Below are positions 1 through 64,000 of a DNA stretch of 64,000 nt, in pieces. The translations under genes were made by a program, and so were the position numbers. Source of the stretch: a virus; the IMG/VR virus record IMGVR_UViG_3300023242_000006, positions 5,476-69,475 of that record. The stretch is one strand, 5' to 3'. Positions within the stretch are counted from its first letter, which is position 1; the number at the start of each line of letters is the position of its first letter. The notes beneath the pieces are model-generated. The model saw only the letters and a program-made list of their open reading frames with translations. It had not been told where the DNA came from and made no database searches.

Positions 1-152
1 ACTTACTGAACTCCATACTGAACGACTTACTGAATGGTTTACTGAATCCTTTACTGAATATTTTACTGAATTATATACTGAATTATACACTGAATACCTT
101 ACTGACTTACTTATTGAATCGCTTACTTTATCTTTTATTGATTTACTTAGTT

Positions 153-374
153 TCATAGTTTTATTTTTGGTATTAAATTCCTTACTGAACCACTTACTGA
201 ATCCCTTACTGAATTCCAGACTGAATTACTTAGTGAATTACTTACTGAATTATACACTGAATACCATACTGACTTACTTATTGAATCGCTTACTTTATCT
301 TTTATCGATTTACCTAGTATCATAGTTTTATATTTGGTATTGAATTCCTTACTGAACCACTTACTGAAACCCAT
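153..374 (-). CDS. Repeat-array mini-protein (M-x-x-GKSIKDKV N-terminus, then xSVx tetrapeptide repeats, ending IPKIKL)
   Basis: ORF track. The N-terminus is conserved across array members, and the ATG lies in the conserved junction. Confidence 0.5.
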   Translation of the reverse strand: MGFSKWFSKEFNTKYKTMILGKSIKDKVSDSISKSVWYSVYNSVSNSLSNSVWNSVRDSVSGSVRNLIPKIKL

Positions 375-514
375 ACTGAATTACTTACAGAATCATATAC
401 TGAATCATTTACTTTATTACTTACAGAATAAAGTACTTTATCCCTTACTTTATTACTTACTGAATAATATACTGAAGCTCTTACGTTATCTTTTATTGAT
501 TTACTTAGTTTCAT
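320..514 (-). CDS. Repeat-array mini-protein paralog
   Basis: Same MKLSKSIKDNV..SV-repeat architecture. The 5' extension in the ORF track probably overcalls the start. Confidence 0.45.
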   Translation of the reverse strand: MKLSKSIKDNVRASVYYSVSNKVRDKVLYSVSNKVNDSVYDSVSNSVWVSVSGSVRNSIPNIKL

Positions 515-704
515 AGTTTATTTTTGGCATTAAATCCGTTACTGAATTCCTTACTGAATCACTTACTGAATCATGTACTGATTTAAATACTGAATCCCTT
601 ACTGAACGACTTACTGAATCCCTTACTGAATTCCAGACTGAATACCTTACTGAATTATATAGTGAATCCCTTACTTTATTTTTTATCGATTTACCTAGAA
701 TCAT
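501..704 (-). CDS. Repeat-array mini-protein paralog
   Basis: Begins MILGKSIKNKVRDS and carries SVxx repeats. Confidence 0.5.
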   Translation of the reverse strand: MILGKSIKNKVRDSLYNSVRYSVWNSVRDSVSRSVRDSVFKSVHDSVSDSVRNSVTDLMPKINYETK

Positions 705-708
705 AGTT

Positions 709-891
709 TTATTCTTTTATATTTGGTATTGAATCACTTACTGAATCATATACTGAATCCCTTACTGAATACCTTACTGAAACCCATACTGAAGCCCTTA
801 CAGAACCATGTACTGAATTATTTACTGAATTACTTACTGAATACCTTACTGAATCCTTTACTTTATCTTTTATTGATTTACCTATTATCAT
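709..891 (-). CDS. Repeat-array mini-protein paralog
   Basis: Begins MIIGKSIKDKVKDSVRYSV and ends IPNIKE. Confidence 0.5.
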   Translation of the reverse strand: MIIGKSIKDKVKDSVRYSVSNSVNNSVHGSVRASVWVSVRYSVRDSVYDSVSDSIPNIKE

Positions 892-1227
892 AGTTTTATT
901 CTTTTATTTTTGGTACTGAATCACCTACTGAACCCCATACTGAATCACTTACTGAAACCCATACTGAATCCCATACTGAATTATATACTGAATTACTTAC
1001 TGAATTATATACTGAATTACTTATTGAACTGTTTACTTTATCTTTTATCGATTTACCTAGCTTCATTGTTTTATTATTTTATATTTGGTACTGAATTCCT
1101 TACTGATTTCAGTACTGCATCACTTACTGAATACCATACTAAATTCCTTACTAAATTCCTTACTGAATTCCAGACTGAATCCCTTACTGAATTATATAGT
1201 GAATCCCTTACTTTATTTTTTATCGAT

Positions 1228-1515
1228 TTACCTAGTTTCATTGTTTATTTTTGACATTAAATCCCTTACTGAATTATATACTGAATCCCATACTGAATTC
1301 CTTACTTTATCACTTACTGAATTACTTACTGATTTAATCACTGAATCCCTTAATGAATACCTTACTGAACCCCTTACTGAATACCTTACTGAATACCTTA
1401 CTGAATACCATACTGAATCACTTACAGAACCATGTACTGAATTATTTACTGAATTACTTACTGAATACCTTACTGAATCCTTTACTTTATCTTTTATTGA
1501 TTTACCTATTATCAT
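1228..1515 (-). CDS. Repeat-array mini-protein paralog
   Basis: Begins MIIGKSIKDKVKDSV. It is longer because it has more 12-nt repeats. Confidence 0.5.
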   Translation of the reverse strand: MIIGKSIKDKVKDSVRYSVSNSVNNSVHGSVSDSVWYSVRYSVRYSVRGSVRYSLRDSVIKSVSNSVSDKVRNSVWDSVYNSVRDLMSKINNETR

Positions 1516-1730
1516 AGTTTTATATTTGGCGTTGAATTCCTTACTGATTTCATTATTAAATGATTCACTAAATGGTTTACCGAATAGATTATTGAATTAC
1601 TTACTGAATCTCTTACTGAATTCCTTACTGAATTCCTTACTGAATCCCTTACTGAATTCCTTACTGAATTCCTTACTGAACCCCTTATTGAACCCCTTAC
1701 TTTATCTTTTATTGGTTTACCTAGTTTCAT
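1512..1730 (-). CDS. Repeat-array mini-protein paralog
   Basis: Begins MKLGKPIKDKVRGS, with (SVRN)n repeats. Confidence 0.5.
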   Translation of the reverse strand: MKLGKPIKDKVRGSIRGSVRNSVRNSVRDSVRNSVRNSVRDSVSNSIIYSVNHLVNHLIMKSVRNSTPNIKL

Positions 1731-1766
1731 TGTTTATTTTTGGCATTAAATCCGTTACTGAATCCC

Positions 1767-1979
1767 TTACTGAATCCCTTCTGAATTACTTACTGAACAC
1801 CATACTGAATTACTTACTGAACTCCATACTGAATCACTTACTAAATCACGTACTGAATCCCATACTGAATTACTTACAGAATCATATACTGAATCATTTA
1901 CTTTATTACTTACTGAATACCTTGCTGAACCAAATACTGAATCCCTTACTTTATCTTTTATTGATTTACCTACTATCAT
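1767..1979 (-). CDS. Repeat-array mini-protein paralog
   Basis: Begins MIVGKSIKDKVRDSV. Confidence 0.5.
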   Translation of the reverse strand: MIVGKSIKDKVRDSVFGSARYSVSNKVNDSVYDSVSNSVWDSVRDLVSDSVWSSVSNSVWCSVSNSEGIQ

Positions 1980-1983
1980 AGTT

Positions 1984-2178
1984 TTATTCTTTTATTTTTG
2001 GTATTGAATTACTTACTGAACGACTTACTGAATTACTTACTGGAGTCCATACTGAATTCCTTACTGAATTCCTTACTGGAGTCCATACTGAATTCCTTAC
2101 TGAATACCATACTGAATCACTTACTGAATCTCTTACTGAACCCCTTACTTTATCTTTTATTGATTTACCTAGTATCAT
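1984..2178 (-). CDS. Repeat-array mini-protein paralog
   Basis: Begins MILGKSIKDKVRGSV and ends IPKIKE. Confidence 0.5.
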   Translation of the reverse strand: MILGKSIKDKVRGSVRDSVSDSVWYSVRNSVWTPVRNSVRNSVWTPVSNSVSRSVSNSIPKIKE

Positions 2179-2187
2179 TGTTTTAAT

Positions 2188-2232
2188 AAAAAAGTGCAGA
2201 AGGTTATTATTTTTCCCTCTGCACCTAATTTA
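2188..2232 (-). terminator. Rho-independent terminator (stem GGTGCAGAGGG/CCTTCTGCAC followed by a T-run on the minus strand)
   Basis: The inverted repeat gtgcagaagg...ccctctgcac reads on the minus strand as a hairpin followed by TTTTTTATT. It lies directly downstream of gene 2234..2479. Confidence 0.6.
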
Positions 2233-2233
2233 A

Positions 2234-2479
2234 TTAATCTTTTGACTTTTCGTAAACTGCTTTCAAAGGATTGTAAACAACTTGTGTTGTGATTAAACAA
2301 CTTTTCTTTTGTTCTAAAGTTGTGTGATTTTCTGTTGTTAAAACAGACTCACCCTCAACTAAGAACGTTTCATTTACTGCATCAATATCTACTACTTTTT
2401 TAGCGTTTTTGATGAAGTGACCACTTGTACTACTTGGTGCTACATTTACACCCACATTTAATTTTTCCATACTACTCAT
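2234..2479 (-). CDS. Hypothetical protein (unique insert inside the repeat array)
   Basis: Non-repetitive 81-aa ORF between array units, with its own terminator. Confidence 0.5.
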   Translation of the reverse strand: MSSMEKLNVGVNVAPSSTSGHFIKNAKKVVDIDAVNETFLVEGESVLTTENHTTLEQKKSCLITTQVVYNPLKAVYEKSKD

Positions 2480-2762
2480 ATTTATTGTTTAAAATTTTAC
2501 TGAATTACTTATTTTATTTTTAGTATTGAATTACTTACTGAATCCCTTACTTTATCTTTTATTTGTTTACCTAGTTTCATTGTTTATTTACCTAGTATCA
2601 TTATTTTATTTTTGGTATTGAATCATGTACTGAATCATATACTAAATCCCTTACTGAATCACTTACTGAACCCCATACTGAATCATATACTGAATCACTT
2701 ACTGAATTATATACTGAATCCCATACTGAATTACTTACTTTATCTTTTATCGATTTACCGAT
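2480..2762. repeat. Degenerate distal units of the same CTTACTGAAT array
   Basis: Junction motifs recur near 2560, 2590 and 2745 without an intact mini-gene ORF. Confidence 0.7.
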
Positions 2763-2763
2763 A

Positions 2764-3915
2764 TTAAAATTCATAAGTCATTAATTTGAAGTAATCGTTA
2801 CCCGATAAACTAGAGTAACGTTGAAGTTCATCATTACTAAATTCACCATTTTCTAATTTATAGGTAATATCATCATCAAATATAGTTGAAAATTTCTCAC
2901 CTTGTCTACTAATACTAACAATATTATTTTTTAAAATAGTAGGTACTCTGTATAAACTAGCGATAGCATCTTTAGCGGAGTCATAACTTGGCTCAACACC
3001 TAAAAAAAACATTCTATCTGTTGATGGGCAATAACACCTTACATATGCAATATTTACGTCATTTATTTGACCCTTAAATAGTGTGTAAACACCAATTCTG
3101 TTAGACCTAGTTGTACCTTCCAAATATTCATTTTTAGTATCATTCACAAATGAATCAACCTGTTTTAGATTATCTCGCATGAAGTCAAAAACAGCTTCTG
3201 TGCCGTCTCTACTTTCAATGTAAAGTAAAATCATTGACTTGGTTTCTTCGTTCTCTTCCTTAATAAAATCACTAAATGTATACTTTCTATTTTTCAACTT
3301 TAAAAATAAATCAGCATCAACATTTAAACCATTGATAAAATAGCAACCAGTACCATCATTAAATTCAATCGCAAAATCTTCTGTGTTGTGAGGCAATAAA
3401 TTTTCAGAAAGAATGTATTTAGGTGGTTGTACAGCGAAAACAACATTTTCAAATTCAAACGTTTCAAAAACATTTGACTCAATTAATGATTGGTACATAT
3501 TGAACTTTTCATCATTTAACACACCAATCTGTGTGAAATAATCATAAAACGAAATCCAACCAAAATTTGACCACCCAATGTATGAACTTTTCAGCTCTTT
3601 GTTTTCATCCATTTTTTTTAAAAAATCGGATTTTAATTTACTATTTTTATATTTTTCAAAAATAGTTGGGTATTCTGATACATCCATATTAAAATCCTTA
3701 AACATAGTTATTTTAATAATAGCATCAATTATCGAATCACAATAGATAACTTGTGGATTAGGTAAACTAACAAGGTTATTATATAACCAACTTATACCTG
3801 TTTCAAATTTTGATTTGTCAATACCCATTGAGCAATCATTGTAGGCTTTATTTATCCATTTGTCTCTTACTACCAATGTTAACGCCTCTTCTTGTTTTGT
3901 TAATTCTTCTTTCAT
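2764..3915 (-). CDS. Hypothetical protein (383 aa)
   Basis: Long ORF with no recognisable motif. Confidence 0.55.
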   Translation of the reverse strand: MKEELTKQEEALTLVVRDKWINKAYNDCSMGIDKSKFETGISWLYNNLVSLPNPQVIYCDSIIDAIIKITMFKDFNMDVSEYPTIFEKYKNSKLKSDFLKKMDENKELKSSYIGWSNFGWISFYDYFTQIGVLNDEKFNMYQSLIESNVFETFEFENVVFAVQPPKYILSENLLPHNTEDFAIEFNDGTGCYFINGLNVDADLFLKLKNRKYTFSDFIKEENEETKSMILLYIESRDGTEAVFDFMRDNLKQVDSFVNDTKNEYLEGTTRSNRIGVYTLFKGQINDVNIAYVRCYCPSTDRMFFLGVEPSYDSAKDAIASLYRVPTILKNNIVSISRQGEKFSTIFDDDITYKLENGEFSNDELQRYSSLSGNDYFKLMTYEF

Positions 3916-3956
3916 TTTTTTTGTTTTTCTTTTTGTTAATTATTATTATTATTTGA

Positions 3957-4588
3957 TTAATCCCACCAACCTTCTATATTGTTTTCCAATATATTAAACA
4001 ACAACTTTTTTGCTCTTTCGTGATTGATGTGTCCTATATTCATTGCGATTTTTTGTTTTATTTCGCTTTGGTTTTCACCATCAAGTGTAAAGATACCTTT
4101 GCCAGTTAAAACTTGTTTATATATTCTAGGATATTTTTTAAAGTAGTCGTCAAAGTTTTCTTCTAATAACCTAGATTTCCAAGCTGAACAACCTCGTCCA
4201 TCATTAATTGGTTTAAACCAATTTTTTGTTTTATGGTAATCAGAATACTCACTTGAATAAAACTCATCTTGTACAAGTTTCATTAAACGAACACAAAGCC
4301 TCATTCTACTTGCATCTTGTTTTGCTCTGGTATGAATATCTCTATCCCCAATATATTTGGCTTGTGCTGATAGTTTATGTTTTAGTATTTCGAAGATATA
4401 GTGGCTATCCCAATCTCTATCTTTCCATATGATAGGAAACCAATAGATAAGTTTTTTAACGCCTTTAATAAACTCTTTACCAATGAATCTACCATCATTT
4501 TTCCACCACATGGCTATAAACCTTAATTTTCTAATTATCCAAGGTTTAGAATCTCTTTCATCTTTCCATTGGTCGAATATGTCTTTTT
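3957..4588 (-). CDS. Hypothetical protein (start trimmed to MEAEKD, downstream of the promoter motif at 4594)
   Basis: ORF 3957..4625. The TACAAAGGTA motif at 4594-4603 lies inside the longer call, so the internal ATG is more likely. Confidence 0.5.
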
Positions 4589-4648
4589 CTGCTTCCATGG
4601 TACAAAGGTACATATAATATTTCATATACGCAAATAAATTTTATATTT

Positions 4649-5056
4649 TTATTTTAAATATTTGTATTTTGTTTTAACTATCGCATATAGTTCTTTTAAT
4701 TTAGAACCATGTGGTTTTCCTTGTCCTAACCCTTGTAGTGTTTTAAATTCATTATCGAAAATTGATTGTAACGTTTCTTTTGTTTCTGCATTATGAATAA
4801 TAGCTTCAACTTCATCAGCATATTTCCAGAATTTATCTGATTTTCTACTCATCGAAATAGTAAGTGTTAACATAAAACCAAACGGAACCCCAACAAATAA
4901 CCCCATTTTAAGATTCACAAACTGATTTAGAGGTAATTCAGCACTATCACTAAAAAATTGGAAGAGTAAGAAGATAAAAATTACAGTAAATAACCACCAA
5001 AAAATAAAGATTTGAAATAAAGGTGCTGTGTCAAAAAAGTTACTTAATTTTTTCAT
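4649..5056 (-). CDS. Membrane protein (N-terminal TM helices)
   Basis: Hydrophobic N-terminus FFDTAPLFQIFIFWWLFTVIFIFLLF. Confidence 0.5.
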   Translation of the reverse strand: MKKLSNFFDTAPLFQIFIFWWLFTVIFIFLLFQFFSDSAELPLNQFVNLKMGLFVGVPFGFMLTLTISMSRKSDKFWKYADEVEAIIHNAETKETLQSIFDNEFKTLQGLGQGKPHGSKLKELYAIVKTKYKYLK

Positions 5057-5440
5057 ATTGTTTTTAATTTAGGTTCATTTGTCAATTTCTTTTTCGAAAT
5101 ACTTTTGCATGATGTATGCAAGTAATGTACTTTGTATAATAATTTCTGGATATGACCAGTGTTCAAGGATAAGCGTAAGCCCTATCGTGATGAATAGGAA
5201 CAATATTATAAATAAGCCAAATGTTTTCATAAGTTAGTTTTTCTTTCGTGTTCCAATACTTTTATATGTCTTTTTAGTGCGTTAATCTCGAAGTCTTTTG
5301 CATTATCAGTTGTTGCTTCATTAAATACGGCTCTGAACGTTGCGTACAGTCTTCTGTGTGATATTTTGAACCGTGCCAAGTCCCAATCAATCATACGGTT
5401 CTTGGCATGTTTGTTTAGTAATTCAGCCAGTTTGTCCATA

Positions 5441-5671
5441 TTATTTTGTGTTGCATTTACAGTGTCCCGCATGTGTCATTGAAATTCCATCTCTAACTTT
5501 GGAATAGATATAAGTATGACCTTTGTAGTCAAACTCTTGTATGTCTTCAGCATGTGAAAAAGCACCATTGCTAATTCTTACAGTACCTTTTGTTGGCGTT
5601 TTTTGTTCTACATGAGTTGTTGTTTCACCACACCCAGTTAACCCTAATAGAATGAACAGAACCCAAACCAA
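5441..5671 (-). CDS. Putative lipoprotein
   Basis: Signal peptide with lipobox LGLTGC. Confidence 0.45.
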   Translation of the reverse strand: MVWVLFILLGLTGCGETTTHVEQKTPTKGTVRISNGAFSHAEDIQEFDYKGHTYIYSKVRDGISMTHAGHCKCNTK

Positions 5672-5688
5672 TGATAATTTTTCTTTAA

Positions 5689-6129
5689 TTATAATAAAAT
5701 GTTTGTTGATGTTGTACTCTTTTCATTGTACTCACTTACCGTATAATTAAACATTACTTCGTGAACTTTTATCACCTTTGATGTATCTTGTTTGATTACG
5801 GTATGTTGGAAACGTTCGTAGAACTTCACGTCTTCTGCTTCAAACTCGTGGATGAACCAACCATGTTTTTGCAATATTATAATGTCGTCTTTGGTAAACC
5901 AAAAGAACAAGTTATCTAGTGTTTCTACTGCTGATAACCAACTTGCTATTTCTTCGTCAAAATCCATAGCTAAATTTGAGTTAGCACAAAAACTAAACTC
6001 ATTATGAATAAGTCCAGTGAATTCACCATTGAATGCGTACCAAAGACCTTGTAGTGTATCTTTGTGGCATACTCTGAAATATGTTTGTTTACAGCTCATT
6101 TTCTTTTTCGTATAGGTGCCTTCCAACAC
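5689..6129 (-). CDS. Hypothetical protein
   Basis: ORF of 146 aa. Confidence 0.5.
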   Translation of the reverse strand: MLEGTYTKKKMSCKQTYFRVCHKDTLQGLWYAFNGEFTGLIHNEFSFCANSNLAMDFDEEIASWLSAVETLDNLFFWFTKDDIIILQKHGWFIHEFEAEDVKFYERFQHTVIKQDTSKVIKVHEVMFNYTVSEYNEKSTTSTNILL

Positions 6130-6269
6130 ATTTAGTTTCTTCTTTACAATCCCAAAGCATACCTCTTTTTTCTGGTGGTATCATATGGCAATTGTGTGGT
6201 TTGTTATGGTTCTTAGAATGTTCAATGATTCTATCGTTAAAATGGTTTCTAATAACCCATGGACATTCT

Positions 6270-6617
6270 TTACAAGGTTTCGCCATGTTTTTCTCCTTCT
6301 ACTTGTTTTTTGTTCTTGTTGTGGTACGCATCGATTTCGTCTTGCGTTGCCAAACGGTATTCAACACCATACAAGTCCAATTCTTGGTGGTCACAATGCC
6401 AGTCACAAGCAACGTGTGTTGCACCATGCGAACGCATTTCTGTTAACTTGTTGATTAGGTTTTCTATGTTAACCAGACCCGCATCTGAAAATAAGGTTTC
6501 ACCCAATTCGGTGTAGTCTTCATGTGTATCATAGTCAAAACCTAGTTCTTCAAATGGACGAGAATCCAATGAAATTTCTTGAATGTTTTTCTGGTGTAAG
6601 AATAATACGTTTTCCAT
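6270..6617 (-). CDS. Hypothetical acidic protein
   Basis: ORF of 115 aa. The promoter motif lies 17 nt upstream at 6635-6644. Confidence 0.5.
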   Translation of the reverse strand: MENVLFLHQKNIQEISLDSRPFEELGFDYDTHEDYTELGETLFSDAGLVNIENLINKLTEMRSHGATHVACDWHCDHQELDLYGVEYRLATQDEIDAYHNKNKKQVEGEKHGETL

Positions 6618-6634
6618 GTTTTACTTATTTAGAA

Positions 6635-6690
6635 TACAAAGGTATGAAATAAAAATGACACTACCAAATGATAGTGTCACTTTTTTATTA
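6635..6690 (-). promoter_or_regulatory. Terminator-promoter cassette, copy 1: TACAAAGGTA promoter element next to the palindrome TGACACTAccaaatgaTAGTGTCA flanked by A/T runs
   Basis: Direct reading. Near-identical cassettes occur at 13732-13790 and 21155-21210. Confidence 0.6.
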
Positions 6691-6695
6691 AAAAA

Positions 6696-7289
6696 TTATT
6701 TTAATTTAGCTTTTTTACTCTCATCAATCATTTTATCCAACATATCTAACCCTTCACCTATGTTTTTCAACTTATCAACACGGAAATCTGATAACTCCAA
6801 TCGTTTAAATGGTAAAATGAACTCTTTAACCAAATCATTGTGCTTGTCGTGTCTTCCCCAATCTTTCACGTAGCCATCGTACTTACCAGTAGTTTCTACG
6901 TGGTCTAGTGTATCTTTGCAGAATGTGTTAGCTTCTTTGTATTTGTGGTCGTAACCACCAACAAAACGTTCAGCCAATTCAAGACTAGACATATTGCTTC
7001 TGATATCTAACCCACATGAAATATTTTCAATAGCATTCAAATGCAAACAAATAATCAATCGATAGTCATAAGGTAAACTATCTTTAACAAGGATTTCTTT
7101 GATTTCTCTTTCAATCTCGTTTACACGTTGGATAAAGGCAGTAGCATTTTTCTTACTCAAACACCATACGTATTTATGGTAATGTGATGGAACATAGTCC
7201 AACCCAGTAACATAATCAATTTGGAAATACTTTCCTTTTTTTGATGCTTTAAATGATGTTAGCATAGTTTTTTTTATTTGATGAAACAA
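6696..7289 (-). CDS. Hypothetical protein (possible HD-type phosphohydrolase, weak)
   Basis: His/Asp-rich segments (HYHKY, RHDKHND). Motif assignment is uncertain. Confidence 0.35.
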   Translation of the reverse strand: MFHQIKKTMLTSFKASKKGKYFQIDYVTGLDYVPSHYHKYVWCLSKKNATAFIQRVNEIEREIKEILVKDSLPYDYRLIICLHLNAIENISCGLDIRSNMSSLELAERFVGGYDHKYKEANTFCKDTLDHVETTGKYDGYVKDWGRHDKHNDLVKEFILPFKRLELSDFRVDKLKNIGEGLDMLDKMIDESKKAKLK

Positions 7290-7305
7290 AGGTAAGGATA
7301 ATAAT

Positions 7306-7512
7306 TTACCTATGCAAATATTTTCTAATAAATTTTCTTTCTTTTTTATTTAGCACGAGAACGTAGTGTCTTCCACTACGTGTTTTATAGACTTGAAGGC
7401 GTTCTTTACCCTCATAGTACCATTCATCGGTGTAGCTATGTTCTTTTATTAGTAATTCGGGATAGCAAGAGAATAATAAAAAAGCGAACACTAACAGTAA
7501 AATGTTTTTCAT
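7306..7512 (-). CDS. Small secreted protein or lipoprotein
   Basis: Signal peptide LLLVFAFLLFSC. Confidence 0.4.
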   Translation of the reverse strand: MKNILLLVFAFLLFSCYPELLIKEHSYTDEWYYEGKERLQVYKTRSGRHYVLVLNKKERKFIRKYLHR

Positions 7513-7718
7513 CGCTTTTTTATTAAATGTTTATATTTTTCACGTTGTTCTAAACGGTCTTCTTCCAAAGCATAGTTTAAATATTCAATAGCTTGGTCGC
7601 ACCATCTACCCTCACACATGTTACCTTTGGAATCACAGCGTGACCCACAGATAAAATCTTCACAAAGAAGACACATGCGTTCTTGTTGTTCTTCCGAAAG
7701 TTCATGTTGCTCCAACAT
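7509..7718 (-). CDS. Cys-rich small protein
   Basis: CLLCEDFICGSRCDSKGNMCEGRWC. Confidence 0.4.
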   Translation of the reverse strand: MLEQHELSEEQQERMCLLCEDFICGSRCDSKGNMCEGRWCDQAIEYLNYALEEDRLEQREKYKHLIKKR

Positions 7719-8491
7719 ATATTATTCTTTAAGTGTTTTTACTATGTCTTTAATCGCATTAACTGCTGACAGTAGTGTTGATGTATCGGATTTATAATCA
7801 ACTTTATCACGTGTAGTTAATGGGTAAGAACTTCTGCTTCTTTATCACCAATACGAACTTTGATTCGTAATAAACTTTCTTGTGCCATTATCTGTTTTCG
7901 TTTATGTATTGAATTGCTTCTGGTCTTAATCTCGCTCTCATTTTTGCTTGATTTTCGTAATCAAACATACGGTAAAACACCATAGCGTTGTCTTGGACAT
8001 TGGTTATTGAGTTTATTCTTTCCAATTTTTCTGTAACATACCCATATTGGTTATCGTATGTTTGCCACACAGCAATTGCTGATGCTTTCATTTCCTCAAA
8101 AATAAGGACGCTTGGTGTATTCATAATTAATGTTTTTATTAGTCTTCTTCTTCTTCTTCTGGATTGTTAGCGTCAATAATCTTTTCAGCTTTTAAATTGT
8201 ATAAAATATCTCCCATGCTATCCTGTGACAATATGTAGTTTCTAATTTCTTCAATGGTAAATGTGTTCTGCATAGCTATTATATTAATTTAATTATTTTC
8301 ATTTGTTATATCTTTAATTATTGTTGATTTAATTGGGTATGATGCTACAATATAATTCGTTTCACCGTATTCTCCTCCGTAAAATGTATAAGCATTCTCT
8401 GAGATTACGCATTCTCTACATTCGATTTTTACTCTACCTTCGTGTCCGTTGAAATAATATGATACACTAAATGTTTTTTTATTTTTCATGA

Positions 8492-8745
8492 TTAATTAAT
8501 TATATTTTCTATGTATTTATAAGTTCTTAGACCTTTTTCACCTTTTTCTATTGCTTGCACCATACCTTTTTTATATGAATACCTTACCCAGTGACCCTTT
8601 GAGTTTGAATATCGTCTTAATTTACCTCTACTATATTCCCATTGTTCAGCTAAATCACCTACAACACGATAAATTAAGTTGCCTTTTTTATCGTAGTTTT
8701 CAAAAGATTTGATTGACCCATTAGAGTATTCAGAAAAGTTTTAAT
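8492..8745 (-). pseudogene. MORN-repeat-like gene fragment with no ATG start
   Basis: The minus frame reads NFSEYSNGSIKSFENYDKKGNLIYRVVGDLAEQWEYSRGKLRRYSNSKGHWVRYSYKKG. It is open but has no in-frame ATG. Confidence 0.35.
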
Positions 8746-8783
8746 AGTGAAATCTTTATAATAGGTTATTTTGTGTGCTACCA

Positions 8784-9194
8784 TTAGAACTTGGGTTCAA
8801 TAACATTTATTGCCGAATATTCCACGTCATCTACTGTGTAATTTTCCACATACGCATAACATTTTCCATCTTTCAAGTTTGATTTGAAACCAAAGAAATC
8901 AAGGATTAAAAGTAAATCATAAGTTTCTGGGGTTTTATCATCTACCGAAACAGAAATATGTCTGCACTCACCGATAGGGTGTACTTCTATTGAATAGGCT
9001 ACACGATACCCCATGGGTAATTCTATTGAATGGTTTGGGTTATTCCCGATAGCATCATCGATTGCTTCTTCACTGTCTACTTTTTGTTGTAGTTCAACCA
9101 TTTTATCATAAGATACCACATGGTTATCTGCATACTCGATAAGAGTTTTGATTTTCTTTTGGACTTCATCGTCCAATAATAATAGCTCTAACAT
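8784..9194 (-). CDS. Hypothetical protein
   Basis: ORF of 136 aa. Confidence 0.5.
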   Translation of the reverse strand: MLELLLLDDEVQKKIKTLIEYADNHVVSYDKMVELQQKVDSEEAIDDAIGNNPNHSIELPMGYRVAYSIEVHPIGECRHISVSVDDKTPETYDLLLILDFFGFKSNLKDGKCYAYVENYTVDDVEYSAINVIEPKF

Positions 9195-9329
9195 ATTTTT
9201 GGTAATAAATTTTTAATAAATGGAAACCAACGTTTTAACCAACAAATTTTCTTTGCTCGTTTATAACCTTCAAGTCTAACTTTATCTTTCACTTCTTCTG
9301 ATGTTTCGGATAAAATACGTTGTGCTGTT

Positions 9330-9995
9330 TTACTTCTCATTATTTTTATTTTTAAGTTCAGATAAAAACCTTTCGATAACAGAACCTCTCGTATCTCCTT
9401 CTTGACGGTCAAACAACATAAAATCCAAAAGAATCTTTCCCAATTCATTTTCGTGATACATTTTAGAGTTGTTTTTAACATGTGGTAATACAACACCTCT
9501 TAAAGATTCTTCTGCTCTTTTTAACGCTTGTGGGAACATTGTTTTACCCTTAAACTTTTCCATTATCTCACTAATACTTTTAGCTTCACCAGTATCAATA
9601 ATAGCCATGTCTTCCAACTCACCACCATTATCTAAGTTAGGGCAACTTTGAATGCGGAACTCGACTTCTTTATCTATTTCAGCTTTGATTTGCCATTTAA
9701 CTTTCTTTGGACTAATATATCTGGATAGATTAGTTTTGGCTAATTCAGCAACGCATGCGTTAACTGATTCTGAAATCTCTGTGTGTAACACTTCAACTTC
9801 AACCAAGTCTTGATAAACTTCAATAACTATGACTTTGGTAAACACATTGTGTTTAACGGCATCACCAGTGTCGTTTTGGTTGAAGTAAGTTAAAACATCA
9901 TGGTAAACACCAATATCACCAACTTGAATATTTTTAATAGACTTTGTTTTTTTACCTAAAAAACTAAAAAACGGTTTTTGGTTATTACTTTGCAT
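9330..9995 (-). CDS. Hypothetical protein (221 aa)
   Basis: The promoter motif at 10016-10025 lies about 20 nt upstream. Confidence 0.55.
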   Translation of the reverse strand: MQSNNQKPFFSFLGKKTKSIKNIQVGDIGVYHDVLTYFNQNDTGDAVKHNVFTKVIVIEVYQDLVEVEVLHTEISESVNACVAELAKTNLSRYISPKKVKWQIKAEIDKEVEFRIQSCPNLDNGGELEDMAIIDTGEAKSISEIMEKFKGKTMFPQALKRAEESLRGVVLPHVKNNSKMYHENELGKILLDFMLFDRQEGDTRGSVIERFLSELKNKNNEK

Positions 9996-10205
9996 AGTTT
10001 GATTTTTTAATTATGACACAAAGGTAAATATAATAAATGATATATCCAAATTTTTACCAATTATTTTTAAATTATTTCACCTCTTTTAATTTCTTCTTCT
10101 CGACCCAAAAGTTCTAGGTCACTTTCAATCCAAGCTCTCACTTGTTTTTTGATGTAATCTTTACTCTCTAATTTCTTTGTTGTTGTAAGGTTTTTTTGTC
10201 ATAAT

Positions 10206-10484
10206 TTACATATAATAAGTTGCTTGTGTATAATAATATTCATTTGGTGTTGGTTGATACAAGTGACCGTCACCAAAATAATTGTTTTTCATGTGATGTT
10301 CGGCTTCAACATAAGACCCAAATGATAATATATTGTAATTACCATTATCACTAGACTTAACCATTCTCCAACCCCAAAAACCTTTGCGTTGTATGTGCCA
10401 AGTCATTTTGGTGAAGTCATGTCTTGATTGCGTTACTATTCTATACTTTTCCATTATTCTGTAAAATAGTTTAAGTTTTCCCAA
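10206..10484 (-). CDS. Hypothetical protein
   Basis: ORF of 92 aa. Confidence 0.45.
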   Translation of the reverse strand: MGKLKLFYRIMEKYRIVTQSRHDFTKMTWHIQRKGFWGWRMVKSSDNGNYNILSFGSYVEAEHHMKNNYFGDGHLYQPTPNEYYYTQATYYM

Positions 10485-10848
10485 AAAATAAGATTATACC
10501 TAATATAGTTAGTACCATAACCATTTGCCAGTAAAAGGTTTGTAGTAAGCTAAACCTAAAGCCAAGATGATACGCAAAGGTATATGTCCAGTAATACCAG
10601 TTAAAACCCATATAAATGCCATTACCAATGATAATAATACATAATAGATAACTGCGTTGATAAAGAATTTTTTCATATATTTGTTTTTACTTGTTAATAA
10701 TAATTCCGAAAGAAAGGCAGCCGATAACAACATATACCCAAAAAAGGGGCTTTAGTGCTATGTTCAAGTTCGGTGCTTCGATTATACATTTTGTTTAAAT
10801 TGAGAGTTTTGTGCTTCGATTTCCCCTTCTTCGGGTATATGCCAAGCG

Positions 10849-11232
10849 TTATCGGCAACTGCTACCGACACGTTCAAAATGAAACTTTCCATCCCATAAA
10901 GTGTGCTTAATTGACCCCATATTAATTGCTACTTGCATTTTCGTTTTGCTTTTAAATAAGTATTCAAGTTTTTCATTCAGCATTTTATTGAGCTGAATTC
11001 TATAACCTTCTAAATCTGTATGGCACTTGTAATTATTGCAATCTTTACAACTTGGGTTAAGGTTTTCCAACTCATTACTACCTCCAAAAACTTGTGGTTT
11101 AATATGGTCAACATTCCAGCCTTTGAGTAAATCAACTCCACAATAAGCACACTTACCATTGCACTTATCAAAGACTATTACTCTAATTTTGGCTTTTGAG
11201 TTCATTTTATTTTGATTTGTGAAGAAGGGCAT
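10849..11232 (-). CDS. HNH endonuclease
   Basis: CAYCGVDL...WNVDHIKPQVFGGSNELENLNPSCKDCNNYK is the classic HNH/McrA-type motif. Confidence 0.75.
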   Translation of the reverse strand: MPFFTNQNKMNSKAKIRVIVFDKCNGKCAYCGVDLLKGWNVDHIKPQVFGGSNELENLNPSCKDCNNYKCHTDLEGYRIQLNKMLNEKLEYLFKSKTKMQVAINMGSIKHTLWDGKFHFERVGSSCR

Positions 11233-11371
11233 CCGCTAACAAATGCTATACAATATGTCGGGTGACGTGCTTCGATTAAAAAATTGTGGTTAATTCAACT
11301 TTGGTGCTTCGTATTAACTTTTGCGGTAAAAACCGACACATCGTATAGCACCGATAAGGTTATATGCTATT

Positions 11372-11611
11372 TTAATAGACAGCACGTTTAACGAATCCGA
11401 AAATATCGACAGATGTTCTAACCATCATTTCTTTATCGTATTTTACACGAAACAAAATATTGTCTTTATATCTTTTTATTTTCATTGTTTTTGCGCATTT
11501 TTTAGAACATCTTGTTCTATTAATATTTGTTTCGTATTCAACGCCACAACATTCACATTTAGACTTTTTAAAGTCGATATTTCCTTTGTATTTATTTATT
11601 AAATATTTCAT
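11372..11611 (-). CDS. Zinc-ribbon small protein
   Basis: CECCGVEY...CSKKC. Confidence 0.4.
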   Translation of the reverse strand: MKYLINKYKGNIDFKKSKCECCGVEYETNINRTRCSKKCAKTMKIKRYKDNILFRVKYDKEMMVRTSVDIFGFVKRAVY

Positions 11612-11778
11612 TTTGTTTATAATTTAGGAAAGAAAAACAGCGTATAACAGCGTGTATAAAAAATGGCGGGTTCAGTGCTATTTAGAAACATTTGTGCTAT
11701 ATTCAACGCATTGCTTTCAAGTTAATTTTGTGCTTTAATTCCGCCACTTCTCATACACGCCACCCTTTAGTGGCAAAG

Positions 11779-12006
11779 CTAACCGATGTATTTCCTGACA
11801 AAGTATTGGTCACGATTACAAAACTCCGTTCTATGAGAATTTAGACCATCCCCATAAGCATCTGTTATTTGTTCAGCCTCTGTAAGTAAAAGGCTTTTAG
11901 CTTCATTAATCGCAATATTTATCACTCTATGATACAAAGGGTCATTATCCCATTTTTCTTTGGCTCCTTCGAGCCTTTTTATTAGTTGATTTAACGGAGT
12001 TTCCAT
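11779..12006 (-). CDS. Hypothetical small protein
   Basis: ORF of 75 aa. Confidence 0.4.
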   Translation of the reverse strand: METPLNQLIKRLEGAKEKWDNDPLYHRVINIAINEAKSLLLTEAEQITDAYGDGLNSHRTEFCNRDQYFVRKYIG

Positions 12007-12131
12007 TTCGTTTTTAAATTAAATTTAGTGCTGATAATCCGCCCAGCACATAACAGCGTGTATAAAAAATGGCGTTCGTAATTAATTTTTAAAAACGATA
12101 AACTTGCTATATATGGTATTTATATGATAGC

Positions 12132-12380
12132 TTAACGCCACTTGGTACTAAATTGAATACCTCCTTTTGTTTTTCTGCCATTTTTATATTCTTTTACAAT
12201 TATTGTAGGTCTTTCTAATGCTCTGCCACTAAATCCAGAAAGCCTATTTTTATAATTTAATTTTTGAACCCTAATTGCTTCTTTTTCAATTTCTTCTTTT
12301 GTTGCATCATCATGTATATCGAAGTATTCCCAGCCGTAAGAAGATTGTCCAAAATTTTGTGTGATTTGAAATTTTTTCAT
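12132..12380 (-). CDS. Hypothetical small protein
   Basis: ORF of 82 aa. Confidence 0.4.
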   Translation of the reverse strand: MKKFQITQNFGQSSYGWEYFDIHDDATKEEIEKEAIRVQKLNYKNRLSGFSGRALERPTIIVKEYKNGRKTKGGIQFSTKWR

Positions 12381-12448
12381 AATTTTGTTTTTTAATTTTT
12401 AAAAACTATAAACTTGCTATATCTGGTAGTTATAGTGCATTAATTTGC

Positions 12449-12688
12449 CTAACTATCTGTATGCCATTTGTGGCAAGGCTCACATAAATTGTCTCGGTAT
12501 TCTTTTGTAGGTTTGTCACAATCTCGGCAAACAAACGGCACAATAACAACGGGTATAGTTAATTGCTCTCTTTTGCCTTTTAAATAAGCCTCTTCCATTG
12601 CATCAAGTACATCGTCCCTTAATCTACTTTGTTCATTAAACCCATCTGTCTCTTCTTGTAATATACTTAGTAAGTTTGTTCTTGTCAT
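12449..12688 (-). CDS. Cys-rich small protein
   Basis: CRDCDKPTKEYRDNLCEPCHKW. Confidence 0.4.
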   Translation of the reverse strand: MTRTNLLSILQEETDGFNEQSRLRDDVLDAMEEAYLKGKREQLTIPVVIVPFVCRDCDKPTKEYRDNLCEPCHKWHTDS

Positions 12689-12744
12689 TTTAATTTAATT
12701 TAGTGTTATTAATCCGCAACTAACCATACCCAAAGCGTTAGCAA

Positions 12745-12951
12745 CTATTTAAAATTTGCTTTATAATCAGTTGTATCTATTTTAATCAAGTGGTAAGCCT
12801 CACTTGTTTTTCCATTGCCTTCGAGTCTATACATTACTCCATCTGTATCTTTTACTATTTTACCGTCTTTTTCGTAAGTGCATCCTACTAAAAACACAGT
12901 TGCTAACAATGTATAAAATGCATAGCTTAATTTCGTTCTTAAATTTTTCAT
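12745..12951 (-). CDS. Putative lipoprotein
   Basis: Lipobox LVGCTY. Confidence 0.4.
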   Translation of the reverse strand: MKNLRTKLSYAFYTLLATVFLVGCTYEKDGKIVKDTDGVMYRLEGNGKTSEAYHLIKIDTTDYKANFK

Positions 12952-13051
12952 TTGTTGTATTTTTAAAGTTTATTAATTAATTCAAAGTTTTGTGTTGTTT
13001 AGGTTGCTACGCACCTTATACAATCGTTATCACTCAGCTTAGAAGTAATAG

Positions 13052-13273
13052 CTAAAGAATTGCAATATATTTTTTAACTTCATTCCAATATTTAAAATTT
13101 AATCTATCACTATCATAAATATTTGGATTGTCGTTTATTATTTCTTCGACTGCAATTTGTGCATATTTTTTAGCCATTTCTAGTTCAACTATATGCTCAT
13201 CTTTGGTTTTTTCAAAAACATTTCCTCTATACATTTTGTTTGCTAATTCATTAGCTTTTTTAATTGGTGTCAT
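13052..13273 (-). CDS. Hypothetical small protein
   Basis: ORF of 73 aa. Confidence 0.4.
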   Translation of the reverse strand: MTPIKKANELANKMYRGNVFEKTKDEHIVELEMAKKYAQIAVEEIINDNPNIYDSDRLNFKYWNEVKKYIAIL

Positions 13274-13441
13274 AATATTTTTGTATTTAAAAGCCGAAGT
13301 GATAACATACGCTAACCGCTATTTAGGCTTTTGGTTTAATTTAATAATTGTTTTGTGTCTGTAAGTATTTGTAATAATCTGAAAATTTAGGCTTACTTTT
13401 CCCTAAACATCGTATAGCACCGATAAGGTTAGCGGTAATTT

Positions 13442-13729
13442 TTAGAACGCTTGAAGAATATAACCATTGTATAAGCGTTTTGTTTCAGCTAATTGACTAC
13501 GTTCGTCTTCTGTACATTCATTCCAATGTTCCGCTTCATTATCATTGTGTTTTTGGTCATATTTGTTGATAGGTACTTTGACAATAAGTGTTTTGTCTTT
13601 ATTAACAAACACACGTCTGGTCAATCCAGTGTTCTTGTAGGTAAAGGCTTCACCATTTACAAATATAACATCAGCTGTAGATTCTACGGTAGCCGTTTTA
13701 ATGTTAACTATGTGTTCTATTCTACTCAT
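13442..13729 (-). CDS. Hypothetical protein (start at MSRIEH, 2 nt downstream of the promoter motif)
   Basis: ORF 13442..13831 trimmed. The N-terminal extension in the track is a translation of the terminator-promoter cassette. Confidence 0.5.
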   Translation of the reverse strand: MSRIEHIVNIKTATVESTADVIFVNGEAFTYKNTGLTRRVFVNKDKTLIVKVPINKYDQKHNDNEAEHWNECTEDERSQLAETKRLYNGYILQAF

Positions 13730-13731
13730 GG

Positions 13732-13790
13732 TACAAAGGTATAAAATAAAAATGACACTACCAAAAGATAATGTCATTATTTTTAATTTA
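13732..13790 (-). promoter_or_regulatory. Terminator-promoter cassette, copy 2
   Basis: TACAAAGGTAtaaaataaaaaTGACACTAccaaaagaTAATGTCAttattttt. Confidence 0.6.
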
Positions 13791-13802
13791 TTTTCAGTAA
13801 TA

Positions 13803-14111
13803 TTAAAAAAACAAGTTAATAAACCACGCAAATAACAATACTAACCATGGTGTGAGTAATAAATTACCCCACATTTTGCCGTTGTCTTCATATTCACTCT
13901 TAATCGATACACCTAAACTAGGTTTTATTGCTGTTAAAAACAACGAAAAACCTACAAACTGCAACACTGTGAAATGTGGTGCATCAGCAAATGCCGATAA
14001 GATAAACCAACCATACAATGTGTGTGCGATAAAACCCCAGACAAATGCGTTGTAACATAAGATACCTAATGTTAAACCAATTACACCAATCAATACTAAT
14101 AAACTTTCCAT
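13803..14111 (-). CDS. Membrane protein
   Basis: Multiple TM segments. Confidence 0.45.
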   Translation of the reverse strand: MESLLVLIGVIGLTLGILCYNAFVWGFIAHTLYGWFILSAFADAPHFTVLQFVGFSLFLTAIKPSLGVSIKSEYEDNGKMWGNLLLTPWLVLLFAWFINLFF

Positions 14112-14154
14112 TTTATTTTTTTTTTTAATATTTATACTACAAAGGTAAATAAAA

Positions 14155-14427
14155 CTATTGTCTTTTCCAAATTTTTCGAGCAGAATTACTCTTTGGTGAT
14201 AAAATATTTCTTATCACACCCATATTGTTACCCCATAAAACTAGGAACAATCCTAAGCACACCCAACGGTTGGTATGGTAACCAATGATAAAAAAACCAA
14301 CAACTGATATGCAGAACTCAAACAGCAAATAAAAAAACTTTGCTTTTGAAATTTTCAAATCTAATTCAGCTTTTTTTCTCTTTTCTTCTTCCAACAAGTA
14401 TTCCTTGTATTTATCTAATGAACTCAT
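14155..14427 (-). CDS. Membrane protein
   Basis: TM helices. Confidence 0.4.
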   Translation of the reverse strand: MSSLDKYKEYLLEEEKRKKAELDLKISKAKFFYLLFEFCISVVGFFIIGYHTNRWVCLGLFLVLWGNNMGVIRNILSPKSNSARKIWKRQ

Positions 14428-14768
14428 ATCTCAAAGTTTTGGTTATTCACACTATCCTGTGTGGTTTCGTAAACCTGTGATTTAATTTTGTTGTAACCAT
14501 TGGTGTCAGTTTCTCGTTCGTAGTTAATCAACAAACGCATTGAATGTAGAATATCATAACCCATTTTGTTAATCTTGTTACTAAACTTAACACCGTTACC
14601 AGTAACAGTCATTTTCACGATAAACTCACCACGAGTATGACTAGTCCATTGCTCACCATTTGAATGAAACAATGATATTACTCTACCATTTTTGGTAGGT
14701 TTGTCAGTAATACTGTATTCGTGAAGTCCTTCATCAAATACGTGGAATGTTCTTTTTACCTTAGACAT
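14424..14768 (-). CDS. Hypothetical protein
   Basis: ORF of 114 aa. Confidence 0.45.
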   Translation of the reverse strand: MSKVKRTFHVFDEGLHEYSITDKPTKNGRVISLFHSNGEQWTSHTRGEFIVKMTVTGNGVKFSNKINKMGYDILHSMRLLINYERETDTNGYNKIKSQVYETTQDSVNNQNFEI

Positions 14769-15027
14769 TTTTTGAACTTAATAGTGTTTGTAATTCGTTA
14801 AAGTCAGAATCACGTAGCTTTTCATCCTCATAATACGTATAGCTACTAAAAGATTGTGGGGTTTTTTCTTCAAGTTCAATTGAAAAACCACTTACATCAC
14901 CTTTACTAATTTTACCAAATTTGGTAGGGTCTTTAAGGATTTTTTTTAAATCGTTTTTAAGGGCGATATTTAATATGTTTATTTTCATATAGCAAAGATA
15001 TTAAAATTATTTATAATAAACAAATTA

Positions 15028-15345
15028 TTACCATTTTATTTTTACTTCAAGGTCAAAAGTTATTGGTTCCGTGGTAATCAAGTAACCAATTCTATTTATA
15101 AAGTGATAACCACTACAATAGTACATACAAGCATTAACTTCCCCACTATCGTTTATTTCTTCTTCACAATCACTCTCTATGATTGTTATTACTCGGTTTT
15201 CTTTTGCCATTTGCAGAACAAAGTCAATTTCATCACCGTAGGTTTCAAACATAGACCCATTAAATGATGCGTTGGTGTCAATATGATTTTGAACTAATTC
15301 AAATTGTTCATCAAATTGTTCTTCTGTAAGTTGTAATGGTGTCAT
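15028..15345 (-). CDS. Hypothetical acidic protein
   Basis: ORF of 105 aa. Confidence 0.45.
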   Translation of the reverse strand: MTPLQLTEEQFDEQFELVQNHIDTNASFNGSMFETYGDEIDFVLQMAKENRVITIIESDCEEEINDSGEVNACMYYCSGYHFINRIGYLITTEPITFDLEVKIKW

Positions 15346-15574
15346 ACCAATTTTTTTTAGTTAATTTTTCATACTTGGTAATCATACTATTCATATTAAA
15401 ATATATGATACTAAAGATTACAGCACCAATAGGTATAATAATCCAATCATAACTAGCATTTGGGTTTTTACTTGGTATAAAAATAAATGGTAGTGTAGCT
15501 AACCAACACAAAATGGAACACCATTTCATTTGCATCCTAAAATTTTTCGCCTCTTTTAAGGTTTCTTCTGACAT
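15311..15574 (-). CDS. Membrane protein
   Basis: TM helices. Confidence 0.4.
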   Translation of the reverse strand: MSEETLKEAKNFRMQMKWCSILCWLATLPFIFIPSKNPNASYDWIIIPIGAVIFSIIYFNMNSMITKYEKLTKKNWYDTITTYRRTI

Positions 15575-15585
15575 ACTAATTTTTT

Positions 15586-15936
15586 TTAAATGAACCCTAA
15601 ATATCTACTTGGTTTATCGAAGCCATCCAATTCCATGTATTCTTTTGCTCTTTCTTCTGAAGTTCCCTCGGCAATGTATTGAGCCGTTTTAGCCACTTTA
15701 AAACCAGACATAAGCGTTTGTGCCACTTTCTTGCTATCTTCGTTTCTAGCGTCTGTATGGTACTCATCAGATGCCATGTGTTCGATAGTCTGCAACATCA
15801 AACCAAAGGCTGATTGTTGTAGTGTTCTATGTTGCCATGAAAATATTTCGACAAACTCTTTATTCTTCTCTTTGTTACTAGAGTTAACGAAATCAGTTAT
15901 TGCATCAGCTAATTCTTTTGGTGATAATCTTAACAT
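15586..15936 (-). CDS. Hypothetical protein
   Basis: ORF of 116 aa. Promoter motif at 15962. Confidence 0.5.
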   Translation of the reverse strand: MLRLSPKELADAITDFVNSSNKEKNKEFVEIFSWQHRTLQQSAFGLMLQTIEHMASDEYHTDARNEDSKKVAQTLMSGFKVAKTAQYIAEGTSEERAKEYMELDGFDKPSRYLGFI

Positions 15937-15995
15937 AATAATGTTTTTAATTGATTAGATAACAAAGGTAAGCAAAATATTTTAAAGCGCCAAAT

Positions 15996-16286
15996 TTAAA
16001 ATGGAGAATCTTCTATTATTTCTAAAATAAATTCTTCTTTTATAGCTATAGCATTAAGTTTTAACTTTTTAGCGTTAATTCTTTTAGAGTTTATAATATA
16101 AATAATTGAACCTAAATGATATTTTGGGGATAATTCTTTTAGATTAAAAGATTTTTCACCTATATTACAAGGTAATTGATAAATTTTAGAACCAGAACAA
16201 ACAATGTTAGGAAAACCATTAAATTTATATGAAATAACCATAATTTTGATTGTATGGTTATCTACTTGTTTTTCAATTAGTTTCAT
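15996..16286 (-). CDS. Hypothetical protein
   Basis: ORF of 96 aa. Confidence 0.4.
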   Translation of the reverse strand: MKLIEKQVDNHTIKIMVISYKFNGFPNIVCSGSKIYQLPCNIGEKSFNLKELSPKYHLGSIIYIINSKRINAKKLKLNAIAIKEEFILEIIEDSPF

Positions 16287-16327
16287 ATATTATACAATTA
16301 AAAGTTCGTATATCTAGTAGTTAGCGG

Positions 16328-16825
16328 TCAGGCTATGACAGACACCACGTTTTCAAAATTAACATAAGTATGACCTTTCCCTTTTTCACAACCTTGACCT
16401 TCGTGCCAAAAACCATACTGCATAGTTTCAGGGTATAGTTTGACAATTTCGCCTTCAAATTCACCTTTACGAACCAATTTTGCTATTACTTTTTGACCTT
16501 CAATCAAATCAAGTTTAAACTCATTTTCAGCAACCCATTTTTTAATAAATGTTTCTTGAACGTTGCTTCTATCGTAAGAAACGCTATCAAGAATTTCTAC
16601 TAATTCGCTATCAGGAGCAAAACCTTCGTCCTCAAACTCTTTTGCAAGTTCATAGCCATCATCGTTGCTGTGCCATTGAAGTATTTTTTCAGCAGTTTCA
16701 ATACAATCTTCTAATGGTGTTTCATCGTTACACCATTCGTTTACTTGCTTTCCTACAATTTTAGCAAGTTCTTTTACCATTTCATCGTTCCAAGTTGGAC
16801 GAGTTGTTGTTAATGTTTCTGACAT
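16328..16825 (-). CDS. Hypothetical protein (165 aa)
   Basis: ORF. Confidence 0.5.
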   Translation of the reverse strand: MSETLTTTRPTWNDEMVKELAKIVGKQVNEWCNDETPLEDCIETAEKILQWHSNDDGYELAKEFEDEGFAPDSELVEILDSVSYDRSNVQETFIKKWVAENEFKLDLIEGQKVIAKLVRKGEFEGEIVKLYPETMQYGFWHEGQGCEKGKGHTYVNFENVVSVIA

Positions 16826-17359
16826 TTTCTTGTTATTTATTTGTGGACTTCTAAAAGCGGAGAAGCCCGAACCGCTAACAGCACCTACAATAAATTGGGG
16901 GTTCTGTGGTAACTTGTATCTTTGTTCTTCGCATCAAGTGTAGTGGTTCAATGAATTTTTCTGCTCCGAAATCCCCAACTTCTTGTAGCTGCATTCCGTT
17001 ATGTGTAAGTGTTACATTCATACTTCTAATCAACAATTTTCGCATCTTTTAATATACTTTCTCTAAAATATAATTCGTTTCCATGACATAACTTCTCAGT
17101 TTTCCAATCAAAAAGTTCCCTTTGCCCTCCCAGTCTTTTTATCTCAGGAAATTCTTGATTCAAATCCTCTATTCTTTTTTTTAGAAAATCAATTCGTTCA
17201 TCAAATTGACATTTAATCTCTTTTGTAATTGTAATACCTTTCATCTTATTTAATATTTTAGTTTAATTAACCCCAGTAGTTATATGCAATGCTACGTTTG
17301 TGCTTCGTATTAAGTTTCGTGGTTATAATCTTTTTGTTTTATTTTTCTATCACACAAAA

Positions 17360-17929
17360 TTAAGAAATCATTTTAATTTGTTTTGAATTTAATACAACAT
17401 ACACATTAGATACGTTTGCATCTTTACCATACCCAACACCATCATGTACATTTTTAATAATAACCCCATCAAAACCATATTTAATTGCTATTTCAGGTGT
17501 TCTATTTGTTGTTATCCTATCAACCCCATGTTTTAACAAATACTTAATCGCATCTTCACTATTTTCTATACCTTCTACTGAAATATAATCCCAAGATTCA
17601 AAATTAGCATCCACTATTAATGGTTTAACTATTTTAAGATATACATCATATATTATTTTTTCACCATTTTCTTTTTTAGAACGATGTGTTGCATATTTAT
17701 CAGCTAGATTAATATCAGTAGTAAAATATGCATATTGATTTTCACTTGTTCTGAATGAATCAAATTTATTATTTGTGCCATGATAAACTATTAATGGATT
17801 CCCATTTTTATCAACAACTTTACTATTACCAAACCATTCTCGAAAATTATCATTCAAATTGTTATTAATTGTTTTCTGTTCATTTAAATATTCACGTATA
17901 GTCGTTGCTATAAATTTCCTTAGTTCCAT
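17360..17929 (-). CDS. Hypothetical protein (189 aa). I suspect an ADP-ribosyltransferase-like fold but cannot confirm it
   Basis: VYHGT..F...YFTTD..ESWDY..EGIENSE segments. This is a weak impression only. Confidence 0.3.
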   Translation of the reverse strand: MELRKFIATTIREYLNEQKTINNNLNDNFREWFGNSKVVDKNGNPLIVYHGTNNKFDSFRTSENQYAYFTTDINLADKYATHRSKKENGEKIIYDVYLKIVKPLIVDANFESWDYISVEGIENSEDAIKYLLKHGVDRITTNRTPEIAIKYGFDGVIIKNVHDGVGYGKDANVSNVYVVLNSKQIKMIS

Positions 17930-18066
17930 AATGATAAATAGTTTAATCTATATATAAATAGTCACTTTTTAATTTTCCACCCAGAAAAATAAAACAAAAG
18001 GGTTCAGTTCTCCGATTAAACATTCCACCTTAATAATCCACACCTACACATAATAAGGTGTATAAT

Positions 18067-18570
18067 TTAAAGTTTTCTTGTTGCACCATTGGAATCGGTT
18101 GCGACAATAACACATTGGTCATTTAATCGTAACAATCGATAACAAGCTTCATCACTTGCTTTGTTAGCACTCTTAGTTTTAAGGATAACAACACCTTTTG
18201 AATCAAATACCTCAAACTTTAAAGGTAAAGAAGAATCAAATCTATAACCAAATCTTACTTCTCTAAAATACTCATCACGAGTACCAATCTTTTTTACCTT
18301 GAAAGAAATGTCTTTATCCCATTGAGTTGAGTTTTCTGGAAACGTACCGTCTTCGTTTTGAAGAACTGGATAGATTGAAAGATATGGTTTTTCACCAGTA
18401 GTGTCTTCCCATGTGAAGTTAACATCCCAAACCTTACCATTATTATCAGTGAAAGCATTCCAGTTATCATGTAAGTCACCCTCTCTAAGGTCAATTACGT
18501 GTTTCTCATTTTGGAACATAAGAGTTAATACTTTGTTCTTGCAGTCAACGATTGAAGTTAAATTTTCCAT
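18067..18570 (-). CDS. Hypothetical protein (167 aa)
   Basis: Promoter motif at 18607. Confidence 0.5.
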   Translation of the reverse strand: MENLTSIVDCKNKVLTLMFQNEKHVIDLREGDLHDNWNAFTDNNGKVWDVNFTWEDTTGEKPYLSIYPVLQNEDGTFPENSTQWDKDISFKVKKIGTRDEYFREVRFGYRFDSSLPLKFEVFDSKGVVILKTKSANKASDEACYRLLRLNDQCVIVATDSNGATRKL

Positions 18571-18649
18571 ATTAAATTGGTTTTAGCGTTAATGACGGTA
18601 CAAAGGTAAGTATAATATTTTAAACTACCAAGTAATTCCTGGTTTATTT

Positions 18650-18958
18650 TTAATTTAACCAGATTTTTGTGTTTTCACCTAATATATTTATTACCTCATA
18701 TATTTCGGTTTCGTAACAGAATAAAGCCTCTTTAAAAATTTTAATGTTTTTGTTGATGTAAACCAATTGTAACTCAATACAGTCAACTAATTCTAATTTA
18801 GCATCACTATCAACAAAAAGGTAAGTAGTATATAATTCGCCTAGTAATTCAGCACGTATTTTTAATAACCCATTCAAGAAAGTAGTTGTACTATCATGGT
18901 TTAACTTTGAATATACTTCGTACACTGTGAATAATCTTTTGTCTATTTGAATACGCAT
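18650..18958 (-). CDS. Hypothetical protein (paralog of the disrupted gene at 20390..20630)
   Basis: Promoter motif at 18979. Sequence similarity to the frameshifted copy. Confidence 0.5.
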   Translation of the reverse strand: MRIQIDKRLFTVYEVYSKLNHDSTTTFLNGLLKIRAELLGELYTTYLFVDSDAKLELVDCIELQLVYINKNIKIFKEALFCYETEIYEVINILGENTKIWLN

Positions 18959-19201
18959 AATTTCTATTGTTTATTTATTATACTACAAAGGTATGTAATT
19001 AATTCCATGTATCCAAATTTACACATAAAAAAAATGGATGGCTTTCGCCACCCACTCTAAAACGTAAGAACCACCAAACGTTTTAATCACTAACACAAAC
19101 CTTTGTTACCATAGCAACAGCGATTTCGCATATTTATGTTAGTAGATAAGTTAACATGAAACAAAAATAAATCTATTTAAAACTTTTTTATAATTAATTG
19201 A

Positions 19202-19876
19202 TTACCGATAATTTGCGGGGTCTTTTCCTTCTTTCCTCAACTGGTTTTCATATCTTTTTTGTGCGTCATCTTCAATTTGTTGGTATGTCCTGTTTCCAAC
19301 TCTTTCATATTCAATCTCTGAAGGTGTCTTCTCATTAAATCCCAAGATTTCTCTAACCCAACCAACATCATTTTTTATATTGCTTTTACCGATGTTATAT
19401 CCAATAAAAAACATTACGCAAACAGCAACAATATAAAATAACCAACGAGAGCCAACCGTATTGTTAATATCAATTATCCATCTATATAATAAACCACCAA
19501 GCAGTATCATTACTATACAACTTACAAACACACCAGTATTGATAGCAAATAGAACATTCAAAGATGATTCCTCAAAAAAGAAGTCTAGCAACCTTAACAT
19601 CAACCAACCATGTGTAAAATCAAACAATACATAACCACTGATTAACATTACCACCCAAAACTTTATCTTTGAAAACCCATCAAAGGATAAAACAGATAAC
19701 ACAAATAATAATGGCGCTAAAAACACACCTATGATTGCACCGCTGAATAACATTAAAAACCCACTAGCAAAATCTAAATGAGCAATAGTTTCAAAATCGT
19801 ATTCTTTAACTGTAAATTTACTTCCATCAGCATTCTTGCCTCTGAAAATATTTTTTGGGAAAAAATTACTTACCAT
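19202..19876 (-). CDS. Polytopic membrane protein
   Basis: At least 5 TM helices. Confidence 0.5.
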   Translation of the reverse strand: MVSNFFPKNIFRGKNADGSKFTVKEYDFETIAHLDFASGFLMLFSGAIIGVFLAPLLFVLSVLSFDGFSKIKFWVVMLISGYVLFDFTHGWLMLRLLDFFFEESSLNVLFAINTGVFVSCIVMILLGGLLYRWIIDINNTVGSRWLFYIVAVCVMFFIGYNIGKSNIKNDVGWVREILGFNEKTPSEIEYERVGNRTYQQIEDDAQKRYENQLRKEGKDPANYR

Positions 19877-19893
19877 ACTTTTTATTTTTTAGT

Positions 19894-20286
19894 TTATAAT
19901 TCATCAATTGAATCCAGATAAATAACTGTATCATTGACCGTAATGTACTCTCTGTCTTCCATTTCTGCATCAAACCATACCTTGAACCAACCTAACTCAC
20001 TAGACCCTTCTTTCAAGTCGTCATGTAGGCAAACAACATCACCCTTGTGTTGGTAGAAAAGATTTTCATCACTTGAATAATCTGCGTACTCAATTACTTT
20101 GATTGTATTGGTGTTTTCTTGGTTGTACCCATCCAAATGGTTGTGTAATGCAATCATGCAACGTGTGTCACCAAAAAAGTTTCCTTTCTTGATATTGATT
20201 TTACCGTATGAACGTTTTTTATCTACGGTGTCGTAAGCTACAAAATAGTTACCTTCTTTCTTAATTTTAAATTCTTGTACTGACAT
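19894..20286 (-). CDS. Hypothetical protein
   Basis: Promoter motif at 20318. Confidence 0.5.
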   Translation of the reverse strand: MSVQEFKIKKEGNYFVAYDTVDKKRSYGKINIKKGNFFGDTRCMIALHNHLDGYNQENTNTIKVIEYADYSSDENLFYQHKGDVVCLHDDLKEGSSELGWFKVWFDAEMEDREYITVNDTVIYLDSIDEL

Positions 20287-20389
20287 GGCTTTTTGGTTTT
20301 AATTATTAATACGATACAAAGGTAGGGAAAAGAAATGAAATAACCAAATCTTTTCCCATATTTTTTAATTAATTTGCAACAGCAACTTC

Positions 20390-20630
20390 TTATAATGATA
20401 ATACATCATTAAATATGTTAATGTTTTTATTAACGATAACTAATTGAGTTTCGATATTATTTACTAAATCTAATTTCGCATCGTCATTTTTAGGGTTTGA
20501 GTCAACTAACTCTAAACTAGCTACTAATTCATTTCTAGCTTCAATTAATATTGATAAAAACTAATTGTTTGGTCTTTAGATAATGTTGAACAAACTTCAT
20601 TAACTGTAAATAATTTTTTGTTTATTTTCA
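20390..20630 (-). pseudogene. Frameshifted paralog of gene 18650..18958 (one base short in a T5 run)
   Basis: Reads MKINKKLFTVNEVCSTLSKDQTISFYQY* and then, in another frame, IEARNELVASLELVDSNPKNDDAKLDLVNNIETQLVIVNKNINIFNDVL. Both parts align to the 18650 protein. Own promoter motif at 20657. Confidence 0.55.
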
Positions 20631-20721
20631 TGTTTTTATATTTTAATTATTAATATGATACAAAGGTAAGTAATTTCCTGGACACTTGCAAATTTTTGAC
20701 CAGGTTTTTTCAAAATATTTT

Positions 20722-21126
20722 TTAGTCGATTACAACTTCATTGGAAACCAATGAAGTGAAGAATGGTACGATTCTCCAAAGGTCTTCTTTAGCAATACGG
20801 ATATTGACATTGTGGTCGTCAGTTTCTTCAATACGACAATCGTTGTCGTGGTAGTTAACCCCATCAACTGAAACTTTCATGATGTTCTTCTCATAAACTT
20901 TCCAAAGTTTATCAGAAATACTACCATATAGGTCTAGGTATTCTCCCTCATAAGGACACTCGGTATCATCAACGACTTCTTCCAAGTTCTCAAATGGTGC
21001 ATCCATGAGGTTTTCAGATAGTTTTGGTACGGCAAGTTCCATGATTTCTTGTTCTGTCGCATCTACATCAACAATTACTCTTGTTACTAAAGATACTCTT
21101 ACTAATTTTGCTACTTTTTTTGACAT
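20722..21126 (-). CDS. Hypothetical acidic protein (start at MSKKVAKL)
   Basis: Trimmed from ORF 20722..21198. The extension is the cassette translated. Confidence 0.5.
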   Translation of the reverse strand: MSKKVAKLVRVSLVTRVIVDVDATEQEIMELAVPKLSENLMDAPFENLEEVVDDTECPYEGEYLDLYGSISDKLWKVYEKNIMKVSVDGVNYHDNDCRIEETDDHNVNIRIAKEDLWRIVPFFTSLVSNEVVID

Positions 21127-21154
21127 GACTTTTGGTTTTTTAATTATTACATGA

Positions 21155-21210
21155 CAAAGGTAGAAATAAAAAATGACACTACCAAACGATAGTGCCATTA
21201 TTTTTAAATT
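21155..21210 (-). promoter_or_regulatory. Terminator-promoter cassette, copy 3
   Basis: GACAAAGGTAgaaataaaaaaTGACACTAccaaacgaTAGTGCCAttattttt. Confidence 0.6.
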
Positions 21211-21219
21211 ATTTTACAT

Positions 21220-22374
21220 TTATTCTTTTTCATTATTCGTTACACACCACCAAACCGTTGCTACAGATATGATTAGCGTTAATAAGTAAACAAATATCAA
21301 TTGACCACTAGTCGGTTCAAATGACAGATAATTAAAGTCTTCAAACGATTTATATTTCCAATGTGTTCTAATTGCATTATAGTATGTCTTGTGGAATAAT
21401 TTACTATCTGGGTTTTTAGCTGACATTAATTCTTCACGAATATCAATCAACACCCTTTTATTATCACACCATGAAAATGGTTTGACCCATTCAAACTTAC
21501 CATTCTTATCAACACCAATACAAACAACTATCTCGTTCTGGTTTCCACCATCCCAATATGCTTCTTGCAAGAATGCTGTGTTTATGTCTTTGCTCTTAAA
21601 GAATAACGTAAACACCTTAACTTTATACTGACTACCATAAGCACCATTTATATGGTCTAGTGTTTTGGCGAAACCCCATTTATTGTTTATTTTGGTGTTT
21701 TCTAACCCTAATACTGATGTTTGATAATTGTAATTTGCAATTTTTGGGTAATCATATAGACTAGCTTTTTTTGCTTCTTCTTCGGTAATTTCTGGATAGT
21801 TAAACGCAGAGTGATTACTTTTTAATATATTTGTAAACGGTTTCTCATATGTTGTTGTTTCAGATGTATGTACCTCTTTATCCCATGCGAAGAAATACAT
21901 ATCCCCATCTTTACCACAACTACCTCTATAATCTATATCTCGATTAAGGTCAACAAATTTAGGCTTACCACGCCATTGCTTCATCAATGATTTGTACTTG
22001 GACAGACTAATACCAATCTCGTTACCTTTTGTGTCAATAATTGTGTAATGTTCAGCGTTGTAATCACAATATGAACAGTCATAATACACTGTGTGTGTTG
22101 TCCTTGTTTTACCGCTACCAGTTGAGTAGGTTCTGCTACACGTTTTCTTGACCCAAGTTTCGTAAGGTTCGTAGTATCTAGCTTCTGTTACGATGAACCC
22201 ATTGTATTCGGTATCACTTAACGTATAGCTTTTTATTGAATAGTACGAAATCAATATGAAAAGGATTGAACCCGCAGTTGGTATGAATAACTCCCACCAA
22301 ACAATTTCTTTTTTAAATAATACCCATCCAACTATTACAGCTAAGATGGGTATTAATAGTGCGTACCAAATCAT
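21220..22374 (-). CDS. Membrane-anchored protein (N- and C-terminal TM helices)
   Basis: TM segments at both ends of a 384-aa ORF. It overlaps the stop of the upstream gene at 22374. Confidence 0.5.
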   Translation of the reverse strand: MIWYALLIPILAVIVGWVLFKKEIVWWELFIPTAGSILFILISYYSIKSYTLSDTEYNGFIVTEARYYEPYETWVKKTCSRTYSTGSGKTRTTHTVYYDCSYCDYNAEHYTIIDTKGNEIGISLSKYKSLMKQWRGKPKFVDLNRDIDYRGSCGKDGDMYFFAWDKEVHTSETTTYEKPFTNILKSNHSAFNYPEITEEEAKKASLYDYPKIANYNYQTSVLGLENTKINNKWGFAKTLDHINGAYGSQYKVKVFTLFFKSKDINTAFLQEAYWDGGNQNEIVVCIGVDKNGKFEWVKPFSWCDNKRVLIDIREELMSAKNPDSKLFHKTYYNAIRTHWKYKSFEDFNYLSFEPTSGQLIFVYLLTLIISVATVWWCVTNNEKE

Positions 22375-22958
22375 TATAGTTCTAAACTAATGTTATCGTC
22401 TTTGCCAGTTCTCATAACTTCATCTGTACGTGTAGATGTAATCGGTTTGTAAACCAACGCTTGTCTACCCATAAAAACATTATAGAAGCTATTAGGGAAT
22501 TTTTGTATATGGTTCTTGTGTTGTTTTACAACATCTTGAATAACCTTTTCTTCATTAAAGAAACCTTCACGCTGTGCTTCAACTGACCTAGATAAATCTT
22601 TATATAATGCACTAACTTCGCTATAATTTGAATTAGGGTTAGATTCTGTTATCCATTTCATAAACACTTGTGGTGCATCTTTACGACCTTCCATAATAAT
22701 GTTAATGTTTTGTCTGAATGATTCATCATTCTTGACTGCAATCTGTGTTTTCTGTGCAATTACTTTGTACATTTTATCATAGAATGAAGTTCTTTCCTCA
22801 ATCTTTTGGTCAAATGTGTTTCTCAAATCAATCTCCGTATTAGAGAACGATACAAAGTTAGAGAAGAATACTACGATAAAGATAATACCTAAACCAATCA
22901 GCCCTAATTTAATTAGGAATTGGTTGTCAAATTTGTTTTCACCATTAGTGTTTGTCAT
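22374..22958 (-). CDS. LemA-like membrane protein (weak)
   Basis: Single N-terminal TM plus a soluble domain of about 160 aa. Size and topology resemble the LemA family. Promoter motif at 22993. Confidence 0.35.
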   Translation of the reverse strand: MTNTNGENKFDNQFLIKLGLIGLGIIFIVVFFSNFVSFSNTEIDLRNTFDQKIEERTSFYDKMYKVIAQKTQIAVKNDESFRQNINIIMEGRKDAPQVFMKWITESNPNSNYSEVSALYKDLSRSVEAQREGFFNEEKVIQDVVKQHKNHIQKFPNSFYNVFMGRQALVYKPITSTRTDEVMRTGKDDNISLEL

Positions 22959-23188
22959 ACGTTTAAATTTTTAAGTTATTATTATTTAGATTACAAAGGT
23001 ATATAAAAATTTTGGTTTTACCAAATTAATTGCTATCTTTTTTATTTTTTTTTCTTTTGTGTGGTAATGTTTTGTAATATTGATAAGTATCTTTTGAAAG
23101 GTCTCTTTGGTCTACTAGTTGTGATTACATTACAATTGGGGTAACGCATAGGTAGCAAGTTTAAAAACAAGACCAAACATTATAAGTA

Positions 23189-23518
23189 ATTATAAATTTG
23201 CTTTGAGATATTTGGTTTTAACTCTAATAAACTCTTCTTCATAATACTTTTCAGCATCTTCTATTGAAAAAGAAGAATAATACGACCACGCCCATAAGTC
23301 ACCACAACCCGAACCATAACCATCATCTTTATTTGAGGTTTCGCCCTCAATATATCAACTTCATAAGGATAAATATCTTCTAATTTATATCTATCACTTG
23401 GTAGTCTTTCTTTACCACGAAATGATACGTTTTCTATTACTTCAACAACTTGTCTTTCAACAGGTTTTTCAACACATTCTGGCGATGATTTCACTAAATA
23501 CAATTTAGGTAATCCCAT
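23189..23518 (-). pseudogene. Gene with an apparent single-nt frameshift near 23328
   Basis: ORF 23261..23518 degenerates into MMVMVRVVV junk. Another frame continues sensibly as EGETSNKDDGYGSGCGDLWAWSYYSSFSIEDAEKYYEEEFIRVKTKYLKANL*. Confidence 0.45.
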
Positions 23519-23769
23519 ATTTTGTGTATTTCATATTATTTCTTTTTTGCTTTTGTTTTTACAATCTCAACCATTTGTCTTTCAAATGTTGTAATTGCCG
23601 ATACAATCTTACGACAATCTTCGTCTGACAAAGATTCAAACCCACCAATCATGTCTTTGATACCTTTAGTGGACAAATTGACATAGATATTCTTCAAATA
23701 TTTAATCAGTACAATATTAATCTGATTAAATACTTAATTAATACAAAGGTACATATATATCAATTAAAT

Positions 23770-23905
23770 AAGACATGGGATATTGACCATATAGTTCCAT
23801 TATCATCAGCTAAAACAGAAAATATGTTATATAAACTATTTCATTTTTCTAACACACAACCTATGTGTAGTTATCATAACAGATTAATTAAAAAAATAAA
23901 ATCAT
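23770..23905 (+). pseudogene. C-terminal remnant of an HNH homing endonuclease
   Basis: The plus-strand frame reads WDIDHIVPLSSAKTEN..LFHFSNTQPMCSYHNRLIKK. It matches the C-termini of the HNH proteins at 42116 and 43842, and there is no N-terminal part. Confidence 0.55.
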
Positions 23906-23908
23906 TTC

Positions 23909-24538
23909 TTAACTTTTTTTTATTATTGGGTTAATAACCTGTTCAATTATTTTGATTGCAGATGTTATTTTTCGATAGTCTTCGTTGTTTAAAGTATCAT
24001 TTTTTGTAAAATAATCTTTAATAAGACGATTATTAAGGTTAACATAGATATTCTTCAGGGTATTACCCTTTAACATAGCACGTTGAACTGGTGATGCAAC
24101 ACCACCTTGTGCTTCAATGTCCTTGGTAATCTTTTCTTTACCATATCTTCTAGGAATCAAAGCTTCTTTCTTCTCGGACACTTTGTCCTTGACAATGACC
24201 TTGATAGGTTCCACAACTTGCTCAACTACTTCTTCAACTTCAATCACCTCTGCGACCTCAATAGGTTCAGTTTGTGGTGTTGGTGGTGACTGCATTAAAC
24301 GTTGATACTTATTGATTAAATCTTTACTTGTAAGAATAAGGTTTTCAAACAACCCAACCAACAATTCTTTGGTTGAGTTATTTAACTTGCCCTCTTTTTG
24401 TAGAGAGTATAACATAGTAAACGGTATTTTAATTTCATCTGTAAAGATTTCTTTTAAATCGTTGTTCTGCTCAATAATTCCTAGAATAACTAATTCATTG
24501 TACTCTAAATCTGCTATTTTTTCAATTGTTTTTGTCAT
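23909..24538 (-). CDS. Hypothetical protein with acidic PEV-rich linker
   Basis: 209-aa ORF. Its C-terminal about 45 aa is duplicated as a fragment at 23560-23700. Confidence 0.5.
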   Translation of the reverse strand: MTKTIEKIADLEYNELVILGIIEQNNDLKEIFTDEIKIPFTMLYSLQKEGKLNNSTKELLVGLFENLILTSKDLINKYQRLMQSPPTPQTEPIEVAEVIEVEEVVEQVVEPIKVIVKDKVSEKKEALIPRRYGKEKITKDIEAQGGVASPVQRAMLKGNTLKNIYVNLNNRLIKDYFTKNDTLNNEDYRKITSAIKIIEQVINPIIKKS

Positions 24539-24550
24539 AACTTATATTAT

Positions 24551-24928
24551 TTATATGATTGCTCTTTCGTTAATTTCTTCAACAACTTCAGCGTTTTTTT
24601 TAATACATTTTTCTAAATTCAATCTTAAACTACCAATTTGGTTCTTCATCATATCGTGTGTTGCACGAATAATAATCATTTCTAACTTATTACTTCTACG
24701 TCTTTTTAAGATTTCTTTGCCTTGTTTAAGCAATCTATGGGATTCAGAAATATGTTTAACATCAGTACCTTCTACCAGATGATACCAACCAGATAACTCT
24801 CGGTCAATGTTACCTTGTTTTTCACTCACATCTTTATAGTTTGATTCAATTTTGTCAAATTGATTAATGAAATCAACTACTGATTGTAACATCTCATTGT
24901 CTTTGGCAACTAATTTTAATTTCTCCAT
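24551..24928 (-). CDS. Hypothetical protein
   Basis: 125-aa ORF. Its 5' end and promoter are duplicated at 28165-28320. Confidence 0.5.
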   Translation of the reverse strand: MEKLKLVAKDNEMLQSVVDFINQFDKIESNYKDVSEKQGNIDRELSGWYHLVEGTDVKHISESHRLLKQGKEILKRRRSNKLEMIIIRATHDMMKNQIGSLRLNLEKCIKKNAEVVEEINERAII

Positions 24929-25136
24929 TTTTGGTTTGTGTTAATTATTATAATGCAAAGGTATATATAATAATTTAACCCACCAAATATTTTTATGAAT
25001 TTCTTTAATTTTTGGTGCAAAAAGTGTTTTCCTAAAACTTCGTATGTTACCATGCCACTAATTTTATTTGACAAAAAAAAAAACGAAACTTCAAAGAGAA
25101 ATCTCGTTTTTTTTTTGAAAAAAGTTTAGTTTAATT

Positions 25137-28100
25137 CTAATCTTTAATTATTTTTATTGTCCTTGTTTTTAATTTAACAAAATATACACCCTTAGTTAAA
25201 TTACCAAAGTAAATAGTGTTACCATCTTGTTTTACCTTGATACTTCTACCCAAAACGTCATAAACTTTTACTCTTATATCGTTAGTTTCTAAGTAAAGAA
25301 CATCTCTAACGGGGTTAGGATAGGCGTAAAATAAGTCTTCTTTAACTTCCACCACTTTAAGAGGCTCTTGATAAACCAATTGAAATCTACCATTAAATTC
25401 GCCAACTTCTGATGTAAATGTATGGGGTAGTGAGTGTAATACTCCGTTATCTTTTACGTATACATTTTGTATTCCTTGAATTGAATCTAGTGATATTGTA
25501 AAGGTTTCGGCAACTGCTGTAAAATAACCTAACCCAACAACATCATTAACGTCAAACTCACCTCTCGACTGTATTTTATTTAAGTTATCAGAGTCATCTA
25601 AAGAGTAAAATTTAATAGCTTTTCTTGGAGATGAATCAATGTAGTCCCACCCCTTCTGATAGTTTTTAGTTGTTTCAGAGCTGTAACCTATAAGTTGTTG
25701 AGAAAATAACCCTAACTCTGTTGTTAAATTTAACCAAACCCTTTTAATTGAATCTTGAGATGTTCTAAAGAATACTACACTCGTCGTATTATCAATAACT
25801 TTATCCATAAAACTAGGTCTGAATATCAAATCATTTTCTGTCTGAGCCTCAACTAAGAAACCTTGCCCGCTACCAATCGCTGATGTTGGTATCTTACTAG
25901 TAAACGTTGCTGTAGTTCCTATTGTACCAGAAGTAGCCGTTCCACCTAATAAATTGTAATACGCATAATCCGAGGTAGAAAAATTATTAGCTTGTAGCCC
26001 TGGGTAAGTTGTTAAAAAACTCCCCGTATGTGTCCAATATGCTAATGTTCCGCTAATATTTGCTAAGTTTTCATTAATAAAATCGTTAGCTTTAATTGAC
26101 GATGAATAGGGGTTTCCCACTAAATTAAAATCATCAATATTACTAGAACTATTACCACTTAATTTTAATGGATATACAATCACCCCCGTATTCAAATCTC
26201 CCGTAAATGTCACTAGCTCGCCTCTTGGGTAGGGTGGTGAATTTGGTATTGATTTTATCATAGATGCATATCCCTTTCCCGCAACCATACTGTCTGTTTG
26301 GCTAGATAGAGTCCAAGCAAAGGGAGCTTCATCATCTTGACCATCGGGGTCATCAGATTGAAATACTCCGTTAAGATGCGTTTTAGTATCTAAAAAATTT
26401 TCCGTTATAAATTCAAATGTATAGTTATTTTGCCACGCCCCTAATGCTTGACTTATTGTTGTATTTACAGAGCTAGACAAATATGTATAGTCATATCTTT
26501 TCATTTGGGTAGTTCTTCTCTGAACAGAAATATTTCCATTTGAAGTTGATGAATCATTTATTGGTATTAATTTTCCACCCGATTCCACTATAAGACTTCC
26601 AAGATTCTCAATGTGGTTCTGAACAGTTACAAAATCACCCGATTTTACAACTAGACTCCCATTAACAGTTAAATTACAACAATCGAAGCTACCATTTATA
26701 GAAGTGTCATAATTACCATTTATTACAGCATTTCTAGTCTGAGAGGGGAAACCACCAACCCAAGAAGTTCCATTCCAAGTTGATGTTAAATTACAAGTAG
26801 CTAGTGTAATATTCTGATTTAATATATTATATCCATTAACATTATCCCACAAGCCAACATTAGCAAATTGAATTGAGTAACCAAGGTTATTTTCTAAATT
26901 ATTATCCGCTATATGTAATAACAACTCATAAGTGTCATTAGGCAAATCATTAGGTATTGTAATTGTAAATGAGTTCGTTCCCTTGTTAAGTTCTCTAATA
27001 TCAAAATTAATTAAGCGTTTAGTATAAACAGTTCCTCTTTTAAAGACTAAATATAATTTCTTTTCGTATAAAATATTAGCGTACCCAACATTATCTACGT
27101 TTAAGGTAAGTTGATTACCAATAATACTACTTGAGCGAAGTACAAGCCTATACCCAAGGTTTTTAATAATGGTTTCATAGTGGTTAGAAGCAATCCAATT
27201 ATTCCAAGTTGGAATATGGTAGTCTCTATTTAAAGTTGTAAAATTAAGATTATTCATCTCAGTAATAGCGTTAGAACCACTTGTTCTAGGAGGATTAGAC
27301 CCGTTAGTTTCACCCGTCATTGGTAAATAGCGAGAAGTATTAGATATGAACGTGTAGTCGGACGAACCCACAGGATTAGTAAATTGACCGCTAACACTAT
27401 AAGTCCCCATATCTGCATAATAATTTAAAAAAGCATCGTTATAGAAACCAATTCTATCCCCTCCAAAATTAGTAGGTACAGAATTACCATACATTATTCT
27501 CTTAGCATTAGCATATCTAAGTTGTAGTGGTATGTCAATATGAAAGTTTGCTAACATTGAATCGACAACTTCCTTTCTATTAGCCCATTGCACGTTTGAT
27601 ATAGTACCCGCATGCCCAAATTCGGTAGAGCTTGTATAATACCATTCACCCCAAGTTCCTATAAAACCCGCTTGAATTGACATTACAACATCTTTATTTA
27701 AATTTACAACATTTGACAATTGAGAGATGTGGCTTAGTATTTGAGACTTAGCGGGTTGTTGTAAATTAGTGCCACTATAACAATTTGAATCACAATCATT
27801 AGTATAAGCAAATCTTATAATAACCTTTAATCCAGCATTGCGAATTCTGTCAAAATCTGTTTGCATATTGGTAATATAAGTTGATGTCAAAGCACCACTT
27901 GGTAAAATAAAATATCTGTATACGACAGTGACTCTATCGGTGGATGTGCGCCAATTAGTCAAAGTACTTTGAGATAGTTGATTATAGGAGAAAGAGGTGG
28001 CGGGGGAAAGTAAAGAGCCTGATATATTGATAGAATATTTTTGTAACCCCCTTTCAGGGTTTTCTATTATTGCAGTACTTTCGGTGTAATTTATGGTTTG

Positions 28101-28295
28101 GGATACCGCTACAAAATTGATGAATAATAACACCAAATATATTAAGTTTTTGCGTTTAACATTGATACCTTCTACTACATGATACCAACCAGATAACTCT
28201 CGGTCAACGTTATCTTCCTTTTCAGTCACATCTTTATAGTGTGATTCAATTTTGTCAAATTGATTAATGAAATCAACTAATTTTAATTTTTTCAT
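25137..28295 (-). CDS. Large secreted protein with T9SS (Por) C-terminal sorting domain
   Basis: C-terminus FYAYPNPVRDVLYLE...VKVYDVLGRSIKV....GVYFVKLKT matches the Bacteroidetes T9SS CTD pattern. The N-terminal 45 aa duplicate the N-terminus of gene 24551..24928 and are followed by a signal-peptide-like LIYLVLLFINFVAVSQ. Confidence 0.7.
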   Translation of the reverse strand: MKKLKLVDFINQFDKIESHYKDVTEKEDNVDRELSGWYHVVEGINVKRKNLIYLVLLFINFVAVSQTINYTESTAIIENPERGLQKYSINISGSLLSPATSFSYNQLSQSTLTNWRTSTDRVTVVYRYFILPSGALTSTYITNMQTDFDRIRNAGLKVIIRFAYTNDCDSNCYSGTNLQQPAKSQILSHISQLSNVVNLNKDVVMSIQAGFIGTWGEWYYTSSTEFGHAGTISNVQWANRKEVVDSMLANFHIDIPLQLRYANAKRIMYGNSVPTNFGGDRIGFYNDAFLNYYADMGTYSVSGQFTNPVGSSDYTFISNTSRYLPMTGETNGSNPPRTSGSNAITEMNNLNFTTLNRDYHIPTWNNWIASNHYETIIKNLGYRLVLRSSSIIGNQLTLNVDNVGYANILYEKKLYLVFKRGTVYTKRLINFDIRELNKGTNSFTITIPNDLPNDTYELLLHIADNNLENNLGYSIQFANVGLWDNVNGYNILNQNITLATCNLTSTWNGTSWVGGFPSQTRNAVINGNYDTSINGSFDCCNLTVNGSLVVKSGDFVTVQNHIENLGSLIVESGGKLIPINDSSTSNGNISVQRRTTQMKRYDYTYLSSSVNTTISQALGAWQNNYTFEFITENFLDTKTHLNGVFQSDDPDGQDDEAPFAWTLSSQTDSMVAGKGYASMIKSIPNSPPYPRGELVTFTGDLNTGVIVYPLKLSGNSSSNIDDFNLVGNPYSSSIKANDFINENLANISGTLAYWTHTGSFLTTYPGLQANNFSTSDYAYYNLLGGTATSGTIGTTATFTSKIPTSAIGSGQGFLVEAQTENDLIFRPSFMDKVIDNTTSVVFFRTSQDSIKRVWLNLTTELGLFSQQLIGYSSETTKNYQKGWDYIDSSPRKAIKFYSLDDSDNLNKIQSRGEFDVNDVVGLGYFTAVAETFTISLDSIQGIQNVYVKDNGVLHSLPHTFTSEVGEFNGRFQLVYQEPLKVVEVKEDLFYAYPNPVRDVLYLETNDIRVKVYDVLGRSIKVKQDGNTIYFGNLTKGVYFVKLKTRTIKIIKD

Positions 28296-28449
28296 TTTTG
28301 GTTTGTGTTAATTATTTTTATTAATTCATTGGGATTATTAAATTATTTGTATTACCTTTGTGTAACTTTCATAAAACCTGTGGTCTTACAACCACATATA
28401 TAAAGTCATGCACACTATACTCAATATAGTCTTCGAGTTTAGGTCTATA

Positions 28450-28839
28450 TTATTTAAAAGCTACTGGGTTATCTACAACTTTACCCATGGCGTTCGCTTG
28501 TTTTACTGACAAGTGTCTGACCTTGCCATCTGCATCTGGATTACCAGACACTGCTTTACCAATTGCTGACCTGTCGGTTGCGTTGTCCGCACTACCTACA
28601 CCCGCAGCATCCATTACTTGAGATAACTTTAAAAGTTTACCATCGCCTTGCGTTGCGTTTTTAATCTTTTTTGTTAACGTTTGAACTTTTTTCTTTTCGT
28701 CTTGGTTCAACTCAGTGAATTTACCCTCAACATCTTCTTTTTCAGTGTCTTCTCCACCACCTTCTTTGTTCGCTTCTTTTATTTTACTAAGTAAAGATTC
28801 TCTAAGCATGTCTTTTATAAATGATTTTTTCATATCCAA
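28450..28839 (-). CDS. Hypothetical protein
   Basis: ORF of 129 aa. Confidence 0.45.
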   Translation of the reverse strand: MDMKKSFIKDMLRESLLSKIKEANKEGGGEDTEKEDVEGKFTELNQDEKKKVQTLTKKIKNATQGDGKLLKLSQVMDAAGVGSADNATDRSAIGKAVSGNPDADGKVRHLSVKQANAMGKVVDNPVAFK

Positions 28840-29210
28840 TTCTTTTATAATAAATATCTCTAAAACTAATAAAAATTAATAAAACACATATCTGCGTACA
28901 CATTTGTGTACATCAATATATTGTTTCTATGTTTAATATCATATTGATATTTTGACGTTATCACAAAATCAGTGCCGTTTAACTCGTATAGTCTATATCG
29001 TATATCGCTTATTCTATCCATTTACCCCAAATTCGTTCAAAATTTTCTTTTGATATAGCAAATATCTTTTCCATATCACGCCAAATTGATTTAAGCGAAA
29101 TGTCGGTTTTATTCATTTTATCATATAACGTATATGATGACAATGTTAATAAGCAAAACATGTAATTTTTATCTAGATAATTTATTATGATTTTTTCCAT
29201 CAGAAAAATT

Positions 29211-29504
29211 TTAGTTTAATTTTTTTTCAAAGTCTTTTTCTATTTGTACCATAACCACTTCTTTAAATGCTTGGTTTATTATTTTAGAATCAACACCAAA
29301 AATTTTACATAACTGTATTTCTACATCCCAAAGATAAGTATTTTTATCTGATTCTATTTCTTTGATACTAAAGTCATGGGCCAAAGGAAAACTTTTTCCT
29401 TTGGCCCTATCAGCATATATTCTGTAAACAACATAATGCTTGTCAATATATTTTTTGACAAGCATCACATTAAAAATATCTTCTTTACTATTAATCAAGT
29501 TCAT
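29211..29504 (-). CDS. Hypothetical protein
   Basis: ORF of 97 aa. Confidence 0.4.
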   Translation of the reverse strand: MNLINSKEDIFNVMLVKKYIDKHYVVYRIYADRAKGKSFPLAHDFSIKEIESDKNTYLWDVEIQLCKIFGVDSKIINQAFKEVVMVQIEKDFEKKLN

Positions 29505-30369
29505 TGTAAGCTAAAAGAACTCTAGGGTTTCTTCTCAATACGTTAAGTGATTTTTCACGTACTTGACGTACTCTTTCACGAGTTATCCCCATTCTATCAC
29601 CAACTTCATTAAGAGTCATAGGATTATTACCATTCAACCCAAATAAACATTCCATGATTTCCCTATCTCTTAAAGATAAAACACCAAGAATTGAGTTTAT
29701 TTCATCAATTAAATTTGAATCATTCAATATATGGTCAGTTGCTTTAAATGAATTATCAGCAATCAATTCACCTAACGCTGAACCACCATCATCGTTACCA
29801 ACTTGACGGTCCAATGAATCCATATTATATGTGCTTAATACATCTAAAAACAGGAAATCTTCATCGTTCATTTCGTTACCAAACTCTTCCATTACTTCTT
29901 GAACATCTACTTTACGACCTTTTATTTGTTCAAGTTCAGCAATCTTTTTATTTAACTTAGATAAGCTATTCAATTTATTTGCTGGAATACGAACCATCGT
30001 ACCATTCTTTGCGATGTGTTCTAGAATTATTTTTCTGACCCACCATACAGCATATGAAATAAATTTATAACCCATACTTGGTGTGAATTTCTCAGCAGCA
30101 ATAACTAATCCGATATTACCTTCATTTACTAAGTCTTCCAATGCTATACCATTACTAACATATTGTTTAGCAACTGACACAACAAAACGTAAATTTTTTT
30201 GAACTAATTCATTTATGGCTTTTTCATCACCTAAACTTGCTCTTTCACTAACAGCAAATTCTTCTTCTGGGGATGAGAACAAAGGAACACTCCCAATTTC
30301 TTTTAAATATTGTTTGAAAGATTCATTCTCTCTATTGGTAAGTTTGTACGAAATTTTTAATTGCTTCAT
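29491..30369 (-). CDS. RNA polymerase sigma-70 family factor (regions 2-4)
   Basis: Region 4 HTH LNEVGDRMGITRERVRQVREKSLNVLR. Region 2 FISYAVWWVRKII. About 290 aa. Confidence 0.8.
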   Translation of the reverse strand: MKQLKISYKLTNRENESFKQYLKEIGSVPLFSSPEEEFAVSERASLGDEKAINELVQKNLRFVVSVAKQYVSNGIALEDLVNEGNIGLVIAAEKFTPSMGYKFISYAVWWVRKIILEHIAKNGTMVRIPANKLNSLSKLNKKIAELEQIKGRKVDVQEVMEEFGNEMNDEDFLFLDVLSTYNMDSLDRQVGNDDGGSALGELIADNSFKATDHILNDSNLIDEINSILGVLSLRDREIMECLFGLNGNNPMTLNEVGDRMGITRERVRQVREKSLNVLRRNPRVLLAYNELD

Positions 30370-30433
30370 AAATAAATTATATTTTTAGTTAATGTTATGT
30401 AAAGGTAATGAATATATTTGGTTTTAAAAAGGC

Positions 30434-30877
30434 TTAATCAGTGTTTCTTTCTAAGTCTCTTTTTAAGTCTTTTTCTTTGATGGAGTGTTTTTTATCATAT
30501 AAGTGTTTACCTTTACCCAAACCAATGTTAACCTTGATAAACCCAGTGTTTGATACTATAATTTCAATAGGTACAATAGTCAACCCCTTTTGCGATAAAC
30601 TTTTATCTAACTTAAAGATTTCTTTTTTCTTCATAAGAAGCTTTCTATCTCTTAGCGGTAAATGATTGTTATGTTTACCACCTTCTTTGTGTTCAGCAAC
30701 GTGCATACCTTTAATAAACAACTCACCATTGGAGATGTAACAATAAGCCTCAACAATAGAAGCCTTACCATTCCTAATAGACTTAACCTCAGACCCAACC
30801 AAGACGATTCCCGATACAAAAGTTTCGATAATCTCATACTCAAATCTCGCTTTGCGATTAGTTAAAATAACTTTCAT
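30434..30877 (-). CDS. smpB: SsrA-binding protein SmpB
   Basis: MKVILTNRKARFEYEIIETFVSGIVLVGSEVKSIRNGKASIVEAYCYI is the canonical SmpB N-terminus. Start trimmed so that the promoter motif at 30886-30895 lies upstream. Confidence 0.8.
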   Translation of the reverse strand: MKVILTNRKARFEYEIIETFVSGIVLVGSEVKSIRNGKASIVEAYCYISNGELFIKGMHVAEHKEGGKHNNHLPLRDRKLLMKKKEIFKLDKSLSQKGLTIVPIEIIVSNTGFIKVNIGLGKGKHLYDKKHSIKEKDLKRDLERNTD

Positions 30878-30954
30878 AATATACAAAGGTACTAAATAAT
30901 TTCTAATTATACAATTTATTTACTTATTTAATTTTTATAACTATATTTATATTT

Positions 30955-31083
30955 ATGAAAACAGATACAACTAAACTCAACATCACCCTTCCAACAGAGT
31001 TAATTAAAAAAGTAAAAGAAGGTAATTATAACCGTACTCAGTTATTAGTTAGTCTTTTAAAAAATTATATTAACAAAAAGTAA
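30955..31083 (+). CDS. Ribbon-helix-helix (CopG/Arc-like) small protein
   Basis: MKTDTTKLNITLPTELIKKVKEG... Short basic protein. Confidence 0.4.
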   Translation: MKTDTTKLNITLPTELIKKVKEGNYNRTQLLVSLLKNYINKK

Positions 31084-31159
31084 AATAATTAAATTATTTT
31101 ACGGTTTTTTCACCGTTTTCATTGTTTCATGATATTTATATGTATACAAACAAAATATT

Positions 31160-31318
31160 ATGAAAAAAGACAAATTATCACCAAAAGAGAGAAAACAAAC
31201 CATAAGTATCCAGATTCCTAATGAATTAATAATTCATTTAGATGTAATTAATAATAAGAGTAAATTCTTCGAATGGTTATTAATTGAACATTTTAACACT
31301 TTAAAAAATGGAAAATAA
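31160..31318 (+). CDS. Ribbon-helix-helix-like small protein; overlaps the start of the downstream endonuclease gene
   Basis: ..KQTISIQIPNELIIHLD.. Its stop overlaps the ATG at 31308. Confidence 0.4.
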   Translation: MKKDKLSPKERKQTISIQIPNELIIHLDVINNKSKFFEWLLIEHFNTLKNGK

Positions 31319-32258
31319 AACTGAAAATTTTATTTCAAAAGCTAAATTAATACATGGTGATAAATATGATTATTCAAAAGTTAACTATATTAATAAAAGA
31401 ACTAACGTTAAAATAATTTGTTCTGAACATGGTGTTTTTGAACAATTAGTACATAACCATTTAAAAGGTAATGGTTGTATTAAATGTTCTGGAAAAGGTT
31501 TAACTAATGAAGAATTTATTAATAAATGTAATATAGTTCATAAAAATAAATTTAATTATTCATTGGTAGATTATAAAAATTGTTATGAAAAAATTAAAAT
31601 AATTTGCCCAATACATGATAAATTTGAACAAACACCAAGTTCTCATATTAGTGGTGTTGGTTGTTGGAAGTGTTTTAATGAGGATAGAACCACATCAAAT
31701 AATGAGTTCATATTAAAAGCCGAAAAAGTTCATAGCGATAAATATAATTATTCTAAAATTATTTATTTAAATAGTAAAGTTAATATCACAATTATTTGTC
31801 CAATACATGGTGACTTTGAACAAACACCTAATATGCATTTAAAAGGTTGTGGTTGCCGTAAATGTGGTTATATAACGGTGTCTAAAAAAGCAATTAATAA
31901 TTCACATAGTTTTTCACTATCAAGTTGGAAAAATATTATATCTAAAAACATAAAGGCTAAACCAATGTTATATATTATTAAATGTTATAATGATACTGAA
32001 GAATTCATTAAAATAGGTATAACAATAAACAACTTAAAAGGAAGATACCCTAGTAATAAACATATGCCTTATAAATATGATATAATATTAACACATGAAG
32101 CTGAACCAGAATTAGTGTTTAACATAGAAAAAGCGTTACACAGGTATTTTAAAAAAATTAAATACACCCCGACTATAAAATTCCATGGTATGGGTGAGTG
32201 TTATTATATAAAAGATAAACCAGAAATTTTAAACTATTGTAATAAACAATTAAATTAA
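31308..32258 (+). CDS. Putative homing endonuclease: three zinc-ribbon repeats plus a C-terminal T5orf172 (GIY-YIG-like) domain
   Basis: The repeat [10 protein letters not shown]..IICxxHGxFEQxPxxHLKGxGCxKC occurs three times. C-terminus [18 protein letters not shown].......YDIIL.HEA....[11 protein letters not shown]. It sits on the plus strand, opposite to all its neighbours. Confidence 0.6.
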
Positions 32259-32397
32259 TTTTCTTTAACTTCTGAACCCTGTAATTGAATACCAGCAGTA
32301 TATTTTTCTAGAATGAAATATTCAAAATATGCTTTCTTGTTAGAACAAATTTTATTCATTTTTTATGTGTTTTTAAATATAAAAGGTATTTAAATAG

Positions 32398-32471
32398 TGT
32401 CCACAACAGGAGTCGAACCTGTGACCTATCCCACATTGGGGGAGTGCTCTAACCAACTGAGCTATGTGGAC
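32398..32471 (-). tRNA. tRNA (74 nt) with textbook acceptor, D and T arms, and an anticodon loop CCAATGT that lacks U33
   Basis: Minus strand GTCCACA-TA-GCTCAGTTGGTTAGAGC-A-CTCCC-CCAATGT-GGGAT-AGGTC-ACAGGTTCGACTCCTGT-TGTGGAC-A. The anticodon would formally be AAU, so the identity is unresolved. Confidence 0.7.
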
Positions 32472-32521
32472 TAATTGGAGGCGTTGCTTTTACGGTTCGT
32501 TTCTCCATTATAAAAACTATT

Positions 32522-33337
32522 TTACTCTAAGTTCTTCAAAAGCACTGGTGCACCTACACCAAAATAATTATTTTGACCATAAATAGACTTTCCATGTTTT
32601 TTAAAGCCTTCTGCAATAATCCTTTCATTCTCTACACGTTGTAGTTCCAACATTTTAGGTTGAGATAGAATATCTTTAGTTTTCGCATCGTAGAGAGCAG
32701 ATTCAAAATCTCCTTTTGATTTAGCAATTCTTGCTGCCGCTAAATTCTTTTGCTCTTCCTCTTTTTTTGAAGCCAACTCATTCTTCCCTATTTGTACTGC
32801 TGTTTCCGTAGCTAGTTTAGATACTTCTAGTGGAATGTCCACATCAGTAATTCTCACACGCTTAAACTCCACAAAAAATTCTGGCAACTCTTGTTGTAAT
32901 ATCTTACTTAGCGCTTTTTCGGCCACACCTCTTTGGTGTCTGTTCAAGTCTGTTGCTGAATATTGTGGCACAACTTCTTTGGCTGCGGAAGATAAAGAAC
33001 TCTCAATTTTTATATTTACATCGTTTATCTTTGTGTGTAAATGTTGTAATTGGTTCGGATTCAGATTATAGTCTAAAGATAATTGAACTTTAGTTACCAT
33101 GTCGTTTTTATCATTAAACTCAAAAACCTTCACAATAGTATGCTCCCTAACATCATACTCGACCATCTCATCCCAAACCCAATGGAAACCTCCATTCATC
33201 CCCTCTGGGTAAATTTTATTCATGTTGGTCTCTCCACCCCAACTAACCTCGACTCCTTTATGTCCCGAATCGACAGTTGTACAACCTATTAACAACAATA
33301 ATGTTAATACACCTAATAAACCTAAAAATTTCTTCAT
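32522..33337 (-). CDS. SPFH/band-7 (prohibitin/HflC-like) lipoprotein
   Basis: Lipobox LLLIGCTT, then GHKGVEVSWGG..YD.R and a long coiled C-terminal region typical of SPFH. Confidence 0.6.
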   Translation of the reverse strand: MKKFLGLLGVLTLLLLIGCTTVDSGHKGVEVSWGGETNMNKIYPEGMNGGFHWVWDEMVEYDVREHTIVKVFEFNDKNDMVTKVQLSLDYNLNPNQLQHLHTKINDVNIKIESSLSSAAKEVVPQYSATDLNRHQRGVAEKALSKILQQELPEFFVEFKRVRITDVDIPLEVSKLATETAVQIGKNELASKKEEEQKNLAAARIAKSKGDFESALYDAKTKDILSQPKMLELQRVENERIIAEGFKKHGKSIYGQNNYFGVGAPVLLKNLE

Positions 33338-34073
33338 TTTACTTTTGTTTTGTTAATTTGTAAAAAAAATAATCTAATAATTTCCACATTAACGCAAGTG
33401 GTACGAAAATTGGCCATGTAATTGTAATCCCTACAATCTTCCAGAACGCCTGTGTATAAACCAAATCATCATAGCTGTCTCTACTCTCCATCTCACGAGA
33501 ATACTTTTTGTAAGAGAAATAGAACGCTAAAAACGTTGCGAATAAATAAATAAAAATCATACTAATCTTTTTTTCTTGTTCTTTTAATAAATACGTATGT
33601 CAACCAAAAGACATATACAACGGCAACGATTGCCAATAACCCTAATGCTCCTTTCATAATTTTGTTTTTGAGTTTTATAAAGGTCGCTCAAACCTATCTA
33701 ATTTTATTTTATAAAGGTAATACTAATTTTATTGTCACCCTAATTTTTTAGCTAAAAAAGAATAAAAATAGAATTTTATCAAGACATTATATATTATGCT
33801 ACCACGTATAAGTTAGGTTCACTATATAAAACTCTGTTTATTCTTTTAATTAAAATATTTCAGGTAACGGCATCCAAGCTATGACTTCATCATTAATAAA
33901 GTAGCCATCATCTGAAGACCACTCTTCAAAATCACTTCCGTCCATAAAACCTATATAACATACACCTATTTTAATATCCTTACCTTTGGTTAATACTAAC
34001 AACCTATCTGTTTTTTTCCCATCCCAATTACCTGTTTCCCAAGCGTTTGGTTTACCTCTGTTCCATCCCATAA

Positions 34074-34370
34074 TTATTTTCTTTTAATTGTTTTTCCATC
34101 TTTATTGTTGTTTTGTTTTAATACTTTTTTGTTTTTCTTTGGCCACATACCTTCACAGTTACTTCGTTCATCCCAACACCATCTAAGTGTTCTAGCAACA
34201 ACCACATTGGTTGAATGTACATCACAACCCGATTCCAATAGCTTGGCAAACTCTCTTGTTGCTCGTCTATCCATCTTATGAGTAACTGCCACCATAACGG
34301 CACCATCACATTTAGAACATGTAGCTACTTGAACCTTGACTTTACTTAAGTATTCTTCTTGATTTTCCAT
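34074..34370 (-). CDS. Hypothetical Cys-containing protein
   Basis: ORF of 98 aa. The promoter motif lies 2 nt upstream (34373-34382). Confidence 0.45.
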   Translation of the reverse strand: MENQEEYLSKVKVQVATCSKCDGAVMVAVTHKMDRRATREFAKLLESGCDVHSTNVVVARTLRWCWDERSNCEGMWPKKNKKVLKQNNNKDGKTIKRK

Positions 34371-34412
34371 GATACAAAGGTAGATATAAATTACTTTATA
34401 TCCTAATAAAAA

Positions 34413-35108
34413 TTAAAGTTTTTTTGCCGTGGGTATTAAATCGTTGATTTCTAGGTATTCACCAGTAGTACCAATTGTGTCAATACCAATAATATTATTG
34501 TTAATGGTTAGTTTTTTTAATGTAGAATGACCTACAACACAGGTAACCCCATCAATCATATCTTTATATAGAGATGGTATTCTAACCCATATAGGTGTTT
34601 GAGTAATATCATTACCAGATTGGTCAAAATTGTCACCCATAGTGAATCTAAAAGCGGATTTATTGTTAACAAATAATTGATTAATAGAATTTTCTAAATC
34701 GTTTAAGTTAATATCATAGAAACCAGCCCATGTTTTTGTCACACCAGCATGTGTAAACACATATTTGTCATAGACAAAACACATTTGAACCAGTCCATAG
34801 GTAACTGCTGGCTCTAATATTTCATTGATATCTGTGAATTTAAAAGGGTTAAACCCAGAATATTTTTCTTGGACATCTTTTAAGTAATGAAAATCATGGT
34901 TTCCTAGTAGTAAAACTACTTGGTCCATGTTATTTTTCTTAAATTCTAATAATTCTTTGAAGTTTTCTATCTGTTGGTCGACAGTAATATCGTAATGGGT
35001 ATCAAAATAGTCACCGATGAATATAATTTTGTCAACATCTTTCTCTTTTGCTACTATTTCTTTCCATAATACTCTTCCATGAGTATCACCTAGTGCTATA
35101 ATTCTCAT
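34413..35108 (-). CDS. Ser/Thr phosphatase-like metallophosphoesterase (PP-lambda/ApaH family)
   Basis: GDTHG..., IFIGDYFD, GNHD motifs. Confidence 0.75.
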   Translation of the reverse strand: MRIIALGDTHGRVLWKEIVAKEKDVDKIIFIGDYFDTHYDITVDQQIENFKELLEFKKNNMDQVVLLLGNHDFHYLKDVQEKYSGFNPFKFTDINEILEPAVTYGLVQMCFVYDKYVFTHAGVTKTWAGFYDINLNDLENSINQLFVNNKSAFRFTMGDNFDQSGNDITQTPIWVRIPSLYKDMIDGVTCVVGHSTLKKLTINNNIIGIDTIGTTGEYLEINDLIPTAKKL

Positions 35109-35123
35109 AATTTTACTAATTAG

Positions 35124-35225
35124 TGGTACATCGTATAGGAATCGAACCTATGTTACCGCAAGCGATTGGTACTTAATCTTCCGATGTGCTCTCATTTCGG
35201 CATTCTACCATTAAACTAACGATAT
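35124..35225 (-). tRNA. tRNA-like element A (encodes CCA; good T-arm; about 98 nt if the distal 5' acceptor strand is used, or a 60-nt minimal form)
   Basis: 3' end ..ATAGGTTCGATTCCTAT-ACGATGT-ACCA. Complementary 5' strands are ACATCGG at 35181-35187 or ATATCGT at 35219-35225. Confidence 0.45.
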
Positions 35226-35336
35226 GTTTGGTTATATTATATGGTGGTCTATCACCACAATGTTTTCAATAGTACTGTTTTATGTGTGCCTCACGTGATT
35301 ACTCACATCAATGTCGCTTTAATAATATAACCTAGA

Positions 35337-35408
35337 AACTCATACTGGATTCGAACCAGCGTCTGCGGGCTCAACGCCCACCATAGTGTCCACTCTACCA
35401 ATGAATCA
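35337..35408 (-). tRNA. tRNA (72 nt) with anticodon loop CGTTGAG (formally UUG, Gln-like, but G at position 33)
   Basis: GATTCAT-TG-GTAGAGTGGACACTAT-G-GTGGG-CGTTGAG-CCCGC-AGAC-GCTGGTTCGAATCCAGT-ATGAGTT-T. Confidence 0.55.
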
Positions 35409-35505
35409 ACTATCACTATGTCGCTCGGCAAAGTTAAACGTGATAGAAAGGATTATAACCGTCTGAAAGTTTGCCGACCTTCATGTTGCTATTCCCCAAT
35501 TTTGT

Positions 35506-35603
35506 GCGAGAGGGTGGACTCGAACCACCGACACCCAGTCCCTAGTTGTTCCCTTGTACTTCGGGCTAAAGACCTTAGCGTTTACCACTTCGCCACTCTC
35601 GCA
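35506..35603 (-). tRNA. tRNA-like element C (98 nt): perfect 7-bp acceptor stem GCGAGAG/CTCTCGC, 3-bp D-stem, good T-arm, but no canonical anticodon stem
   Basis: GCGAGAG-TG-GCGAAGTGGTAAACGC-...48 nt...-GGTGGTTCGAGTCCACC-CTCTCGC-A. Confidence 0.45.
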
Positions 35604-35931
35604 AATTACTAGTCTTTCCTAGTTGTCAGAGGTTTTCCCTTCTACCATCGGTTCTGGCACACATCACCGAAAACAAGCTTTGCCTTTGTAAACTTCGTCA
35701 CCGTAAAACTCTCTGGCCCCTCTTATTTGATGTTCTTGGTCAGTTAAGTATCTCAAAGCGCTAAGCTTTTTAACTAACCAAAAACCCACAAGAGATGTTT
35801 CGTTCAAATCCAGACCATCATGTTTCTACTGACTAATAACCTCACACTGAAAGCGTACCCCGTGTTATTGGTTTTCGACAAGAGGAAATAAGATACAAAT
35901 CTCCCCACTCTGCTGTTGATTTGTGGTTGGG

Positions 35932-36020
35932 AAAGGACTCGAACCTCTCTGTAGGGTGCTACCCGTGCCAACACCTTCCATCGGAATCGAACCGACCTTC
36001 TCCAAGCCAACCAAATTGAC
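35932..36020 (-). tRNA. tRNA-like element D (about 89 nt) containing two T-arm-like hairpins (GGTCGGTTCGATTCCGA and AGAGGTTCGAGTCCTTT)
   Basis: Acceptor GGTTGGC/CCCAACC with one mismatch. Confidence 0.35.
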
Positions 36021-36344
36021 TTTACTTTACAAAGTCTAAGTAGGTTTAGTTGCAGACTTTCAAAACCTATACGTCTATAGGTCTCCTTCTTCTGAGTGCT
36101 TCTTTTCACAGAGTTTACCTCTATTGGTATGTTATCCCAGTTTTCAACACAAAACCAATGTGTTAGCAATCGTGGGGAGAACGGGATTCGGACCCGCAAT
36201 CTCTAGGTTATGCCCCCAGCGAATAATTTTCTTTCTAAATGTTAGTAACCACCTCTTCAAGTTGTACACCTATCCGATTTTAATCTAACACGTTAAACAA
36301 AAGAAACTCCAATCATTCTTCCTCCCTAACGGTTTTTGTAGACA

Positions 36345-36445
36345 AGACTGAATTTGAATCAGTACCGCCAAGCTAGCCACGCTCGGATTGGGTGTTTAAT
36401 GAGATTTGCCCACACCTCCAGCCATTATTGTGTCTACTGATTTAA
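36345..36445 (-). tRNA. tRNA-like element G (101 nt): perfect acceptor GTAGACA/TGTCTAC, T-arm ACTGATTCAAATTCAGT
   Basis: Direct reading. The internal domain does not fold as a standard anticodon arm. Confidence 0.4.
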
Positions 36446-36992
36446 GATTCTCCTAGAACCACCGCTCCTACGAAGCCAGCTCAGTTTTTCCACCACTTGT
36501 CTAATATTTGCCATCTTCACAACACGATGAGTAGCGTACATGCACGAGGATATTTCACCTCTTTAGGAACTCGTACTCCCTACTATTTTCGGTCTAGCCG
36601 ACCAGCGCTACCTCTAATCAACAAACGCCATTTGTGTTTGACTATAGTGTCTGAACATACCAAGTTCATAAGTTTTGATTACATCTAAGCCGCTAAGCCT
36701 AATATCACGCACCAGACCTTACTGGTATCAGTGTGGTTAACACTACTTGTTGACTTTGAACAAATATTTTAATAAATCACATATCACCAAGAATGTATAA
36801 GTTATATAAGCCCAAACCCTCATACACCGCCTAGCTTAACACCCTTATAAAACTTTGCTCAAATTACCTTATGAGACTTACATTCTTTCTACAGTTAAGT
36901 TTACAACTTATCTTACTTAACAAACATAACACCTCTTGTAGTATTGTAACTAACTTATTACTTGTTTGTCTTTCTATATGTGATTAATATGA
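36446..36992 (-). ncRNA. Roughly 550-nt noncoding leader between the promoter motif at 36993-37002 and tRNA-like element G; no ORF
   Basis: The promoter motif is followed by no minus-strand ORF. The track ORF 36497..36688 (+) looks spurious. GC content is moderately raised. Confidence 0.35.
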
Positions 36993-37055
36993 TACAAAGG
37001 TACTAACTCTTTTTTAAAAATGCAAGTATTTTGTATCATTTTTTTTGTTTTTTAT

Positions 37056-37283
37056 TTAACACCTTAAAACTGAACCATCACTGTCCCTCATAGGAAATTG
37101 TGGTTTATGAATTTCATTTAATTCAGCTTGATGTTCTGGACCACCCATGCTTGGGTCAATCTCATGCTTAAACACAAGGTTCAAGTGTTTTTTAATCATA
37201 TCGGTTTCTTTGCTACCGATAGTAATTGGGTTAGCTACTTCAAAGAAACCTTGAAGCCAAAATGCGAAGTCTCTACTAGTCAT
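37056..37283 (-). CDS. Hypothetical protein
   Basis: ORF of 75 aa. Confidence 0.4.
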   Translation of the reverse strand: MTSRDFAFWLQGFFEVANPITIGSKETDMIKKHLNLVFKHEIDPSMGGPEHQAELNEIHKPQFPMRDSDGSVLRC

Positions 37284-37293
37284 ATTTATTTAT

Positions 37294-37590
37294 TTATTTA
37301 TTTAAGTAATCTACTAATTCTTGTAATTTGTTCGCATCTTTTGGGTTAAAGATAAATTCATCAAATGCACCATAGTTGCATTTATACCCAAAAATATATT
37401 TGATTCCGTATTTAACTCTTTCCCAAAATGGTTTTTTGTTTAAATGAATATGGAAATAACACATTGGATATTTGCTACCATTATCTAATTCATCTTCACT
37501 ATAAAGAATTATAAGTTGATGGTCGGTTGAGTGACACTCACAGATTAATATTTCTTTTTCATCTGTTGTTTTTTTATTACTCATATTCAA
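37294..37590 (-). CDS. Hypothetical Cys/His-containing protein
   Basis: ORF of 98 aa. Confidence 0.4.
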   Translation of the reverse strand: MNMSNKKTTDEKEILICECHSTDHQLIILYSEDELDNGSKYPMCYFHIHLNKKPFWERVKYGIKYIFGYKCNYGAFDEFIFNPKDANKLQELVDYLNK

Positions 37591-37909
37591 CTTTGTTTTT
37601 TGTTGTCAATATAAACACTTGCGTTTGTTCCCAATCACCAGTATTTCCCATCACATAGGTGTAACCATCTTTATCACCCATGAAGAAATCTTCACCTTTG
37701 GCTCCCATAGATGAAATGTCATAACCATAATAGTTATCTTCTAAATCTTCATCATCAACTTGAAGATGGAGTTCATCATCATTTACCAACCATTTTTTGT
37801 CGATGAAATCCAAGTTAATTGGGCTATCATCACAATGACCCATAATAGTTTCTAATTCAACTATAATAGCATCTCGTTCAATAATGTGTTTTTTAATTCT
37901 ATCAATCAT
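37577..37909 (-). CDS. Hypothetical acidic protein
   Basis: ORF of 110 aa. Confidence 0.45.
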   Translation of the reverse strand: MIDRIKKHIIERDAIIVELETIMGHCDDSPINLDFIDKKWLVNDDELHLQVDDEDLEDNYYGYDISSMGAKGEDFFMGDKDGYTYVMGNTGDWEQTQVFILTTKNKVEYE

Positions 37910-37910
37910 A

Positions 37911-38561
37911 TTATTTTGTTATTTCAATTTCATGTGGTAAATTACTCATTACATATCTAGCATTCAAAACGCTAGCGTTCAAAAATACACCCCCATCTGG
38001 AAAATCAACTCTTCCATAAGCTTCGTGTATGTGTCCATGAACAAACAACTTTAAATTTGTTAGTTCAGATATCTTCTCCAATAAATAAGGACATCCAGTT
38101 ACGTCACCCTTTAGTGTCAAATCCAAATATCCTTTGGCTGCACCATGTGTGATTAGTATATCAGTATCTAATGGTATCAAATCCCAATGTGGGCATATTT
38201 CAGTTCCTTTTCGGTTGAAAGCCCATGAATAGAACCAAGGTTGTACTGGACTTCCCCAAATCTTTAACCCTTCAATCTCAACACCACTATCATTCAAGTA
38301 GGTAATGTTAGGGTATTTTGCTAACATAGCTTCTATCTCATACTCTGGTGCTTGCTCAAAAAAGAAATCGTGGTTACCAGCAATGAAAATCTTGTACTTA
38401 TAAGGTAAATCGTTATACCATGATAGGAAAACTTCTATCTCTTGTCTGGTACCCCTACTAGAAACATCACCCGCATGGATAACACAATCACCACCAGCCA
38501 AATATTTGCTAGGGATGTTATTGTGTTGATTGTGAGAATCAGATAGTGCCGTAATAGTCAT
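37911..38561 (-). CDS. Metallophosphoesterase (YfcE/MJ0936-like)
   Basis: SDSHN, GD, GNHD, GHIH motifs. Confidence 0.7.
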   Translation of the reverse strand: MTITALSDSHNQHNNIPSKYLAGGDCVIHAGDVSSRGTRQEIEVFLSWYNDLPYKYKIFIAGNHDFFFEQAPEYEIEAMLAKYPNITYLNDSGVEIEGLKIWGSPVQPWFYSWAFNRKGTEICPHWDLIPLDTDILITHGAAKGYLDLTLKGDVTGCPYLLEKISELTNLKLFVHGHIHEAYGRVDFPDGGVFLNASVLNARYVMSNLPHEIEITK

Positions 38562-38568
38562 GTTTCTT

Positions 38569-38928
38569 TTATTTTATAATTTCAATTTTAACAGTTATTA
38601 CACCAGTCTTATGGCTACCAATATTACCAAAAGTTTTATAACTTAAATCAATTATCATTGGTCTTTTATCCCCCATTCTATCGGTAATAGTTGTCACTGT
38701 TTGTTTATTGTTTTGAGTGTTGGTAATTAACAATTTAGTACCCATGGGTAAGGCGTTGTAAGCGCATGTGGCTGAATCTCGGTGCATCCTAACACCAGAA
38801 GCACTTATTCTTCCATGCATGTCATACCATGTCGCTTTGACAAAAGTATTTTTTGTAGTTTTTGTAAATGATGTTAATACGATAAAACCTAGGACTATTA
38901 ACATCAAAATTGTTTTCAAATTTTTCAT
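38569..38928 (-). CDS. Secreted RlpA-like / 3D-domain (double-psi beta-barrel) protein
   Basis: Signal peptide, then ATWYDMHGRISASG...DSATCAYNALPMGTKLLITN..N.K.V...ITDRMG......IDLSYKTFGNIG. Start trimmed to MKNLKT. Confidence 0.55.
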   Translation of the reverse strand: MKNLKTILMLIVLGFIVLTSFTKTTKNTFVKATWYDMHGRISASGVRMHRDSATCAYNALPMGTKLLITNTQNNKQTVTTITDRMGDKRPMIIDLSYKTFGNIGSHKTGVITVKIEIIK

Positions 38929-38992
38929 ATTTTTCGTATTTGTTATACAAAGGTACGAAATAAAATTCAATAAACCAAGCTTTTATGAAAAT

Positions 38993-39802
38993 TTAAAAAT
39001 TTGATGGAAGATTAACAGTCGGAAAACTGTTCCCATAATTGTTTCTCATTAGTGTTCTTTCAGATGCGTCAATCACAGCAGTTTCATACCACTCGTCATA
39101 CATCTTAACAATAAATTTATGGTGATATTCGTTCTCATTCTTGAACTGACTCAATAATTTTTCTCTACTCAAAGGTCCATGACCAATCCAAGTAACAACC
39201 CAATTTCTAGAACCTAAAGTGATAACTAATTGAGTTAAAAAGTCTTTCATCTTATCACCAATAACAGTATTGGCGTACCACTCGTTTAAATGGTCCAAAG
39301 CATATTGATAAATTTTTGGTGTTTCAAAAGTAAGTTTCTCAGAGATTGTTTCTACTAAAGCTTGACTACCAGCTTCAACATGAAAACTTTTTAATATTTT
39401 TTTCAATTGTGAGTCAATCACTGTTTCTTTGTAGTAATCATTGAAATAGTTCTCGATGAACTCACCATTATATAAATCTTTATCATTCCCATGACTAAAT
39501 CTATTAACAGCTTTAAAAAGTAGTTTAACACTACCCTCAGACATATCTAATGTCTCTAAATACTCTGTAAGTTTTTTTGTTAATATACGCTTATGAAAAC
39601 CAAACCATTTATGGAATAATTCAACACTAGTTTCGTTATCGATGGTTATAAAATAGCCAAAGATAGTCTTAAAAGTAACCAAAAATTCATTCGGTGTGGT
39701 ACTGGTATAATTATCTTTTTCAACCACTTTAAAATAAACGTAATCAGTAATTACTCTGTAGTTTTTTTCTAAGAAATCGGTTATTAATTTTTCATCAGTC
39801 AT
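38993..39802 (-). CDS. Hypothetical protein (269 aa)
   Basis: ORF. Confidence 0.5.
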   Translation of the reverse strand: MTDEKLITDFLEKNYRVITDYVYFKVVEKDNYTSTTPNEFLVTFKTIFGYFITIDNETSVELFHKWFGFHKRILTKKLTEYLETLDMSEGSVKLLFKAVNRFSHGNDKDLYNGEFIENYFNDYYKETVIDSQLKKILKSFHVEAGSQALVETISEKLTFETPKIYQYALDHLNEWYANTVIGDKMKDFLTQLVITLGSRNWVVTWIGHGPLSREKLLSQFKNENEYHHKFIVKMYDEWYETAVIDASERTLMRNNYGNSFPTVNLPSNF

Positions 39803-39849
39803 GTTATTAAATTTTTACCAATGTAATTTTTTTTGTATATAAATCAATA

Positions 39850-41877
39850 CTATAATCGAATTATTGTTAAATTAATATTCTTTTTATCGATATCTACACT
39901 AGAAACTACAACGTGAACCATATCACCCAAACGAATCTTATCACCTGTGTTATACCCTTTAACACAATAGTTACTCATATCAACTTGATATGTATCACCA
40001 GAAATTTCAGATAACTTAATAAGTCCTTCGGCTTTGGAATCAATTAATTCAACGTATATTCCGTATTCAGTTAATGATGTGATTATACCTTTATTTACAG
40101 TACCTACTTTATCGTTTAAATAAACACAATACATGTATTTGATTGAGTCACGTTCAGCTTTCTGTGCTTTCTTTTCTCTTTCAGATAAATGAATACATCT
40201 AGTTTCTAACTTCTCTAACTTAGGTGTTGTTTTCTTGTTCTCATCCAAATACAAAGCTAACAATCTATGAACGATTACATCACTGTAACGTCTGATTGGA
40301 CTAGTAAAGTGTGAATAGTTAGCAAAACCTAAACCATAGTGACCAATGTTTTTTGTTGTATAGTTTGCTTTTTGCATTGTTCTGACAACTAAGTTATTAA
40401 CCATATCTTCTTCAGCAGTACCACGTATATCTATTAACAATTTGTTAAGGGATTTTGTTGTTTCTTCTGGGGTATCGATTTTAATATCGTAACCAAACTG
40501 AACAATAAAGTCTTTTAACGCTGCTAACTTTTCTTCGTTAGGTTTATCGTGTGCTCTATTCACGTTGGGTAAACCTTTCGTGTTGATGAACTGAGCTACG
40601 TGTTTATTCGCTAACAACATGTATTCTTCAATAAGTTTGTTTGAGTCTTTGGCAACCTTGAATATAATCCCAGTTGGTTTACTATTCTCATCCAATTTGA
40701 ATTTGACCTCTTGTTTATCAAATGATAAAGAACCTTTTATCAAACGAACTTTACGCATCTTTTTAGCTATCTTGTTCAACGCCAATACAGCATCGGCTAG
40801 TTTTCTAGCTGGGTCCCAACCTAATAACCTTAAACCAGTGTCTTCCAATAGTATTTTGGTTCTACCCTCAACATCGTCTTTAGGTAACCTACCCAATTCA
40901 ATGATAGCTTGCGCTTCTTCGTAGCTAAATCTGTGGTCAGAGTTAATTACGGTTCTACCGAACCATTCTTCTAACACATGACCATTGTGGTCTAACTTAA
41001 AGACAGCAGAAAAACATAATTTATCTTCATTAGGTCTTAACGAACATAACCCATTAGATAGGTTCTCTGGAAGCATAGGGACACATCTATCAACTAAGTA
41101 AACACTTGTACCTCTGGCAAAAGCTTCTTTATCTAATTCGCTATCTGGACGTAAGTAATGTGATACATCGGCAATATGAACGCCAACATACAACTCACCA
41201 TCAAGCCATTCCACGCTCAACGCATCGTCAAAGTCTTTGGCATCAGCTGGGTCAATTGTGAAGGTAAGTACATCACGCATATCTCTACGTTTATCAATTT
41301 CTTCTTGTGTAATTTCTGTAGAAATCAAATTGGCCTCCATAATTACATCTGTTTCGAAATAGTAAGGTAAACCATATTCTTCTAAAATACTATGTATCTC
41401 AGTTTCGTGTTCACCAGCATTACCTAGAATTCTGATAACTTCACCGTTAGGGTTTTTAGCACCTTCTTTCCATTCAGTTATACTTGCAATTACTTTTTGG
41501 CCTTCTGTAGCACCCATTGTCTTGTTTAATGGAATAAAAAAGTCAATTGGTAGTTTGTTGCTATCTGGAACAAAGAAAGCAAATTTAGCGCTTATTTGGA
41601 TTACACCAACAAACTCTGTTCTAAAACGCTCAACTACCTCAATTACTTTACCTTCAAGTGCACGACCTTGACCAACCATTACCTCAATTTTTACCTTATC
41701 CAAATGCAACGCATGGTTAGTGTTGGTTTTATGAACATAAATGTCTTTTGGTAAATTCTCACTCACCAAATATGCGGACCCACTTTGAGTCATTGAGATT
41801 CGCCCTTCTAGTATGTCACCAACATTAATTCTATTTATTTTTTTTTCTATCATTATTATTTTTTTACAAATATACAT
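39850..41877 (-). CDS. RNase R / RNase II family 3'-5' exoribonuclease
   Basis: 675 aa with N-terminal OB/cold-shock-like region, central RNB-like region and C-terminal S1-like domain (..GIITSLTEYGIYVEL..). The size is that of VacB/RNase R. Confidence 0.65.
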   Translation of the reverse strand: MYICKKIIMIEKKINRINVGDILEGRISMTQSGSAYLVSENLPKDIYVHKTNTNHALHLDKVKIEVMVGQGRALEGKVIEVVERFRTEFVGVIQISAKFAFFVPDSNKLPIDFFIPLNKTMGATEGQKVIASITEWKEGAKNPNGEVIRILGNAGEHETEIHSILEEYGLPYYFETDVIMEANLISTEITQEEIDKRRDMRDVLTFTIDPADAKDFDDALSVEWLDGELYVGVHIADVSHYLRPDSELDKEAFARGTSVYLVDRCVPMLPENLSNGLCSLRPNEDKLCFSAVFKLDHNGHVLEEWFGRTVINSDHRFSYEEAQAIIELGRLPKDDVEGRTKILLEDTGLRLLGWDPARKLADAVLALNKIAKKMRKVRLIKGSLSFDKQEVKFKLDENSKPTGIIFKVAKDSNKLIEEYMLLANKHVAQFINTKGLPNVNRAHDKPNEEKLAALKDFIVQFGYDIKIDTPEETTKSLNKLLIDIRGTAEEDMVNNLVVRTMQKANYTTKNIGHYGLGFANYSHFTSPIRRYSDVIVHRLLALYLDENKKTTPKLEKLETRCIHLSEREKKAQKAERDSIKYMYCVYLNDKVGTVNKGIITSLTEYGIYVELIDSKAEGLIKLSEISGDTYQVDMSNYCVKGYNTGDKIRLGDMVHVVVSSVDIDKKNINLTIIRL

Positions 41878-41964
41878 ATTAATATTTCAATAAACAATTT
41901 TTTTTTCATATAAATTTGTTTTTTTTTAAAAATTACTTATATTTATATATAGAAACTATATATT

Positions 41965-42126
41965 ATGAAAAAACAAGACAAACGAATTCTTCTAAATATT
42001 GATGGGGAATTAAAAACAGAATTTACAAAAAAATGTGATGATAACCATATGAAAATATCAGCCAGAATAAAATATTTAATTAGATTAGATGTAGAAAATA
42101 AAATAATTATTAAAAATGGAAACTAA
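41965..42126 (+). CDS. Ribbon-helix-helix (CopG/Arc-like) protein; overlaps the downstream HNH gene start by 11 nt
   Basis: ILLNIDGELKTEFTKKCDDNHMKISARIKYLI. Confidence 0.5.
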   Translation: MKKQDKRILLNIDGELKTEFTKKCDDNHMKISARIKYLIRLDVENKIIIKNGN

Positions 42127-42877
42127 AGTATGTAAAAAATGTTCAATAGATAAACCAATATCTAATTTTAGTGTAGCTAAAGATAATAGAGACGGTTTAA
42201 ATAATATATGTAAAAAATGTAAATGTGAATATAGTAAAAATTACACATTAAATAATTTTAATGAAATTTCAATAAAAAGAAAAAAATTTTATAATATTAA
42301 TAAAGATAGATTATTAAATCCAGAAACCTATGTTTTAATACATAATAAAATTTGTAGTGTTTGTAATGATGATAAAGCTATTTGTGAATTTAATAAAAAT
42401 AAAAAAAGTAATGATGGGTATAGAGCAGATTGTAAAATTTGTCAAGCTAAAAAAGGTAAAATATATCGGCTAAATAATGTTGATAAATTAAAACAATATC
42501 GTTTAGATAATAAAAATAATATAAACCAATATAGAAAAAATAAAAAACAAACTGATATTAATTATAAAATAACCTGTAATTTAAGAACTAGACTTTGGTC
42601 AGCTATTAAAAACGAATATAAATCTGGTTCAGCAGTAAGTGATTTAGGTTGTAGTATTGAATATTTTAAAAACTATATTGAATTAAAATTTGAAGATAAA
42701 ATGTCTTGGGATACTTGGGGTCGTGATACTTGGCATTTAGACCATGTAAAACCATTATCATCGTTTAATTTATCTAATAGGGAAGAATTTTTAATAGCTG
42801 TTAATTATAAAAACATTAAACCAATGTGGTGTAAAGATAATTTAAGTAAAGGTGGGGTGAAAAATGTTCATGCTTAG
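42116..42877 (+). CDS. HNH homing endonuclease
   Basis: Cys-rich N-terminus with C-terminal WHLDHVKPLSS...N...PMWCKDNLSKG. It lies on the plus strand amid minus-strand genes. Confidence 0.7.
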   Translation: METKVCKKCSIDKPISNFSVAKDNRDGLNNICKKCKCEYSKNYTLNNFNEISIKRKKFYNINKDRLLNPETYVLIHNKICSVCNDDKAICEFNKNKKSNDGYRADCKICQAKKGKIYRLNNVDKLKQYRLDNKNNINQYRKNKKQTDINYKITCNLRTRLWSAIKNEYKSGSAVSDLGCSIEYFKNYIELKFEDKMSWDTWGRDTWHLDHVKPLSSFNLSNREEFLIAVNYKNIKPMWCKDNLSKGGVKNVHA

Positions 42878-42919
42878 TCTTCCTTCTAATATATCGTTTA
42901 TTTTAATCATTCTTTTTTA

Positions 42920-43435
42920 TTAATCGACAATGAAATCATTAATCATCTCATTGTACTTTTCTTCGTTATTTTGTATTTTCCCGTAATACATTCTAGCCAT
43001 TGGCCCATACTGTTCTTGTTTATATTTTAGGTTTAATTGTTGTGTTTCATACCATGGGTAGATTTCCTTGTTGAAGTGGTAAAACAATCTACATGCGTAT
43101 CTGTCTGCAAAAATTTCTTCTTCAAAGATATGTGCTGTGAATTCATTAAAGTCTTCTATTGATAAATTAGCTAACATCAAGTCTTTACCCATTCTACTAA
43201 TACGTTTCATGTGTGCAGTTTCGTGAAGCAATATGAAGTAAACCAACTTGTCATGGTATCTATTAATCACCGACATATCCAACAATACACCATTAAGTGT
43301 AGCAATGGCCAAAGGTCCTCTAAGTTTTCTATCTTTATAAACAAATTCAGAACCCACCATAAACTGAATCAATTTGATGAAATCGTATTTTCCATCACGT
43401 TCAATTAGTTTATCTATGATTTTTTTGTCTATCAT
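42920..43435 (-). CDS. Putative HExxH metallopeptidase-like protein
   Basis: LHETAHM motif. Otherwise unassigned. Confidence 0.35.
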   Translation of the reverse strand: MIDKKIIDKLIERDGKYDFIKLIQFMVGSEFVYKDRKLRGPLAIATLNGVLLDMSVINRYHDKLVYFILLHETAHMKRISRMGKDLMLANLSIEDFNEFTAHIFEEEIFADRYACRLFYHFNKEIYPWYETQQLNLKYKQEQYGPMARMYYGKIQNNEEKYNEMINDFIVD

Positions 43436-43743
43436 TAATATAAGTCTTCAGAGAACAACACTATTTTGTGTTGTGTTATTTGCCCAGCCTCAAAAGCGAT
43501 TTGTGCCGCTTCTTCACGTTCAACAAATCTATCAGTATTGGTTAAGAACCCTTGTCTTTCAGTTCGCTTCAAAGCATGTGCATTTTCATCATATGGAAAA
43601 CCAACCATCTTAGCAAACATGCTAATACAGTTGTGGTGTCTTCTACCACAAATTACAAATCCAGACTCAATGTTTTTTGGGCCATGAGTCATCTCTTTAC
43701 CATCATCATAATGGTTTGCCGCACATAAAATATATTCTTTCAT
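43435..43743 (-). CDS. Hypothetical protein
   Basis: 102 aa. Promoter motif 3 nt upstream. Confidence 0.45.
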   Translation of the reverse strand: MKEYILCAANHYDDGKEMTHGPKNIESGFVICGRRHHNCISMFAKMVGFPYDENAHALKRTERQGFLTNTDRFVEREEAAQIAFEAGQITQHKIVLFSEDLY

Positions 43744-43841
43744 ATTACAAAGGTACTATTAATTTTTTATATATCCAAATAATAATGTTCAATTCTATCG
43801 TCTTTTTAAAAATATGTGGATATTTATAATAAATATAAATT

Positions 43842-44486
43842 ATGACACTAGAAGAAAAAAAAGAAGCTAAAAGACTTTACGATATGGAATATCGTAAAAA
43901 AAATAAATTAAGAATATCAAAACAACAAAAAGCTAGATATAATGCTTTAAGTGACGAAGAACGTTTAATTATTAATAAAAATAAATACGAAAAATTAGAT
44001 AAAGAAAAAAAGAAAAAAAAAGATAAAGAATATGCTATTAAAAATAAAGAAAAATTAAATTTAAAAAAGAAATTATGGGGGTTAGAAAACCCAGAAAAAC
44101 ATAAAAAAGCTAAATATGATTATGTAAAGAAAATGATGAGTACTGATATTCTTTATAAACTAAAGAGATATGTTTCCGCATCAATAAATCAAAGTTTAAA
44201 GAAAAAAGGTTTTTATAAAAAATATAGGTCGTATGAAATACTTGGGTGTTCTTATGAAGAATTTAAAACCCATATCGAATCTAAGTTTGAACAATGGATG
44301 AATTGGGAAAATCGTGGTAATTGGAATGGGGTACCCAAAGAAATTAATACTGCTTGGGATATTGACCATATACTACCACTTAGTTCAGCAATGTGTGAAG
44401 AAGACGTTATTAAACTTAATCACTACACCAATCTACAACCACTTTGTAGTTATACTAATAGAAATATAAAAAGAGACCAATATTAA
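43842..44486 (+). CDS. HNH homing endonuclease
   Basis: C-terminus WDIDHILPLSSA....N.QPLCSYTNRNIK. Basic N-terminal region. Plus strand. Confidence 0.7.
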   Translation: MTLEEKKEAKRLYDMEYRKKNKLRISKQQKARYNALSDEERLIINKNKYEKLDKEKKKKKDKEYAIKNKEKLNLKKKLWGLENPEKHKKAKYDYVKKMMSTDILYKLKRYVSASINQSLKKKGFYKKYRSYEILGCSYEEFKTHIESKFEQWMNWENRGNWNGVPKEINTAWDIDHILPLSSAMCEEDVIKLNHYTNLQPLCSYTNRNIKRDQY

Positions 44487-44496
44487 TCTCTTTTTA

Positions 44497-45021
44497 TTAA
44501 TGTCTATGTGCTGGAACTAAATTAATTTTAAAACTCGTTAATCGACCAGCTTTAACCAACTTATCACCAAATTCTTGAAATATTGGGATATGCTCCTTAC
44601 GGTCATCCCAAGCTTCTAATTCATTTACGTTAGCATATTTTTCTAACAATGATTCCATTGTTTTTATTTTAGCAACATCAGTACTACCACCTCTGTTGAA
44701 ATGGTACTCATCGAATATTAACCCTTTTGCGTCTAAGATTTTCTTTACCAAGTCACCTAGCTTCACTATTCGACCAGTCAACATAACCATACATGTGTTT
44801 GCGTTAACTTTCTCTTTCTTATATGCTGAAGTAACCATTGGCACCGTTGGCATATCAAAGATATCCATATCTAAGCTGAAAGGTTGTCCCCACCATCCAG
44901 GGAAAGGCCAAACCTTTCCAGTTTTTTCTTGGTATTCTTTTTTACCAAATTCTGGAAGAGGTGTCATTAATAAAGTGCCGTCAAAATCGAAAACAGCTAG
45001 TCTAGTTATTTTTTTTTCCAT
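44497..45021 (-). CDS. HAD-superfamily hydrolase
   Basis: Motif I VFDFDGTL. Confidence 0.6.
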   Translation of the reverse strand: MEKKITRLAVFDFDGTLLMTPLPEFGKKEYQEKTGKVWPFPGWWGQPFSLDMDIFDMPTVPMVTSAYKKEKVNANTCMVMLTGRIVKLGDLVKKILDAKGLIFDEYHFNRGGSTDVAKIKTMESLLEKYANVNELEAWDDRKEHIPIFQEFGDKLVKAGRLTSFKINLVPAHRH

Positions 45022-45025
45022 AATA

Positions 45026-45712
45026 TTAGTTTTTATATTTCCAAATGTATTTATAAGCGTGTTTTGTTTTATTTCTTAAATTTGCACTAATGTTTTTTCT
45101 AGACAACCCAAGTTCATTCTCAACATCTTGTGCACTTTTCCATTCTTTAATAAAATTGTTATTTAAATCGTATTGTAAAATAGGTTTTTTAATACTTTCA
45201 GCATTATTTTTAACCCATTCTTCAGATTTAATTATTTTTTTACCTCTAAGGTTATCAATAGCTTTCTGGTGAGCTAAAGTTTTACCAGTTTTTTTTCTAT
45301 TTTCAGAAATTAATTTTTTTGTTTCTTCTGAATGTGGGTTATAAACTCTATTTTTATTCGCTTCTCTTATTTTTTGTTTACGTTCCTCTGAATAAATAAC
45401 ACCAAAACCACCATCACCACCTAATGTTAAATTCATTCCGTTTTCATTATTACCATGAAAAGAATTATATTCATTTATATAATTGATTTCAATTTCATTT
45501 ATTTCATTTAACGAATGTTCACCTTCGTATATAACATCAAAACTATGACCGCTAAAACCATATTTTAATAATGAGTAATATATTAATGGTTGTTTTTTAC
45601 ATTTTAAACGTCTATAATAATCAAGTCTTAATTTTAAATTACTCGTTTTACCGATATAAATTCTACCAGATGGCGAAACTATTTTATAAATTTGACAAAT
45701 CTTTTTTTCCAT
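45026..45712 (-). CDS. GIY-YIG homing endonuclease (Seg/I-TevI-like) with NUMOD-type DNA-binding modules
   Basis: IYKIVSPSGRIYIGKTSNLKLRLDYY (GIY..YIG), repeated ..H.EETKKLISE.. and ..HQKAIDNLRG.., and a C-terminal HTH. Confidence 0.75.
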   Translation of the reverse strand: MEKKICQIYKIVSPSGRIYIGKTSNLKLRLDYYRRLKCKKQPLIYYSLLKYGFSGHSFDVIYEGEHSLNEINEIEINYINEYNSFHGNNENGMNLTLGGDGGFGVIYSEERKQKIREANKNRVYNPHSEETKKLISENRKKTGKTLAHQKAIDNLRGKKIIKSEEWVKNNAESIKKPILQYDLNNNFIKEWKSAQDVENELGLSRKNISANLRNKTKHAYKYIWKYKN

Positions 45713-45921
45713 AATATTGTTTTATTAATAAATATCACAATATTTCTCAAAATCAAATTTATTTTACAACCAACGTTCCATCAAAATCAAATACCGATAA
45801 TTTATTTATATTTTCCATAATTCTAATTTTCTGTTTCTAAACGTTTAATTACGTCTTTAATGTTAATAAATGATATTATTATACGTGATAGTATCGATAG
45901 CTGTTAATTTTGTCATGTGAT

Positions 45922-46308
45922 TTAAAGCTTTTTAATTAACACAACAAACACACTTAAAATAATCAAAACCATTGTCACTAACATCAACGTTGCTTTGTAA
46001 ACCCTTAGATAACGATTATATTTTAAACCATTATTTAAAAGAGCACCATATATCCTTTTTGTTGCTGAACCAATCAATACTTTTGTTATATTTGAATGTG
46101 CGTTTATTGTTTGTTTAAGTGCACCACTTATTCTTTTTGTTTCACATAACTTTTCCTTCTTTAATTTATCTATAGTTTCCAAGTTATTTTTTTCATAATC
46201 ATCTATGATTCTTAAAACATTTTCAATGTTTGGTTTGGGTTTTTGAATCTCATTATTTAGTTTTTCTGAAAGTTTCCCCCGTCTTGTTTTTAATATATCA
46301 AATTTCAT
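45922..46308 (-). CDS. Hypothetical protein with C-terminal TM
   Basis: 128 aa. Promoter motif at 46323. Confidence 0.45.
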   Translation of the reverse strand: MKFDILKTRRGKLSEKLNNEIQKPKPNIENVLRIIDDYEKNNLETIDKLKKEKLCETKRISGALKQTINAHSNITKVLIGSATKRIYGALLNNGLKYNRYLRVYKATLMLVTMVLIILSVFVVLIKKL

Positions 46309-46335
46309 TCTTTTTTTTCTTTTACAAAGGTAATC

Positions 46336-46800
46336 TTAATTTTTGAATATTCCAAATATTCGTTTATAAATATTTTGTAAAAATTTAATAACCTTTTCAA
46401 ATATATTTTCGTTTGAGTAAAAATAATCTATGTAATCCAACTGTGCCGTTGATGGTGACGTTGGTTGGATGCTAATTAAATCTTGTGAAACTGTAGACGC
46501 AGCAACGTTTTGAATTACTGGAAAAACAAAGTTATGAAATTCTTCACCCATTTTCCAGTAAAAATCTAAATCAATGTTGGCTTCGAAAATTCGTGCCCAT
46601 CCATATATGTAACCTTTGGCCTCAACTTTAGTAAGACCAAAAACGGTGATAATATCTTTTACCAGCTTATCACCATTGAATGGAATTGAGATTCTTAGGT
46701 CACTATACCTTTGATAGATACCTTGATTTCCAACATCACTAGTTTTTATATAATAATTTTCTGATAAGTAAACATATATAAGTTTTTTCATATACAACAT
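46336..46800 (-). CDS. Hypothetical protein
   Basis: ORF of 154 aa. Confidence 0.45.
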   Translation of the reverse strand: MLYMKKLIYVYLSENYYIKTSDVGNQGIYQRYSDLRISIPFNGDKLVKDIITVFGLTKVEAKGYIYGWARIFEANIDLDFYWKMGEEFHNFVFPVIQNVAASTVSQDLISIQPTSPSTAQLDYIDYFYSNENIFEKVIKFLQNIYKRIFGIFKN

Positions 46801-46827
46801 TACTTATAATGATAACACTAGTAAAGG

Positions 46828-47322
46828 TTATTTAGATGGTTTTGGTTTAATCGTGGCGAACATTTTTTTACCTTCTAACTTAGGCATAGCCTCTGGGCTA
46901 CCATATTCTTCAACTGCAAGTATCGTCTTAAGAATTTGTTCTTGACCAATGTCAATATGTTGCATTTGTCGACCTCTAAATTGAAGACTAACTTTAATCC
47001 TATGGCCTTTTTGTAAAAACTCAACCATGTGTTTGATTCTGTAGTTCAAATCATTCTCAGATGTGTTAGGTCCTAGTTTGATTTCTTTCATGTCAAGTGT
47101 TTTGTTCTTAGGTTTTTTACTTTGTTCGTATATAAACTTTTCATAATTCATTACACGACAAACAGGTGGTTGAGCTTTTTCGTTAATCATAACCAAATCA
47201 AGTTCTTTTGATTTGGCTAATTTAATGGCATCAGCTAATGCCATTATTCCCTCATCAATAATACGCAATTCACTTGCTGTTATCTCTGAATTAAGTTTAT
47301 GTTCTATTATTTTTTTACGCAT
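46828..47322 (-). CDS. infC: Translation initiation factor IF-3
   Basis: ELRIIDEGIMALADAIKLAKSKELDLVMINEKAQPPVCRVMNYEKFIYEQSKK...LQFRGRQMQH aligns along the full length with bacterial IF-3. Confidence 0.8.
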   Translation of the reverse strand: MRKKIIEHKLNSEITASELRIIDEGIMALADAIKLAKSKELDLVMINEKAQPPVCRVMNYEKFIYEQSKKPKNKTLDMKEIKLGPNTSENDLNYRIKHMVEFLQKGHRIKVSLQFRGRQMQHIDIGQEQILKTILAVEEYGSPEAMPKLEGKKMFATIKPKPSK

Positions 47323-47707
47323 TAATTGCTTTGATTAATTCTTCAAACGATTCAACCTGTTTAACATCGTACTTTTCACATACAATATCAACATTGCCTT
47401 TCCTCCAGAAACCTTCTGGACATAAAACGATTAGTTTACCACCTTTGGCGTGTAACCCCAATTCCAACAATGAGATTGGTGACTTCGTATTAGGGTCGAA
47501 GTACATCAAAATGATGTCTGCCATGTCTAACGCTTTCAATTCCCAAGATACTTGTTCATTGAATTGTTTATTCTCAATTTTTTGCTCCCATGAGCTGTCC
47601 CAATCATCTCTTCTTGGGTTTAAAAACGTGTAACCTTTATAAGATAACTCGTCTACTATTCTTTTTTGCCAATTCTCAGCTTTACCCATTTCGATTGACC
47701 CAGCCAA
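47315..47707 (-). CDS. Nucleoside 2-deoxyribosyltransferase-like protein
   Basis: About 130 aa with the conserved LELG.H..GK..I...PEG Rossmann-like core typical of the family. Confidence 0.5.
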   Translation of the reverse strand: MAGSIEMGKAENWQKRIVDELSYKGYTFLNPRRDDWDSSWEQKIENKQFNEQVSWELKALDMADIILMYFDPNTKSPISLLELGLHAKGGKLIVLCPEGFWRKGNVDIVCEKYDVKQVESFEELIKAINA

Positions 47708-48250
47708 AAAAAATACATTTATTGTTTTTAGCGAATGTCAAATCATTTGGTGCTTGTATTTCTTTTGATTTTTCCATGAAATATTTTAATTCAAGTTGAT
47801 AGTGTAATCGTTAAAACCTACATCATCATTATTATCTTCGTCATCACTAGAATCGTCTGTGTTAGTAATAGTAATAGATTCAATTACTCCTTCAAGTTCG
47901 TCTAATACGGTCACTTCAATTGCACCAGTTACATCATCGTATTCTATGTCGATGATATATTCCCCTAAATCTACCTTTTTTCTTATTAACATTTAACCAT
48001 TCATAGTATTTGGTGTTATTTTACCAGCAATAATATCTGGTATTACTTTTTCTTGGTAATCGTTCAACAATTTTTCTCGTGTAACTGACCAACCAATTGG
48101 TGGTAATGTATAATCTTCAAAGTATGTATAGCGAATCATACCAGCAATGTTGGGACCAACCGACTTAATTTCACCATCTGGCATTACTAACTCAAATTTT
48201 CCGTCAACTATGTGTCTTATTTCGATATACATACTTATTATATTTTTGTT

Positions 48251-49423
48251 TTACCCACCAGAGATACAATCATTTTCACCATCATCGTCATTTATTTTAT
48301 CATTGTAAGTTATTTTATCAATGATATTTTTAGTAAAGTTAGCAACACCTTTTTTAGGTTTATTAACCACAGCACTACCATAACCATCGTAAGCATAAGC
48401 ATAGTTAACTATGTCAGCATCTTCTATTTTAATGAATAGTGGTTCTTCAAAACCTAATTTTTCACCTTTTTTATCTTCAAAAGGTTCAATCTCAATTGTT
48501 GAGAAATTAATAACACGACTAATAGTACCTATTGATTGACCATCAATCTCAAACCTATAACCTTGGTTATTCTCACTGTACATAGGTCTAGGGTATACGT
48601 TAACACCGCTAGCTATTTCAACCATCTCACCATTTTTATCTCTCATTGTAACATTGTGTTTACCTTTAATTTTTTTAACATTAAAGATAGATTCAAATAC
48701 CGATGGAGTTTCTTCATGAATATTAACCTCGCTGATGATTGCTTTAACAATATCAACAGTAATCGTTTCCAAATTAGAAATGAAATTGACGCATTCTTTT
48801 TTAAATTGTGTGTGAATCAATAAATCATTTACTATTTCTTCGACAACTTCTGGCTTCAAATCCTCGAATTTTTTAAGGTAACGGATACGTCCTGGTCTTT
48901 GTATAAGATTTTTTTCTATATACAACTCATTTGTAGTCAATAAGAATACTCTTCTAAACTCAGAATTTAACGCACCATCCATGATTGTTAACATCGTAGA
49001 TGAATCACCAAATATCTTCTCATACTCATCTATAAATATAGTTATATTTTGAGAAATTGAGTTTAAGAATGTATGGATTCCTTGAATGTTTGATTCTACT
49101 AGGATAGTTGGTTGGTTTAATTGTGTTGCGATAACTTTCGAAGAAACAGTTTTACCAGTACCTTTTAAACCATTTAACAAAATACCCAAATTATTATTCG
49201 TCGCACTATATGTTTTGATGATTCGGTTAATCAAATCACTCTCCAAACCATATAATTTGTAGTCGAATGTGAAACCATCACTATGTTTAACCAAATAAAA
49301 ACGTCCATATTCGTCTACACCTACTGTATAGATAGCGTTTTCTAATTTTTCAAATTCTTGCGATGGATGAGTAAGGTAAAGTTTTTTACCATCAGCATTC
49401 CATACTTTTTTTACGTCTCCCAT
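48251..49423 (-). CDS. P-loop ATPase (Walker A GLKGTGKT, Walker B IFIDEYE)
   Basis: Motifs read directly. Confidence 0.6.
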   Translation of the reverse strand: MGDVKKVWNADGKKLYLTHPSQEFEKLENAIYTVGVDEYGRFYLVKHSDGFTFDYKLYGLESDLINRIIKTYSATNNNLGILLNGLKGTGKTVSSKVIATQLNQPTILVESNIQGIHTFLNSISQNITIFIDEYEKIFGDSSTMLTIMDGALNSEFRRVFLLTTNELYIEKNLIQRPGRIRYLKKFEDLKPEVVEEIVNDLLIHTQFKKECVNFISNLETITVDIVKAIISEVNIHEETPSVFESIFNVKKIKGKHNVTMRDKNGEMVEIASGVNVYPRPMYSENNQGYRFEIDGQSIGTISRVINFSTIEIEPFEDKKGEKLGFEEPLFIKIEDADIVNYAYAYDGYGSAVVNKPKKGVANFTKNIIDKITYNDKINDDDGENDCISGG

Positions 49424-49569
49424 TATATTTATTTTAAATGTTACTAATTAACTCTAACTTTTCTTTTCTAGTTAGTTGTTTTATTCTATATTCTTCTTTA
49501 CTGGCTAAACTTCTATTTTCAACCTCAAAGGAATATCGTAGAATAACGGGTAATCTTGTCATGGTATAT

Positions 49570-50457
49570 TTAGCACAATTTGTCACTAATTTTTTCATTA
49601 TATCTAATAATAATTAAATTAATATTTTTGCTTTTACAATAATCTTTTTTAATTTTATCGTTAATTTGTTGTTGTTTAAATTTTATTATTCCACCAAAAT
49701 AATTAACTGGTTTGTAATGTTGAATACCGTTGAATTCAATACATATATTATAATCTGGTAAATAAAAATCAAATGGTAATAAATTAATATTTTTACAATC
49801 AGGAAATTTATATTGTCGTAAATATTTTATTTTTTTATTTTCTAATATATCTTTAATTTCAATTTCACCTTTTGATTCATTACATAAAGGACAACCATGT
49901 TTTCTGTTGATATGATGGTCTGGAGATTGTTCAAACTCACCATGCTCTGGACATATTATTTTAACCTTAATTTTATTATTTCTATAATTAACTTTTGAAT
50001 AATCATATTTATTATTATGTATTTTATCACCCTCTTCTATAAATGTTTCAATATTTTTATTATTATAAGTACAGTAAGTACAACCATGACCCTTTAAATG
50101 ATTACTTGGTGTTTGCTTGAATTCACCGTGGATTGAACAAATTATCTTTATTTCATTATGTGAACTGATATAATTAATATTTTTATAATCGAATTTATTA
50201 CCATGTATTTTAATCGCATCAAAAATAAATTTCTCGTTATTTTTAGTTAATTTATTTTTCATCTCTTCTCTTCCACATAATAAACAGCCTTTACCTTGTA
50301 TATGTGATTTTGGAGTCTGTTTAAATTCTCCATGTATCGGACAAATTATAACAACTTTTTGTGTTTGATTAATATAATCGACTAAACTATATTCATATTT
50401 ATTTGAATGTTTATTATTAGCTTTAATTTTAAAATTCTCTGTATTTGATGTACTCAT
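49570..50457 (-). CDS. Putative homing endonuclease: three zinc-ribbon repeats plus a C-terminal PD-(D/E)XK (Vsr/DUF559-like) nuclease domain
   Basis: Same KYDYS..IICPIHGEF.Q.P..H..G.GC..C repeats as 31308..32258. C-terminus FDFYLPDYNICIEFNGIQHY. Confidence 0.6.
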   Translation of the reverse strand: MSTSNTENFKIKANNKHSNKYEYSLVDYINQTQKVVIICPIHGEFKQTPKSHIQGKGCLLCGREEMKNKLTKNNEKFIFDAIKIHGNKFDYKNINYISSHNEIKIICSIHGEFKQTPSNHLKGHGCTYCTYNNKNIETFIEEGDKIHNNKYDYSKVNYRNNKIKVKIICPEHGEFEQSPDHHINRKHGCPLCNESKGEIEIKDILENKKIKYLRQYKFPDCKNINLLPFDFYLPDYNICIEFNGIQHYKPVNYFGGIIKFKQQQINDKIKKDYCKSKNINLIIIRYNEKISDKLC

Positions 50458-50523
50458 AATTATTCTTTATTATAAATATATCAAAATATTATAAAATACT
50501 GTTTTGTTCTGAATTTACTAAAA

Positions 50524-50778
50524 CTAAACGTCCATTTCAAATTTATTTATTAATAATAATTTATCATTTCTTTTTAACTTTTTAATTTTAATTTCTAACT
50601 TACTGGCTTCTGACCTATTTTGAACTCCCCAGAATGCTTTTAAAATAACTGGTAAACGATTTTTACAATATTTTGCACCCTTGCCTTTATTATGTGTTGT
50701 GATTCGTTTATTTACATCAGTTGTTATACCAGTGTAAACAGTACCATCGTTGCATTCCACCAAATAAACATACCACAT
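50524..50778 (-). CDS. GIY-YIG nuclease (small YhbQ-like)
   Basis: MWYVYLVECNDGTVYTGITTDVNKRITTHNKGKGAKY. Confidence 0.7.
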   Translation of the reverse strand: MWYVYLVECNDGTVYTGITTDVNKRITTHNKGKGAKYCKNRLPVILKAFWGVQNRSEASKLEIKIKKLKRNDKLLLINKFEMDV

Positions 50779-50996
50779 TACAAATCAAAACTAAGACTAC
50801 CACCTGTGTCATTAAAAAAATTGTTCGGTATTAACCCATGTTCAGCTAGACAAGAAATAACTATTTGTTTCATCATATATGAATTACCCGTAATCAAGGT
50901 TGCGTTAGAAGTGTTATTTTGAATACATAACCAAATAAACTCATCAACTGTCTTAACAACATCTTCGTGTTTTACACCATGCAAATCTAAAGTCAT
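50778..50996 (-). CDS. Smr domain protein
   Basis: LDLHGVKHEDVVKTVDEFI.....ATLITGNS. Confidence 0.6.
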   Translation of the reverse strand: MTLDLHGVKHEDVVKTVDEFIWLCIQNNTSNATLITGNSYMMKQIVISCLAEHGLIPNNFFNDTGGSLSFDL

Positions 50997-51469
50997 TTAT
51001 TTATTGTTTCTAAAATTTTATCTATACAAGCAACTTGTGTTTCATGAAGTAAGTCTCTAGCTTCATCTAAAGTAACCCATTTATAACCATCCATTTCTGG
51101 AAAACCACCTCGTTCAGCTGGAACGTTAGAATTACATTTAAGTTCTTGCTCACCCCAATTAAATTTTGAGTCCCTTTTTTCTAAGTACAAAAAAGGATAA
51201 ACAATTTTTTTCTTATGTCCGTAATTAACACCTAGCATTGGAAAAATATCAAAATCAGTAGAACCAGATAAATCTAGGTTTGTTTCCTCATACGTTTCAC
51301 GCAAGGCTCCTTCTAAGAATGTTTCATTTTCTTCAACCTTACCCTTTGGAATACTCCAAAAATTAGGTTTATGGTTTGTCGGGTGTGCTATTAATAATTG
51401 TTTATTTTTTCTTACAATAAACAAACCAGCAGCTATCGTTTTCATCATTTTAAATGATTTTAGTACCAA
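50993..51469 (-). CDS. NUDIX hydrolase
   Basis: Nudix box GKVEENETFLEGALRETYEETNL. Confidence 0.75.
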   Translation of the reverse strand: MVLKSFKMMKTIAAGLFIVRKNKQLLIAHPTNHKPNFWSIPKGKVEENETFLEGALRETYEETNLDLSGSTDFDIFPMLGVNYGHKKKIVYPFLYLEKRDSKFNWGEQELKCNSNVPAERGGFPEMDGYKWVTLDEARDLLHETQVACIDKILETINK

Positions 51470-51782
51470 CTAACGCCTCATACCATTCTTCACCGCCAGA
51501 AATATTCTTTGGTGGCAAAATCATTGCTTGACTTAATACCCCTTTAATTTCAAAAGGCGCTAAATTCGTTACAAAATTTGTTGTAAAATTAATGAATTCT
51601 TCTGGTTTATGCGTTTTACCTAAATTAGTAAAAACACTTCTAATATCACCATCACCAAAATCTACAATCATTTTAATACCATAGCTTTTTGGTATTGATG
51701 TCGCTTCTGTTATTCGACCAACTTTAATTTCTAGTTTGCTCTCGATTTCTAAGAACTCGTCAAAACTAATTTCTTTTTTCAT
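51450..51782 (-). CDS. tRNA-binding domain protein (CsaA/EMAP-like)
   Basis: FLEIESKLEIKVGRITEA..IPKS.YGIKMIVDFGDG is the OB-fold tRNA-binding signature. Confidence 0.6.
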   Translation of the reverse strand: MKKEISFDEFLEIESKLEIKVGRITEATSIPKSYGIKMIVDFGDGDIRSVFTNLGKTHKPEEFINFTTNFVTNLAPFEIKGVLSQAMILPPKNISGGEEWYEALVGTKII

Positions 51783-51940
51783 CTATGTAGAATTGTTCAG
51801 TAATTATTTTAATTTGTTTCTCGTTAGATTCAATAGCTCTATTAATTAAATCATCATTGATAGAACCTAACATAATTTTAAGTAACCTATTTGATTCTTG
51901 TAATGCTTCTTTAAAAGCTTTTAAATGCGATATCGATACT

Positions 51941-52372
51941 TTATACATTTATTAAATTCATTTTAGTTAATATTTCTTCTACTTTAACCCAGTCAACAAA
52001 TGGTCTAGGTGAAATTGCAAGGTCTATCTTCAAAGGGCAACCTAAAGCACTATCATCAATCATTAATGGAGCGTAGCTTTTAGGTGATGTTGTCCAATTC
52101 AATTGAGTTGGATTCTTTTGAATTCCATATAGAGGAATGTCATTAGTTTTAAACCAATTAATTGCATCGGTTAAACCATGGTTATCTGTGGTACCATCTA
52201 ATCTATCAAAATTACTACCATCACTTCTCATCGTGAAAAGAATAAGTCTATGACCATTCTCAACTAATTTTTTTAAAACAGTAATTGCACCTATATCATA
52301 ACCAACTCTAGGGTAATCATGCGTAACAACAGTTCCGTCAAAATACAAGTTAATTTCAATTGTATTTTTCAT
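51941..52372 (-). CDS. HAD-like phosphatase (divergent motif I)
   Basis: NLYFDGTVVTHDYP. It shares a fold signature with 56821..57252 and 57254..57817. Confidence 0.4.
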   Translation of the reverse strand: MKNTIEINLYFDGTVVTHDYPRVGYDIGAITVLKKLVENGHRLILFTMRSDGSNFDRLDGTTDNHGLTDAINWFKTNDIPLYGIQKNPTQLNWTTSPKSYAPLMIDDSALGCPLKIDLAISPRPFVDWVKVEEILTKMNLINV

Positions 52373-52417
52373 ACTACAAAGGTACTAAGATTATTTTAAA
52401 TACGCAAGTAAAAATAA

Positions 52418-52648
52418 ATTAAAATTACCTTTTGATTTCTATTTACCAGATTTTAATATTTGTATTGAATTTAACGGGATTCAACATTATAAAGTAGTTG
52501 AACATTTTGGTGGGGTTCAAGGGTTTAATTCTAGGAAAATTAATGATAAAATAAAAAGGGAATATTGTTTACTAAACAATATTCCACTTATTATTATTAA
52601 ATATAATGACAATGTTGGTGATAAATTAACTTATTCAAAAGTAGTATA
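52418..52648 (+). pseudogene. C-terminal remnant of a PD-(D/E)XK homing endonuclease domain
   Basis: The plus frame reads LPFDFYLPDFNICIEFNGIQHYKVVEHFGGVQGF..IIIKYND. It matches the C-terminus of 49570..50457 and has no N-terminal part. Confidence 0.55.
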
Positions 52649-54244
52649 ACCCAACTTACCGTCTTTATCTAGCATAAAATTTATGTGTTGGGCTCGACCA
52701 TCTGTGTGGATAATAACATGTGATTGTAACCATGAGCTGGCACCTCTGTTATAACCCACCCTTAATTTTGTACTAGTACCAACAGCCAATGCTCCGTCCT
52801 TTCTACCAGGCGAGTGATAATGACCAACCACAATTTTAGTATTTAATTTTCTAAATTGTAATAACGAACCTCGACTACCATTTGAACCTATGTCACCATG
52901 TTGACCTAATTCCCAATCTTTAACCCGATAAGAAGCGCTTCGACCCAACGTAATAAACTTAGGAAACTTCTGGTTGATGATACTTGGAATTACTCCTTTG
53001 ACATTATAAGGGTCGTTAGAGTATTGCTCTAACAACATATCAGACATTTTCATGTAAAGTCTAGAATTTTTGTACGTTGGTTGTTTCTTCCAATCTTCAT
53101 TCTTAAGCCAACGGTCTAAGAAATCATCATGATTACTTCTGACAATAACCACGTTATCAAACTTTTCAAATGCTTTTAACGATTCTAACATAAAATCAAC
53201 CTCTTTACCTAAGTCATTAGTGCCAGATATTTCTTTACCATACTGAATGAAAGGGTCTTTAATCTCATGATGGGTAATTGAAGACCCATCAAATACGTCA
53301 TGTAATATAACGTGTTGTGGTTTTACTCTTTCAAATAAACTAAGTGTTGTATCTAAAACGTCTTGGTCATGATGTCCATAGTGAATATCACCTAATATAG
53401 CAGCAGCGAATTTAGTTACTTCACTTACCTCACCTTTTTCAACTCGATAATATAAATCAGTAAAATTACCTGTTTTATCATCAGCGGTTACTTGTCTAAC
53501 GAAAAATGTGTCATCATTTTTAATCTCAACAATAACGAATCCAAATGTATGGTGGAACTCGCCAGTTTTACCAGCTTTAGAATCAGTATAATTCTTTTTA
53601 GTTACAGCACCAGTAGTGGTCATCATTTTAGGTTTGTTACCTTCTAATACTGAAATCATTTCTAACTGAACCTTTGGGCTACCAAACACGCATGAATTAA
53701 TACCACTCAACGCTTGTAAACCAGTCATAGGGTTCACAGCCGTTGGTTGAATCTTAATATCTGACATAATCGATACGTACTTATGTATATCATGTCTGTT
53801 AGCATCTAGGTATGGTAATACCTCTGAAACCCAAAATTCTGATTCTTCTTGTTGATTTGTCCACATACTAGTAGGGTTTCTATACCTACCAGCTATGATA
53901 TGAATATCAGCAGCGATAAATTCAGCATAAGCTTCTAAGTTTTTCATCAAACCAGTATGAACAGGCGTATTGTTCTGAGCCCAACTTATAATAAAACGTT
54001 TTTTAGTCCCGTCATGGACTCTTGTTTTGGCTTTTACATACTGTTCTGGTTCAATTTCAACTTTTTCTTTGAAGTTTAATTTTTTAAACCATTTTCTAAC
54101 GGTTCTCTCTGATAACCCTAAGTCATTACCAATTTTAATTGCTAATTTCTCAACTGTTAAATTATTTTCTAACCTATTAACATATTCTAACCTAAATTTC
54201 TCAATTTCAATTTCAGTTAAATCTTTAAATTTAATTTTTACCAT
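52631..54244 (-). CDS. Calcineurin-like metallophosphoesterase with N-terminal HTH region
   Basis: GDIHYGHHD, HDVFDG, RSNHDD, GHYH motifs. N-terminus LSERTVRKWFKK. Confidence 0.65.
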   Translation of the reverse strand: MVKIKFKDLTEIEIEKFRLEYVNRLENNLTVEKLAIKIGNDLGLSERTVRKWFKKLNFKEKVEIEPEQYVKAKTRVHDGTKKRFIISWAQNNTPVHTGLMKNLEAYAEFIAADIHIIAGRYRNPTSMWTNQQEESEFWVSEVLPYLDANRHDIHKYVSIMSDIKIQPTAVNPMTGLQALSGINSCVFGSPKVQLEMISVLEGNKPKMMTTTGAVTKKNYTDSKAGKTGEFHHTFGFVIVEIKNDDTFFVRQVTADDKTGNFTDLYYRVEKGEVSEVTKFAAAILGDIHYGHHDQDVLDTTLSLFERVKPQHVILHDVFDGSSITHHEIKDPFIQYGKEISGTNDLGKEVDFMLESLKAFEKFDNVVIVRSNHDDFLDRWLKNEDWKKQPTYKNSRLYMKMSDMLLEQYSNDPYNVKGVIPSIINQKFPKFITLGRSASYRVKDWELGQHGDIGSNGSRGSLLQFRKLNTKIVVGHYHSPGRKDGALAVGTSTKLRVGYNRGASSWLQSHVIIHTDGRAQHINFMLDKDGKLGYTTFE

Positions 54245-54550
54245 TATTTTTTAAAATTTTATTTATTTTATTTATTTTAGTTAATAAATTATCTGTTTTT
54301 TCATTGTATTTTATTATTATTAACTTTATTTTATTATTGTCACAGTAATCTTTTTTTATTTTATCTTTCTTCTGTTGTTCTTTTAAACCACTTGTACCAC
54401 CAAATAACATAAAAAATACCAGCTATTACACTTGCGATGACAATATACTTAAAAACCACCACAAACATAAAGACTCCAAAAAAAACGCCTTGAATAACGA
54501 ATACCGTTAACAGACTAATCAATAGGTATAATGAAAATTTTGCCTTCATT

Positions 54551-54910
54551 TTAATTTATTTTTTTCCACATTCGGTCATGAAATTTTGTTTTGTACGTTC
54601 CCAACTCGAAACTATTGTTGTGTAATATGATATCTAAAGCCATCGGTAATTCAGAATATAATTTATCCCACTCGGCTTTTTGTTCGTCAGAATACTCCTT
54701 AATTTCTTCCACATTAAATGGGTCAAAATATGCTGGCATACCATTCAACATAAGGTCAATCTCTTCGTAAAGACTATCACCATTAAATGGTGGCATATAT
54801 TCTTCACCATCATGTTTAACACCAGAAATAATGTTATCTTTCATCGACCAACGTAATTTTGACAACAATGTTACGTGTTCTTTTTTTAATTCTAATTTTA
54901 GTACTGACAT
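54551..54910 (-). CDS. Hypothetical protein
   Basis: ORF of 119 aa. Confidence 0.45.
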   Translation of the reverse strand: MSVLKLELKKEHVTLLSKLRWSMKDNIISGVKHDGEEYMPPFNGDSLYEEIDLMLNGMPAYFDPFNVEEIKEYSDEQKAEWDKLYSELPMALDIILHNNSFELGTYKTKFHDRMWKKIN

Positions 54911-54914
54911 TCGG

Positions 54915-55298
54915 TTATTTTTTTACATAAGAATCCAATAATACTTGGACCCGTTTATTATCTTTTTTAGCTTTAGCTTGTTCTTTCTCAACCCTACTAT
55001 CTATATACTCACAAATAGCTATCGCCCTTAAATTGTTATAAAATTTACCATTATGTTCGTTTCCTTTAACCACAAAAGCAACTGTTACTACTTCATTAAG
55101 GCTAAATCTTTCTAATGTTTCAACGTTTTCATTAATAAATTCTAACTTAACAATCTCTGGGTATTGTTCTTCTGTTTTTACAACAAATTCTCTCTTTTTA
55201 AAGTTACCAAATTCCTGTATCTCTCCAATTTGTTTAATTGTACCATCTAAAAAATAATGCATATATTTAATTTTGTTCGTTAATAATTCTTTCCACAA
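54915..55298 (-). CDS. Hypothetical protein
   Basis: ORF of 127 aa. Confidence 0.45.
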   Translation of the reverse strand: MWKELLTNKIKYMHYFLDGTIKQIGEIQEFGNFKKREFVVKTEEQYPEIVKLEFINENVETLERFSLNEVVTVAFVVKGNEHNGKFYNNLRAIAICEYIDSRVEKEQAKAKKDNKRVQVLLDSYVKK

Positions 55299-55995
55299 TT
55301 TCTGTCACCCCTTCAACAGCACTTTTCTCTACGTACTCAATGTTTAAATCAAGTGTGTCTAAATCATGACTAGGGTTAGGGTCAACGTATATTACGTTAA
55401 AACCTTTCGGTAGGTTATCAAAAAAACTTAAGGTATAACCAATTTGTAAACTAGTTCCAACAATTATTACAATATCAGCTGTTAAAAAAGCATCATAAGC
55501 TTTATTTACATCAAAAGGATATTCACCAAACCATACAATGTGTGGTCTTAATTGTGCACCATACTTCTCGCATTTATCACCAATATTAATATCAGAATAA
55601 CCAATGTCAATAGAATCTAACTTAACTTTTAAAAGATTACCAGTTAAATAAGAACTCCTAGCTTTAGTTAACTCACCATGCAAGTGAATGATGTTAGTAG
55701 ACCCACCTCTTTCGTGCAAATCATCAACATTTTGTGTAACGATAGTTACATCAAAGTCTTCTTCTAACCTAGCCAATGCTTTATGTGCATTGTTAGGTTC
55801 AACACTTGGCATTTGTCTTCTGCGGTCATTGTAAAAGTTAAGTACTTTCTCACGGTCTTTTCTCCAACCATCAAGAGTACAAACTTCTTCAATCTTATGG
55901 TTTTCCCAAAGGCCATCTACCAAATCTCTGAATGTATCAACACCAGATTCTTTGCTTATTCCAGCACCTGTAAATATAACTACTTTCTTTTTCAT
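55267..55995 (-). CDS. Sir2-family NAD+-dependent deacylase or ADP-ribosyltransferase (no Zn-ribbon Cys4)
   Basis: GAGISKESGVDTFRD, TQNVDDLHERGG, catalytic LHGEL. Confidence 0.75.
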   Translation of the reverse strand: MKKKVVIFTGAGISKESGVDTFRDLVDGLWENHKIEEVCTLDGWRKDREKVLNFYNDRRRQMPSVEPNNAHKALARLEEDFDVTIVTQNVDDLHERGGSTNIIHLHGELTKARSSYLTGNLLKVKLDSIDIGYSDINIGDKCEKYGAQLRPHIVWFGEYPFDVNKAYDAFLTADIVIIVGTSLQIGYTLSFFDNLPKGFNVIYVDPNPSHDLDTLDLNIEYVEKSAVEGVTEIVERIINEQN

Positions 55996-56297
55996 TACTT
56001 CTGAACAGCCGATTTAACCCCAAGAATCATGTTTTTGATAACTTTAACCATTAAAAAAAACCCACCGATGAAACCGAAGTCATACCACCCACCGTTATTA
56101 TTAACAGCATAGATAGCTACATCATTCCAGATAAGACTACCAATAAATGATGGTAGCATAATCATACCATGCCAAGTACCACCCCAAAAGCCATATACAT
56201 GCTCACTAGGATTCATATATTGGATTTGTGAAACATCAGCACATCCAGTCATTAATAATAGCGTAAAAGCCGCTAAAACGTAAATTAAATTTTTCAT
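55995..56297 (-). CDS. Membrane lipoprotein
   Basis: Lipobox LLMTGCADV plus TM segments. Confidence 0.45.
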   Translation of the reverse strand: MKNLIYVLAAFTLLLMTGCADVSQIQYMNPSEHVYGFWGGTWHGMIMLPSFIGSLIWNDVAIYAVNNNGGWYDFGFIGGFFLMVKVIKNMILGVKSAVQK

Positions 56298-56474
56298 TTT
56301 GTAATATTAAAAGTTAAATTTTTATAAATTTTAATTTGGTTGCTAAGATAATGTCTAACATGACCACCATCACATAAAACCACACACCAGATATCGTTTT
56401 CAAATGTTCCACCATTTGAAACATAAATAGCATAACCCTCTTTGTCTTCTTCAACAATCACTGGTATTGGGTTT

Positions 56475-56828
56475 TTAAATTCTAGCATCGTGTTTCATTT
56501 CTAATTTTTTATTAATTCTTCGGTCAACTTCACCTTCAATGATTCTATTAGTACAATTTGAAATTATTTTCTCAGTAATACCGTTTATCTTATCATCAAT
56601 GTGTCTTGACATACCATTTTCGATTTGTTTTAGCTTAAAATCTAAACGGTCTTTTAATTTTATTTTATCTTGTTCAGTGATACCATCAACGAAAAAATCT
56701 ATTTCTGTCTTTAGGTAATCAACCATAATAGCTTTCAAATCATCTGCTGACATCAAAACAGTTTCACCATTAACCGTTTTTATTTTTATACAATCTTTTC
56801 GACTATCGTTGAAAGATAAATTAACCAT
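56475..56828 (-). CDS. Hypothetical protein
   Basis: ORF of 117 aa. Confidence 0.4.
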   Translation of the reverse strand: MVNLSFNDSRKDCIKIKTVNGETVLMSADDLKAIMVDYLKTEIDFFVDGITEQDKIKLKDRLDFKLKQIENGMSRHIDDKINGITEKIISNCTNRIIEGEVDRRINKKLEMKHDARI

Positions 56829-57252
56829 AATGTTTAGTTAATAAATTATAAACCTCTGACCAATCAGTGGTTGGGTCAAAACCAGCTTTATCTTCAAACA
56901 AAACATTCATATAAGGTTTTTTATCGTAATTCCCATAACCATCTGGTTGAGTAGGTACCTCTGGATTATCGTTGACATACTTGAATAGAATATCATTAGC
57001 TTTGAATAAAGCTAAATACTCATTGACTTCATGTGGGTGAGAACATGTATATAAAAACATAACAACATCTGGCAACTTGCTAATTAATTGCAAAGTTTCT
57101 TTCGCCATAGGGTAAAACTCATCTGTAGTGTTACGAACGTAGTTAGGTTTAAGTATGGTACCATGGATATCAAACGCCCAAAAAGTTCTATCCCAGTTTC
57201 TAGAAATCATATACCCGAAATGATTTACATTTATTGATTTTATTATACTCAC
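56821..57252 (-). CDS. HAD-like phosphatase family protein (divergent)
   Basis: WAFDIHGTIL motif I-like. Confidence 0.4.
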   Translation of the reverse strand: MSIIKSINVNHFGYMISRNWDRTFWAFDIHGTILKPNYVRNTTDEFYPMAKETLQLISKLPDVVMFLYTCSHPHEVNEYLALFKANDILFKYVNDNPEVPTQPDGYGNYDKKPYMNVLFEDKAGFDPTTDWSEVYNLLTKHYG

Positions 57253-57253
57253 A

Positions 57254-57817
57254 TTATTTATTTAAAAAACTAATTACTTTCTCTTTAATACCTATTTGTT
57301 TGATACCCTCATTAATTCTAGGTGTGATAACAAAATTTTTAACACCCCATGTTCCTCTCCAACTTATATCTAAGTCATCAACAGCAACCCAATTTGTTAT
57401 TTGTTCGTTATCTTTAACATATTGGTTAATCTCTAAAGAACGTTCTTGCTCATAACGAAAAGACATATCCCACTGAAAACCGTCTGGTTTATAAGTACCG
57501 ATAAAACTTTTTGTCGTGGCTATTGGTTTCTTAATTATCCCTTGTTCTATGTAGTATTCACTTAATTCTTCTAATGTCCCATGTTTCTTCCAATCGGAAG
57601 AAACAACTATCTCAGCACCAGTTTCTTCTAATATTTGATTTAAAACCTTAACAGCTTTTGCGTCAAAATCATCAAACCTAACCGAAGCTGGTGCATGACA
57701 AAGAAATTTAGATGATTCTGGATTAGTAGAACAATATTTTACCCACTTCTTATTACGACACCCCCAATTATTGGATAGACATATTACACCATCATTATCT
57801 AAGAATATTACTTTCAT
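57254..57817 (-). CDS. HAD-like phosphatase
   Basis: IFLDNDGVI, VSSDWK, AVDDLD, which correspond to motifs I-III. Confidence 0.5.
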   Translation of the reverse strand: MKVIFLDNDGVICLSNNWGCRNKKWVKYCSTNPESSKFLCHAPASVRFDDFDAKAVKVLNQILEETGAEIVVSSDWKKHGTLEELSEYYIEQGIIKKPIATTKSFIGTYKPDGFQWDMSFRYEQERSLEINQYVKDNEQITNWVAVDDLDISWRGTWGVKNFVITPRINEGIKQIGIKEKVISFLNK

Positions 57818-57960
57818 ACTACAAAGGTACTAAAAGATTTTGATAAATAAAATGTTTTGGTGGAATAATTTTTTTTGGTTCATTTATTCTGATAAAAACC
57901 AGTCTTTTTCAAAATATCTAGATATTTATAAAAGTAAGAATACCATTGGTTGGGAGGTAA

Positions 57961-58416
57961 TTACTCTGTAGGTTTATACCTTACAATAGTAACACATTCT
58001 CCTCTAAAAATTTCATCTATCATAGGTAAAATTATTTTTTCATCACCCCCAGCAAGCCCACAACCAATAAGTGGCATACCAAAAAGTAAACCAGTAAATT
58101 TATTTTTCATTTCTCTTAACGCAGAACGTAAAGCATCATAATCTAAATCCATTTGACCATTTCGTCTTCCAGTATAGTCATATTGACCATACAAATTAAC
58201 AATTATAGGTTTTGTGTTTTCGGTATAGGTAATTGTACCTAATTTATCTCTATCACCTTTTATTGTTTCACAATCAGCTTCATAAGCTTCTGGAAATTTA
58301 CTTTTAATTTGTGGGGCTATACCAGCACCCATAGTACAAAAACAGTTACAGCAATGAGCTATAACATCAAATAATTCGGCATCTCTTACTAAGTCACCAT
58401 CAATGTATTTTATCAT
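57961..58416 (-). CDS. Macro domain protein (ADP-ribose / O-acetyl-ADP-ribose binding or hydrolase)
   Basis: DVIAHCCNCFCTMGAGIAPQI and IGCGLAGGD. Confidence 0.7.
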   Translation of the reverse strand: MIKYIDGDLVRDAELFDVIAHCCNCFCTMGAGIAPQIKSKFPEAYEADCETIKGDRDKLGTITYTENTKPIIVNLYGQYDYTGRRNGQMDLDYDALRSALREMKNKFTGLLFGMPLIGCGLAGGDEKIILPMIDEIFRGECVTIVRYKPTE

Positions 58417-58421
58417 AATTT

Positions 58422-58955
58422 TTATTGTTTTAAAGTTTCTCTTACTCGCATAATAGCTTCACCTAACCAGTTTTTACCTTGCCATTTGCTCTTATCTTCA
58501 ATATTTCGGTGTTCAACACCCATTCCAATCCCCCAGATTTTATCGTAAGGGCTTGCTTCAACAATTTCTCTATCTTCAGTTGCTAACAATGATGTTTTGA
58601 AACTTATATTCTGTGTAAACTTGGCCAAGTTACCTTGATAAACAAATTCTCTACATACTCCATTCCATCTATTTGTATCGAAATTTTTAACACTACGACC
58701 CAAAGCTTTTTGTTCTTTTGGGTTTGTAGTATTCATAATAGTTTCATATACTTCCATATCTTTGAAATATAAAGCTTTTTGGGCCATCATGTATTGTTCA
58801 CAACTAGTGTAAGTGATTCCAGCAATGACAAACTTTGATGGATGCCATTGACTATAAATCCCATTCCAAAAGAATACAAACTCGTCTGTTATTGTAACGT
58901 CTTTTGTTCCCATAATTAAACTTTTGCTCGTTCTCTCACTTCTTCGAATGTCCAT
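58422..58955 (-). CDS. NADAR (YbiA/DUF1768) domain protein
   Basis: FFW...SQW.PS.F.I.G..YTSCEQYMMAQKALYF.D......I.....P.EQKALGR.V.NFD...W......V...GN.AKF.QN......LL.T....IVEASPYDKIWGIG. Confidence 0.7.
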   Translation of the reverse strand: MDIRRSERTSKSLIMGTKDVTITDEFVFFWNGIYSQWHPSKFVIAGITYTSCEQYMMAQKALYFKDMEVYETIMNTTNPKEQKALGRSVKNFDTNRWNGVCREFVYQGNLAKFTQNISFKTSLLATEDREIVEASPYDKIWGIGMGVEHRNIEDKSKWQGKNWLGEAIMRVRETLKQ

Positions 58956-59937
58956 TCTTTAGTGATTATACCGTTTCTGAACACTTCTACCAACTCATCT
59001 GTAACATCGTTGAACTCAGAATCCATTGAAGTAACTGTTCTAAACGTACCATCGTCATTCTTAACCAATTTAAGTAACCCTTGTTTTGATTTCTTGAATG
59101 ATTTTGTGATGTTACCATTAGCATCCATCTCAGTTGGAGATTTGATGATATTCTTTTCTTCACCATTGACAATAGCATAACATGCTTTGGTTGCAAAGTT
59201 TTGCGTATCACGGTTGATATCGGCTTGTAATAATTTGCCACCCATACCTAAAGCTAAGTTTTCTGGTGATATTTTTTGTTCCTCTAACAATGCATAGATT
59301 TCTTTGATTGAATCTAGATTAACACCATCACCTTGAATCACACGAACTTGTGGTGGTAACACTTTATAACCCTTATCGTTTACTGTGTAACCGAATTTGT
59401 CGAATAATATAGTGAAAATTTCTTTCAATGTCATTAACACGTCACCAGAATCTGGACGGATAACTAGTTGATTTCCTGGTTCTGATGGGCGAGATAGTAC
59501 TAAGTCTCTCAATTCAGTTCCCCAATACTCAGAACATGCACGAAAGATATTGTATGAATCAGATACACACGCAACTAACCCAGTAGGGAATGTTGTAAGT
59601 ACTCGTTTCATCATTTCCAATTCACCTTCTTCACCTTTAAGTGTCATGATAGAGTGTTCAGTTGCTGGGATAGATAACCCATAAACCGTTTCTGTATTGT
59701 AGTAATCTCTGATGTATTTAGATGCCATGATTGTGTCAGACCCTCTAAAGTTTACCAAGTGAGCAGAGCCACCGATACCAGCTGATTGTACAGACGATAC
59801 ACCACGGAAACCGAAGTCATTCAACACGTAATCAACCAGAAACTCTCTTAACCCAGTATCATATGATGTGTTTTTTTGAAAACTACTATCTACTATTTTA
59901 CGAACTTCTCTCGAAAGTGTAGCAACCGTAATCGGGT
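58916..59937 (-). CDS. nadV: Nicotinamide phosphoribosyltransferase NadV/NAMPT, exon 2
   Basis: ...YPITVATLSREVRKI...VLNDFGFRGVSSVQSAGIGGSAHLVNFRGSDT... The frame is open upstream of the track ATG and reads back to a splice-like boundary. Confidence 0.7.
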
Positions 59938-60856
59938 CGTGATGTTCGTATAGGTTCGTTAATCCCTATACCGTTCTCTTATGAACTGCTACATTTTTCA
60001 ATGTAGACCAGACTATATCAACATCTTATAAATAAGATGGTATCCATTTCCACTCACTTGAGTGTACGTCTTTCGACTAGTCGTTGAACTTTTTTAATCT
60101 TTATTTTGATAAGTATAAATTCTAGTTATGTGAGAAATAAACTCTTCTGTCGTCATGGTACTTTTTGAATTATTACAAAACTTACAACAACTAACACAAT
60201 TATCAACAGAATAACCAATAGAGTTATTTACTCTATCAACACCATTAACTCTAAATGGAGAAGTATCCATTTTTTTTCGTTTAGTGCCTTTCCATCCCAT
60301 ATGTGGTTCTAAACCACAATAATGACAATTACCATCTAGTAATTTATAACATTCCTCAGTAGTTAACTTAAAAAAGTAATTTCTTCTTGTTGCTGCTTTT
60401 AAATAATTTCTAAAAATTTCATGTTTAAGACCTTCAAAATTTGGTTTTGATTGCCTTTCAACTATTTTTTCTTTCATTAAACAACCACATGATGCGTGTC
60501 TACCGTTTTTTAAAAGATTACTTCTAGCTATTGTGGTATTACCACAATCACATTTACAAAGGTAACCTTTTTCTCTACTGTGATGCTCAATAACTGTTAA
60601 CCTATTGAACTTTTTACCTATCATTTTCTCTTTTGCTTTCATATGTTACAACATTAATTATAATAATAAATATATAACTATTTCACAAAAGACATTAAAA
60701 ATTAAACTTAGCTGCTGATTTTCCAATCTCTTACCTTTTCAAACATTCACGATTGATGTTACCATCTGCGTTGTAGTGTTAAGAGCTCTAAGGACGTTCC
60801 AGCAATTAGAATACTTTCGATATGGTGTCACCACCATAAAGGGCTATATTAATCTA
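59938..60856 (-). mobile_element. Group I-like intron (about 919 nt) interrupting nadV, carrying an HNH endonuclease ORF
   Basis: On the RNA strand exon 1 ends ..GUAUGGU and the intron ends ..CAUCACG (terminal G) before ACCCGAUU. Splicing restores VWY-PITV, which is conserved in NAMPT. Confidence 0.65.
60094..60642 (-). CDS. Intron-encoded HNH endonuclease
   Basis: C..C pairs and C-terminal GVDRVNNSIGYSVDNCVSCCKFCNNSK. Confidence 0.7.
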   Translation of the reverse strand: MKAKEKMIGKKFNRLTVIEHHSREKGYLCKCDCGNTTIARSNLLKNGRHASCGCLMKEKIVERQSKPNFEGLKHEIFRNYLKAATRRNYFFKLTTEECYKLLDGNCHYCGLEPHMGWKGTKRKKMDTSPFRVNGVDRVNNSIGYSVDNCVSCCKFCNNSKSTMTTEEFISHITRIYTYQNKD

Positions 60857-61394
60857 ACCATACTTGCAACAAGATAGTTTCTAAAAAGTTAGTTAACCAT
60901 GCACAGTTCTCATCTAAAGATTCGATAACGAACAAAACATTTTTGGTTCCAACTACATTTCCTTCTGGAACTGCTTTGATGCTGATAGGTAATTTACCAT
61001 CATACATCTCGATAATATAATCGAATTTTGTTCTATCGAATACATCGTCACGACCAAACACACCGTGCTTTGTACCTAAATATTCAAATGCTTCATCAAC
61101 CTCTTCTTTCGTAATGGCAACACCTTCTAAGTATTGTTTTAAAAAGATTTGTAACCCGTAGAATACTGTCTCAGAGAATTTACCACCTCTTGATTCCAAG
61201 TAAGATACCATCTTAGTCATTTCACTACCATAGAATCTGTGATGTGAATATTTGTAAGCATCTGAACACAAAATCAAGTTGTTTGGTTTTGTTAACGCTT
61301 TACTGAGATATTTTTGAATACCTTCAATAGATACCCAATCTTTGTTTTCTATCGCAGTTTTTAATTTTTCAGCTATTTTTTTTTGTAAACTCAT
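60857..61394 (-). CDS. nadV: Nicotinamide phosphoribosyltransferase NadV/NAMPT, exon 1
   Basis: ..LCSDAYKYSHHRFYG... is the NAMPT N-terminus. The track ORF ends LQVWLD* just inside the intron. Confidence 0.7.
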
Positions 61395-61415
61395 GTTTTT
61401 GTTCTTTATTTAATG

Positions 61416-62414
61416 TTATTCACCAGTGTAAGTTACATTATCAATTCTTTCAACTAATCTTTCACCAATATTTGGTATAAGTTTTTCATCGTAAACTTTG
61501 TTAACCAAAGCCAACATCATTTCACGGTGTTCTGGCATTACTTTGGTTCTAACCGTATCAAAGTTACTGAACTCTCTAATTGGAATCCATTTAACATCTG
61601 CGATATCATCACTAGCTTTTGCGTAACCCATATTTTTGCGACCCAAGAATAACGTAGTCATTATCCCAGATTCTTCTTTGGCATATCTCCAATCTTTTAC
61701 TCTATGACTTAAGATATATTTTAAGTCGCTGATAACACAATTACCACCAGTTTCTTCACGAAACTCTCTCAAAGCTGCTTTTTCATAGCTTTCATCTGTC
61801 GGGTCAACAAATCCACCAACGAATCTCCAATACTTCTCGTTAGGTTTTCTACCCATAAGAATCTCACCTTCATCGTTGTATGCACAGATATCAACTGTTG
61901 GATAAGAGACTGGTCTTTGATTAAATGCTGAGTAGATAACACCAGACCTAAAATCAGTAGAGTCAAGAGTTTCTTTAGCGACATCTGCTCTAATGTTTGT
62001 AGCGTTATGGTTAAAGCTAGCTTCTAATTCAATAACTTGAAATTTGCCTTTGTAATGAGGAATGAACGAATCACGGCTACCATAAATAACTGTTTTCTTT
62101 TCACCAAACGGCATAGAAATAGCTGAATCAATTTCTGAACTCCATTTTTCATCGTATCTTTGGTCCATTACTGGTAAAATCATTAAACTAGGAAACGATT
62201 TTTGAATCATAGCTTTACGACTAGCAAAATCCAAAGGGTTTTTCTTGGTGTTTTGTACTCTAGACACACCTAGGATAAGTACAGTTTTTTTATGATTTGA
62301 AAGGACGTGGTTAATCAAGTCAATATGTCCTTTATGTAATCGGTTTGTTTGAAATCGCCCTATAACAACCCCAACTTCAAAATCCGTTGGTTCTATGTTT
62401 TTTTTAATGTCCAT
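61416..62414 (-). CDS. Bifunctional NMN adenylyltransferase / Nudix hydrolase (NatV/NadM-Nudix-like)
   Basis: N-terminus GRFQ..HKGH (nucleotidyltransferase H-x-G-H). C-terminal Nudix box GGFVDPTDESYEKAALREFREETGG. Start trimmed to MDIKK, downstream of the promoter motif at 62438. Confidence 0.75.
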   Translation of the reverse strand: MDIKKNIEPTDFEVGVVIGRFQTNRLHKGHIDLINHVLSNHKKTVLILGVSRVQNTKKNPLDFASRKAMIQKSFPSLMILPVMDQRYDEKWSSEIDSAISMPFGEKKTVIYGSRDSFIPHYKGKFQVIELEASFNHNATNIRADVAKETLDSTDFRSGVIYSAFNQRPVSYPTVDICAYNDEGEILMGRKPNEKYWRFVGGFVDPTDESYEKAALREFREETGGNCVISDLKYILSHRVKDWRYAKEESGIMTTLFLGRKNMGYAKASDDIADVKWIPIREFSNFDTVRTKVMPEHREMMLALVNKVYDEKLIPNIGERLVERIDNVTYTGE

Positions 62415-62486
62415 ATTTGATTTTATTTTTATAGTACAAAGGTACAAAAAAAAATGCAGATAAAACAAATTATCTAAAAGTTTTTT

Positions 62487-63872
62487 TTATTTAACTTGAA
62501 AACCCATTGTTTGTTTCTCTTTTTCCACTTGGCTTGAATAAAACCCTTTGTAAGATTCATTAATTAAACTAACAGTATCATCAATACCCCATTCAGCATC
62601 ATCCTCAGACATCTCTTTAATGTTATCAGCTAAATTTGCTATGAAAGCACCTGTGATGTTAACTTTTTTACCGTTTATTTTACCAGAAAGCGCATTGTAC
62701 ACTTCTTGAACCTTCCATTGTTCTGGTAAATGAATCTTACATACTTTGATTATTTGTTCGTCATCTAAGAAACTATAATCTAACGTGAAGTTAAAACGTC
62801 CAGGTCTCTCAGCCGCTTTATCCACTAACCCTTTGTCATTGGTGGAAGCCAATAAACTTATTTTTCTTTTCTTAACTCCATCGAAGAACGATAAAAATTG
62901 ACCTAACAAACGAGTGTAGCTACCATTATCTCTTGAACCTAAGTACAAGTCAATATCATCCATTATAATTACAGCGTTTTCGAATATCTCACACCCTTCC
63001 ATGATTGACGTTAAGTCTTCAGAGTTACCGAAGTCTGGAATAATAAATGTTACATTAGGAATAAGCTTTCTAGCAATCTCACGAATTGATTCCGTTTTTC
63101 CAGTTCCTGGTTCACCATTAAGTAAGTATCTTGCATTACCACCTCTAGCCACACGTGTTACAAAGTGTTCTATAAATTTCATTTGAACATCATTAAGAAC
63201 AAGTTCGTTACTAGCAGCTTCGATATCAATGATTTCAATACCTTTAAAACGACCCTCTCTTAATTTAACTTTGATACATTTACCTTTGTATTCAGATTCA
63301 TTAAAAGCAAGAGTTTTAATTTTCTTAATCAATTTCGAAAAATCGTTATGGTCAATACCTTTTTTAGAAGTTAAATGAAATTGATTATTCAATTCATTTC
63401 GACCATCTAAAAACATTTTTGTTTGAAAGATATAATCGTTTTCATCATCTTCTAACTTACAAATAAACCAGTAAGAACCTGTAACTTCGAAATTACCTCC
63501 AAACTCTACTCTACCAATATTATCGCTAGTACCGTAACCATTTACAACCATACCACTTTGTTTACCTTTCATCACTGAATGTAAATAAGCGTTGATAATT
63601 GCAAATTCAATAAAACTAACTTCTTCAGTGTATGAATTAGTTAAGTACGGTTCATCATCATCATCATCATCATCATATGTTTTGTTCGAAAACGAATCAT
63701 TTGGTACCCCAAAAGTTTCAACCTCAGTTGATAATATAGCAACCTCTTCCAAAGTTTCTACATCTATTTTTGGTAAAAGACTAACTAAATCTTCTAGACT
63801 TTTAGTTAGTCTAATTTCACGCTTTTGATTTGAATTTGTCACTTCAACCTTCTTTTTTTTCTTTTCGTACAT
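62487..63872 (-). CDS. AAA+ ATPase with poly-Asp N-terminal region
   Basis: Walker A GEPGTGKT, Walker B IIMDDIDL, and a DDDDDDE run. Confidence 0.65.
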   Translation of the reverse strand: MYEKKKKKVEVTNSNQKREIRLTKSLEDLVSLLPKIDVETLEEVAILSTEVETFGVPNDSFSNKTYDDDDDDDEPYLTNSYTEEVSFIEFAIINAYLHSVMKGKQSGMVVNGYGTSDNIGRVEFGGNFEVTGSYWFICKLEDDENDYIFQTKMFLDGRNELNNQFHLTSKKGIDHNDFSKLIKKIKTLAFNESEYKGKCIKVKLREGRFKGIEIIDIEAASNELVLNDVQMKFIEHFVTRVARGGNARYLLNGEPGTGKTESIREIARKLIPNVTFIIPDFGNSEDLTSIMEGCEIFENAVIIMDDIDLYLGSRDNGSYTRLLGQFLSFFDGVKKRKISLLASTNDKGLVDKAAERPGRFNFTLDYSFLDDEQIIKVCKIHLPEQWKVQEVYNALSGKINGKKVNITGAFIANLADNIKEMSEDDAEWGIDDTVSLINESYKGFYSSQVEKEKQTMGFQVK

Positions 63873-64000
63873 GTTTTTTTTTTATTTTTAAATTTGATTA
63901 ATGATGGTCAATTCTTTCTATTTCTTTTATGTTCATTATTGTTTTTATTTCATCGTAACTAACTGGTCTATACTCCCATCCATTACAACCCATATCTAAA

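Follow-up and report, generated by a model that had tools for sequence, protein, structure and literature searches.

The window analysed here, a 64,000-nucleotide stretch of IMG/VR record IMGVR_UViG_3300023242_000006 from a large uncultured phage whose host is probably one of the Bacteroidota, carries a known anti-defence system in extended form rather than a system of a new kind: the NAD+ reconstitution pair NadV/NatV (NARP2) accompanied by accessory ADP-ribose-processing genes. We estimate at roughly 60% the probability that this NARP2-type operon and its ADP-ribose-processing enzymes together support a phage-run NAD+ economy early in infection. The interpretation is only partly new. What is new is that a diverged lineage of large, uncultured phages shares the gene order AAA-NatV-NAMPT-(NADAR)-Macro-(HAD)-HAD-lipoprotein-Sir2, and that in a separate phage clade a Macro gene of this family has independently come to lie between NatV and NAMPT.

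A sequence-only reading of this DNA had described the region at 55267-63872 as eight consecutive minus-strand genes and had proposed profile searches to check its domain calls. These were borne out: profile searches found all the named domains (Sir2, two HAD-fold, Macro, NADAR, NAMPT, NMNAT-Nudix and AAA) on the minus strand. The genes are not consecutive, however, as three small ORFs and an intron ORF intervene.

55267..55995, minus: CobB-like class III sirtuin (Sir2; Pfam SIR2 1.3e-38)
55995..56297, minus: predicted lipoprotein directly upstream of Sir2 (lipobox LMTG followed by C, read from the sequence)
56294..56488, minus: small ORF, 64 aa, in closest relatives only
56475..56828, minus: small ORF, 117 aa, conserved in many lineage members
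56821..57252, minus: capless HAD-fold protein, BT0820 type (HADa; motif I D-I-H-G-T)
57254..57817, minus: HAD phosphatase, 'Swiss-army-knife RNA repair' type 2 (HAD_SAK_2; Pfam 1e-19; DNDGV motif)
57961..58416, minus: stand-alone Macro protein of a widespread phage 'phosphatase' family (BT1257/TARG1/Poa1p-related; Pfam, PHROG)
58422..58955, minus: NADAR protein, YbiA-like branch (Pfam NADAR 6e-52)
58916..59937, minus: NAMPT (NadV) exon 2, residues 180-519
59938..60856, minus: group I intron, 919 nt (Rfam Intron_gpI; exact removal restores the reading frame)
60094..60642, minus: intron-encoded HNH-type homing endonuclease ORF (PHROG)
60857..61394, minus: NAMPT (NadV) exon 1, residues 1-179 and the first base of codon 180
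61416..62468, minus: NatV-like bifunctional NMN adenylyltransferase (NadM type) and Nudix hydrolase (Pfam CTP_transf_like + NUDIX)
62487..63872, minus: AAA+ ATPase, classic Cdc48/p97-like single AAA domain with an acidic N-terminal stretch (Pfam AAA 1e-14)

The claim that NadV is split by an intron proved right, as joining 61394..60857 to 59937..58916 gave an uninterrupted NAMPT of 519 aa. Pfam recognised NAMPT_N in the N-terminal part (60849-61394, 6.2e-28) and NAPRTase in the C-terminal part (58916-59827, 8.5e-42), and the spliced protein aligned end to end with human NAMPT (6tac, over residues 37-518; E 1.9e-122). The catalytic His (SAHLVNF), the Asp of DFGFRG and RPDSG were invariant in the NAMPT alignment (A1). 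The gene is uninterrupted in most relatives, and in intron-less ones the splice point reads ...LLQVW followed by YPITVAT. The last base of the 5' exon is U and that of the intron is G; the Rfam Intron_gpI match (30.6 bits, E 1.5e-5) is under the gathering score of 50. Stretches of Staphylococcus and Vibrio phage genomes, some lying under lysin/cell-wall-hydrolase genes, share 82-93% identity with the intron core (~60009-60104). Its ORF matched the PHROG endonuclease VII / HNH endonuclease families (1.6e-18 and 7.7e-15) and had no Pfam match.

Both domains of NatV aligned to the Francisella NadM-Nudix protein 2qjt (E 2.8e-14), and the motifs GRFQ..HKGH and REFREETG could be read from the sequence; matches to the NCBIfam bifunctional NMNAT/Nudix models were under their cut-offs. 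The true start is likely the ATG at 62414. The likeness to NadV/NatV of KVP40 had been seen correctly. Neighbourhoods were counted at a distance of 3 kb around 23 near-lineage and 48 distant NAMPT clusters from IMG/VR; NatV and NAMPT adjoin each other here, as they do in 22 of the former and 38 of the latter. NadV plus NatV, known as NARP2, defeats NAD+-depleting defences in experiments; the KVP40 pair abolishes defence by Thoeris and DSR2 and increases NAD+, an increase that NARP2 also brings about in defence-free cells (bioRxiv 10.1101/2024.02.11.579819). The KVP40 pair also cancels aRES defence.

The sequence-only reading had gone further, holding that the island carries every activity needed to rebuild NAD+, from ADP-ribose products as well as from nicotinamide. 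NAMPT and the NMNAT-Nudix protein are indeed present, but this was overstated, since neither a PRPP synthetase nor Adps turned up when window ORFs of 120 aa or longer were scanned with Pfam. The step from ribose-5-phosphate to PRPP is missing, so the host must supply it, and the island does not by itself rebuild NAD+ from ADP-ribose products.

The accessory proteins were then characterized by homology. The Macro protein matched Pfam Macro (1.2e-7), phrog_335 (3.8e-53) and, among PDB structures, 2fg1 (1e-9), TARG1 (4e-8) and, weakly, Poa1p (1.8e-4). NADAR, whose true start is likely the ATG at 58913, exceeded the TIGR02464 cut-off (161.8 against 73.7 bits) and matched 8bau (4.9e-14) and YbiA (2b3w, 1.3e-7). 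It falls in the YbiA/riboflavin-type branch, a point that, like the weak Poa1p match of Macro, counts against the favoured model. In HADa, His replaces the second Asp of motif I. Sir2 matched E. coli CobB (1s5p/6rxj, 1.3e-47), with scores under the cut-offs of the NCBIfam CobB/deacylase models; it retains the catalytic His and a Y-x-x-R motif, and its zinc-ribbon cysteines are mostly gone (alignment A2). Three small ORFs (55995-56297, 56294-56488 and 56475-56828) separate Sir2 from the HAD genes. The lipoprotein matched phrog_30702 (2.2e-24), and its Cys and C-terminal Gly-rich region are conserved. Neither of the other two matched a family in Pfam or PHROG; homologues of the 117-aa ORF occupy the equivalent position in relatives, and those of the 64-aa ORF were seen in L024, L034 and L035. 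The AAA+ ATPase has its best PDB relatives in Cdc48/p97 D-domains (E 4e-16). In the lineage its place next to NatV, on the upstream side, is conserved, and 15 of the 23 near-lineage clusters have it no more than 3 kb from NatV/NAMPT; that it belongs to the NAD+ pathway is unproven.

In relatives, on contigs of up to 368 kb, the order AAA-NatV-NAMPT-(NADAR)-Macro-(SAK2)-HADa-lipo-Sir2 is kept while NAMPT is 64-89% and NatV about 50% identical. Reduced versions (L040, L041, L044) retain NatV-NAMPT-HADa-Sir2, and in L150 and L117 a distant phosphoribosyltransferase homologue (27% identity) fills the NAMPT slot, with NatV, Macro, HADa and Sir2 remaining. HADa is the accessory gene kept most consistently beside NatV/NAMPT in the lineage. 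NADAR (within 3 kb in 11/23 near-lineage clusters) and HAD_SAK_2 (9/23, missing in the closest relative, L024) are dispensable in many relatives. The block was absent from all seven cultured phages whose NAMPT surroundings were inspected. Large phages very often carry Macro and NADAR (Macro homologues occur in 2772 phage records), so finding both in one genome means little, and adjacency alone counts. The window's Macro family lies within 3 kb in 10 of the 48 distant clusters; in the clade with Macro between NatV and NAMPT, which is related to Synechococcus phage B23, NAMPT shares about 44% identity with the protein of the window, and in B23 itself a NADAR gene takes the slot of Macro. Only Macro, and weakly NADAR, recur in this way in an independent clade. 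Sir2 and the BT0820-like HAD were beside NAMPT in none of the 48 distant clusters, and outside the lineage Sir2 homologues were near NAMPT in only 3 of ~45 loci; the linkage of both genes to the pathway is confined to this lineage.

Further related genes lie elsewhere in the window, all outside 55267-63872:

17360-17929: ART-PolyVal ADP-ribosyltransferase
44497-45021: HAD_SAK_1
47315..47707, minus: nucleoside 2-deoxyribosyltransferase-like protein (DrHyd; Pfam Nuc_deoxyri_tr2 6.3e-35)
50993..51469, minus: stand-alone Nudix hydrolase (Pfam NUDIX 5.4e-16), in the same syntenic region
51941..52372, minus: second BT0820-type HAD-fold protein (phrog_1238 6.7e-28)

The ADP-ribosyltransferase is another NAD+ consumer in the same window. 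The Nudix gene is syntenic in relatives, DrHyd lies between NAMPT/NADAR and Macro in some of them (L106, L109, L110), and the second HAD matched the NCBIfam BT0820 family (1.1e-14) under its cut-off. The sole strong terminator-like hairpin in 50.5-64 kb (52559-52585) is downstream of the block; a promoter scan did no better than chance, so that a single operon is something we infer.

The combination had been called undescribed. This holds for the lineage-wide block; several of its parts had already been published, namely NADAR beside NadV/NadM, Macro/NADAR/Nudix co-occurrence and sirtuin plus SAK-HAD neighbourhoods with predicted RNA repair (Iyer et al. 2022, PMC9503650), a Macro ADP-ribose-1''-phosphate phosphatase within NARP1 operons, extending NARP1 (bioRxiv 10.64898/2026.01.28.702374), and a Sir2/CobB-NAMPT-NMNAT link in KVP40-like phages (PMC5107563). 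The Sir2 gene of KVP40 itself lies a long way from nadV/natV.

We investigated the possibility that these are independent early genes forming no single module, with NadV/NatV acting as NARP2 and the neighbours kept together through inherited gene order, and we regard it as a weaker but serious candidate. Synteny with the relatives extends as far as 51 kb and takes in genes unconnected with NAD, namely those for a DUF3127 SSB-like protein and a T5 A1-like 'DNA transfer' metallophosphoesterase as well as small ORFs, so common descent would be enough to explain why Sir2, the HADs and AAA cluster; Sir2 and HADa are also unlinked to NAMPT in all distant clades examined, and the remote Sir2 gene of KVP40 points the same way. 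NADAR could then be AdfN-like, freeing the guanines of phage DNA from ADP-ribose added by DarT1: three of three diverse phage NADARs assayed neutralise DarTG1 (PMC11825919), although ours is under the T4 gp30.3 family cut-off (19.4 against 36 bits). Macro could scavenge ADP-ribose-1''-phosphate in general, whether it arises in RNA repair or through RES-type defence. Sir2 and HAD_SAK_2 could serve the sirtuin-centred RNA-end repair proposed by Iyer et al. (PMC9503650), but the scan of window ORFs of 120 aa and above gave no RNA ligase, 2H, KptA or cREC domain. The BT0820-like HADs could form a T5-style host-takeover or nucleotide phosphatase set with the T5 A1-like protein; 52631-54244 matches phrog_1745 'DNA transfer protein' (7.7e-151). 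Against independence, Macro (10/48) and NADAR (B23, L070) are met again in an independent clade, directly next to NatV and NAMPT or between them, and NatV-NAMPT-HADa-Sir2 persists in reduced relatives and where a distant homologue replaces NAMPT.

A similarly tentative explanation is metabolic boosting, not counter-defence: NAD+ would mainly be made for what the phage itself needs in a large-genome infection (for its sirtuin, its ART-PolyVal and general metabolism), with NadV recycling nicotinamide from Sir2 or ART. The idea was first proposed for KVP40-like phages, with expression data from vibriophages (PMC5107563). It is consistent with the NAD+ rise caused by NARP2 even without a defence system (bioRxiv 10.1101/2024.02.11.579819), with both consumers being encoded in the window and with the deacylase-type catalytic His and Y-x-x-R of Sir2. 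However, the anti-defence effect of NARP2 is established by experiment, and Sir2 is not nearby at most loci carrying NatV/NAMPT. Boosting and counter-defence are not mutually exclusive. That the phosphoribosyltransferase is a Namat (NARP1-type, using ADP-ribose pyrophosphate) and no true NAMPT is very improbable: the two are homologous (the 2019 phage records matched by tblastn include both) and to date it is for NARP1 that an association with Macro has been described (bioRxiv 10.64898/2026.01.28.702374), but the Pfam scan, covering window ORFs no shorter than 120 aa, gave no Adps/Prs-like gene, the gene adjoins an NMNAT, which NARP1 does not need, and its end-to-end match to human NAMPT is very strong as judged by E-value; the published identity of Namat to human NAMPT is 36%.

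As a counter-defence island, the block stands in its NAD+ restoration, the published NARP2 function; the functional tie of Sir2, the HADs and AAA to the salvage pair is unproven, its basis being synteny within one lineage. One prediction of the favoured NARP2-plus-processing model is that NadV, made after self-splicing of the group I intron, would convert nicotinamide and PRPP to NMN, which the NadM-type domain of NatV would adenylylate to NAD+. The CobB-like sirtuin would use up NAD+, releasing nicotinamide and O-acyl-ADP-ribose. Macro would turn its likely substrates, ADP-ribose-1''-phosphate or O-acyl-ADP-ribose, into ADP-ribose, while NADAR, as a YbiA-like N-glycosidase, and the two HAD-fold phosphatases may act on ADP-ribose derivatives; any AAA+ role would be additional. 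The Nudix domain of NatV could cleave ADP-ribose to AMP and ribose-5-phosphate, the latter returning to PRPP through the host. Because NARP2 needs no ADP-ribose input, these helpers would be dispensable for NAD+ synthesis. Co-transcribed early in infection, the genes would let the phage rebuild NAD+ despite losses to host enzymes or to its own NAD+ consumers, and ADP-ribose-type by-products, including non-canonical ones made by defences, would be brought back to ADP-ribose and on to AMP and ribose-5-phosphate for re-use.

Pfam searches bore out the domain calls of the sequence-only reading at 55267-63872, a block that it had proposed as a counter-defence NAD+ island, and PHROGs assignments were in accord with them, the Macro protein being placed in the large phage 'phosphatase' family phrog_335. 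The genes of the island are the following.

55267-55995, minus strand: Sir2 (Pfam SIR2, 1.3e-38)
55995-56297, minus strand: predicted lipoprotein (lipobox LMTGC; phrog_30702), its stop overlapping the Sir2 start
56821-57252, minus strand: HADa, a BT0820-type HAD-fold protein (motif I D28-I-H30-G-T32)
57254-57817, minus strand: HAD_SAK_2 (Pfam 1e-19; canonical D-N-D-G-V motif)
57961-58416, minus strand: Macro (Pfam 1.2e-7; phrog_335 'phosphatase', 3.8e-53)
58422-58955, minus strand: NADAR (Pfam 6e-52)
58916-59827, minus strand: NAMPT, C-terminal part (Pfam NAPRTase, 8.5e-42)
60849-61394, minus strand: NAMPT, N-terminal part (Pfam NAMPT_N, 6.2e-28)
61416-62468, minus strand: NatV (Pfam CTP_transf_like + NUDIX)
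62487-63872, minus strand: AAA ATPase (Pfam AAA, 1e-14)

The eight genes described as consecutive do form a minus-strand run, but not a strictly consecutive one: three small ORFs without family assignment, one of them the predicted lipoprotein, lie between Sir2 and the HAD genes, and an HNH ORF lies within NAMPT. The claim that the island carries every activity needed to rebuild NAD+ went too far, as no Prs or Adps was present among the scanned window ORFs of at least 120 aa. With these minor corrections, the observation is confirmed. The best terminator-like hairpin of the 50.5-64 kb region (52559-52585) is located downstream of the block. A promoter scan returned 68 sites versus 66 expected from shuffled sequence and was therefore uninformative.

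Joining 61394..60857 to 59937..58916 yielded a 519-aa spliced NAMPT, of which residues 37-518 align with human NAMPT (E 1.9e-122). This protein contains the NAMPT_N domain and the NAPRTase TIM barrel, and its catalytic His239, Asp220 (DFGFRG) and RPDSG motif are invariant among the phage NAMPT homologues aligned (alignment A1). The adjoining gene, 61416-62468, encodes a protein whose two domains both align to the Francisella NadM-Nudix protein 2qjt (E 2.8e-14) and which carries HxGH-type and Nudix-box motifs; by these sequence features, it is a NatV-like NMN adenylyltransferase/ADP-ribose pyrophosphatase. The same phage thus encodes an NMN adenylyltransferase next to its NAMPT, as expected for NARP2, the NAD+ reconstitution pathway made up of NadV (NAMPT) and NatV (NMNAT-Nudix). 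The other pathway, NARP1, consists of Adps and Namat. The scanned window ORFs of at least 120 aa, the window being the part of the genome covered, included no Adps- or Prs-like protein (Pribosyl_synth/Pribosyltran), and therefore the step from ribose-5-phosphate to PRPP must come from the host. A reading of the phosphoribosyltransferase as the Namat of a NARP1 pathway was rejected, given the lack of Adps among the scanned window ORFs, the adjacent NMNAT and the strong match to human NAMPT. We conclude with high confidence, on sequence grounds, that the core of the island is a NARP2 operon.

The NadV and NatV of vibriophage KVP40 reportedly trace to Lee et al. 2017, and NARP2 to Osterman et al. 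2024. Like KVP40 NARP2, the window has a NAMPT homologue adjoining a bifunctional NadM-type NMNAT-Nudix protein, with the same two reactions predicted, and its order of NatV then NAMPT is that of most phage loci examined. Unlike KVP40 NARP2, its nadV is split by a group I intron, and Macro, NADAR, HADs and Sir2 belong to the same conserved block as the NadV/NatV pair, whereas in KVP40 and ValKK3 none of these accessory families occurs within ~5-10 kb of nadV and Sir2 is found elsewhere, not next to nadV/natV in KVP40. The window NAMPT shares only ~38% identity with its counterpart in KVP40-type phages (ValKK3). NARP2 is present in ~1% of phages and, in KVP40, abolishes Thoeris and DSR2 defence and raises NAD+ (bioRxiv 10.1101/2024.02.11.579819); KVP40 NARP2 also overcomes the RES-based aRES system.

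The NAMPT gene is interrupted by a 919-nt insert (59938-60856) that is preceded by U, has G as its last base and contains the HNH endonuclease ORF. Its excision (TGGT/...CACG/ACCC) restores a W-Y-P-I-T-V reading, and five relatives are uninterrupted at this point (...LLQVW/YPITVAT). In a focused 1.5-kb search, the insert matched the Rfam model Intron_gpI with 30.6 bits (E 1.5e-5; gathering score 50); the P7-P9 core aligned well, and a second fragment (60672-60804) scored 13.4 bits. An Rfam search at the gathering threshold gave no intron match, the match appearing only in the focused E-value search. Short segments of Staphylococcus and Vibrio phage genomes, some under lysin/cell-wall-hydrolase genes, share 82-93% identity with the intron core. 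Because of the U/G ends, the HNH ORF, the Intron_gpI match, the similarity of the core to phage sequences and the five uninterrupted relatives, the intron in the window's NAMPT gene is real, and it is probably of group I. A different HNH-containing insert, after residue 145, is present in the NAMPT genes of two relatives, L026 and the closest one, L024 (IMG/VR 3300037294_000399), so this gene has been invaded at least twice. At 8596-12785 of L024, after the interrupted NAMPT come a free-standing homing-endonuclease-like gene and a second copy of the NAMPT 3' end, covering residues 423-519 with 96% identity to the window. This arrangement resembles the trace that gene conversion driven by an endonuclease would leave. 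We found no published description of an intron in a phage NAMPT gene in an incomplete coverage of the literature.

The Macro protein lies inside an NAD+ reconstitution operon, that of NARP2 and not of NARP1. It is nearest to BT1257, TARG1 and SCO6735, and matches the yeast Poa1p structure 6lfu weakly (1.8e-4, residues 2-87 only). A TARG1/DarG-like reading was rejected: the IGCGLAGG segment has Ala at the position of TARG1 D125, as in BT1257, which makes a mechanism of this type unlikely. The region of the catalytic Lys aligned unreliably with TARG1, and the score against the DarG NCBIfam model was 33.8 bits for a cut-off of 250. A Poa1p-like Macro ADP-ribose-1''-phosphate phosphatase (Adpp) extends 15% of NARP1 operons (bioRxiv 10.64898/2026.01.28.702374). 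The window shares with this NARP1-AP pathway (Adps-Adpp-Namat) a stand-alone, Poa1p-related phage 'phosphatase' Macro in or next to an NAD+ reconstitution operon. Unlike in NARP1-AP, the Macro protein of the window resembles Poa1p only weakly and the partner pathway is NARP2, with no Adps among the scanned window ORFs of at least 120 aa, and the Macro protein is not an obligatory step here, since NARP2 does not use ADP-ribose as a substrate. No published description of Macro inside NARP2 operons was found in the same incomplete literature coverage.

The NADAR protein passes the YbiA-type model TIGR02464 (161.8 bits, cut-off 73.7) and fails the cut-off of the T4 gp30.3 family, Phage_30_3 (19.4 vs 36 bits). 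Like the AdfN proteins, which are anti-DarTG1 factors of phages, it is a stand-alone phage NADAR protein; unlike AdfN, it belongs to the YbiA/TIGR02464 branch, outside the T4 gp30.3 family. All phage NADARs tested removed ADP-ribose from DNA guanine, and they neutralise DarTG1 (PMC11825919). In the Iyer et al. 2022 survey of sequenced isolates (PMC9503650), NADAR is found in neighbourhoods with NadV and NadM, and Macro, NADAR and Nudix co-occur above chance in large phages; one conserved block of Sir2, Macro, NADAR, HADs and NadV/NatV is not described in the accessible text.

The best match of the Sir2 protein is E. coli CobB (E 1.3e-47 to 1s5p). It falls below every NCBIfam equivalog cut-off and is only 30-35% identical to T5-, V5- and KVP40-type phage sirtuins; the T5/V5-type sirtuins of the Iyer et al. 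survey are more distant from it than cellular CobB is (E 1e-47). It has the SIR2 Rossmann domain, with the catalytic H106, GAG/ESG and TQN invariant among Sir2 homologues (alignment A2), and F-Y55-N-D-R58, the class III Y-x-x-R motif that recognises acidic acyl groups, is likewise invariant and aligned to CobB fYnaRR. Its features in common with CobB are GAG..ESG, TQNVD, the catalytic His and Y-x-x-R. Unlike CobB, it is phage-encoded, preceded by the lipoprotein gene and has lost most zinc cysteines: a single Cys (DKCE) aligns with the CobB cysteines, and the first CobB Cys position is Ser. The lipoprotein gene (55995-56297) is kept directly upstream of Sir2 throughout the lineage. A reading as SirTM, in which an ADP-ribosylating sirtuin is linked to Macro in one operon, was rejected because there is no direct coupling to Macro, five ORFs (~2 kb) separating 55267-55995 from 57961-58416, and because the nearest structural relatives are CobB-type. 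A link of Sir2/CobB, NAMPT and NMNAT in recycling was proposed in 2016 for KVP40-like phages (PMC5107563). In PMC9503650, one clade of phage sirtuins goes together with a 'Swiss-army-knife' HAD phosphatase and with calcineurin-like phosphoesterases; type 3 of that survey is a sirtuin-centred neighbourhood with a SAK-type HAD phosphatase, predicted to serve RNA repair. In the window, 1.3 kb holding four ORFs separates Sir2 from HAD_SAK_2, and HAD_SAK_2 is absent from 14/23 lineage clusters, including the closest relative. Neither RNA ligase, 2H nor KptA was found among the scanned window ORFs of at least 120 aa.

HADa has the HAD Rossmannoid fold of the HAD superfamily phosphatases and departs from the canonical motif I D-x-D-x-T, His30 replacing the second Asp in a conserved D28-I-H30-G-T32. 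The upstream AAA protein (62487-63872) is a generic Cdc48-like single-domain ATPase. A second AAA ATPase (48251-49423, minus strand; phrog_2376) is encoded 6 kb below the island and has no relative in PDB. Searches of the AAA ATPases against PDB and NCBIfam and by tblastn gave only generic AAA/Cdc48-like or 'ATPase' labels, with no specific role.

Apart from the ~90-nt intron core, no near-identical DNA was present in the phage collection, which therefore holds no cultured close relative. Relatives were sought in IMG/VR with the spliced NAMPT (27 loci) and by a profile scan (80 loci). Loci with a NAMPT at least 60% identical to the window's formed, after collapse at 90% NAMPT identity, a near lineage of 23 clusters; those below 60% formed a distant set of 48 clusters.

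Occurrence of island families in near-lineage and distant clusters
NatV: 22/23 near-lineage, 38/48 distant
HADa: 19/23 near-lineage, 0/48 distant
Sir2: 15/23 near-lineage, 0/48 distant
Upstream AAA: 15/23 near-lineage
Macro: 13/23 near-lineage, 10/48 distant (same family, within 3 kb)
NADAR: 11/23 near-lineage, 1/48 distant
HAD_SAK_2: 9/23 near-lineage
Homologue of the window's second AAA, within 3 kb: 7/48 distant

By homology mapping, the near-lineage order was AAA-NatV-NAMPT-(NADAR)-Macro-(HAD_SAK_2)-HADa-(orf)-lipoprotein-Sir2-(DUF3127)-orf54551-...-A1-like, kept at 64-89% identity for NAMPT, ~50% for NatV and 54-68% for Sir2 on contigs of up to 368 kb. Reduced forms (L040, L041, L044) retain NatV-NAMPT-HADa-Sir2. 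In two lineage members (L150, 6404-8122; L117, 391-2139), a homologue of ~575 aa that shares only 27% identity with the window NAMPT takes the place of NAMPT, and NatV, Macro, HADa and Sir2 are retained; this may be a non-orthologous displacement by another phosphoribosyltransferase. Within the lineage, non-NAD genes are as syntenic as NAD genes, so synteny alone cannot separate function from descent. The distant Macro loci belong to a clade related to Synechococcus phage B23, with Macro usually between NatV and NAMPT; where present in this clade, the homologue of the second AAA directly follows NAMPT (L065, L075, L088, L098). Phage B23 itself has NADAR between NatV and NAMPT, the only accessory gene seen around NAMPT in the seven cultured phages MD18, B23, ValKK3, RsoM2USA, Vibrio 1.081.O, BUCT-ZZ01 and ACP17, none of which has the island there. 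The best huge-phage NAMPT matches, LR756504 and LR756502, have NatV and NAMPT with no accessory genes nearby, Sir2 lying 200 kb from NAMPT in LR756502. A scan seeded with Sir2 covered ~45 loci outside the lineage, and only 3 of them had NAMPT close to Sir2.

Outside the island, the same strand also encodes a DUF3127/SSB-like protein, HAD_SAK_1, a DrHyd-like protein, a stand-alone Nudix protein and a second BT0820-like HAD, and the window includes a sigma factor and tRNAs. Further features are listed below.

10849-11232, minus strand: free-standing HNH homing-endonuclease-type gene
17360-17929, minus strand: ART-PolyVal ADP-ribosyltransferase domain protein (Pfam 1.6e-20)
25137-28295, minus strand: 1052-aa protein (DUF4874 + DUF4832; C-terminal Por_Secre_tail, 4.9e-10)
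30434-30886, minus strand: SmpB (2.2e-52)
31308-32258, plus strand: free-standing T5orf172 homing-endonuclease-type gene
32397-32471: tRNA-Ile, anticodon AAT
35127-35225, minus strand: tRNA-like gene with a 39-nt insert in the anticodon arm
35505-35602, minus strand: tRNA-like gene, 98 nt (ARAGORN: undetermined tRNA, 4-base anticodon)
39850-41877, minus strand: RNase R/II (RNB, 2e-108)
45026-45712, minus strand: free-standing GIY-YIG+NUMOD homing-endonuclease-type gene
46828-47322, minus strand: IF3
49570-50457, minus strand: free-standing HNH/phrog_559 homing-endonuclease-type gene, with copies at scattered positions in relatives
52631-54244, minus strand: metallophosphoesterase, 537 aa (phrog_1745 'DNA transfer protein', T5 A1-like, 7.7e-151)

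BT0820-like HAD genes lie on both sides of the metallophosphoesterase gene, which recalls the pre-early region of T5. The ART-PolyVal protein, 38 kb from the island, would be a second NAD+-consuming enzyme of the phage. Because 25137-28295 carries a type IX secretion sorting domain, the host is probably a member of the Bacteroidota, and the phage itself would encode a protein that is secreted or exposed at the surface. SmpB and RNase R act together in trans-translation; an ARAGORN search of the window detected no tmRNA. The two tRNA-like genes score 42-44 bits and may be intron-containing tRNAs.

Few anti-phage strategies of bacteria are commoner than NAD+ depletion, and research on phage NAD+ reconstitution pathways is young and active. 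The occurrence of NARP2 with Macro in two independent phage clades suggests that ADP-ribose derivatives are also salvaged or detoxified beside NARP2, a case that would parallel the recently reported NARP1-AP; in one lineage, NADAR, HAD phosphatases and a sirtuin accompany the operon as well. Most likely, the accessory genes process ADP-ribose-type by-products and feed the NAD+ cycle, a role to which recurrence points for Macro and, weakly, for NADAR, and lineage synteny alone for Sir2, the HADs and AAA. A more specific reading, to which we give roughly one chance in four, is an extended NARP2 in which Macro, NADAR and the D-x-H HADa would turn non-canonical NAD+ breakdown products into ADP-ribose and then ribose-5-phosphate. 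The candidates for their substrates are O-acyl-ADP-ribose made by the CobB-like sirtuin of the phage, ADP-ribose-1''-phosphate released by RES-type defences, and cyclic ADP-ribose signals. The sirtuin itself would act as an NAD+-dependent effector of the phage, which the pathway would fuel.

What is new here is the extended NARP2 block with an intron-split nadV, and no new principle is revealed. Macro (57961-58416), NADAR (58422-58955) and the D-x-H HADa (56821-57252) are clonable candidates against RES-, TIR- and DarT-type defences, and NAD+ reconstitution pathways are extended to probable Bacteroidota phages. NARP2 is considered expensive for its drain on PRPP; if true, the extended NARP2 would close a phage-run NAD+ cycle, lower this PRPP cost and destroy defence signals.

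Follow-up and report, generated by a model that had tools for sequence, protein, structure and literature searches.

Phage genes that rebuild NAD+ or act on ADP-ribose conjugates have been studied in several systems. NARP2 comprises a nicotinamide phosphoribosyltransferase (Nampt) and an NMN adenylyltransferase (Nmnat) encoded together in a phage, as with the two genes NadV and NatV of Vibrio phage KVP40 (Osterman et al. 2024). In the NARP1-AP system of Vibrio phage Gary (Osterman et al. 2026 preprint), the gene for a single-domain Macro protein of ∼150 amino acids from the Poa1p/TARG1-like class, called Adpp, lies between those for Adps and Namat. This protein dephosphorylates ADP-ribose-1''-phosphate (ADPR-1''P) and rescues NARP1 from aRES, whereas NARP2 is reported to need no phosphatase and cancels aRES by itself (bioRxiv 10.64898/2026.01.28.702374). 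An Adpp-type phosphatase located beside NARP2 therefore has no demonstrated benefit.

All NADAR subtypes tested to date cleave guanine-linked ADP-ribose, in DNA or RNA, and no subtype removes ADP-ribose from thymine (PMC11125620; PMC11833690). DarT1 is neutralised by orphan phage NADARs without a DarT partner, termed AdfN (T4 gp30.3, AdfN-Bas32 and AdfN-Bas60; Johannesman et al. 2025, PMC11825919). The Bas60 protein does so without NARP genes and rescues three phages (PMC11825919). The YbiA and T4 NADARs failed to protect cells against DarT1 despite cleaving guanine-linked ADP-ribose in vitro (PMC11125620), which indicates that in vitro chemistry is no predictor of the physiological target. 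Subfamilies differ at the position of Phytophthora nicotianae E125, which is Glu in YbiA, Asp in DarT1-associated proteins and His in T4-like proteins (PMC11543638).

Thymidine-linked ADP-ribose is removed by the Macro proteins DarG2, AdfM, TARG1 and SCO6735. In SCO6735, the position of the TARG1/DarG catalytic Lys is held by Gln85, which is essential; thymidine-linked ADP-ribose is cleaved efficiently, and the structure-based alignment includes BT1257 (PMC9411070). ALC1-like Macros are promiscuous, in that SCO6735 and TARG1 work on DNA, protein and RNA ends (PMC11833690; PMC9411070). Phage NADARs beside NadM and NadV were already noted by Iyer, Burroughs and Aravind (2022; PMC9503650), as was the non-exclusive co-occurrence of Macro and NADAR in large phages. 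However, that survey predates the experiments on Adpp, AdfN and AdfM and draws no distinction between NARP1- and NARP2-linked cases.

Here we describe a Macro and NADAR gene pair within a NARP2-type block of a viral genome. The window is the whole 64-kb stretch of DNA that was analysed. Judged by homology, both enzymes belong to phage families already shown to counter NAD+- or ADP-ribose-based immunity, and they provide a fresh example of a known toolkit. Most of the system is already covered by the 2022–2026 literature, and its families and neighbourhoods were described between 2012 and 2026.

RESULTS

A NARP2-type block that carries NADAR and Macro genes

The list of open reading frames places the Macro and NADAR genes side by side on the minus strand, where the initial annotation had reported them. 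Profile scores far above chance and confident AF2 models of both folds (pLDDT 88.9 for Macro and 95.9 for NADAR) establish that the pair is real. The genes form part of a co-oriented block in the order NadM-Nudix, NadV, NADAR, Macro, HAD and, farther on, Sir2 (Table 1), and the same gene string is present in three independent assemblies (ENA, Logan and JGI). Packing is tight, with gaps of 21 nt between NadM-Nudix and nadV, 2 nt between nadV and NADAR, and 5 nt between NADAR and Macro. Details of the initial annotation need correction. The pair was described as upstream of nadV, but on the minus strand it lies 3' of that gene and is upstream solely in plus-strand coordinates. It was also placed next to Sir2, which is 1,966 nt beyond Macro with five ORFs between. 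A promoter and terminator scan of the 54.8–64 kb region gave counts equal to the shuffled expectation, which argues neither for nor against co-transcription. In blastn searches of a phage collection, this phage had no near relative, and the matches were confined to short patches and the mobile intron described below.

Table 1. Features of the block and of one distant gene in the window
Feature	Coordinates	Strand	Basis
NadM-type bifunctional NMN adenylyltransferase + Nudix (Nmnat of NARP2)	61416..62414	(-)	Pfam, NCBIfam
nadV (Nampt) exon 1, codons 1-179 and first base of Tyr180	60857..61394	(-)	Pfam NAMPT_N
Group I intron inside nadV, 919 nt	59938..60856	(-)	Rfam, blastn, splice check
HNH homing-endonuclease ORF, free-standing, within intron	60094..60642		PHROG
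nadV (Nampt) exon 2	58916..59937	(-)	Pfam NAPRTase, PHROG 448, splice check
NADAR gene, 163 aa, YbiA/Glu-type (most likely extent)	58422..58913	(-)	Pfam, NCBIfam, PDB, AF2/Foldseek
Macro-domain gene, 151 aa, ALC1/TARG1/Poa1p-like, putatively Gln-type	57961..58416	(-)	Pfam, PHROG, PDB, AF2/Foldseek
HAD-family phosphatase-like gene	57254..57817	(-)	Pfam HAD_SAK_2
ORF, weakly HAD-like, next after HAD gene	56821..57252		NCBIfam BT0820 family, 21.7 bits, below cut-off
CobB-like Sir2 (sirtuin), distal end of conserved block	55267..55995	(-)	Pfam SIR2
ART-PolyVal ADP-ribosyltransferase	17360..17929		74.8 bits

The NadM-Nudix gene matches Pfam NUDIX (59.6 bits) and CTP_transf_like (24.8 bits). Its NCBIfam matches to bifunctional NMNAT/Nudix and NMNAT/ADP-ribose pyrophosphatase models are weak (25–67 bits, below the cut-offs). 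The product is 332 aa as called in the ENA, JGI and Logan assemblies, and the longest ORF reaches 62468 from a TTG.

The initial annotation overlooked that nadV is split by an intron carrying an HNH ORF. Exon 1 matches Pfam NAMPT_N (97.4 bits), and exon 2 matches NAPRTase (144 bits) and PHROG 448, nicotinamide phosphoribosyltransferase (323 bits). Exact removal of the intron restores the reading frame, and the joined exons encode an intact 519-aa NadV that aligns without gaps to the uninterrupted NadV of four relatives (L004, L005, L008 and L009). The relatives have no intron at this nadV site. The last base of exon 1 is U and that of the intron is G, and the predicted ligated junction (59937/60857) is ...CAAGTATGGT followed directly by ACCCGATTACGG... 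The intron gives an Rfam Intron_gpI score of 30.6 bits (E 1.5e-5 in E-value mode) and no Rfam match at the gathering threshold, because the HNH ORF splits the intron core. Its blastn matches are to the nrdE region of phage Twort, which contains an intron and HNH endonuclease, and to Bacillus phage AR9; the HNH ORF itself matches PHROG endonuclease VII/HNH families.

An intact spliced NadV is therefore encoded beside a co-oriented NadM-Nudix protein, as expected for NARP2. Unlike the described two-gene system, this block adds NADAR, Macro, HAD and Sir2 genes, and its nadV contains a group I intron. The HAD gene (Pfam HAD_SAK_2, 71.7 bits) follows Macro after 143 nt and is a variable member of the block; it lies behind Macro in many relatives. 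The Sir2 protein scores 133.2 bits with Pfam SIR2 and ∼190 bits with NCBIfam models of Sir2-family deacylases, below their equivalog cut-offs.

The NADAR protein resembles a presumed phage anti-DarT1 factor

The longest NADAR ORF (58422..58955) corresponds to 177 aa and matches Pfam NADAR (176.6 bits, E 6e-52) and PHROG 1017 (175 bits). Three independent gene callers instead begin at the ATG at 58913, giving 163 aa and a start 2 nt past the nadV stop, and homologues of 156–169 aa start at the same Met. The gene most likely spans 58422..58913 rather than extending to 58955. An overlap of 40 nt with nadV, which had been reported, is probably an artefact of choosing the longest ORF with its first ATG.

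Profile, YbiA-like fold and ADP-ribose-contacting residues all place the protein in the NADAR superfamily (Pfam PF08719). Its matches in the PDB include 8BAU, the ADP-ribose-bound Phytophthora NADAR structure (E 4.9e-14; Foldseek TM 0.90), and E. coli YbiA (E 1.3e-7; TM 0.77). Residues E39, K46, K69, W83, E119, D124 and W127 are invariant among homologues and R73 is nearly so. They map to E43, K50, K75, R79, W89, E125, D130 and W133 of 8BAU, whose ADP-ribose contacts are thus kept. The Glu typical of the YbiA subfamily is present ('ivEaSPyD' aligns to 8BAU 'lyEaSrhD'). In contrast to YbiA and 8BAU, this NADAR is phage-encoded and lies among NAD+ salvage genes, with no riboflavin or SOS-operon context.

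The 120 kb of Bas60 examined encode a single NADAR, bas60_0111, presumably the tested anti-DarT1 factor AdfN(Bas60), with which the window protein shares 39% identity (E 4e-36). If this identification is correct, then the window encodes an AdfN homologue, an orphan phage NADAR that conserves the ADP-ribose-contacting Glu and Lys and shares with Bas60 the Glu at the diagnostic position. The settings are different, since ∼22 kb separates NADAR from Macro in Bas60, where neither gene adjoins NAD+ genes. No BLASTP alignment joins the window protein to T4 gp30.3, a member of the group with His at the diagnostic position, and the only link between them is a weak Pfam Phage_30_3 match (19.4 bits, below the cut-off). 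The protein also differs from DarG1-type NADARs, which are marked by Asp at this position, by an N-terminal extension that binds DNA and by a DarT1 gene alongside; it has Glu119 and 163 aa versus 229–234 aa in DarT1-linked proteins (PMC11543638). A Pfam scan of the neighbours found no ADP-ribosyltransferase (ART) adjoining the gene.

Phage NADAR homologues are often labelled 'GTP cyclohydrolase II' or 'ribA/ribD-fused'. Those labels, together with a score of 162 bits (cut-off 73.7 bits) for NCBIfam TIGR02464, 'riboflavin biosynthesis intermediates N-glycosidase', would fit a housekeeping YbiA-type enzyme that destroys reactive riboflavin-pathway intermediates. We find this scarcely credible. 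Riboflavin genes are absent nearby, the gene is linked to NAD+ genes, YbiA too cleaves guanine-linked ADP-ribose (PMC11125620), and the Bas60 protein, which has a similar label, presumably corresponds to the anti-DarT1 factor that was tested.

The Macro protein is closest to the Adpp group

A Pfam Macro match above the 22-bit cut-off (32.1 bits, E 1.2e-7) and a macro fold place the second protein in the Macro superfamily (Pfam PF01661), and it scores 182 bits with PHROG 335, 'phosphatase'. Its model has 191 PDB macro-domain matches in Foldseek at E ≤ 0.001, among them TARG1, BT1257, Poa1p and DarG at TM 0.70–0.79, which puts it in the fold class of the thymidine-linked ADP-ribose removers. Profile comparison with the PDB gives 76 bits for BT1257, 60 for TARG1, 59 for SCO6735, and 44 each for DarG and Poa1p.

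Over its full length, the protein is 40% identical (115 bits, E 1e-38) to gp175 of the Thalassavirus Direpillow8, with which it shares the motifs AH.CNCFC.MG.GIAP, YGQY and PLIGCGLAGGD. In Direpillow8, gp175 sits between ribose-phosphate pyrophosphokinase-like and nicotinate-PRTase-like genes (an Adps-Macro-Namat operon), and phage Gary, of the same genus, has the same three-gene arrangement. The Direpillow8 protein would thus be the counterpart of Gary's Adpp. By sequence, the closest characterised relatives of the window Macro are the phage Adpp group, which act as ADPR-1''-phosphate phosphatases on a small molecule. Like Adpp, the window protein has a single domain of the Poa1p/TARG1-like class and is encoded beside NAD+ reconstitution genes. 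Unlike Adpp, it is accompanied by Nampt and NadM-Nudix rather than by Adps and Namat, and no Adps/Prs-like gene is found anywhere in the window. Two further candidates for the NARP1 arrangement were rejected. Vibrio phage pVp-1 is a Vipunavirus with no NARP1-AP operon in its first 50 kb, and the Macro gene of Bas60 has ComF-like PRTase, HAD and TerC neighbours, not Adps and Namat.

The protein carries the strand-end motif YGQ, in which Gln78 is invariant among homologues. In a sequence alignment, its 'nlYGQ' aligns with 'nmIGQ' of BT1257. Via BT1257, Gln78 is a candidate counterpart of the TARG1/DarG catalytic Lys, whose place Gln85 takes in SCO6735. MAFFT alignments for the TARG1 Lys84 equivalent were set aside because their register was ambiguous (Gln78 or Arg84), and BT1257 with the published structural alignment was preferred. 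In either register, the catalytic Lys (DarG K80, AdfM K78, TARG1 K84) is absent, and the position of TARG1 Asp125 is Ala122. The initial annotation named absent catalytic residues as a refutation of its hypothesis. The ADP-ribose contacts of NADAR are kept, and the missing catalytic Lys of Macro is not decisive against DarT reversal, because SCO6735 cleaves thymidine-linked ADP-ribose with a Gln (PMC9411070).

These residues bear on the possibility that the pair repairs DNA, with NADAR removing guanine-linked (DarT1-type) and Macro thymine-linked (DarT2-type) ADP-ribose, so that both DarT chemistries are covered. NADARs cleave the guanine but not the thymine conjugate (PMC11125620) and ALC1-like Macros cleave the thymine conjugate (PMC9411070), which makes the two activities complementary. 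The invariant Gln78, given the essential Gln85 of SCO6735 (PMC9411070), the Foldseek match to DarG (TM 0.76–0.78) and the existence of AdfM as a phage Macro anti-DarT2 protein (PMC13309987) point in the same direction. However, the window Macro is far nearer to the Adpp group than to AdfM (27.7 bits by BLASTP). It scores 33.8 bits with the NCBIfam DarG model (cut-off 250 bits) and 40 bits with the PADLOC DarG model, compared with 46 for the Adpp orthologue and 133 for PhiKZ AdfM. It also lacks a DarT-binding domain, and no DarT occurs among the neighbours scanned. Moreover, Macro genes track NAD+ reconstitution genes rather than NADAR as such (see below). A dual repair role is possible, but we think it rather unlikely. 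Isoelectric point was dropped as a proxy for DNA binding, since PhiKZ AdfM, which acts on DNA, and the window Macro are equally acidic.

Linkage to NAD+ reconstitution genes

A NADAR-seeded census of IMG/VR was made from the best 80 of 396 hits, which are phylogenetically non-independent and gave 63 non-redundant loci. Among these, a NARP1- or NARP2-type phosphoribosyltransferase lies within 6 kb of NADAR in 31, in varied lineages and gene orders, and NARP genes are absent nearby in 29. A Macro gene is present in 24 of the 31 loci with such a phosphoribosyltransferase and in three of the 29 without (Fisher p = 1.2e-7, for these non-independent loci). Both orders of the Macro and NADAR genes are seen (15 versus 14, again from the best 80 of 396 hits). 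The order NadM, NadV, NADAR, Macro is kept in relatives, and NadM is 5' of NadV in 27 of 27 related loci. When loci were seeded with NadV, 12 carried both NADAR and Macro, seven carried Macro only, seven carried neither, and NADAR alone was never seen. This pattern of presence and absence is as expected of accessory counter-defence genes. Within the NadV lineage, the point at which NADAR is inserted is precisely the junction of NadV and Macro.

The conserved partner of the Macro-NADAR pair is the set of NAD+ reconstitution genes, not Sir2. Sir2 is kept in NARP2-type relatives, but in the census no Sir2 homologue lies within 6 kb in NARP1-type loci that have the pair (best 80 of 396 hits). This weighs on the suggestion, made in the initial annotation, that the pair processes Sir2 products. 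In that case, Macro would deacylate the O-acyl-ADP-ribose generated by the CobB-like sirtuin of the phage itself. The best structural match, TARG1/OARD1, is an O-acetyl-ADP-ribose deacetylase, JGI gives Macro homologues that same label, and NARP2-type relatives have Sir2 within this conserved block. Such processing is possible but is not needed to explain the pair, which recurs without Sir2; in the window five ORFs intervene, and relative L110 has Sir2 without Macro. As the function of the pair, tidying of sirtuin products seems to us very unlikely.

The gene neighbourhoods could also be taken to mean that NADAR, like the Adpp-type Macro, assists NAD+ reconstitution at the level of metabolites, in its case by freeing ADP-ribose or base from a non-canonical N-glycosidic product of NAD+-based defence. 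The 31 of 63 loci with a nearby phosphoribosyltransferase (best 80 of 396 hits) and the exact insertion between NadV and Macro are consistent with this proposal. According to Iyer et al., soluble ADP-ribose derivatives are the main targets of phage NADARs (PMC9503650), and Adpp is a precedent for recruitment of ADP-ribose-liberating enzymes by NARP operons (bioRxiv 10.64898/2026.01.28.702374). In contrast, no small-molecule ADP-ribose substrate of any NADAR is known, the reported non-nucleic-acid substrates being riboflavin-pathway intermediates only (PMC9503650; PMC11543638). In addition, 29 of the 63 loci (best 80 of 396 hits) have NADAR with no NARP genes nearby, and the relative AdfN(Bas60) counters DarT1 in their absence (PMC11825919). 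Searches by title and abstract found no paper linking NADARs to Thoeris signals, and neither the NARP3 paper nor Iyer et al. (PMC9503650) holds experimental evidence for this link. We consider a metabolite-level role for NADAR unlikely. Recruitment of NADAR by both NARP1 and NARP2 for this purpose is an equally doubtful proposition, in which the substrate could be a pool of ADP-ribosylated nucleobases or an ADP-ribose signal carrying an amino acid or base. If true, NARP1 and NARP2 could recycle a wider range of products, and Macro and NADAR together would be a general front end that turns everything back into plain ADP-ribose. Such a front end would explain the presence of an Adpp-type Macro beside NARP2, where it is unneeded against aRES.

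Other roles would look beyond NAD+ salvage. The pair might edit or limit ADP-ribose marks made by the phage's own ART, or it might join the HAD_SAK_2 phosphatase in RNA repair, clearing the Appr-1''p left by a Tpt1/KptA-type step. The window encodes an ART-PolyVal protein, the T4 NADAR gene 30.3 lies ∼3 kb from alt, and Iyer et al. noted co-expression of NADARs with ARTs (PMC9503650). HAD_SAK_2 is named after RNA-repair proteins, and Poa1p acts in tRNA splicing (bioRxiv 10.64898/2026.01.28.702374). However, the ART gene is ∼40 kb distant. No KptA/Tpt1 or RNA ligase was found among the 30 window ORFs scanned with Pfam (seven others were compared with PHROGs only, and ∼25 ORFs of at least 110 aa fell outside both scans). 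The conserved neighbours, moreover, are NAD+ salvage genes. Both roles are highly improbable in our estimate.

DISCUSSION

The best explanation for these observations, which we favour somewhat over even chances, is that NADAR and Macro serve as accessory enzymes, processing ADP-ribose within a phage NAD+ counter-defence block centred on NARP2, with substrates assigned from homologues. The Macro protein would be an Adpp-like hydrolase yielding free ADP-ribose from ADP-ribose-1''-phosphate, which RES-type phosphorolysis of NAD+ produces, as judged from homologues ∼40% identical, and it may act on O-acyl-ADP-ribose as well. The NADAR protein would be an N-glycosidase like AdfN(Bas60), stripping phage DNA or RNA of the ADP-ribose that DarT1-like transferases attach to guanine. 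The initial proposal that the pair reverses ADP-ribosylation is supported by homology for NADAR, whereas the case for DarT reversal by Macro, which is remote from DarG2 and AdfM, is weaker.

Pathway logic suggests how the parts could work together. Both reactions would release free ADP-ribose, which the Nudix half of NadM could cleave to AMP and ribose-5-phosphate, and NAD+ would be rebuilt from nicotinamide by NadV and NadM. By releasing ADP-ribose and rebuilding NAD+, the block would both repair the damage inflicted through NAD+ and refill the NAD+ pool.

Beyond the experimental papers, the census adds that one and the same NADAR lineage is associated with NARP1 loci as well as with NARP2 loci. 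It also adds that NARP2 often has an Adpp-type Macro for a neighbour, in a position where the published data assign it no role. Its presence could mean a metabolic benefit, such as recycling of ADP-ribose that spares PRPP or removal of harmful metabolites, or it could reflect further defence chemistry. If the proposed activities are true, then the block is a compact natural set of counter-measures against NAD+-based immunity, in which NAD+ would be rebuilt by NARP2, the products of RES-type phosphorolysis undone by Macro, and guanine ADP-ribosylation erased by NADAR.

Organization of the gene block

The Macro and NADAR genes lie in a run of co-oriented minus-strand genes at 54.9-62.5 kb of the window. 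The pair is a real feature: both domain calls are far above chance, and the Macro ATG comes 5 nt after the NADAR stop, in agreement with the initial annotation of two adjacent genes. Other details of that annotation need revision. The pair was placed upstream of nadV, but on the minus strand it is transcriptionally 3′ of this gene. The reported 40-nt overlap of NADAR with nadV rests on the first in-frame ATG (58955). The likelier start is ATG 58913, 2 nt past the nadV stop, which was chosen by all three external gene callers and gives a protein of 163 aa. The best 120 NADAR homologues are 156-179 aa long, and near-full-length homologues in a sampled alignment share this start Met. Sir2, said to be next to the pair, lies beyond five ORFs, at a distance of 1,966 nt.

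ENA, Logan and JGI assemblies all contain the identical gene string, with the intron described below, and it therefore is not an assembly artefact. A DNA-level search of the GenBank phage collection found no close relative of the phage; related IMG/VR contigs reach 362 kb. Two HAD-like phosphatase genes follow Macro in a row. Farther downstream is a gene for a 537-aa protein similar in size to the "A1 protein" of Direpillow8 (Thalassavirus), and the two may be of the same family. If so, then the NAD+ block could sit in an early, host-takeover region.

Features of the window discussed in the text
Feature	Position	Strand	Basis
NadM-type NMN adenylyltransferase + Nudix	61416..62414	-	Pfam NUDIX and CTP_transf_like; called as 332 aa
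nadV/Nampt, two pieces	60857..61394 and 58916..59937	-	Domain matches and splice check
Insert in nadV (919 nt)	59938..60856	-	Rfam Intron_gpI, 30.6 bits, E 1.5e-5
HNH endonuclease ORF inside insert	60094..60642		PHROG endonuclease VII/HNH families
NADAR	58422..58913	-	Pfam NADAR, 176.6 bits (E 6e-52)
Macro	57961..58416	-	Pfam Macro, 32.1 bits; PHROG 335, 182 bits
HAD_SAK_2 phosphatase-like	57254..57817	-	Pfam
HAD-like phosphatase	56821..57252	-	Weak BT0820-family match
Four small ORFs, the preceding HAD-like one included	Between HAD and Sir2	-	ORF listing
CobB-like Sir2	55267..55995	-	Pfam and NCBIfam
DUF3127 protein	54915..55298	-	Pfam
537-aa protein	52631..54244	-	PHROG 1745 "DNA transfer protein," 504 bits; metallophosphoesterase signature
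Homing-endonuclease-like ORF	49570..50457	-
Homing-endonuclease-like ORF	45026..45712	-
Homing-endonuclease-like ORF	31308..32258	+
tRNA-like genes, ~98 nt	35127..35225 and 35504..35602	-	Rfam tRNA threshold passed
Other tRNA genes of cluster	32397..32471 and 35335..35407
Stand-alone ADP-ribosyltransferase, 189 aa	17360..17929	-	ART-PolyVal family (Pfam PF18760, 74.8 bits)

The NADAR protein is predicted to be intact

The NADAR sequence matches 8BAU, the ADP-ribose-bound Phytophthora NADAR (E 4.9e-14), and E. coli YbiA (E 1.3e-7), and it scores 162 bits with NCBIfam TIGR02464 against a cut-off of 73.7. Its AlphaFold model (pLDDT 95.9) aligns with 8BAU at TM 0.90 and with YbiA at TM 0.77, and no PDB structural matches beyond these two were found. 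ADP-ribose in 8BAU is contacted by E43, K50, K75, R79, W89, R93, E125, D130 and W133, and the residue at E125 marks the subfamily: Glu in the YbiA family, Asp in DarT1-linked NADARs and His in T4-like phage NADARs (Schuller et al. 2023, PMC11543638). The initial annotation had proposed that the pair could reverse host ADP-ribosylation, and the catalytic residues of both proteins were examined in alignments. Those of NADAR are present: E39, K46, K69, W83, E119, D124 and W127 (163-aa numbering) are invariant among 29-31 homologues with at least 52% identity, and R73 and R88 are nearly so. Because the ADP-ribose-contact residues are kept, this NADAR is judged from its sequence to be catalytically intact and of the Glu type (YbiA family). 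That it performs riboflavin housekeeping has a negligible likelihood.

Guanine-ADPr on DNA and RNA is a substrate of all NADAR subtypes tested, among them YbiA, and thymine-ADPr of none (PMC11125620, PMC11833690); neither YbiA nor the T4 NADAR protected cells (PMC11125620). BLASTP found no similarity between the window NADAR and T4 gp30.3. The same protein has 39% identity with bas60_0111 (110 bits, E 4e-36); the 120 kb of phage Bas60 that were examined contain no other NADAR. AdfN(Bas60), an anti-DarT1 NADAR, was shown to neutralise DarT1; it rescued three phages from DarTG1 but did not do so with DarTG2 (Johannesman et al. 2025, PMC11825919). Closely related NADARs are also catalogued among bacterial defence proteins, as indicated by matches to the PADLOC candidate-defence protein PDC-M42C (160 bits) and, below the cut-off, to DS32_2 (48 bits), which NCBIfam calls "NADAR family anti-phage protein."

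The Macro protein is closest to the Adpp group

A Macro family profile searched against PDB ranks BT1257 first (76 bits), followed by TARG1 (60), SCO6735 (59), DarG (44) and Poa1p (44). Foldseek returns the same set for the Macro model (pLDDT 88.9; TM 0.70-0.79). The ranking and the structural matches thus place Macro in the ALC1/TARG1/Poa1p-like class. The TARG1 dyad is missing, with Lys absent and Ala122 at the position of Asp125 (GCGLAGG vs GCGLDRL). An invariant Gln78 stands at the strand end in "YGQ," as in the "IGQ" of BT1257. Gln85 of SCO6735, its likely structural equivalent, is essential, and that enzyme cleaves thymidine-ADPr efficiently (PMC9411070). The Lys-less Macro may therefore still act on DNA, and NADAR and Macro could form a dual DNA-repair pair. 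This scenario is a minor possibility, on the unlikely side. Macro is remote from both DarG2 and AdfM, the phage DarG2-like anti-DarT2 Macro represented by PhiKZ gp104: it scores 33.8 bits with the NCBIfam DarG model against a 250-bit cut-off, 40 bits with the PADLOC DarG model compared with 133 for PhiKZ gp104, and 27.7 bits against PhiKZ gp104 by BLASTP.

The closest characterised relatives are the Adpp group. In Vibrio phage Gary, a Poa1p-like Macro encoded between Adps and Namat dephosphorylates ADPR-1''P, which the RES-domain defence aRES produces, and so lets NARP1 (Adps plus Namat) work against aRES; NARP2 (NadV plus NadM) alone cancels aRES, and the published data give no role for Adpp beside NARP2 (Osterman et al., 2026 preprint, bioRxiv 10.64898/2026.01.28.702374). 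Direpillow8, of the same genus as Gary, has the equivalent three-gene arrangement: a Prs-like gene (gp174), then gp175, encoding 158 aa, and a PRTase gene (gp176). A full-length alignment of Macro with gp175 shows 40% identity (115 bits, E 1e-38), and the two have motifs in common.

Macro follows NAD+ reconstitution genes

A NADAR-seeded IMG/VR set of 80 loci (best 80 of 396) was collapsed at 90% identity to 63. A homologous Macro lies within 6 kb of NADAR in 29 of these, always on the same strand, at a distance of no more than 300 nt in 17, and with NADAR first in 15 and Macro first in 14. Neighbouring phosphoribosyltransferases were classed by comparison to the window Nampt and to Thalassavirus Namat and Adps. 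Macro is present in 11 of 13 loci with NARP2-like neighbours and in 13 of 18 with NARP1-like neighbours, compared with 3 of 29 with no such gene within 6 kb (24/31 pooled vs 3/29; Fisher p = 1.2e-7). Three loci with weak or partial matches, two of them with Macro, were left out of the test. NADAR itself occurs both with and without NAD+ reconstitution genes. These results indicate that Macro follows the reconstitution genes and not NADAR as such.

Among 27 close relatives found with NadV as the seed, NadM is always upstream of NadV. Twelve carry NADAR and Macro, seven Macro only and seven neither, and one is truncated; none has NADAR without Macro, and NADAR, where present, is between NadV and Macro. 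In the GenBank phage collection, 2,772 records contain a Macro homologue and 735 a NADAR homologue. Both are present in Bas60, ~22 kb apart, where Macro sits with a ComF-like PRTase, TerC and, as in the window, a HAD gene.

The clustering of this NADAR lineage with NARP1 and NARP2 genes is not accounted for by known AdfN function. A NADAR acting at the metabolite level is an unlikely reading. Outside the NARP2-type lineage, Sir2 is found at only a few loci, none of them NARP1-type Macro-NADAR loci; a pair that cleans up Sir2 products, as the initial annotation had also suggested, is quite improbable.

A possible route for ADP-ribose

What was observed is that both proteins belong to their families and have intact active-site residues, that the genes are tightly packed and that linkage to NARP genes recurs. 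Homologues suggest what the pair might do. Macro would convert ADPR-1''P, and possibly O-acyl-ADPR, to ADPR, and NADAR would release free base and ADPR from guanine-N2-ADPr in DNA or RNA. NCBIfam names NadM-Nudix enzymes NMNAT/ADP-ribose pyrophosphatases, and free ADPR could thus be split into AMP and ribose-5-phosphate. Ribose-5-phosphate is a precursor of PRPP, which is consumed by Nampt. By the known pathway, NadV and NadM would then rebuild NAD+. Many NARP2-type relatives (loci L020-L029, L060, L061 and L107-L132) also carry a Prs/Adps-like gene ~3-5 kb beyond Sir2, downstream of the block, with 23-33% identity to a Thalassavirus Adps, and it could supply PRPP for Nampt. None is detectable in the 64-kb window.

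The phage encodes a stand-alone ADP-ribosyltransferase, so ADP-ribose marks may be written by the phage besides being removed by the two predicted erasers. That the pair serves this enzyme, or RNA repair, is very improbable.

Mobile elements and other features of the window

The insert that interrupts nadV is a group I intron carrying an HNH homing endonuclease. Its DNA resembles the nrdE region of phage Twort (intron plus HNH endonuclease) and regions of Bacillus phage AR9, and joining U60857 to A59937 yields a 519-aa Nampt that aligns without gaps to NadV from four relatives in which the gene is uninterrupted. Two relatives (L003/L019/L128 and L006/L040/L130) have an HNH insertion at another nadV site, after residue 145, and nadV appears to be a recurrent mobile-element target in this lineage. 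The closest relative (contig 3300037294_000399) has an extra insert of ~1.4 kb, after which the last ~97 nadV codons occur a second time. Three further homing-endonuclease-like ORFs, two in HNH/endonuclease PHROG families and one GIY-YIG+NUMOD1, include one of the few plus-strand genes. Mobile endonucleases seem to be abundant in this genome.

The tRNA cluster contains ordinary tRNA-Ile(AAT) and tRNA-Gln(TTG) genes; of the two ~98-nt genes, ARAGORN leaves one uncalled and gives the other a four-base anticodon (gccc). No Shine-Dalgarno-like motifs precede the NADAR and Macro start codons (57900..58960). GC content is ~30%, and the best solved or curated matches are to Bacteroides proteins (BT1257, BT0820 family). 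These features point weakly to a host in the Bacteroidota, which is only a guess.

Relation to known systems

Both the name NADAR and the NAD+ context of the family go back to de Souza and Aravind 2012 (cited in PMC11543638). Iyer et al. 2022 (PMC9503650) described phage NADARs that neighbour NadM and NadV, as well as the co-occurrence of Macro and NADAR in large phages. Each component has experimental precedent in AdfN (2025), AdfM (2026), Adpp (2026 preprint) or NARP2 (2024). The window is a further, uncultured example in which the pieces are contiguous. What the census adds is the split between NARP1 and NARP2 contexts and the pattern in which Macro follows the NARP genes.

Follow-up and report, generated by a model that had tools for sequence, protein, structure and literature searches.

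A predicted IA-type group I intron with a PacI-like endonuclease gene in the nadV gene of an uncultured phage

The interrupted nadV gene and its surroundings

The stretch of DNA analysed here, called the window, comprises 64,000 nucleotides of the IMG/VR virus record IMGVR_UViG_3300023242_000006. Its minus strand carries a nadV gene in two parts, separated by an insert that itself contains an open reading frame (Table 1). Upstream of nadV lies a gene for a bifunctional protein with NMN adenylyltransferase-like and Nudix parts; genes for a NADAR-domain and a Macro-domain protein are located downstream. Judging from the sequences, nadV and the NMNAT-like gene would together constitute an NAD+ pathway of the NARP2 type. 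NARP2, which consists of Nampt and Nmnat, counters NAD+-depleting defences (bioRxiv 10.1101/2024.02.11.579819).

Table 1. Features of the nadV locus, in window coordinates and in the order in which they are transcribed from the minus strand.
Feature	Position	Strand	Remarks
Upstream neighbour, bifunctional NMN adenylyltransferase-like + Nudix protein	61416..62468	-	NatV-like
nadV exon 1	60857..61394	-	538 nt; codons 1-179 and base 1 of codon 180; 3' end ...GUAUGGU
Insert, predicted group I intron of IA type	59938..60856	-	919 nt; first base U, last base G
P1	60842..60859	-	exon GGU and intron UA (60859-60855) pair with guide UAGCC (60846-60842); U.G wobble at the last exon base, 60857
P2 hairpin	60821..60838	-	UAUGGUG-GUGA-CACCAUA; 7 bp, GNRA loop
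P3 5' strand and P4-P5-P5a-P5b domain	60712..60814	-	P3 5' strand 60814-60809, domain 60807-60712; nhmmer with family profile, E 8.3e-24
P6 5' strand	60701..60706	-	UUUAAU, pairs with AUUAAA at 60098-60093
Endonuclease leader	60643..60691	-	conserved, CTTTTGTGAAATAGTTATATATTTAT...; shared with free-standing gene copies
Endonuclease ORF	60094..60642	-	182 aa, 549 nt; PacI-like His-Me finger; stop codon inside the P6 3' strand
Ribozyme 3' half	59938..60098	-	P6 3' strand, J6/7, P7, P7.1, P7.2, P3 3' strand, P8, P7 3' strand, P9, P9.1, P9.2, terminal G at 59938
nadV exon 2	58916..59937	-	1022 nt including stop; 5' start AC CCG AUU ACG (rest of the YPIT codons)
Downstream neighbour, NADAR-domain protein	58422-58955	-	
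Downstream neighbour, Macro-domain protein	57961-58416	-	

The open reading frames listed for this strand include one of 181 aa (61394..60849) that ends in ...LLQVWLD-stop, one of 182 aa (60642..60094) and a long frame reaching its stop at 58916. The first of these is the frame of exon 1, which runs into a stop two codons inside the insert (VW-LD-stop). When 919 nt are excised, exon 1 and exon 2 add up to 1560 nt, i.e. 519 codons and a stop, and the junction reads ...CAA GTA TGG T|AC CCG ATT ACG GTT GCT, translated as ...QVWYPITVA. The insertion is in codon 180, within the universally conserved VWYPITVA motif. An initial annotation had claimed that the two halves are colinear and in phase once the 919 nt are removed, and that their joining restores this motif; a direct reading of the junction and the resulting 519-aa NAMPT confirm both.

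The joined product is recognized by the Pfam models NAMPT_N (E 4e-27) and NAPRTase (E 2.1e-41). Alignment with intronless NAMPT homologues, which had been suggested as a check, gave a consistent picture. Eight uninterrupted proteins of 519–527 aa (P0001–P0008) are 95–96% identical to the joined sequence over 100% of its length, and the alignment with human NAMPT (6tac; E 1.9e-122, residues 37–518) is gapless at the junction, the block WYPITVAT being identical in the two proteins.

The insert starts with T (U in the transcript) following the exon-terminal T, and its final base is G. The boundaries had been said to follow group I rules, with U before the 5' splice site and G as the last intron base, and they do so exactly: the exon base 60857 forms the U.G pair and G stands at 59938. 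These boundaries cannot be shifted in either direction, because T, with which the intron begins, is not the same base as the G in front of exon 2 and because intronless nadV relatives read TGGT|AYCC at this site. The ligated exons are expected to read CAAGUAUGGU|ACCCGAUUACGG. The exact 22-mer spanning the spliced junction, as would be found in cDNA or in an identical intronless allele, had no match among metagenome contigs.

Three contigs, each from a different sample assembled on its own (two from ENA, one from JGI), agree at 100% identity over a region of 5.1–5.4 kb, and the arrangement of nadV and insert is hence not an assembly artefact. The source is uncultured, and the coverage of one related contig described below (L093) is very low, which would be in keeping with an insert joined into nadV by the metagenome assembler. 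Against such a chimera stand the three identical assemblies and two divergent variants with the same junctions, and we regard its probability as negligible.

Gene callers annotate the interrupted gene as two products of 181 and 303 aa. The same would be seen if an endonuclease cassette had split nadV into two separately translated polypeptides, which assemble again as proteins while the RNA stays unspliced; for genes in pieces of this kind, phage Aeh1 with mobE inserted in its nrdA is a precedent. However, the break lies inside a codon (phase 1) and exon 2 has no start at the junction, its first in-frame start, GTG at 59827, dropping 37 residues that include YPITVA.

Ribozyme core, family and covariation

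All helices from P1 to P9.2 could be placed in the insert, and the invariant sequences of J6/7, P7 and J8/7 are intact. J6/7 reads GUUCAAC, and P7 is formed by GACUA (60082–60078) and UAGUC (60015–60011). In P3, GUAUUC pairs with GGAUAC, the 3' strand being located at 60045–60040; P4 consists of UGCUGG and UCAGCA, P5b has a GUAA loop and P9 a GAAA loop. The conserved-core stretches GUUCAACGACUA and GAUAUAGUC agree with the RF00028 consensus. Between P7 and the 3' strand of P3 (60077–60051) there are two hairpins, P7.1 (GUC-GAAA-GAC) and P7.2 (CACUC-AAGU-GAGUG), and the presence of both places the intron in subgroup IA. A closer assignment as IA2-like is suggested, leaning on a resemblance to introns of the Twort/T4 type. 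The P1 guide UAGCC, with the same pairing, is also found in four related introns (in L022, L037, L093 and L096, see below), and the terminal G (59938) is conserved in three of these (L096, L022 and L037). Inspection by eye gives at most a weak pairing of the guide region with exon 2 (P10).

A search of the whole window with Rfam at gathering thresholds returned tRNAs only and no intron match. In a permissive scan with RF00028, for which the gathering score is 50 bits, P4–P6 was matched at 60804..60672 (13.4 bits, E 2) and the part from J6/7 to P9 at 60227..59989 (30.6 bits, E 1.4e-5), with the right strand and order for both. The intron of the window stays below 50 bits because 602 nt of leader and ORF in the P6 loop split the core. 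The RF00028 search proposed in the initial annotation thus recovered the two halves of the core in order, each at a score short of the threshold. Family members devoid of an ORF score 53.7–105.7 bits with the same model and pass that threshold.

The intron belongs to a family with other members in viral contigs and isolated phages. A 16-mer from P5 has matches in 52 viral contigs, of which about 40 show 70–82% identity across the P3–P6 domain. Among isolated phages in GenBank, the same domain is present in Twort nrdE, in AR9/PBS1, in the Pseudomonas KIL phages (RNR beta) and in several Staphylococcus phages. Over P4–P5b, 19 members were compared: 96.8% of the cells are paired, as against 25–42% in slid controls, and compensatory changes occur in 12 of the 25 pairs. 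The covariation score is 0.392 versus 0.03–0.08 for the slid controls, and none of 500 shuffles attained 0.392. The compensatory signal is located in P5, P5a, P5b and P3.

An alignment of the whole core with MAFFT misaligned P7.2, P3' and P8; P3, P6, P8 and P9 were instead anchored on invariant motifs. The 5' strand of P3 was defined as the 6 nt one base upstream of AATTGCTGG, and its partner as the six bases adjoining the P8 hairpin on its 5' side. So defined, P3 is paired at 6 of 6 positions in 21 of 24 family members, with about 15 different sequence pairs, and its 3' strand is always found directly 5' of P8. The hairpins P6, P7.1/P7.2, P8 and P9 are present throughout the family, the sequences of P6, P8 and P9 differing among its members.

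When the locus was compared with GenBank phages by megablast, only about 80–150 nt of the intron core were matched, in each case by introns of other phages, and the phage of the window is therefore absent from that collection. The best matching introns, those of Vibrio phage D181 and Klebsiella phage phiKp_21, were considered as nadV introns and rejected, the host gene being a different one in either case. A profile search found no second intron of the same family within the window. A 29-mer covering P1–P2 was not found in any viral contig and had a single metagenome match, L096.

Taking the full set of helices together with the homology to ORF-less members, the covariation and a reading frame that is restored exactly on excision, we identify the insert as a group I intron; the group I-like intron claimed for nadV in the initial annotation is upheld by the same four lines of evidence. 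Two other types of element were considered and rejected, an intein because of the in-frame stops in the insert and the ribozyme core, and a group II intron for want of a reverse transcriptase and of an Rfam match.

The core also bears on the splitting of nadV into two reassembling polypeptides by an endonuclease cassette. In its nearest homologues the endonuclease is encoded by a free-standing gene, as such an origin would lead one to expect. However, the 370 nt around the ORF make up a complete, covarying group I core, which a simple cassette would not bring along, and the free-standing copies have no such core. With the position of the break inside a codon, this renders an unspliced gene in pieces very improbable, and a group I intron removed from the RNA is preferred.

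The intron-borne endonuclease, with predicted splicing and homing

The ORF of the insert is located in the P6 loop of the intron and its product shows the motif CxYCG...NGVDR...GY...N...CCxxCNxxK. Neither Pfam, the HNH model included, nor NCBIfam gave a match to this protein. In PHROGs, families 1035 and 374 were hit, with the annotations ‘endonuclease VII’ (1.6e-18) and ‘HNH endonuclease’ (7.7e-15). Compared with solved structures, the single sequence matched PacI (E 0.0016), and a profile of 32 sequences matched PacI at E 8.9e-8 and the HNH endonuclease 4h9d at E 1.6e-4. Invariant among the 32 homologues are C29, C31, C33, G34, C52 and C54, which form an N-terminal Cys module, as well as C106, Y108, C109, G134, D136, R137, N148, C153, C156, N157 and K160; G143 and Y144 are nearly so.

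Two CxxC zinc sites and the metal-binding Asn of a beta-beta-alpha-metal enzyme are present (C106, C109, C153, C156, N148, N157). The position of the catalytic His of canonical HNH enzymes is taken by D136-R137, invariant in the family, and since D-R replaces the catalytic His in PacI as well, the protein is filed as PacI-like and not as a canonical HNH endonuclease. PacI has been assigned to a His-Me finger group of its own, mostly viral (group 20), in which a loop Tyr replaces the role of the His (PMC5714182). By analogy, Y144 may take over this role in the intron endonuclease. The initial annotation had spoken of an HNH ORF typical of a mobile intron; it had the superfamily right, and an endonuclease gene does lie in the P6 loop, whereas the canonical HNH motif has to give way to a PacI-like one. 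Because every family-invariant residue is retained in the ORF of the window, the enzyme is probably active, as judged by analogy with PacI.

The leader in front of the ORF was also looked at as a possible recurring phage promoter; its motif occurs once in the window. A TTGTGA...TATAAT pair has a spacer of 20 nt, and no promoter is claimed.

We consider it highly probable that the 919-nt insert is an IA-type group I intron in codon 180 of nadV, which is spliced to yield full-length NAMPT and homes by means of the endonuclease encoded in its P6 loop. A ribosome translating exon 1 would stop two codons into the intron. The transcript is predicted to fold from P1 to P9.2, upon which an external guanosine held in P7 would attack in P1, directly 3' of the U that forms the U.G wobble (60857). 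The 3'-OH of exon 1 thus set free would attack after the terminal G (59938), and ligation of the exons would give the mRNA for a 519-aa NAMPT. The intron is, on this evidence, very probably self-splicing. As for mobility, we infer DNA cleavage and homing on the model of other phage introns: during mixed infection the PacI-like endonuclease would cut intronless nadV near TGGT|AYCC, and repair from intron-bearing genomes would copy the intron into the cleaved gene.

A decayed intron, i.e. a non-splicing ribozyme that has turned nadV into a pseudogene in this phage, was weighed against this. Fixed homing elements are expected to degenerate, splicing of this particular intron is a prediction, and the P10 pairing is weak. 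On the other hand, none of the core helices and invariant core sequences is damaged, no stop or frameshift occurs in the exons, whose joint product is as close to intact homologues as stated above, the endonuclease has lost no invariant residue, and the sequence recurs unchanged in three samples. Decay is therefore held to be improbable, and we retain a functional, spliced intron as the favoured interpretation.

Site occupancy, module history and known systems

nadV at 57–89% identity is encoded by 27 viral contigs (L001–L027). None of these 27 loci has an insert at codon 180, where the target is conserved, and the site is likewise empty in P0001–P0008; setting aside the loci with an intron at codon 145 or a divergent nadV leaves 23. 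The codon-180 intron is present in the phage of the window, in L093 and in L096. The latter, from activated sludge, has 73% identity and the same splice sites, its P9 and P9.2 being altered by compensatory changes. An ORF in a peripheral loop is thus combined with presence/absence polymorphism at codon 180, that is with occupied and empty sites, as in mobile introns.

A second insertion site exists in the same gene. In L022 and L024, 970 nt are inserted between codons 145 and 146, 102 nt upstream of the codon-180 site and following AVPEG, a further motif that human NAMPT also has. The inserted sequence is another group I intron, homologous to that of the window and 78–80% identical to it in the P3–P6 domain; its P2, at the corresponding place, likewise has 7 bp but another sequence, and its loop is GUAA. 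Its P6 loop carries a gene for a PacI-like endonuclease of 219 aa, 34% identical to the one described above, the frame of which runs through P7, P7.1, P7.2 and P3' into P8. In L037 this intron occupies the homologous position, in a nadV too divergent for tblastn, so that the codon-145 intron is present in two very divergent nadV lineages. Both sites are occupied in L093, a short contig of very low coverage, where a codon-145 intron is followed by a 102-nt exon and then by a codon-180 intron with 86.7% nucleotide identity to that of the window and the same splice sites.

Except for that of L093, the closest homologues of the endonuclease (57–80% identical) are free-standing genes. In L082, L085, L088 and L094 they directly follow the stop of a nadV gene of 543–550 aa and are in turn followed by NADAR or Macro genes. 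The nadV products beside them are only 24–27% identical to that of the window, and at the codon-180 site this divergent lineage reads LLQVW|STTERV, sharing with the window no more than the 5' half. Free-standing and intronic cassettes share about 80% nucleotide identity, which reaches 50–64 nt upstream of the ATG and ends where the ribozyme begins; the free-standing copies are without a group I core. The window intron is a mosaic, since its ribozyme is nearest to that of the codon-145 nadV intron and its endonuclease nearest to the free-standing, nadV-linked genes. In Twort, the endonuclease carried at this position by a related ribozyme is an unrelated one. This pattern of cassettes fits the models of ‘endonuclease-gene invasion’ and ‘collaborative homing’ (PMC3984707).

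Tentatively, and with somewhat less than even confidence, we propose that the nadV locus of these large uncultured phages preserves several stages in the making of mobile introns: one ribozyme scaffold at two sites with two PacI-like endonucleases, a free-standing cassette, and genes with zero, one or both introns. Should the free-standing enzyme cleave at codon 180, the locus would exemplify in nature how an endonuclease gene invades an existing intron, with both states extant. In that case an intron would also have moved within the gene, to a second position where GGU|... again allows the P1 match.

Endonuclease-bearing group I introns in conserved phage metabolic genes are textbook knowledge. 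The initial annotation was aware of no such intron in nadV, and our own searches of the full-text literature, incomplete in coverage, likewise found no report of a group I intron in nadV/NAMPT. nadV appears to be a new host gene for group I introns and would join the list of conserved phage metabolic genes that they have colonised. Production of NAMPT would then depend on RNA splicing. Surveys of phage NAD+ reconstitution genes would miss or miscount this nadV because gene callers split its ORF. Added interest comes from the locus as a compact natural series for the combination of endonuclease genes with ribozymes, with empty, two-site, double-intron and free-standing forms. As far as sequence can tell, PacI-type His-Me finger nucleases lacking the catalytic His would here be used as intron-borne endonucleases.

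Phage introns of the IA2 type are known from td, nrdB and nrdD (sunY) of T4 and from the DNA polymerase gene of SPO1. Self-splicing has been demonstrated for the Twort and T4 introns and is predicted for that of nadV. With the introns of Twort, T4 and SPO1 the nadV intron shares an endonuclease ORF directly after the P4–P6 domain, the presence of P7.1 and P7.2, and a host gene of phage nucleotide or cofactor metabolism that is invaded in a highly conserved motif; it differs in that this gene is nadV and not nrd, td or pol. The Twort nrdE intron (GenBank AF485080), which lies in a CDS that the annotation joins from three pieces, has a ribozyme of the same family, with a P3–P6 domain 74% identical and a match lying just upstream of I-TwoI. 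I-TwoI itself is unrelated to the nadV-intron endonuclease, and no similarity between the two was found by BLASTP.

A further comparison is with the codon-145 intron in the same gene. The guide UAGCC, the pairing with GGU and UA and a PacI-like endonuclease in the P6 loop are common to both introns, whereas the site 102 nt upstream, the 219-aa endonuclease and the sequence of P2 set the codon-145 intron apart.

Free-standing homing endonucleases at intron insertion sites are represented by F-CphI with the cyanophage psbA intron and by T4 MobE with nrdB (PMC3984707, PMC2790892). As there, an endonuclease gene tied to one target gene is found inside and outside an intron. At nadV, in contrast, the same cassette with its leader is seen in both states at about 80% nucleotide identity, and the free-standing copies adjoin a nadV lineage that is distant (24–27% identity) and differs on the 3' side of the codon-180 site.

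With PacI (PDB 3ldy/3m7k), finally, the intron endonuclease has in common the motif CxYCG...GVDR...GY...N...CxxCNxxKS, the lack of a catalytic His and the conserved loop Tyr. It differs from PacI by an additional CxCxCG...SCGC module at the N-terminus, of which longer relatives have more than one copy, and by its place in a mobile intron rather than in a restriction context.

Early stops and the flank of the insertion site

An in-frame stop lies zero to four codons past the 5' splice site in each nadV intron (window 60849-60856, with equivalents in the related contigs L022 and L093); in the window intron it is a TAA two codons past that site, and in L022 it follows immediately. Such an early stop would halt the ribosome before it reached the ribozyme. 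In exon 2 of the intron-bearing window allele the Pro182 codon is CCG (window 59928-59936; ACCCGATT), and it is CCA or CCT in 27 of 27 related viral loci and in the contig L096. The CCG adjoins the insertion site and is possibly a polymorphism due to co-conversion or one that gives immunity to cleavage.

Endonuclease-like and tRNA-like genes in the window

The profile of the nadV-intron family (group I introns sharing the P3-P6 domain) was searched against the whole window and gave no copy beyond the nadV intron; for this reason the two homing-endonuclease-like ORFs listed below are probably free-standing genes. In both tRNA-like genes about 25-28 surplus nt lie within the anticodon arm or the variable region, fewer than a group I intron would need. 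Gene 1 was not detected by ARAGORN, and gene 2 was assigned a 4-base anticodon by the same program.

Features of the window and of related contigs
Feature	Sequence	Position	Strand	Description
Homing-endonuclease-like ORF	window	31308-32258	+	One of pair with PHROG 681/559; Pfam T5orf172, DUF4379, DUF723
Homing-endonuclease-like ORF	window	49570-50457	-	One of pair with PHROG 681/559; Pfam T5orf172, DUF4379, DUF723
tRNA-like gene 1	window	35127-35225	-	99 nt; RF00005, 43.5 bits
tRNA-like gene 2	window	35504-35602	-	99 nt; RF00005, 41.8 bits
L022 region	IMGVR_UViG_3300037294_000399	5135-6788		nadV-adjoining ORF and nadV 3' fragment
L093	ENA ERZ15184899	1-1588		Coverage 0.28
L037 region	IMGVR_UViG_3300043436_004687	735-3337	-	nadV with codon-145 intron

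Introns and duplications in related nadV loci

The nadV lineage of L037 is only ~25% identical to that of the window and carries the codon-145 intron at the homologous REG|S position; this intron has therefore moved between highly divergent nadV genes. In L093 nadV holds both introns, separated by an exon of 102 nt. In its second intron the sequence diverges after P7.2, where a GIY-YIG-like ORF follows; this ORF contains an internal stop and may represent another endonuclease gene in that intron. Because its coverage is low, L093 is possibly a chimera.

Directly after nadV in L022 stands a free-standing endonuclease-like ORF of 303 aa (DUF723/zinc-ribbon), followed by a second copy of the nadV 3' portion (residues 423-519). 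This duplicate is 96% identical to window nadV, whereas the in-gene copy is 89% identical. The arrangement looks like the footprint of an endonuclease-driven replacement of the nadV 3' end.

Family introns on giant-virus MAG contigs

Two or three family introns lie inside a few kb in L032 and L071. Seven contigs labelled as giant-virus MAGs (L032, L041, L043, L060, L067, L070 and L078) bear introns of this family, with P4-P6 about 75-82% identical and P7.x/P8 greatly enlarged.
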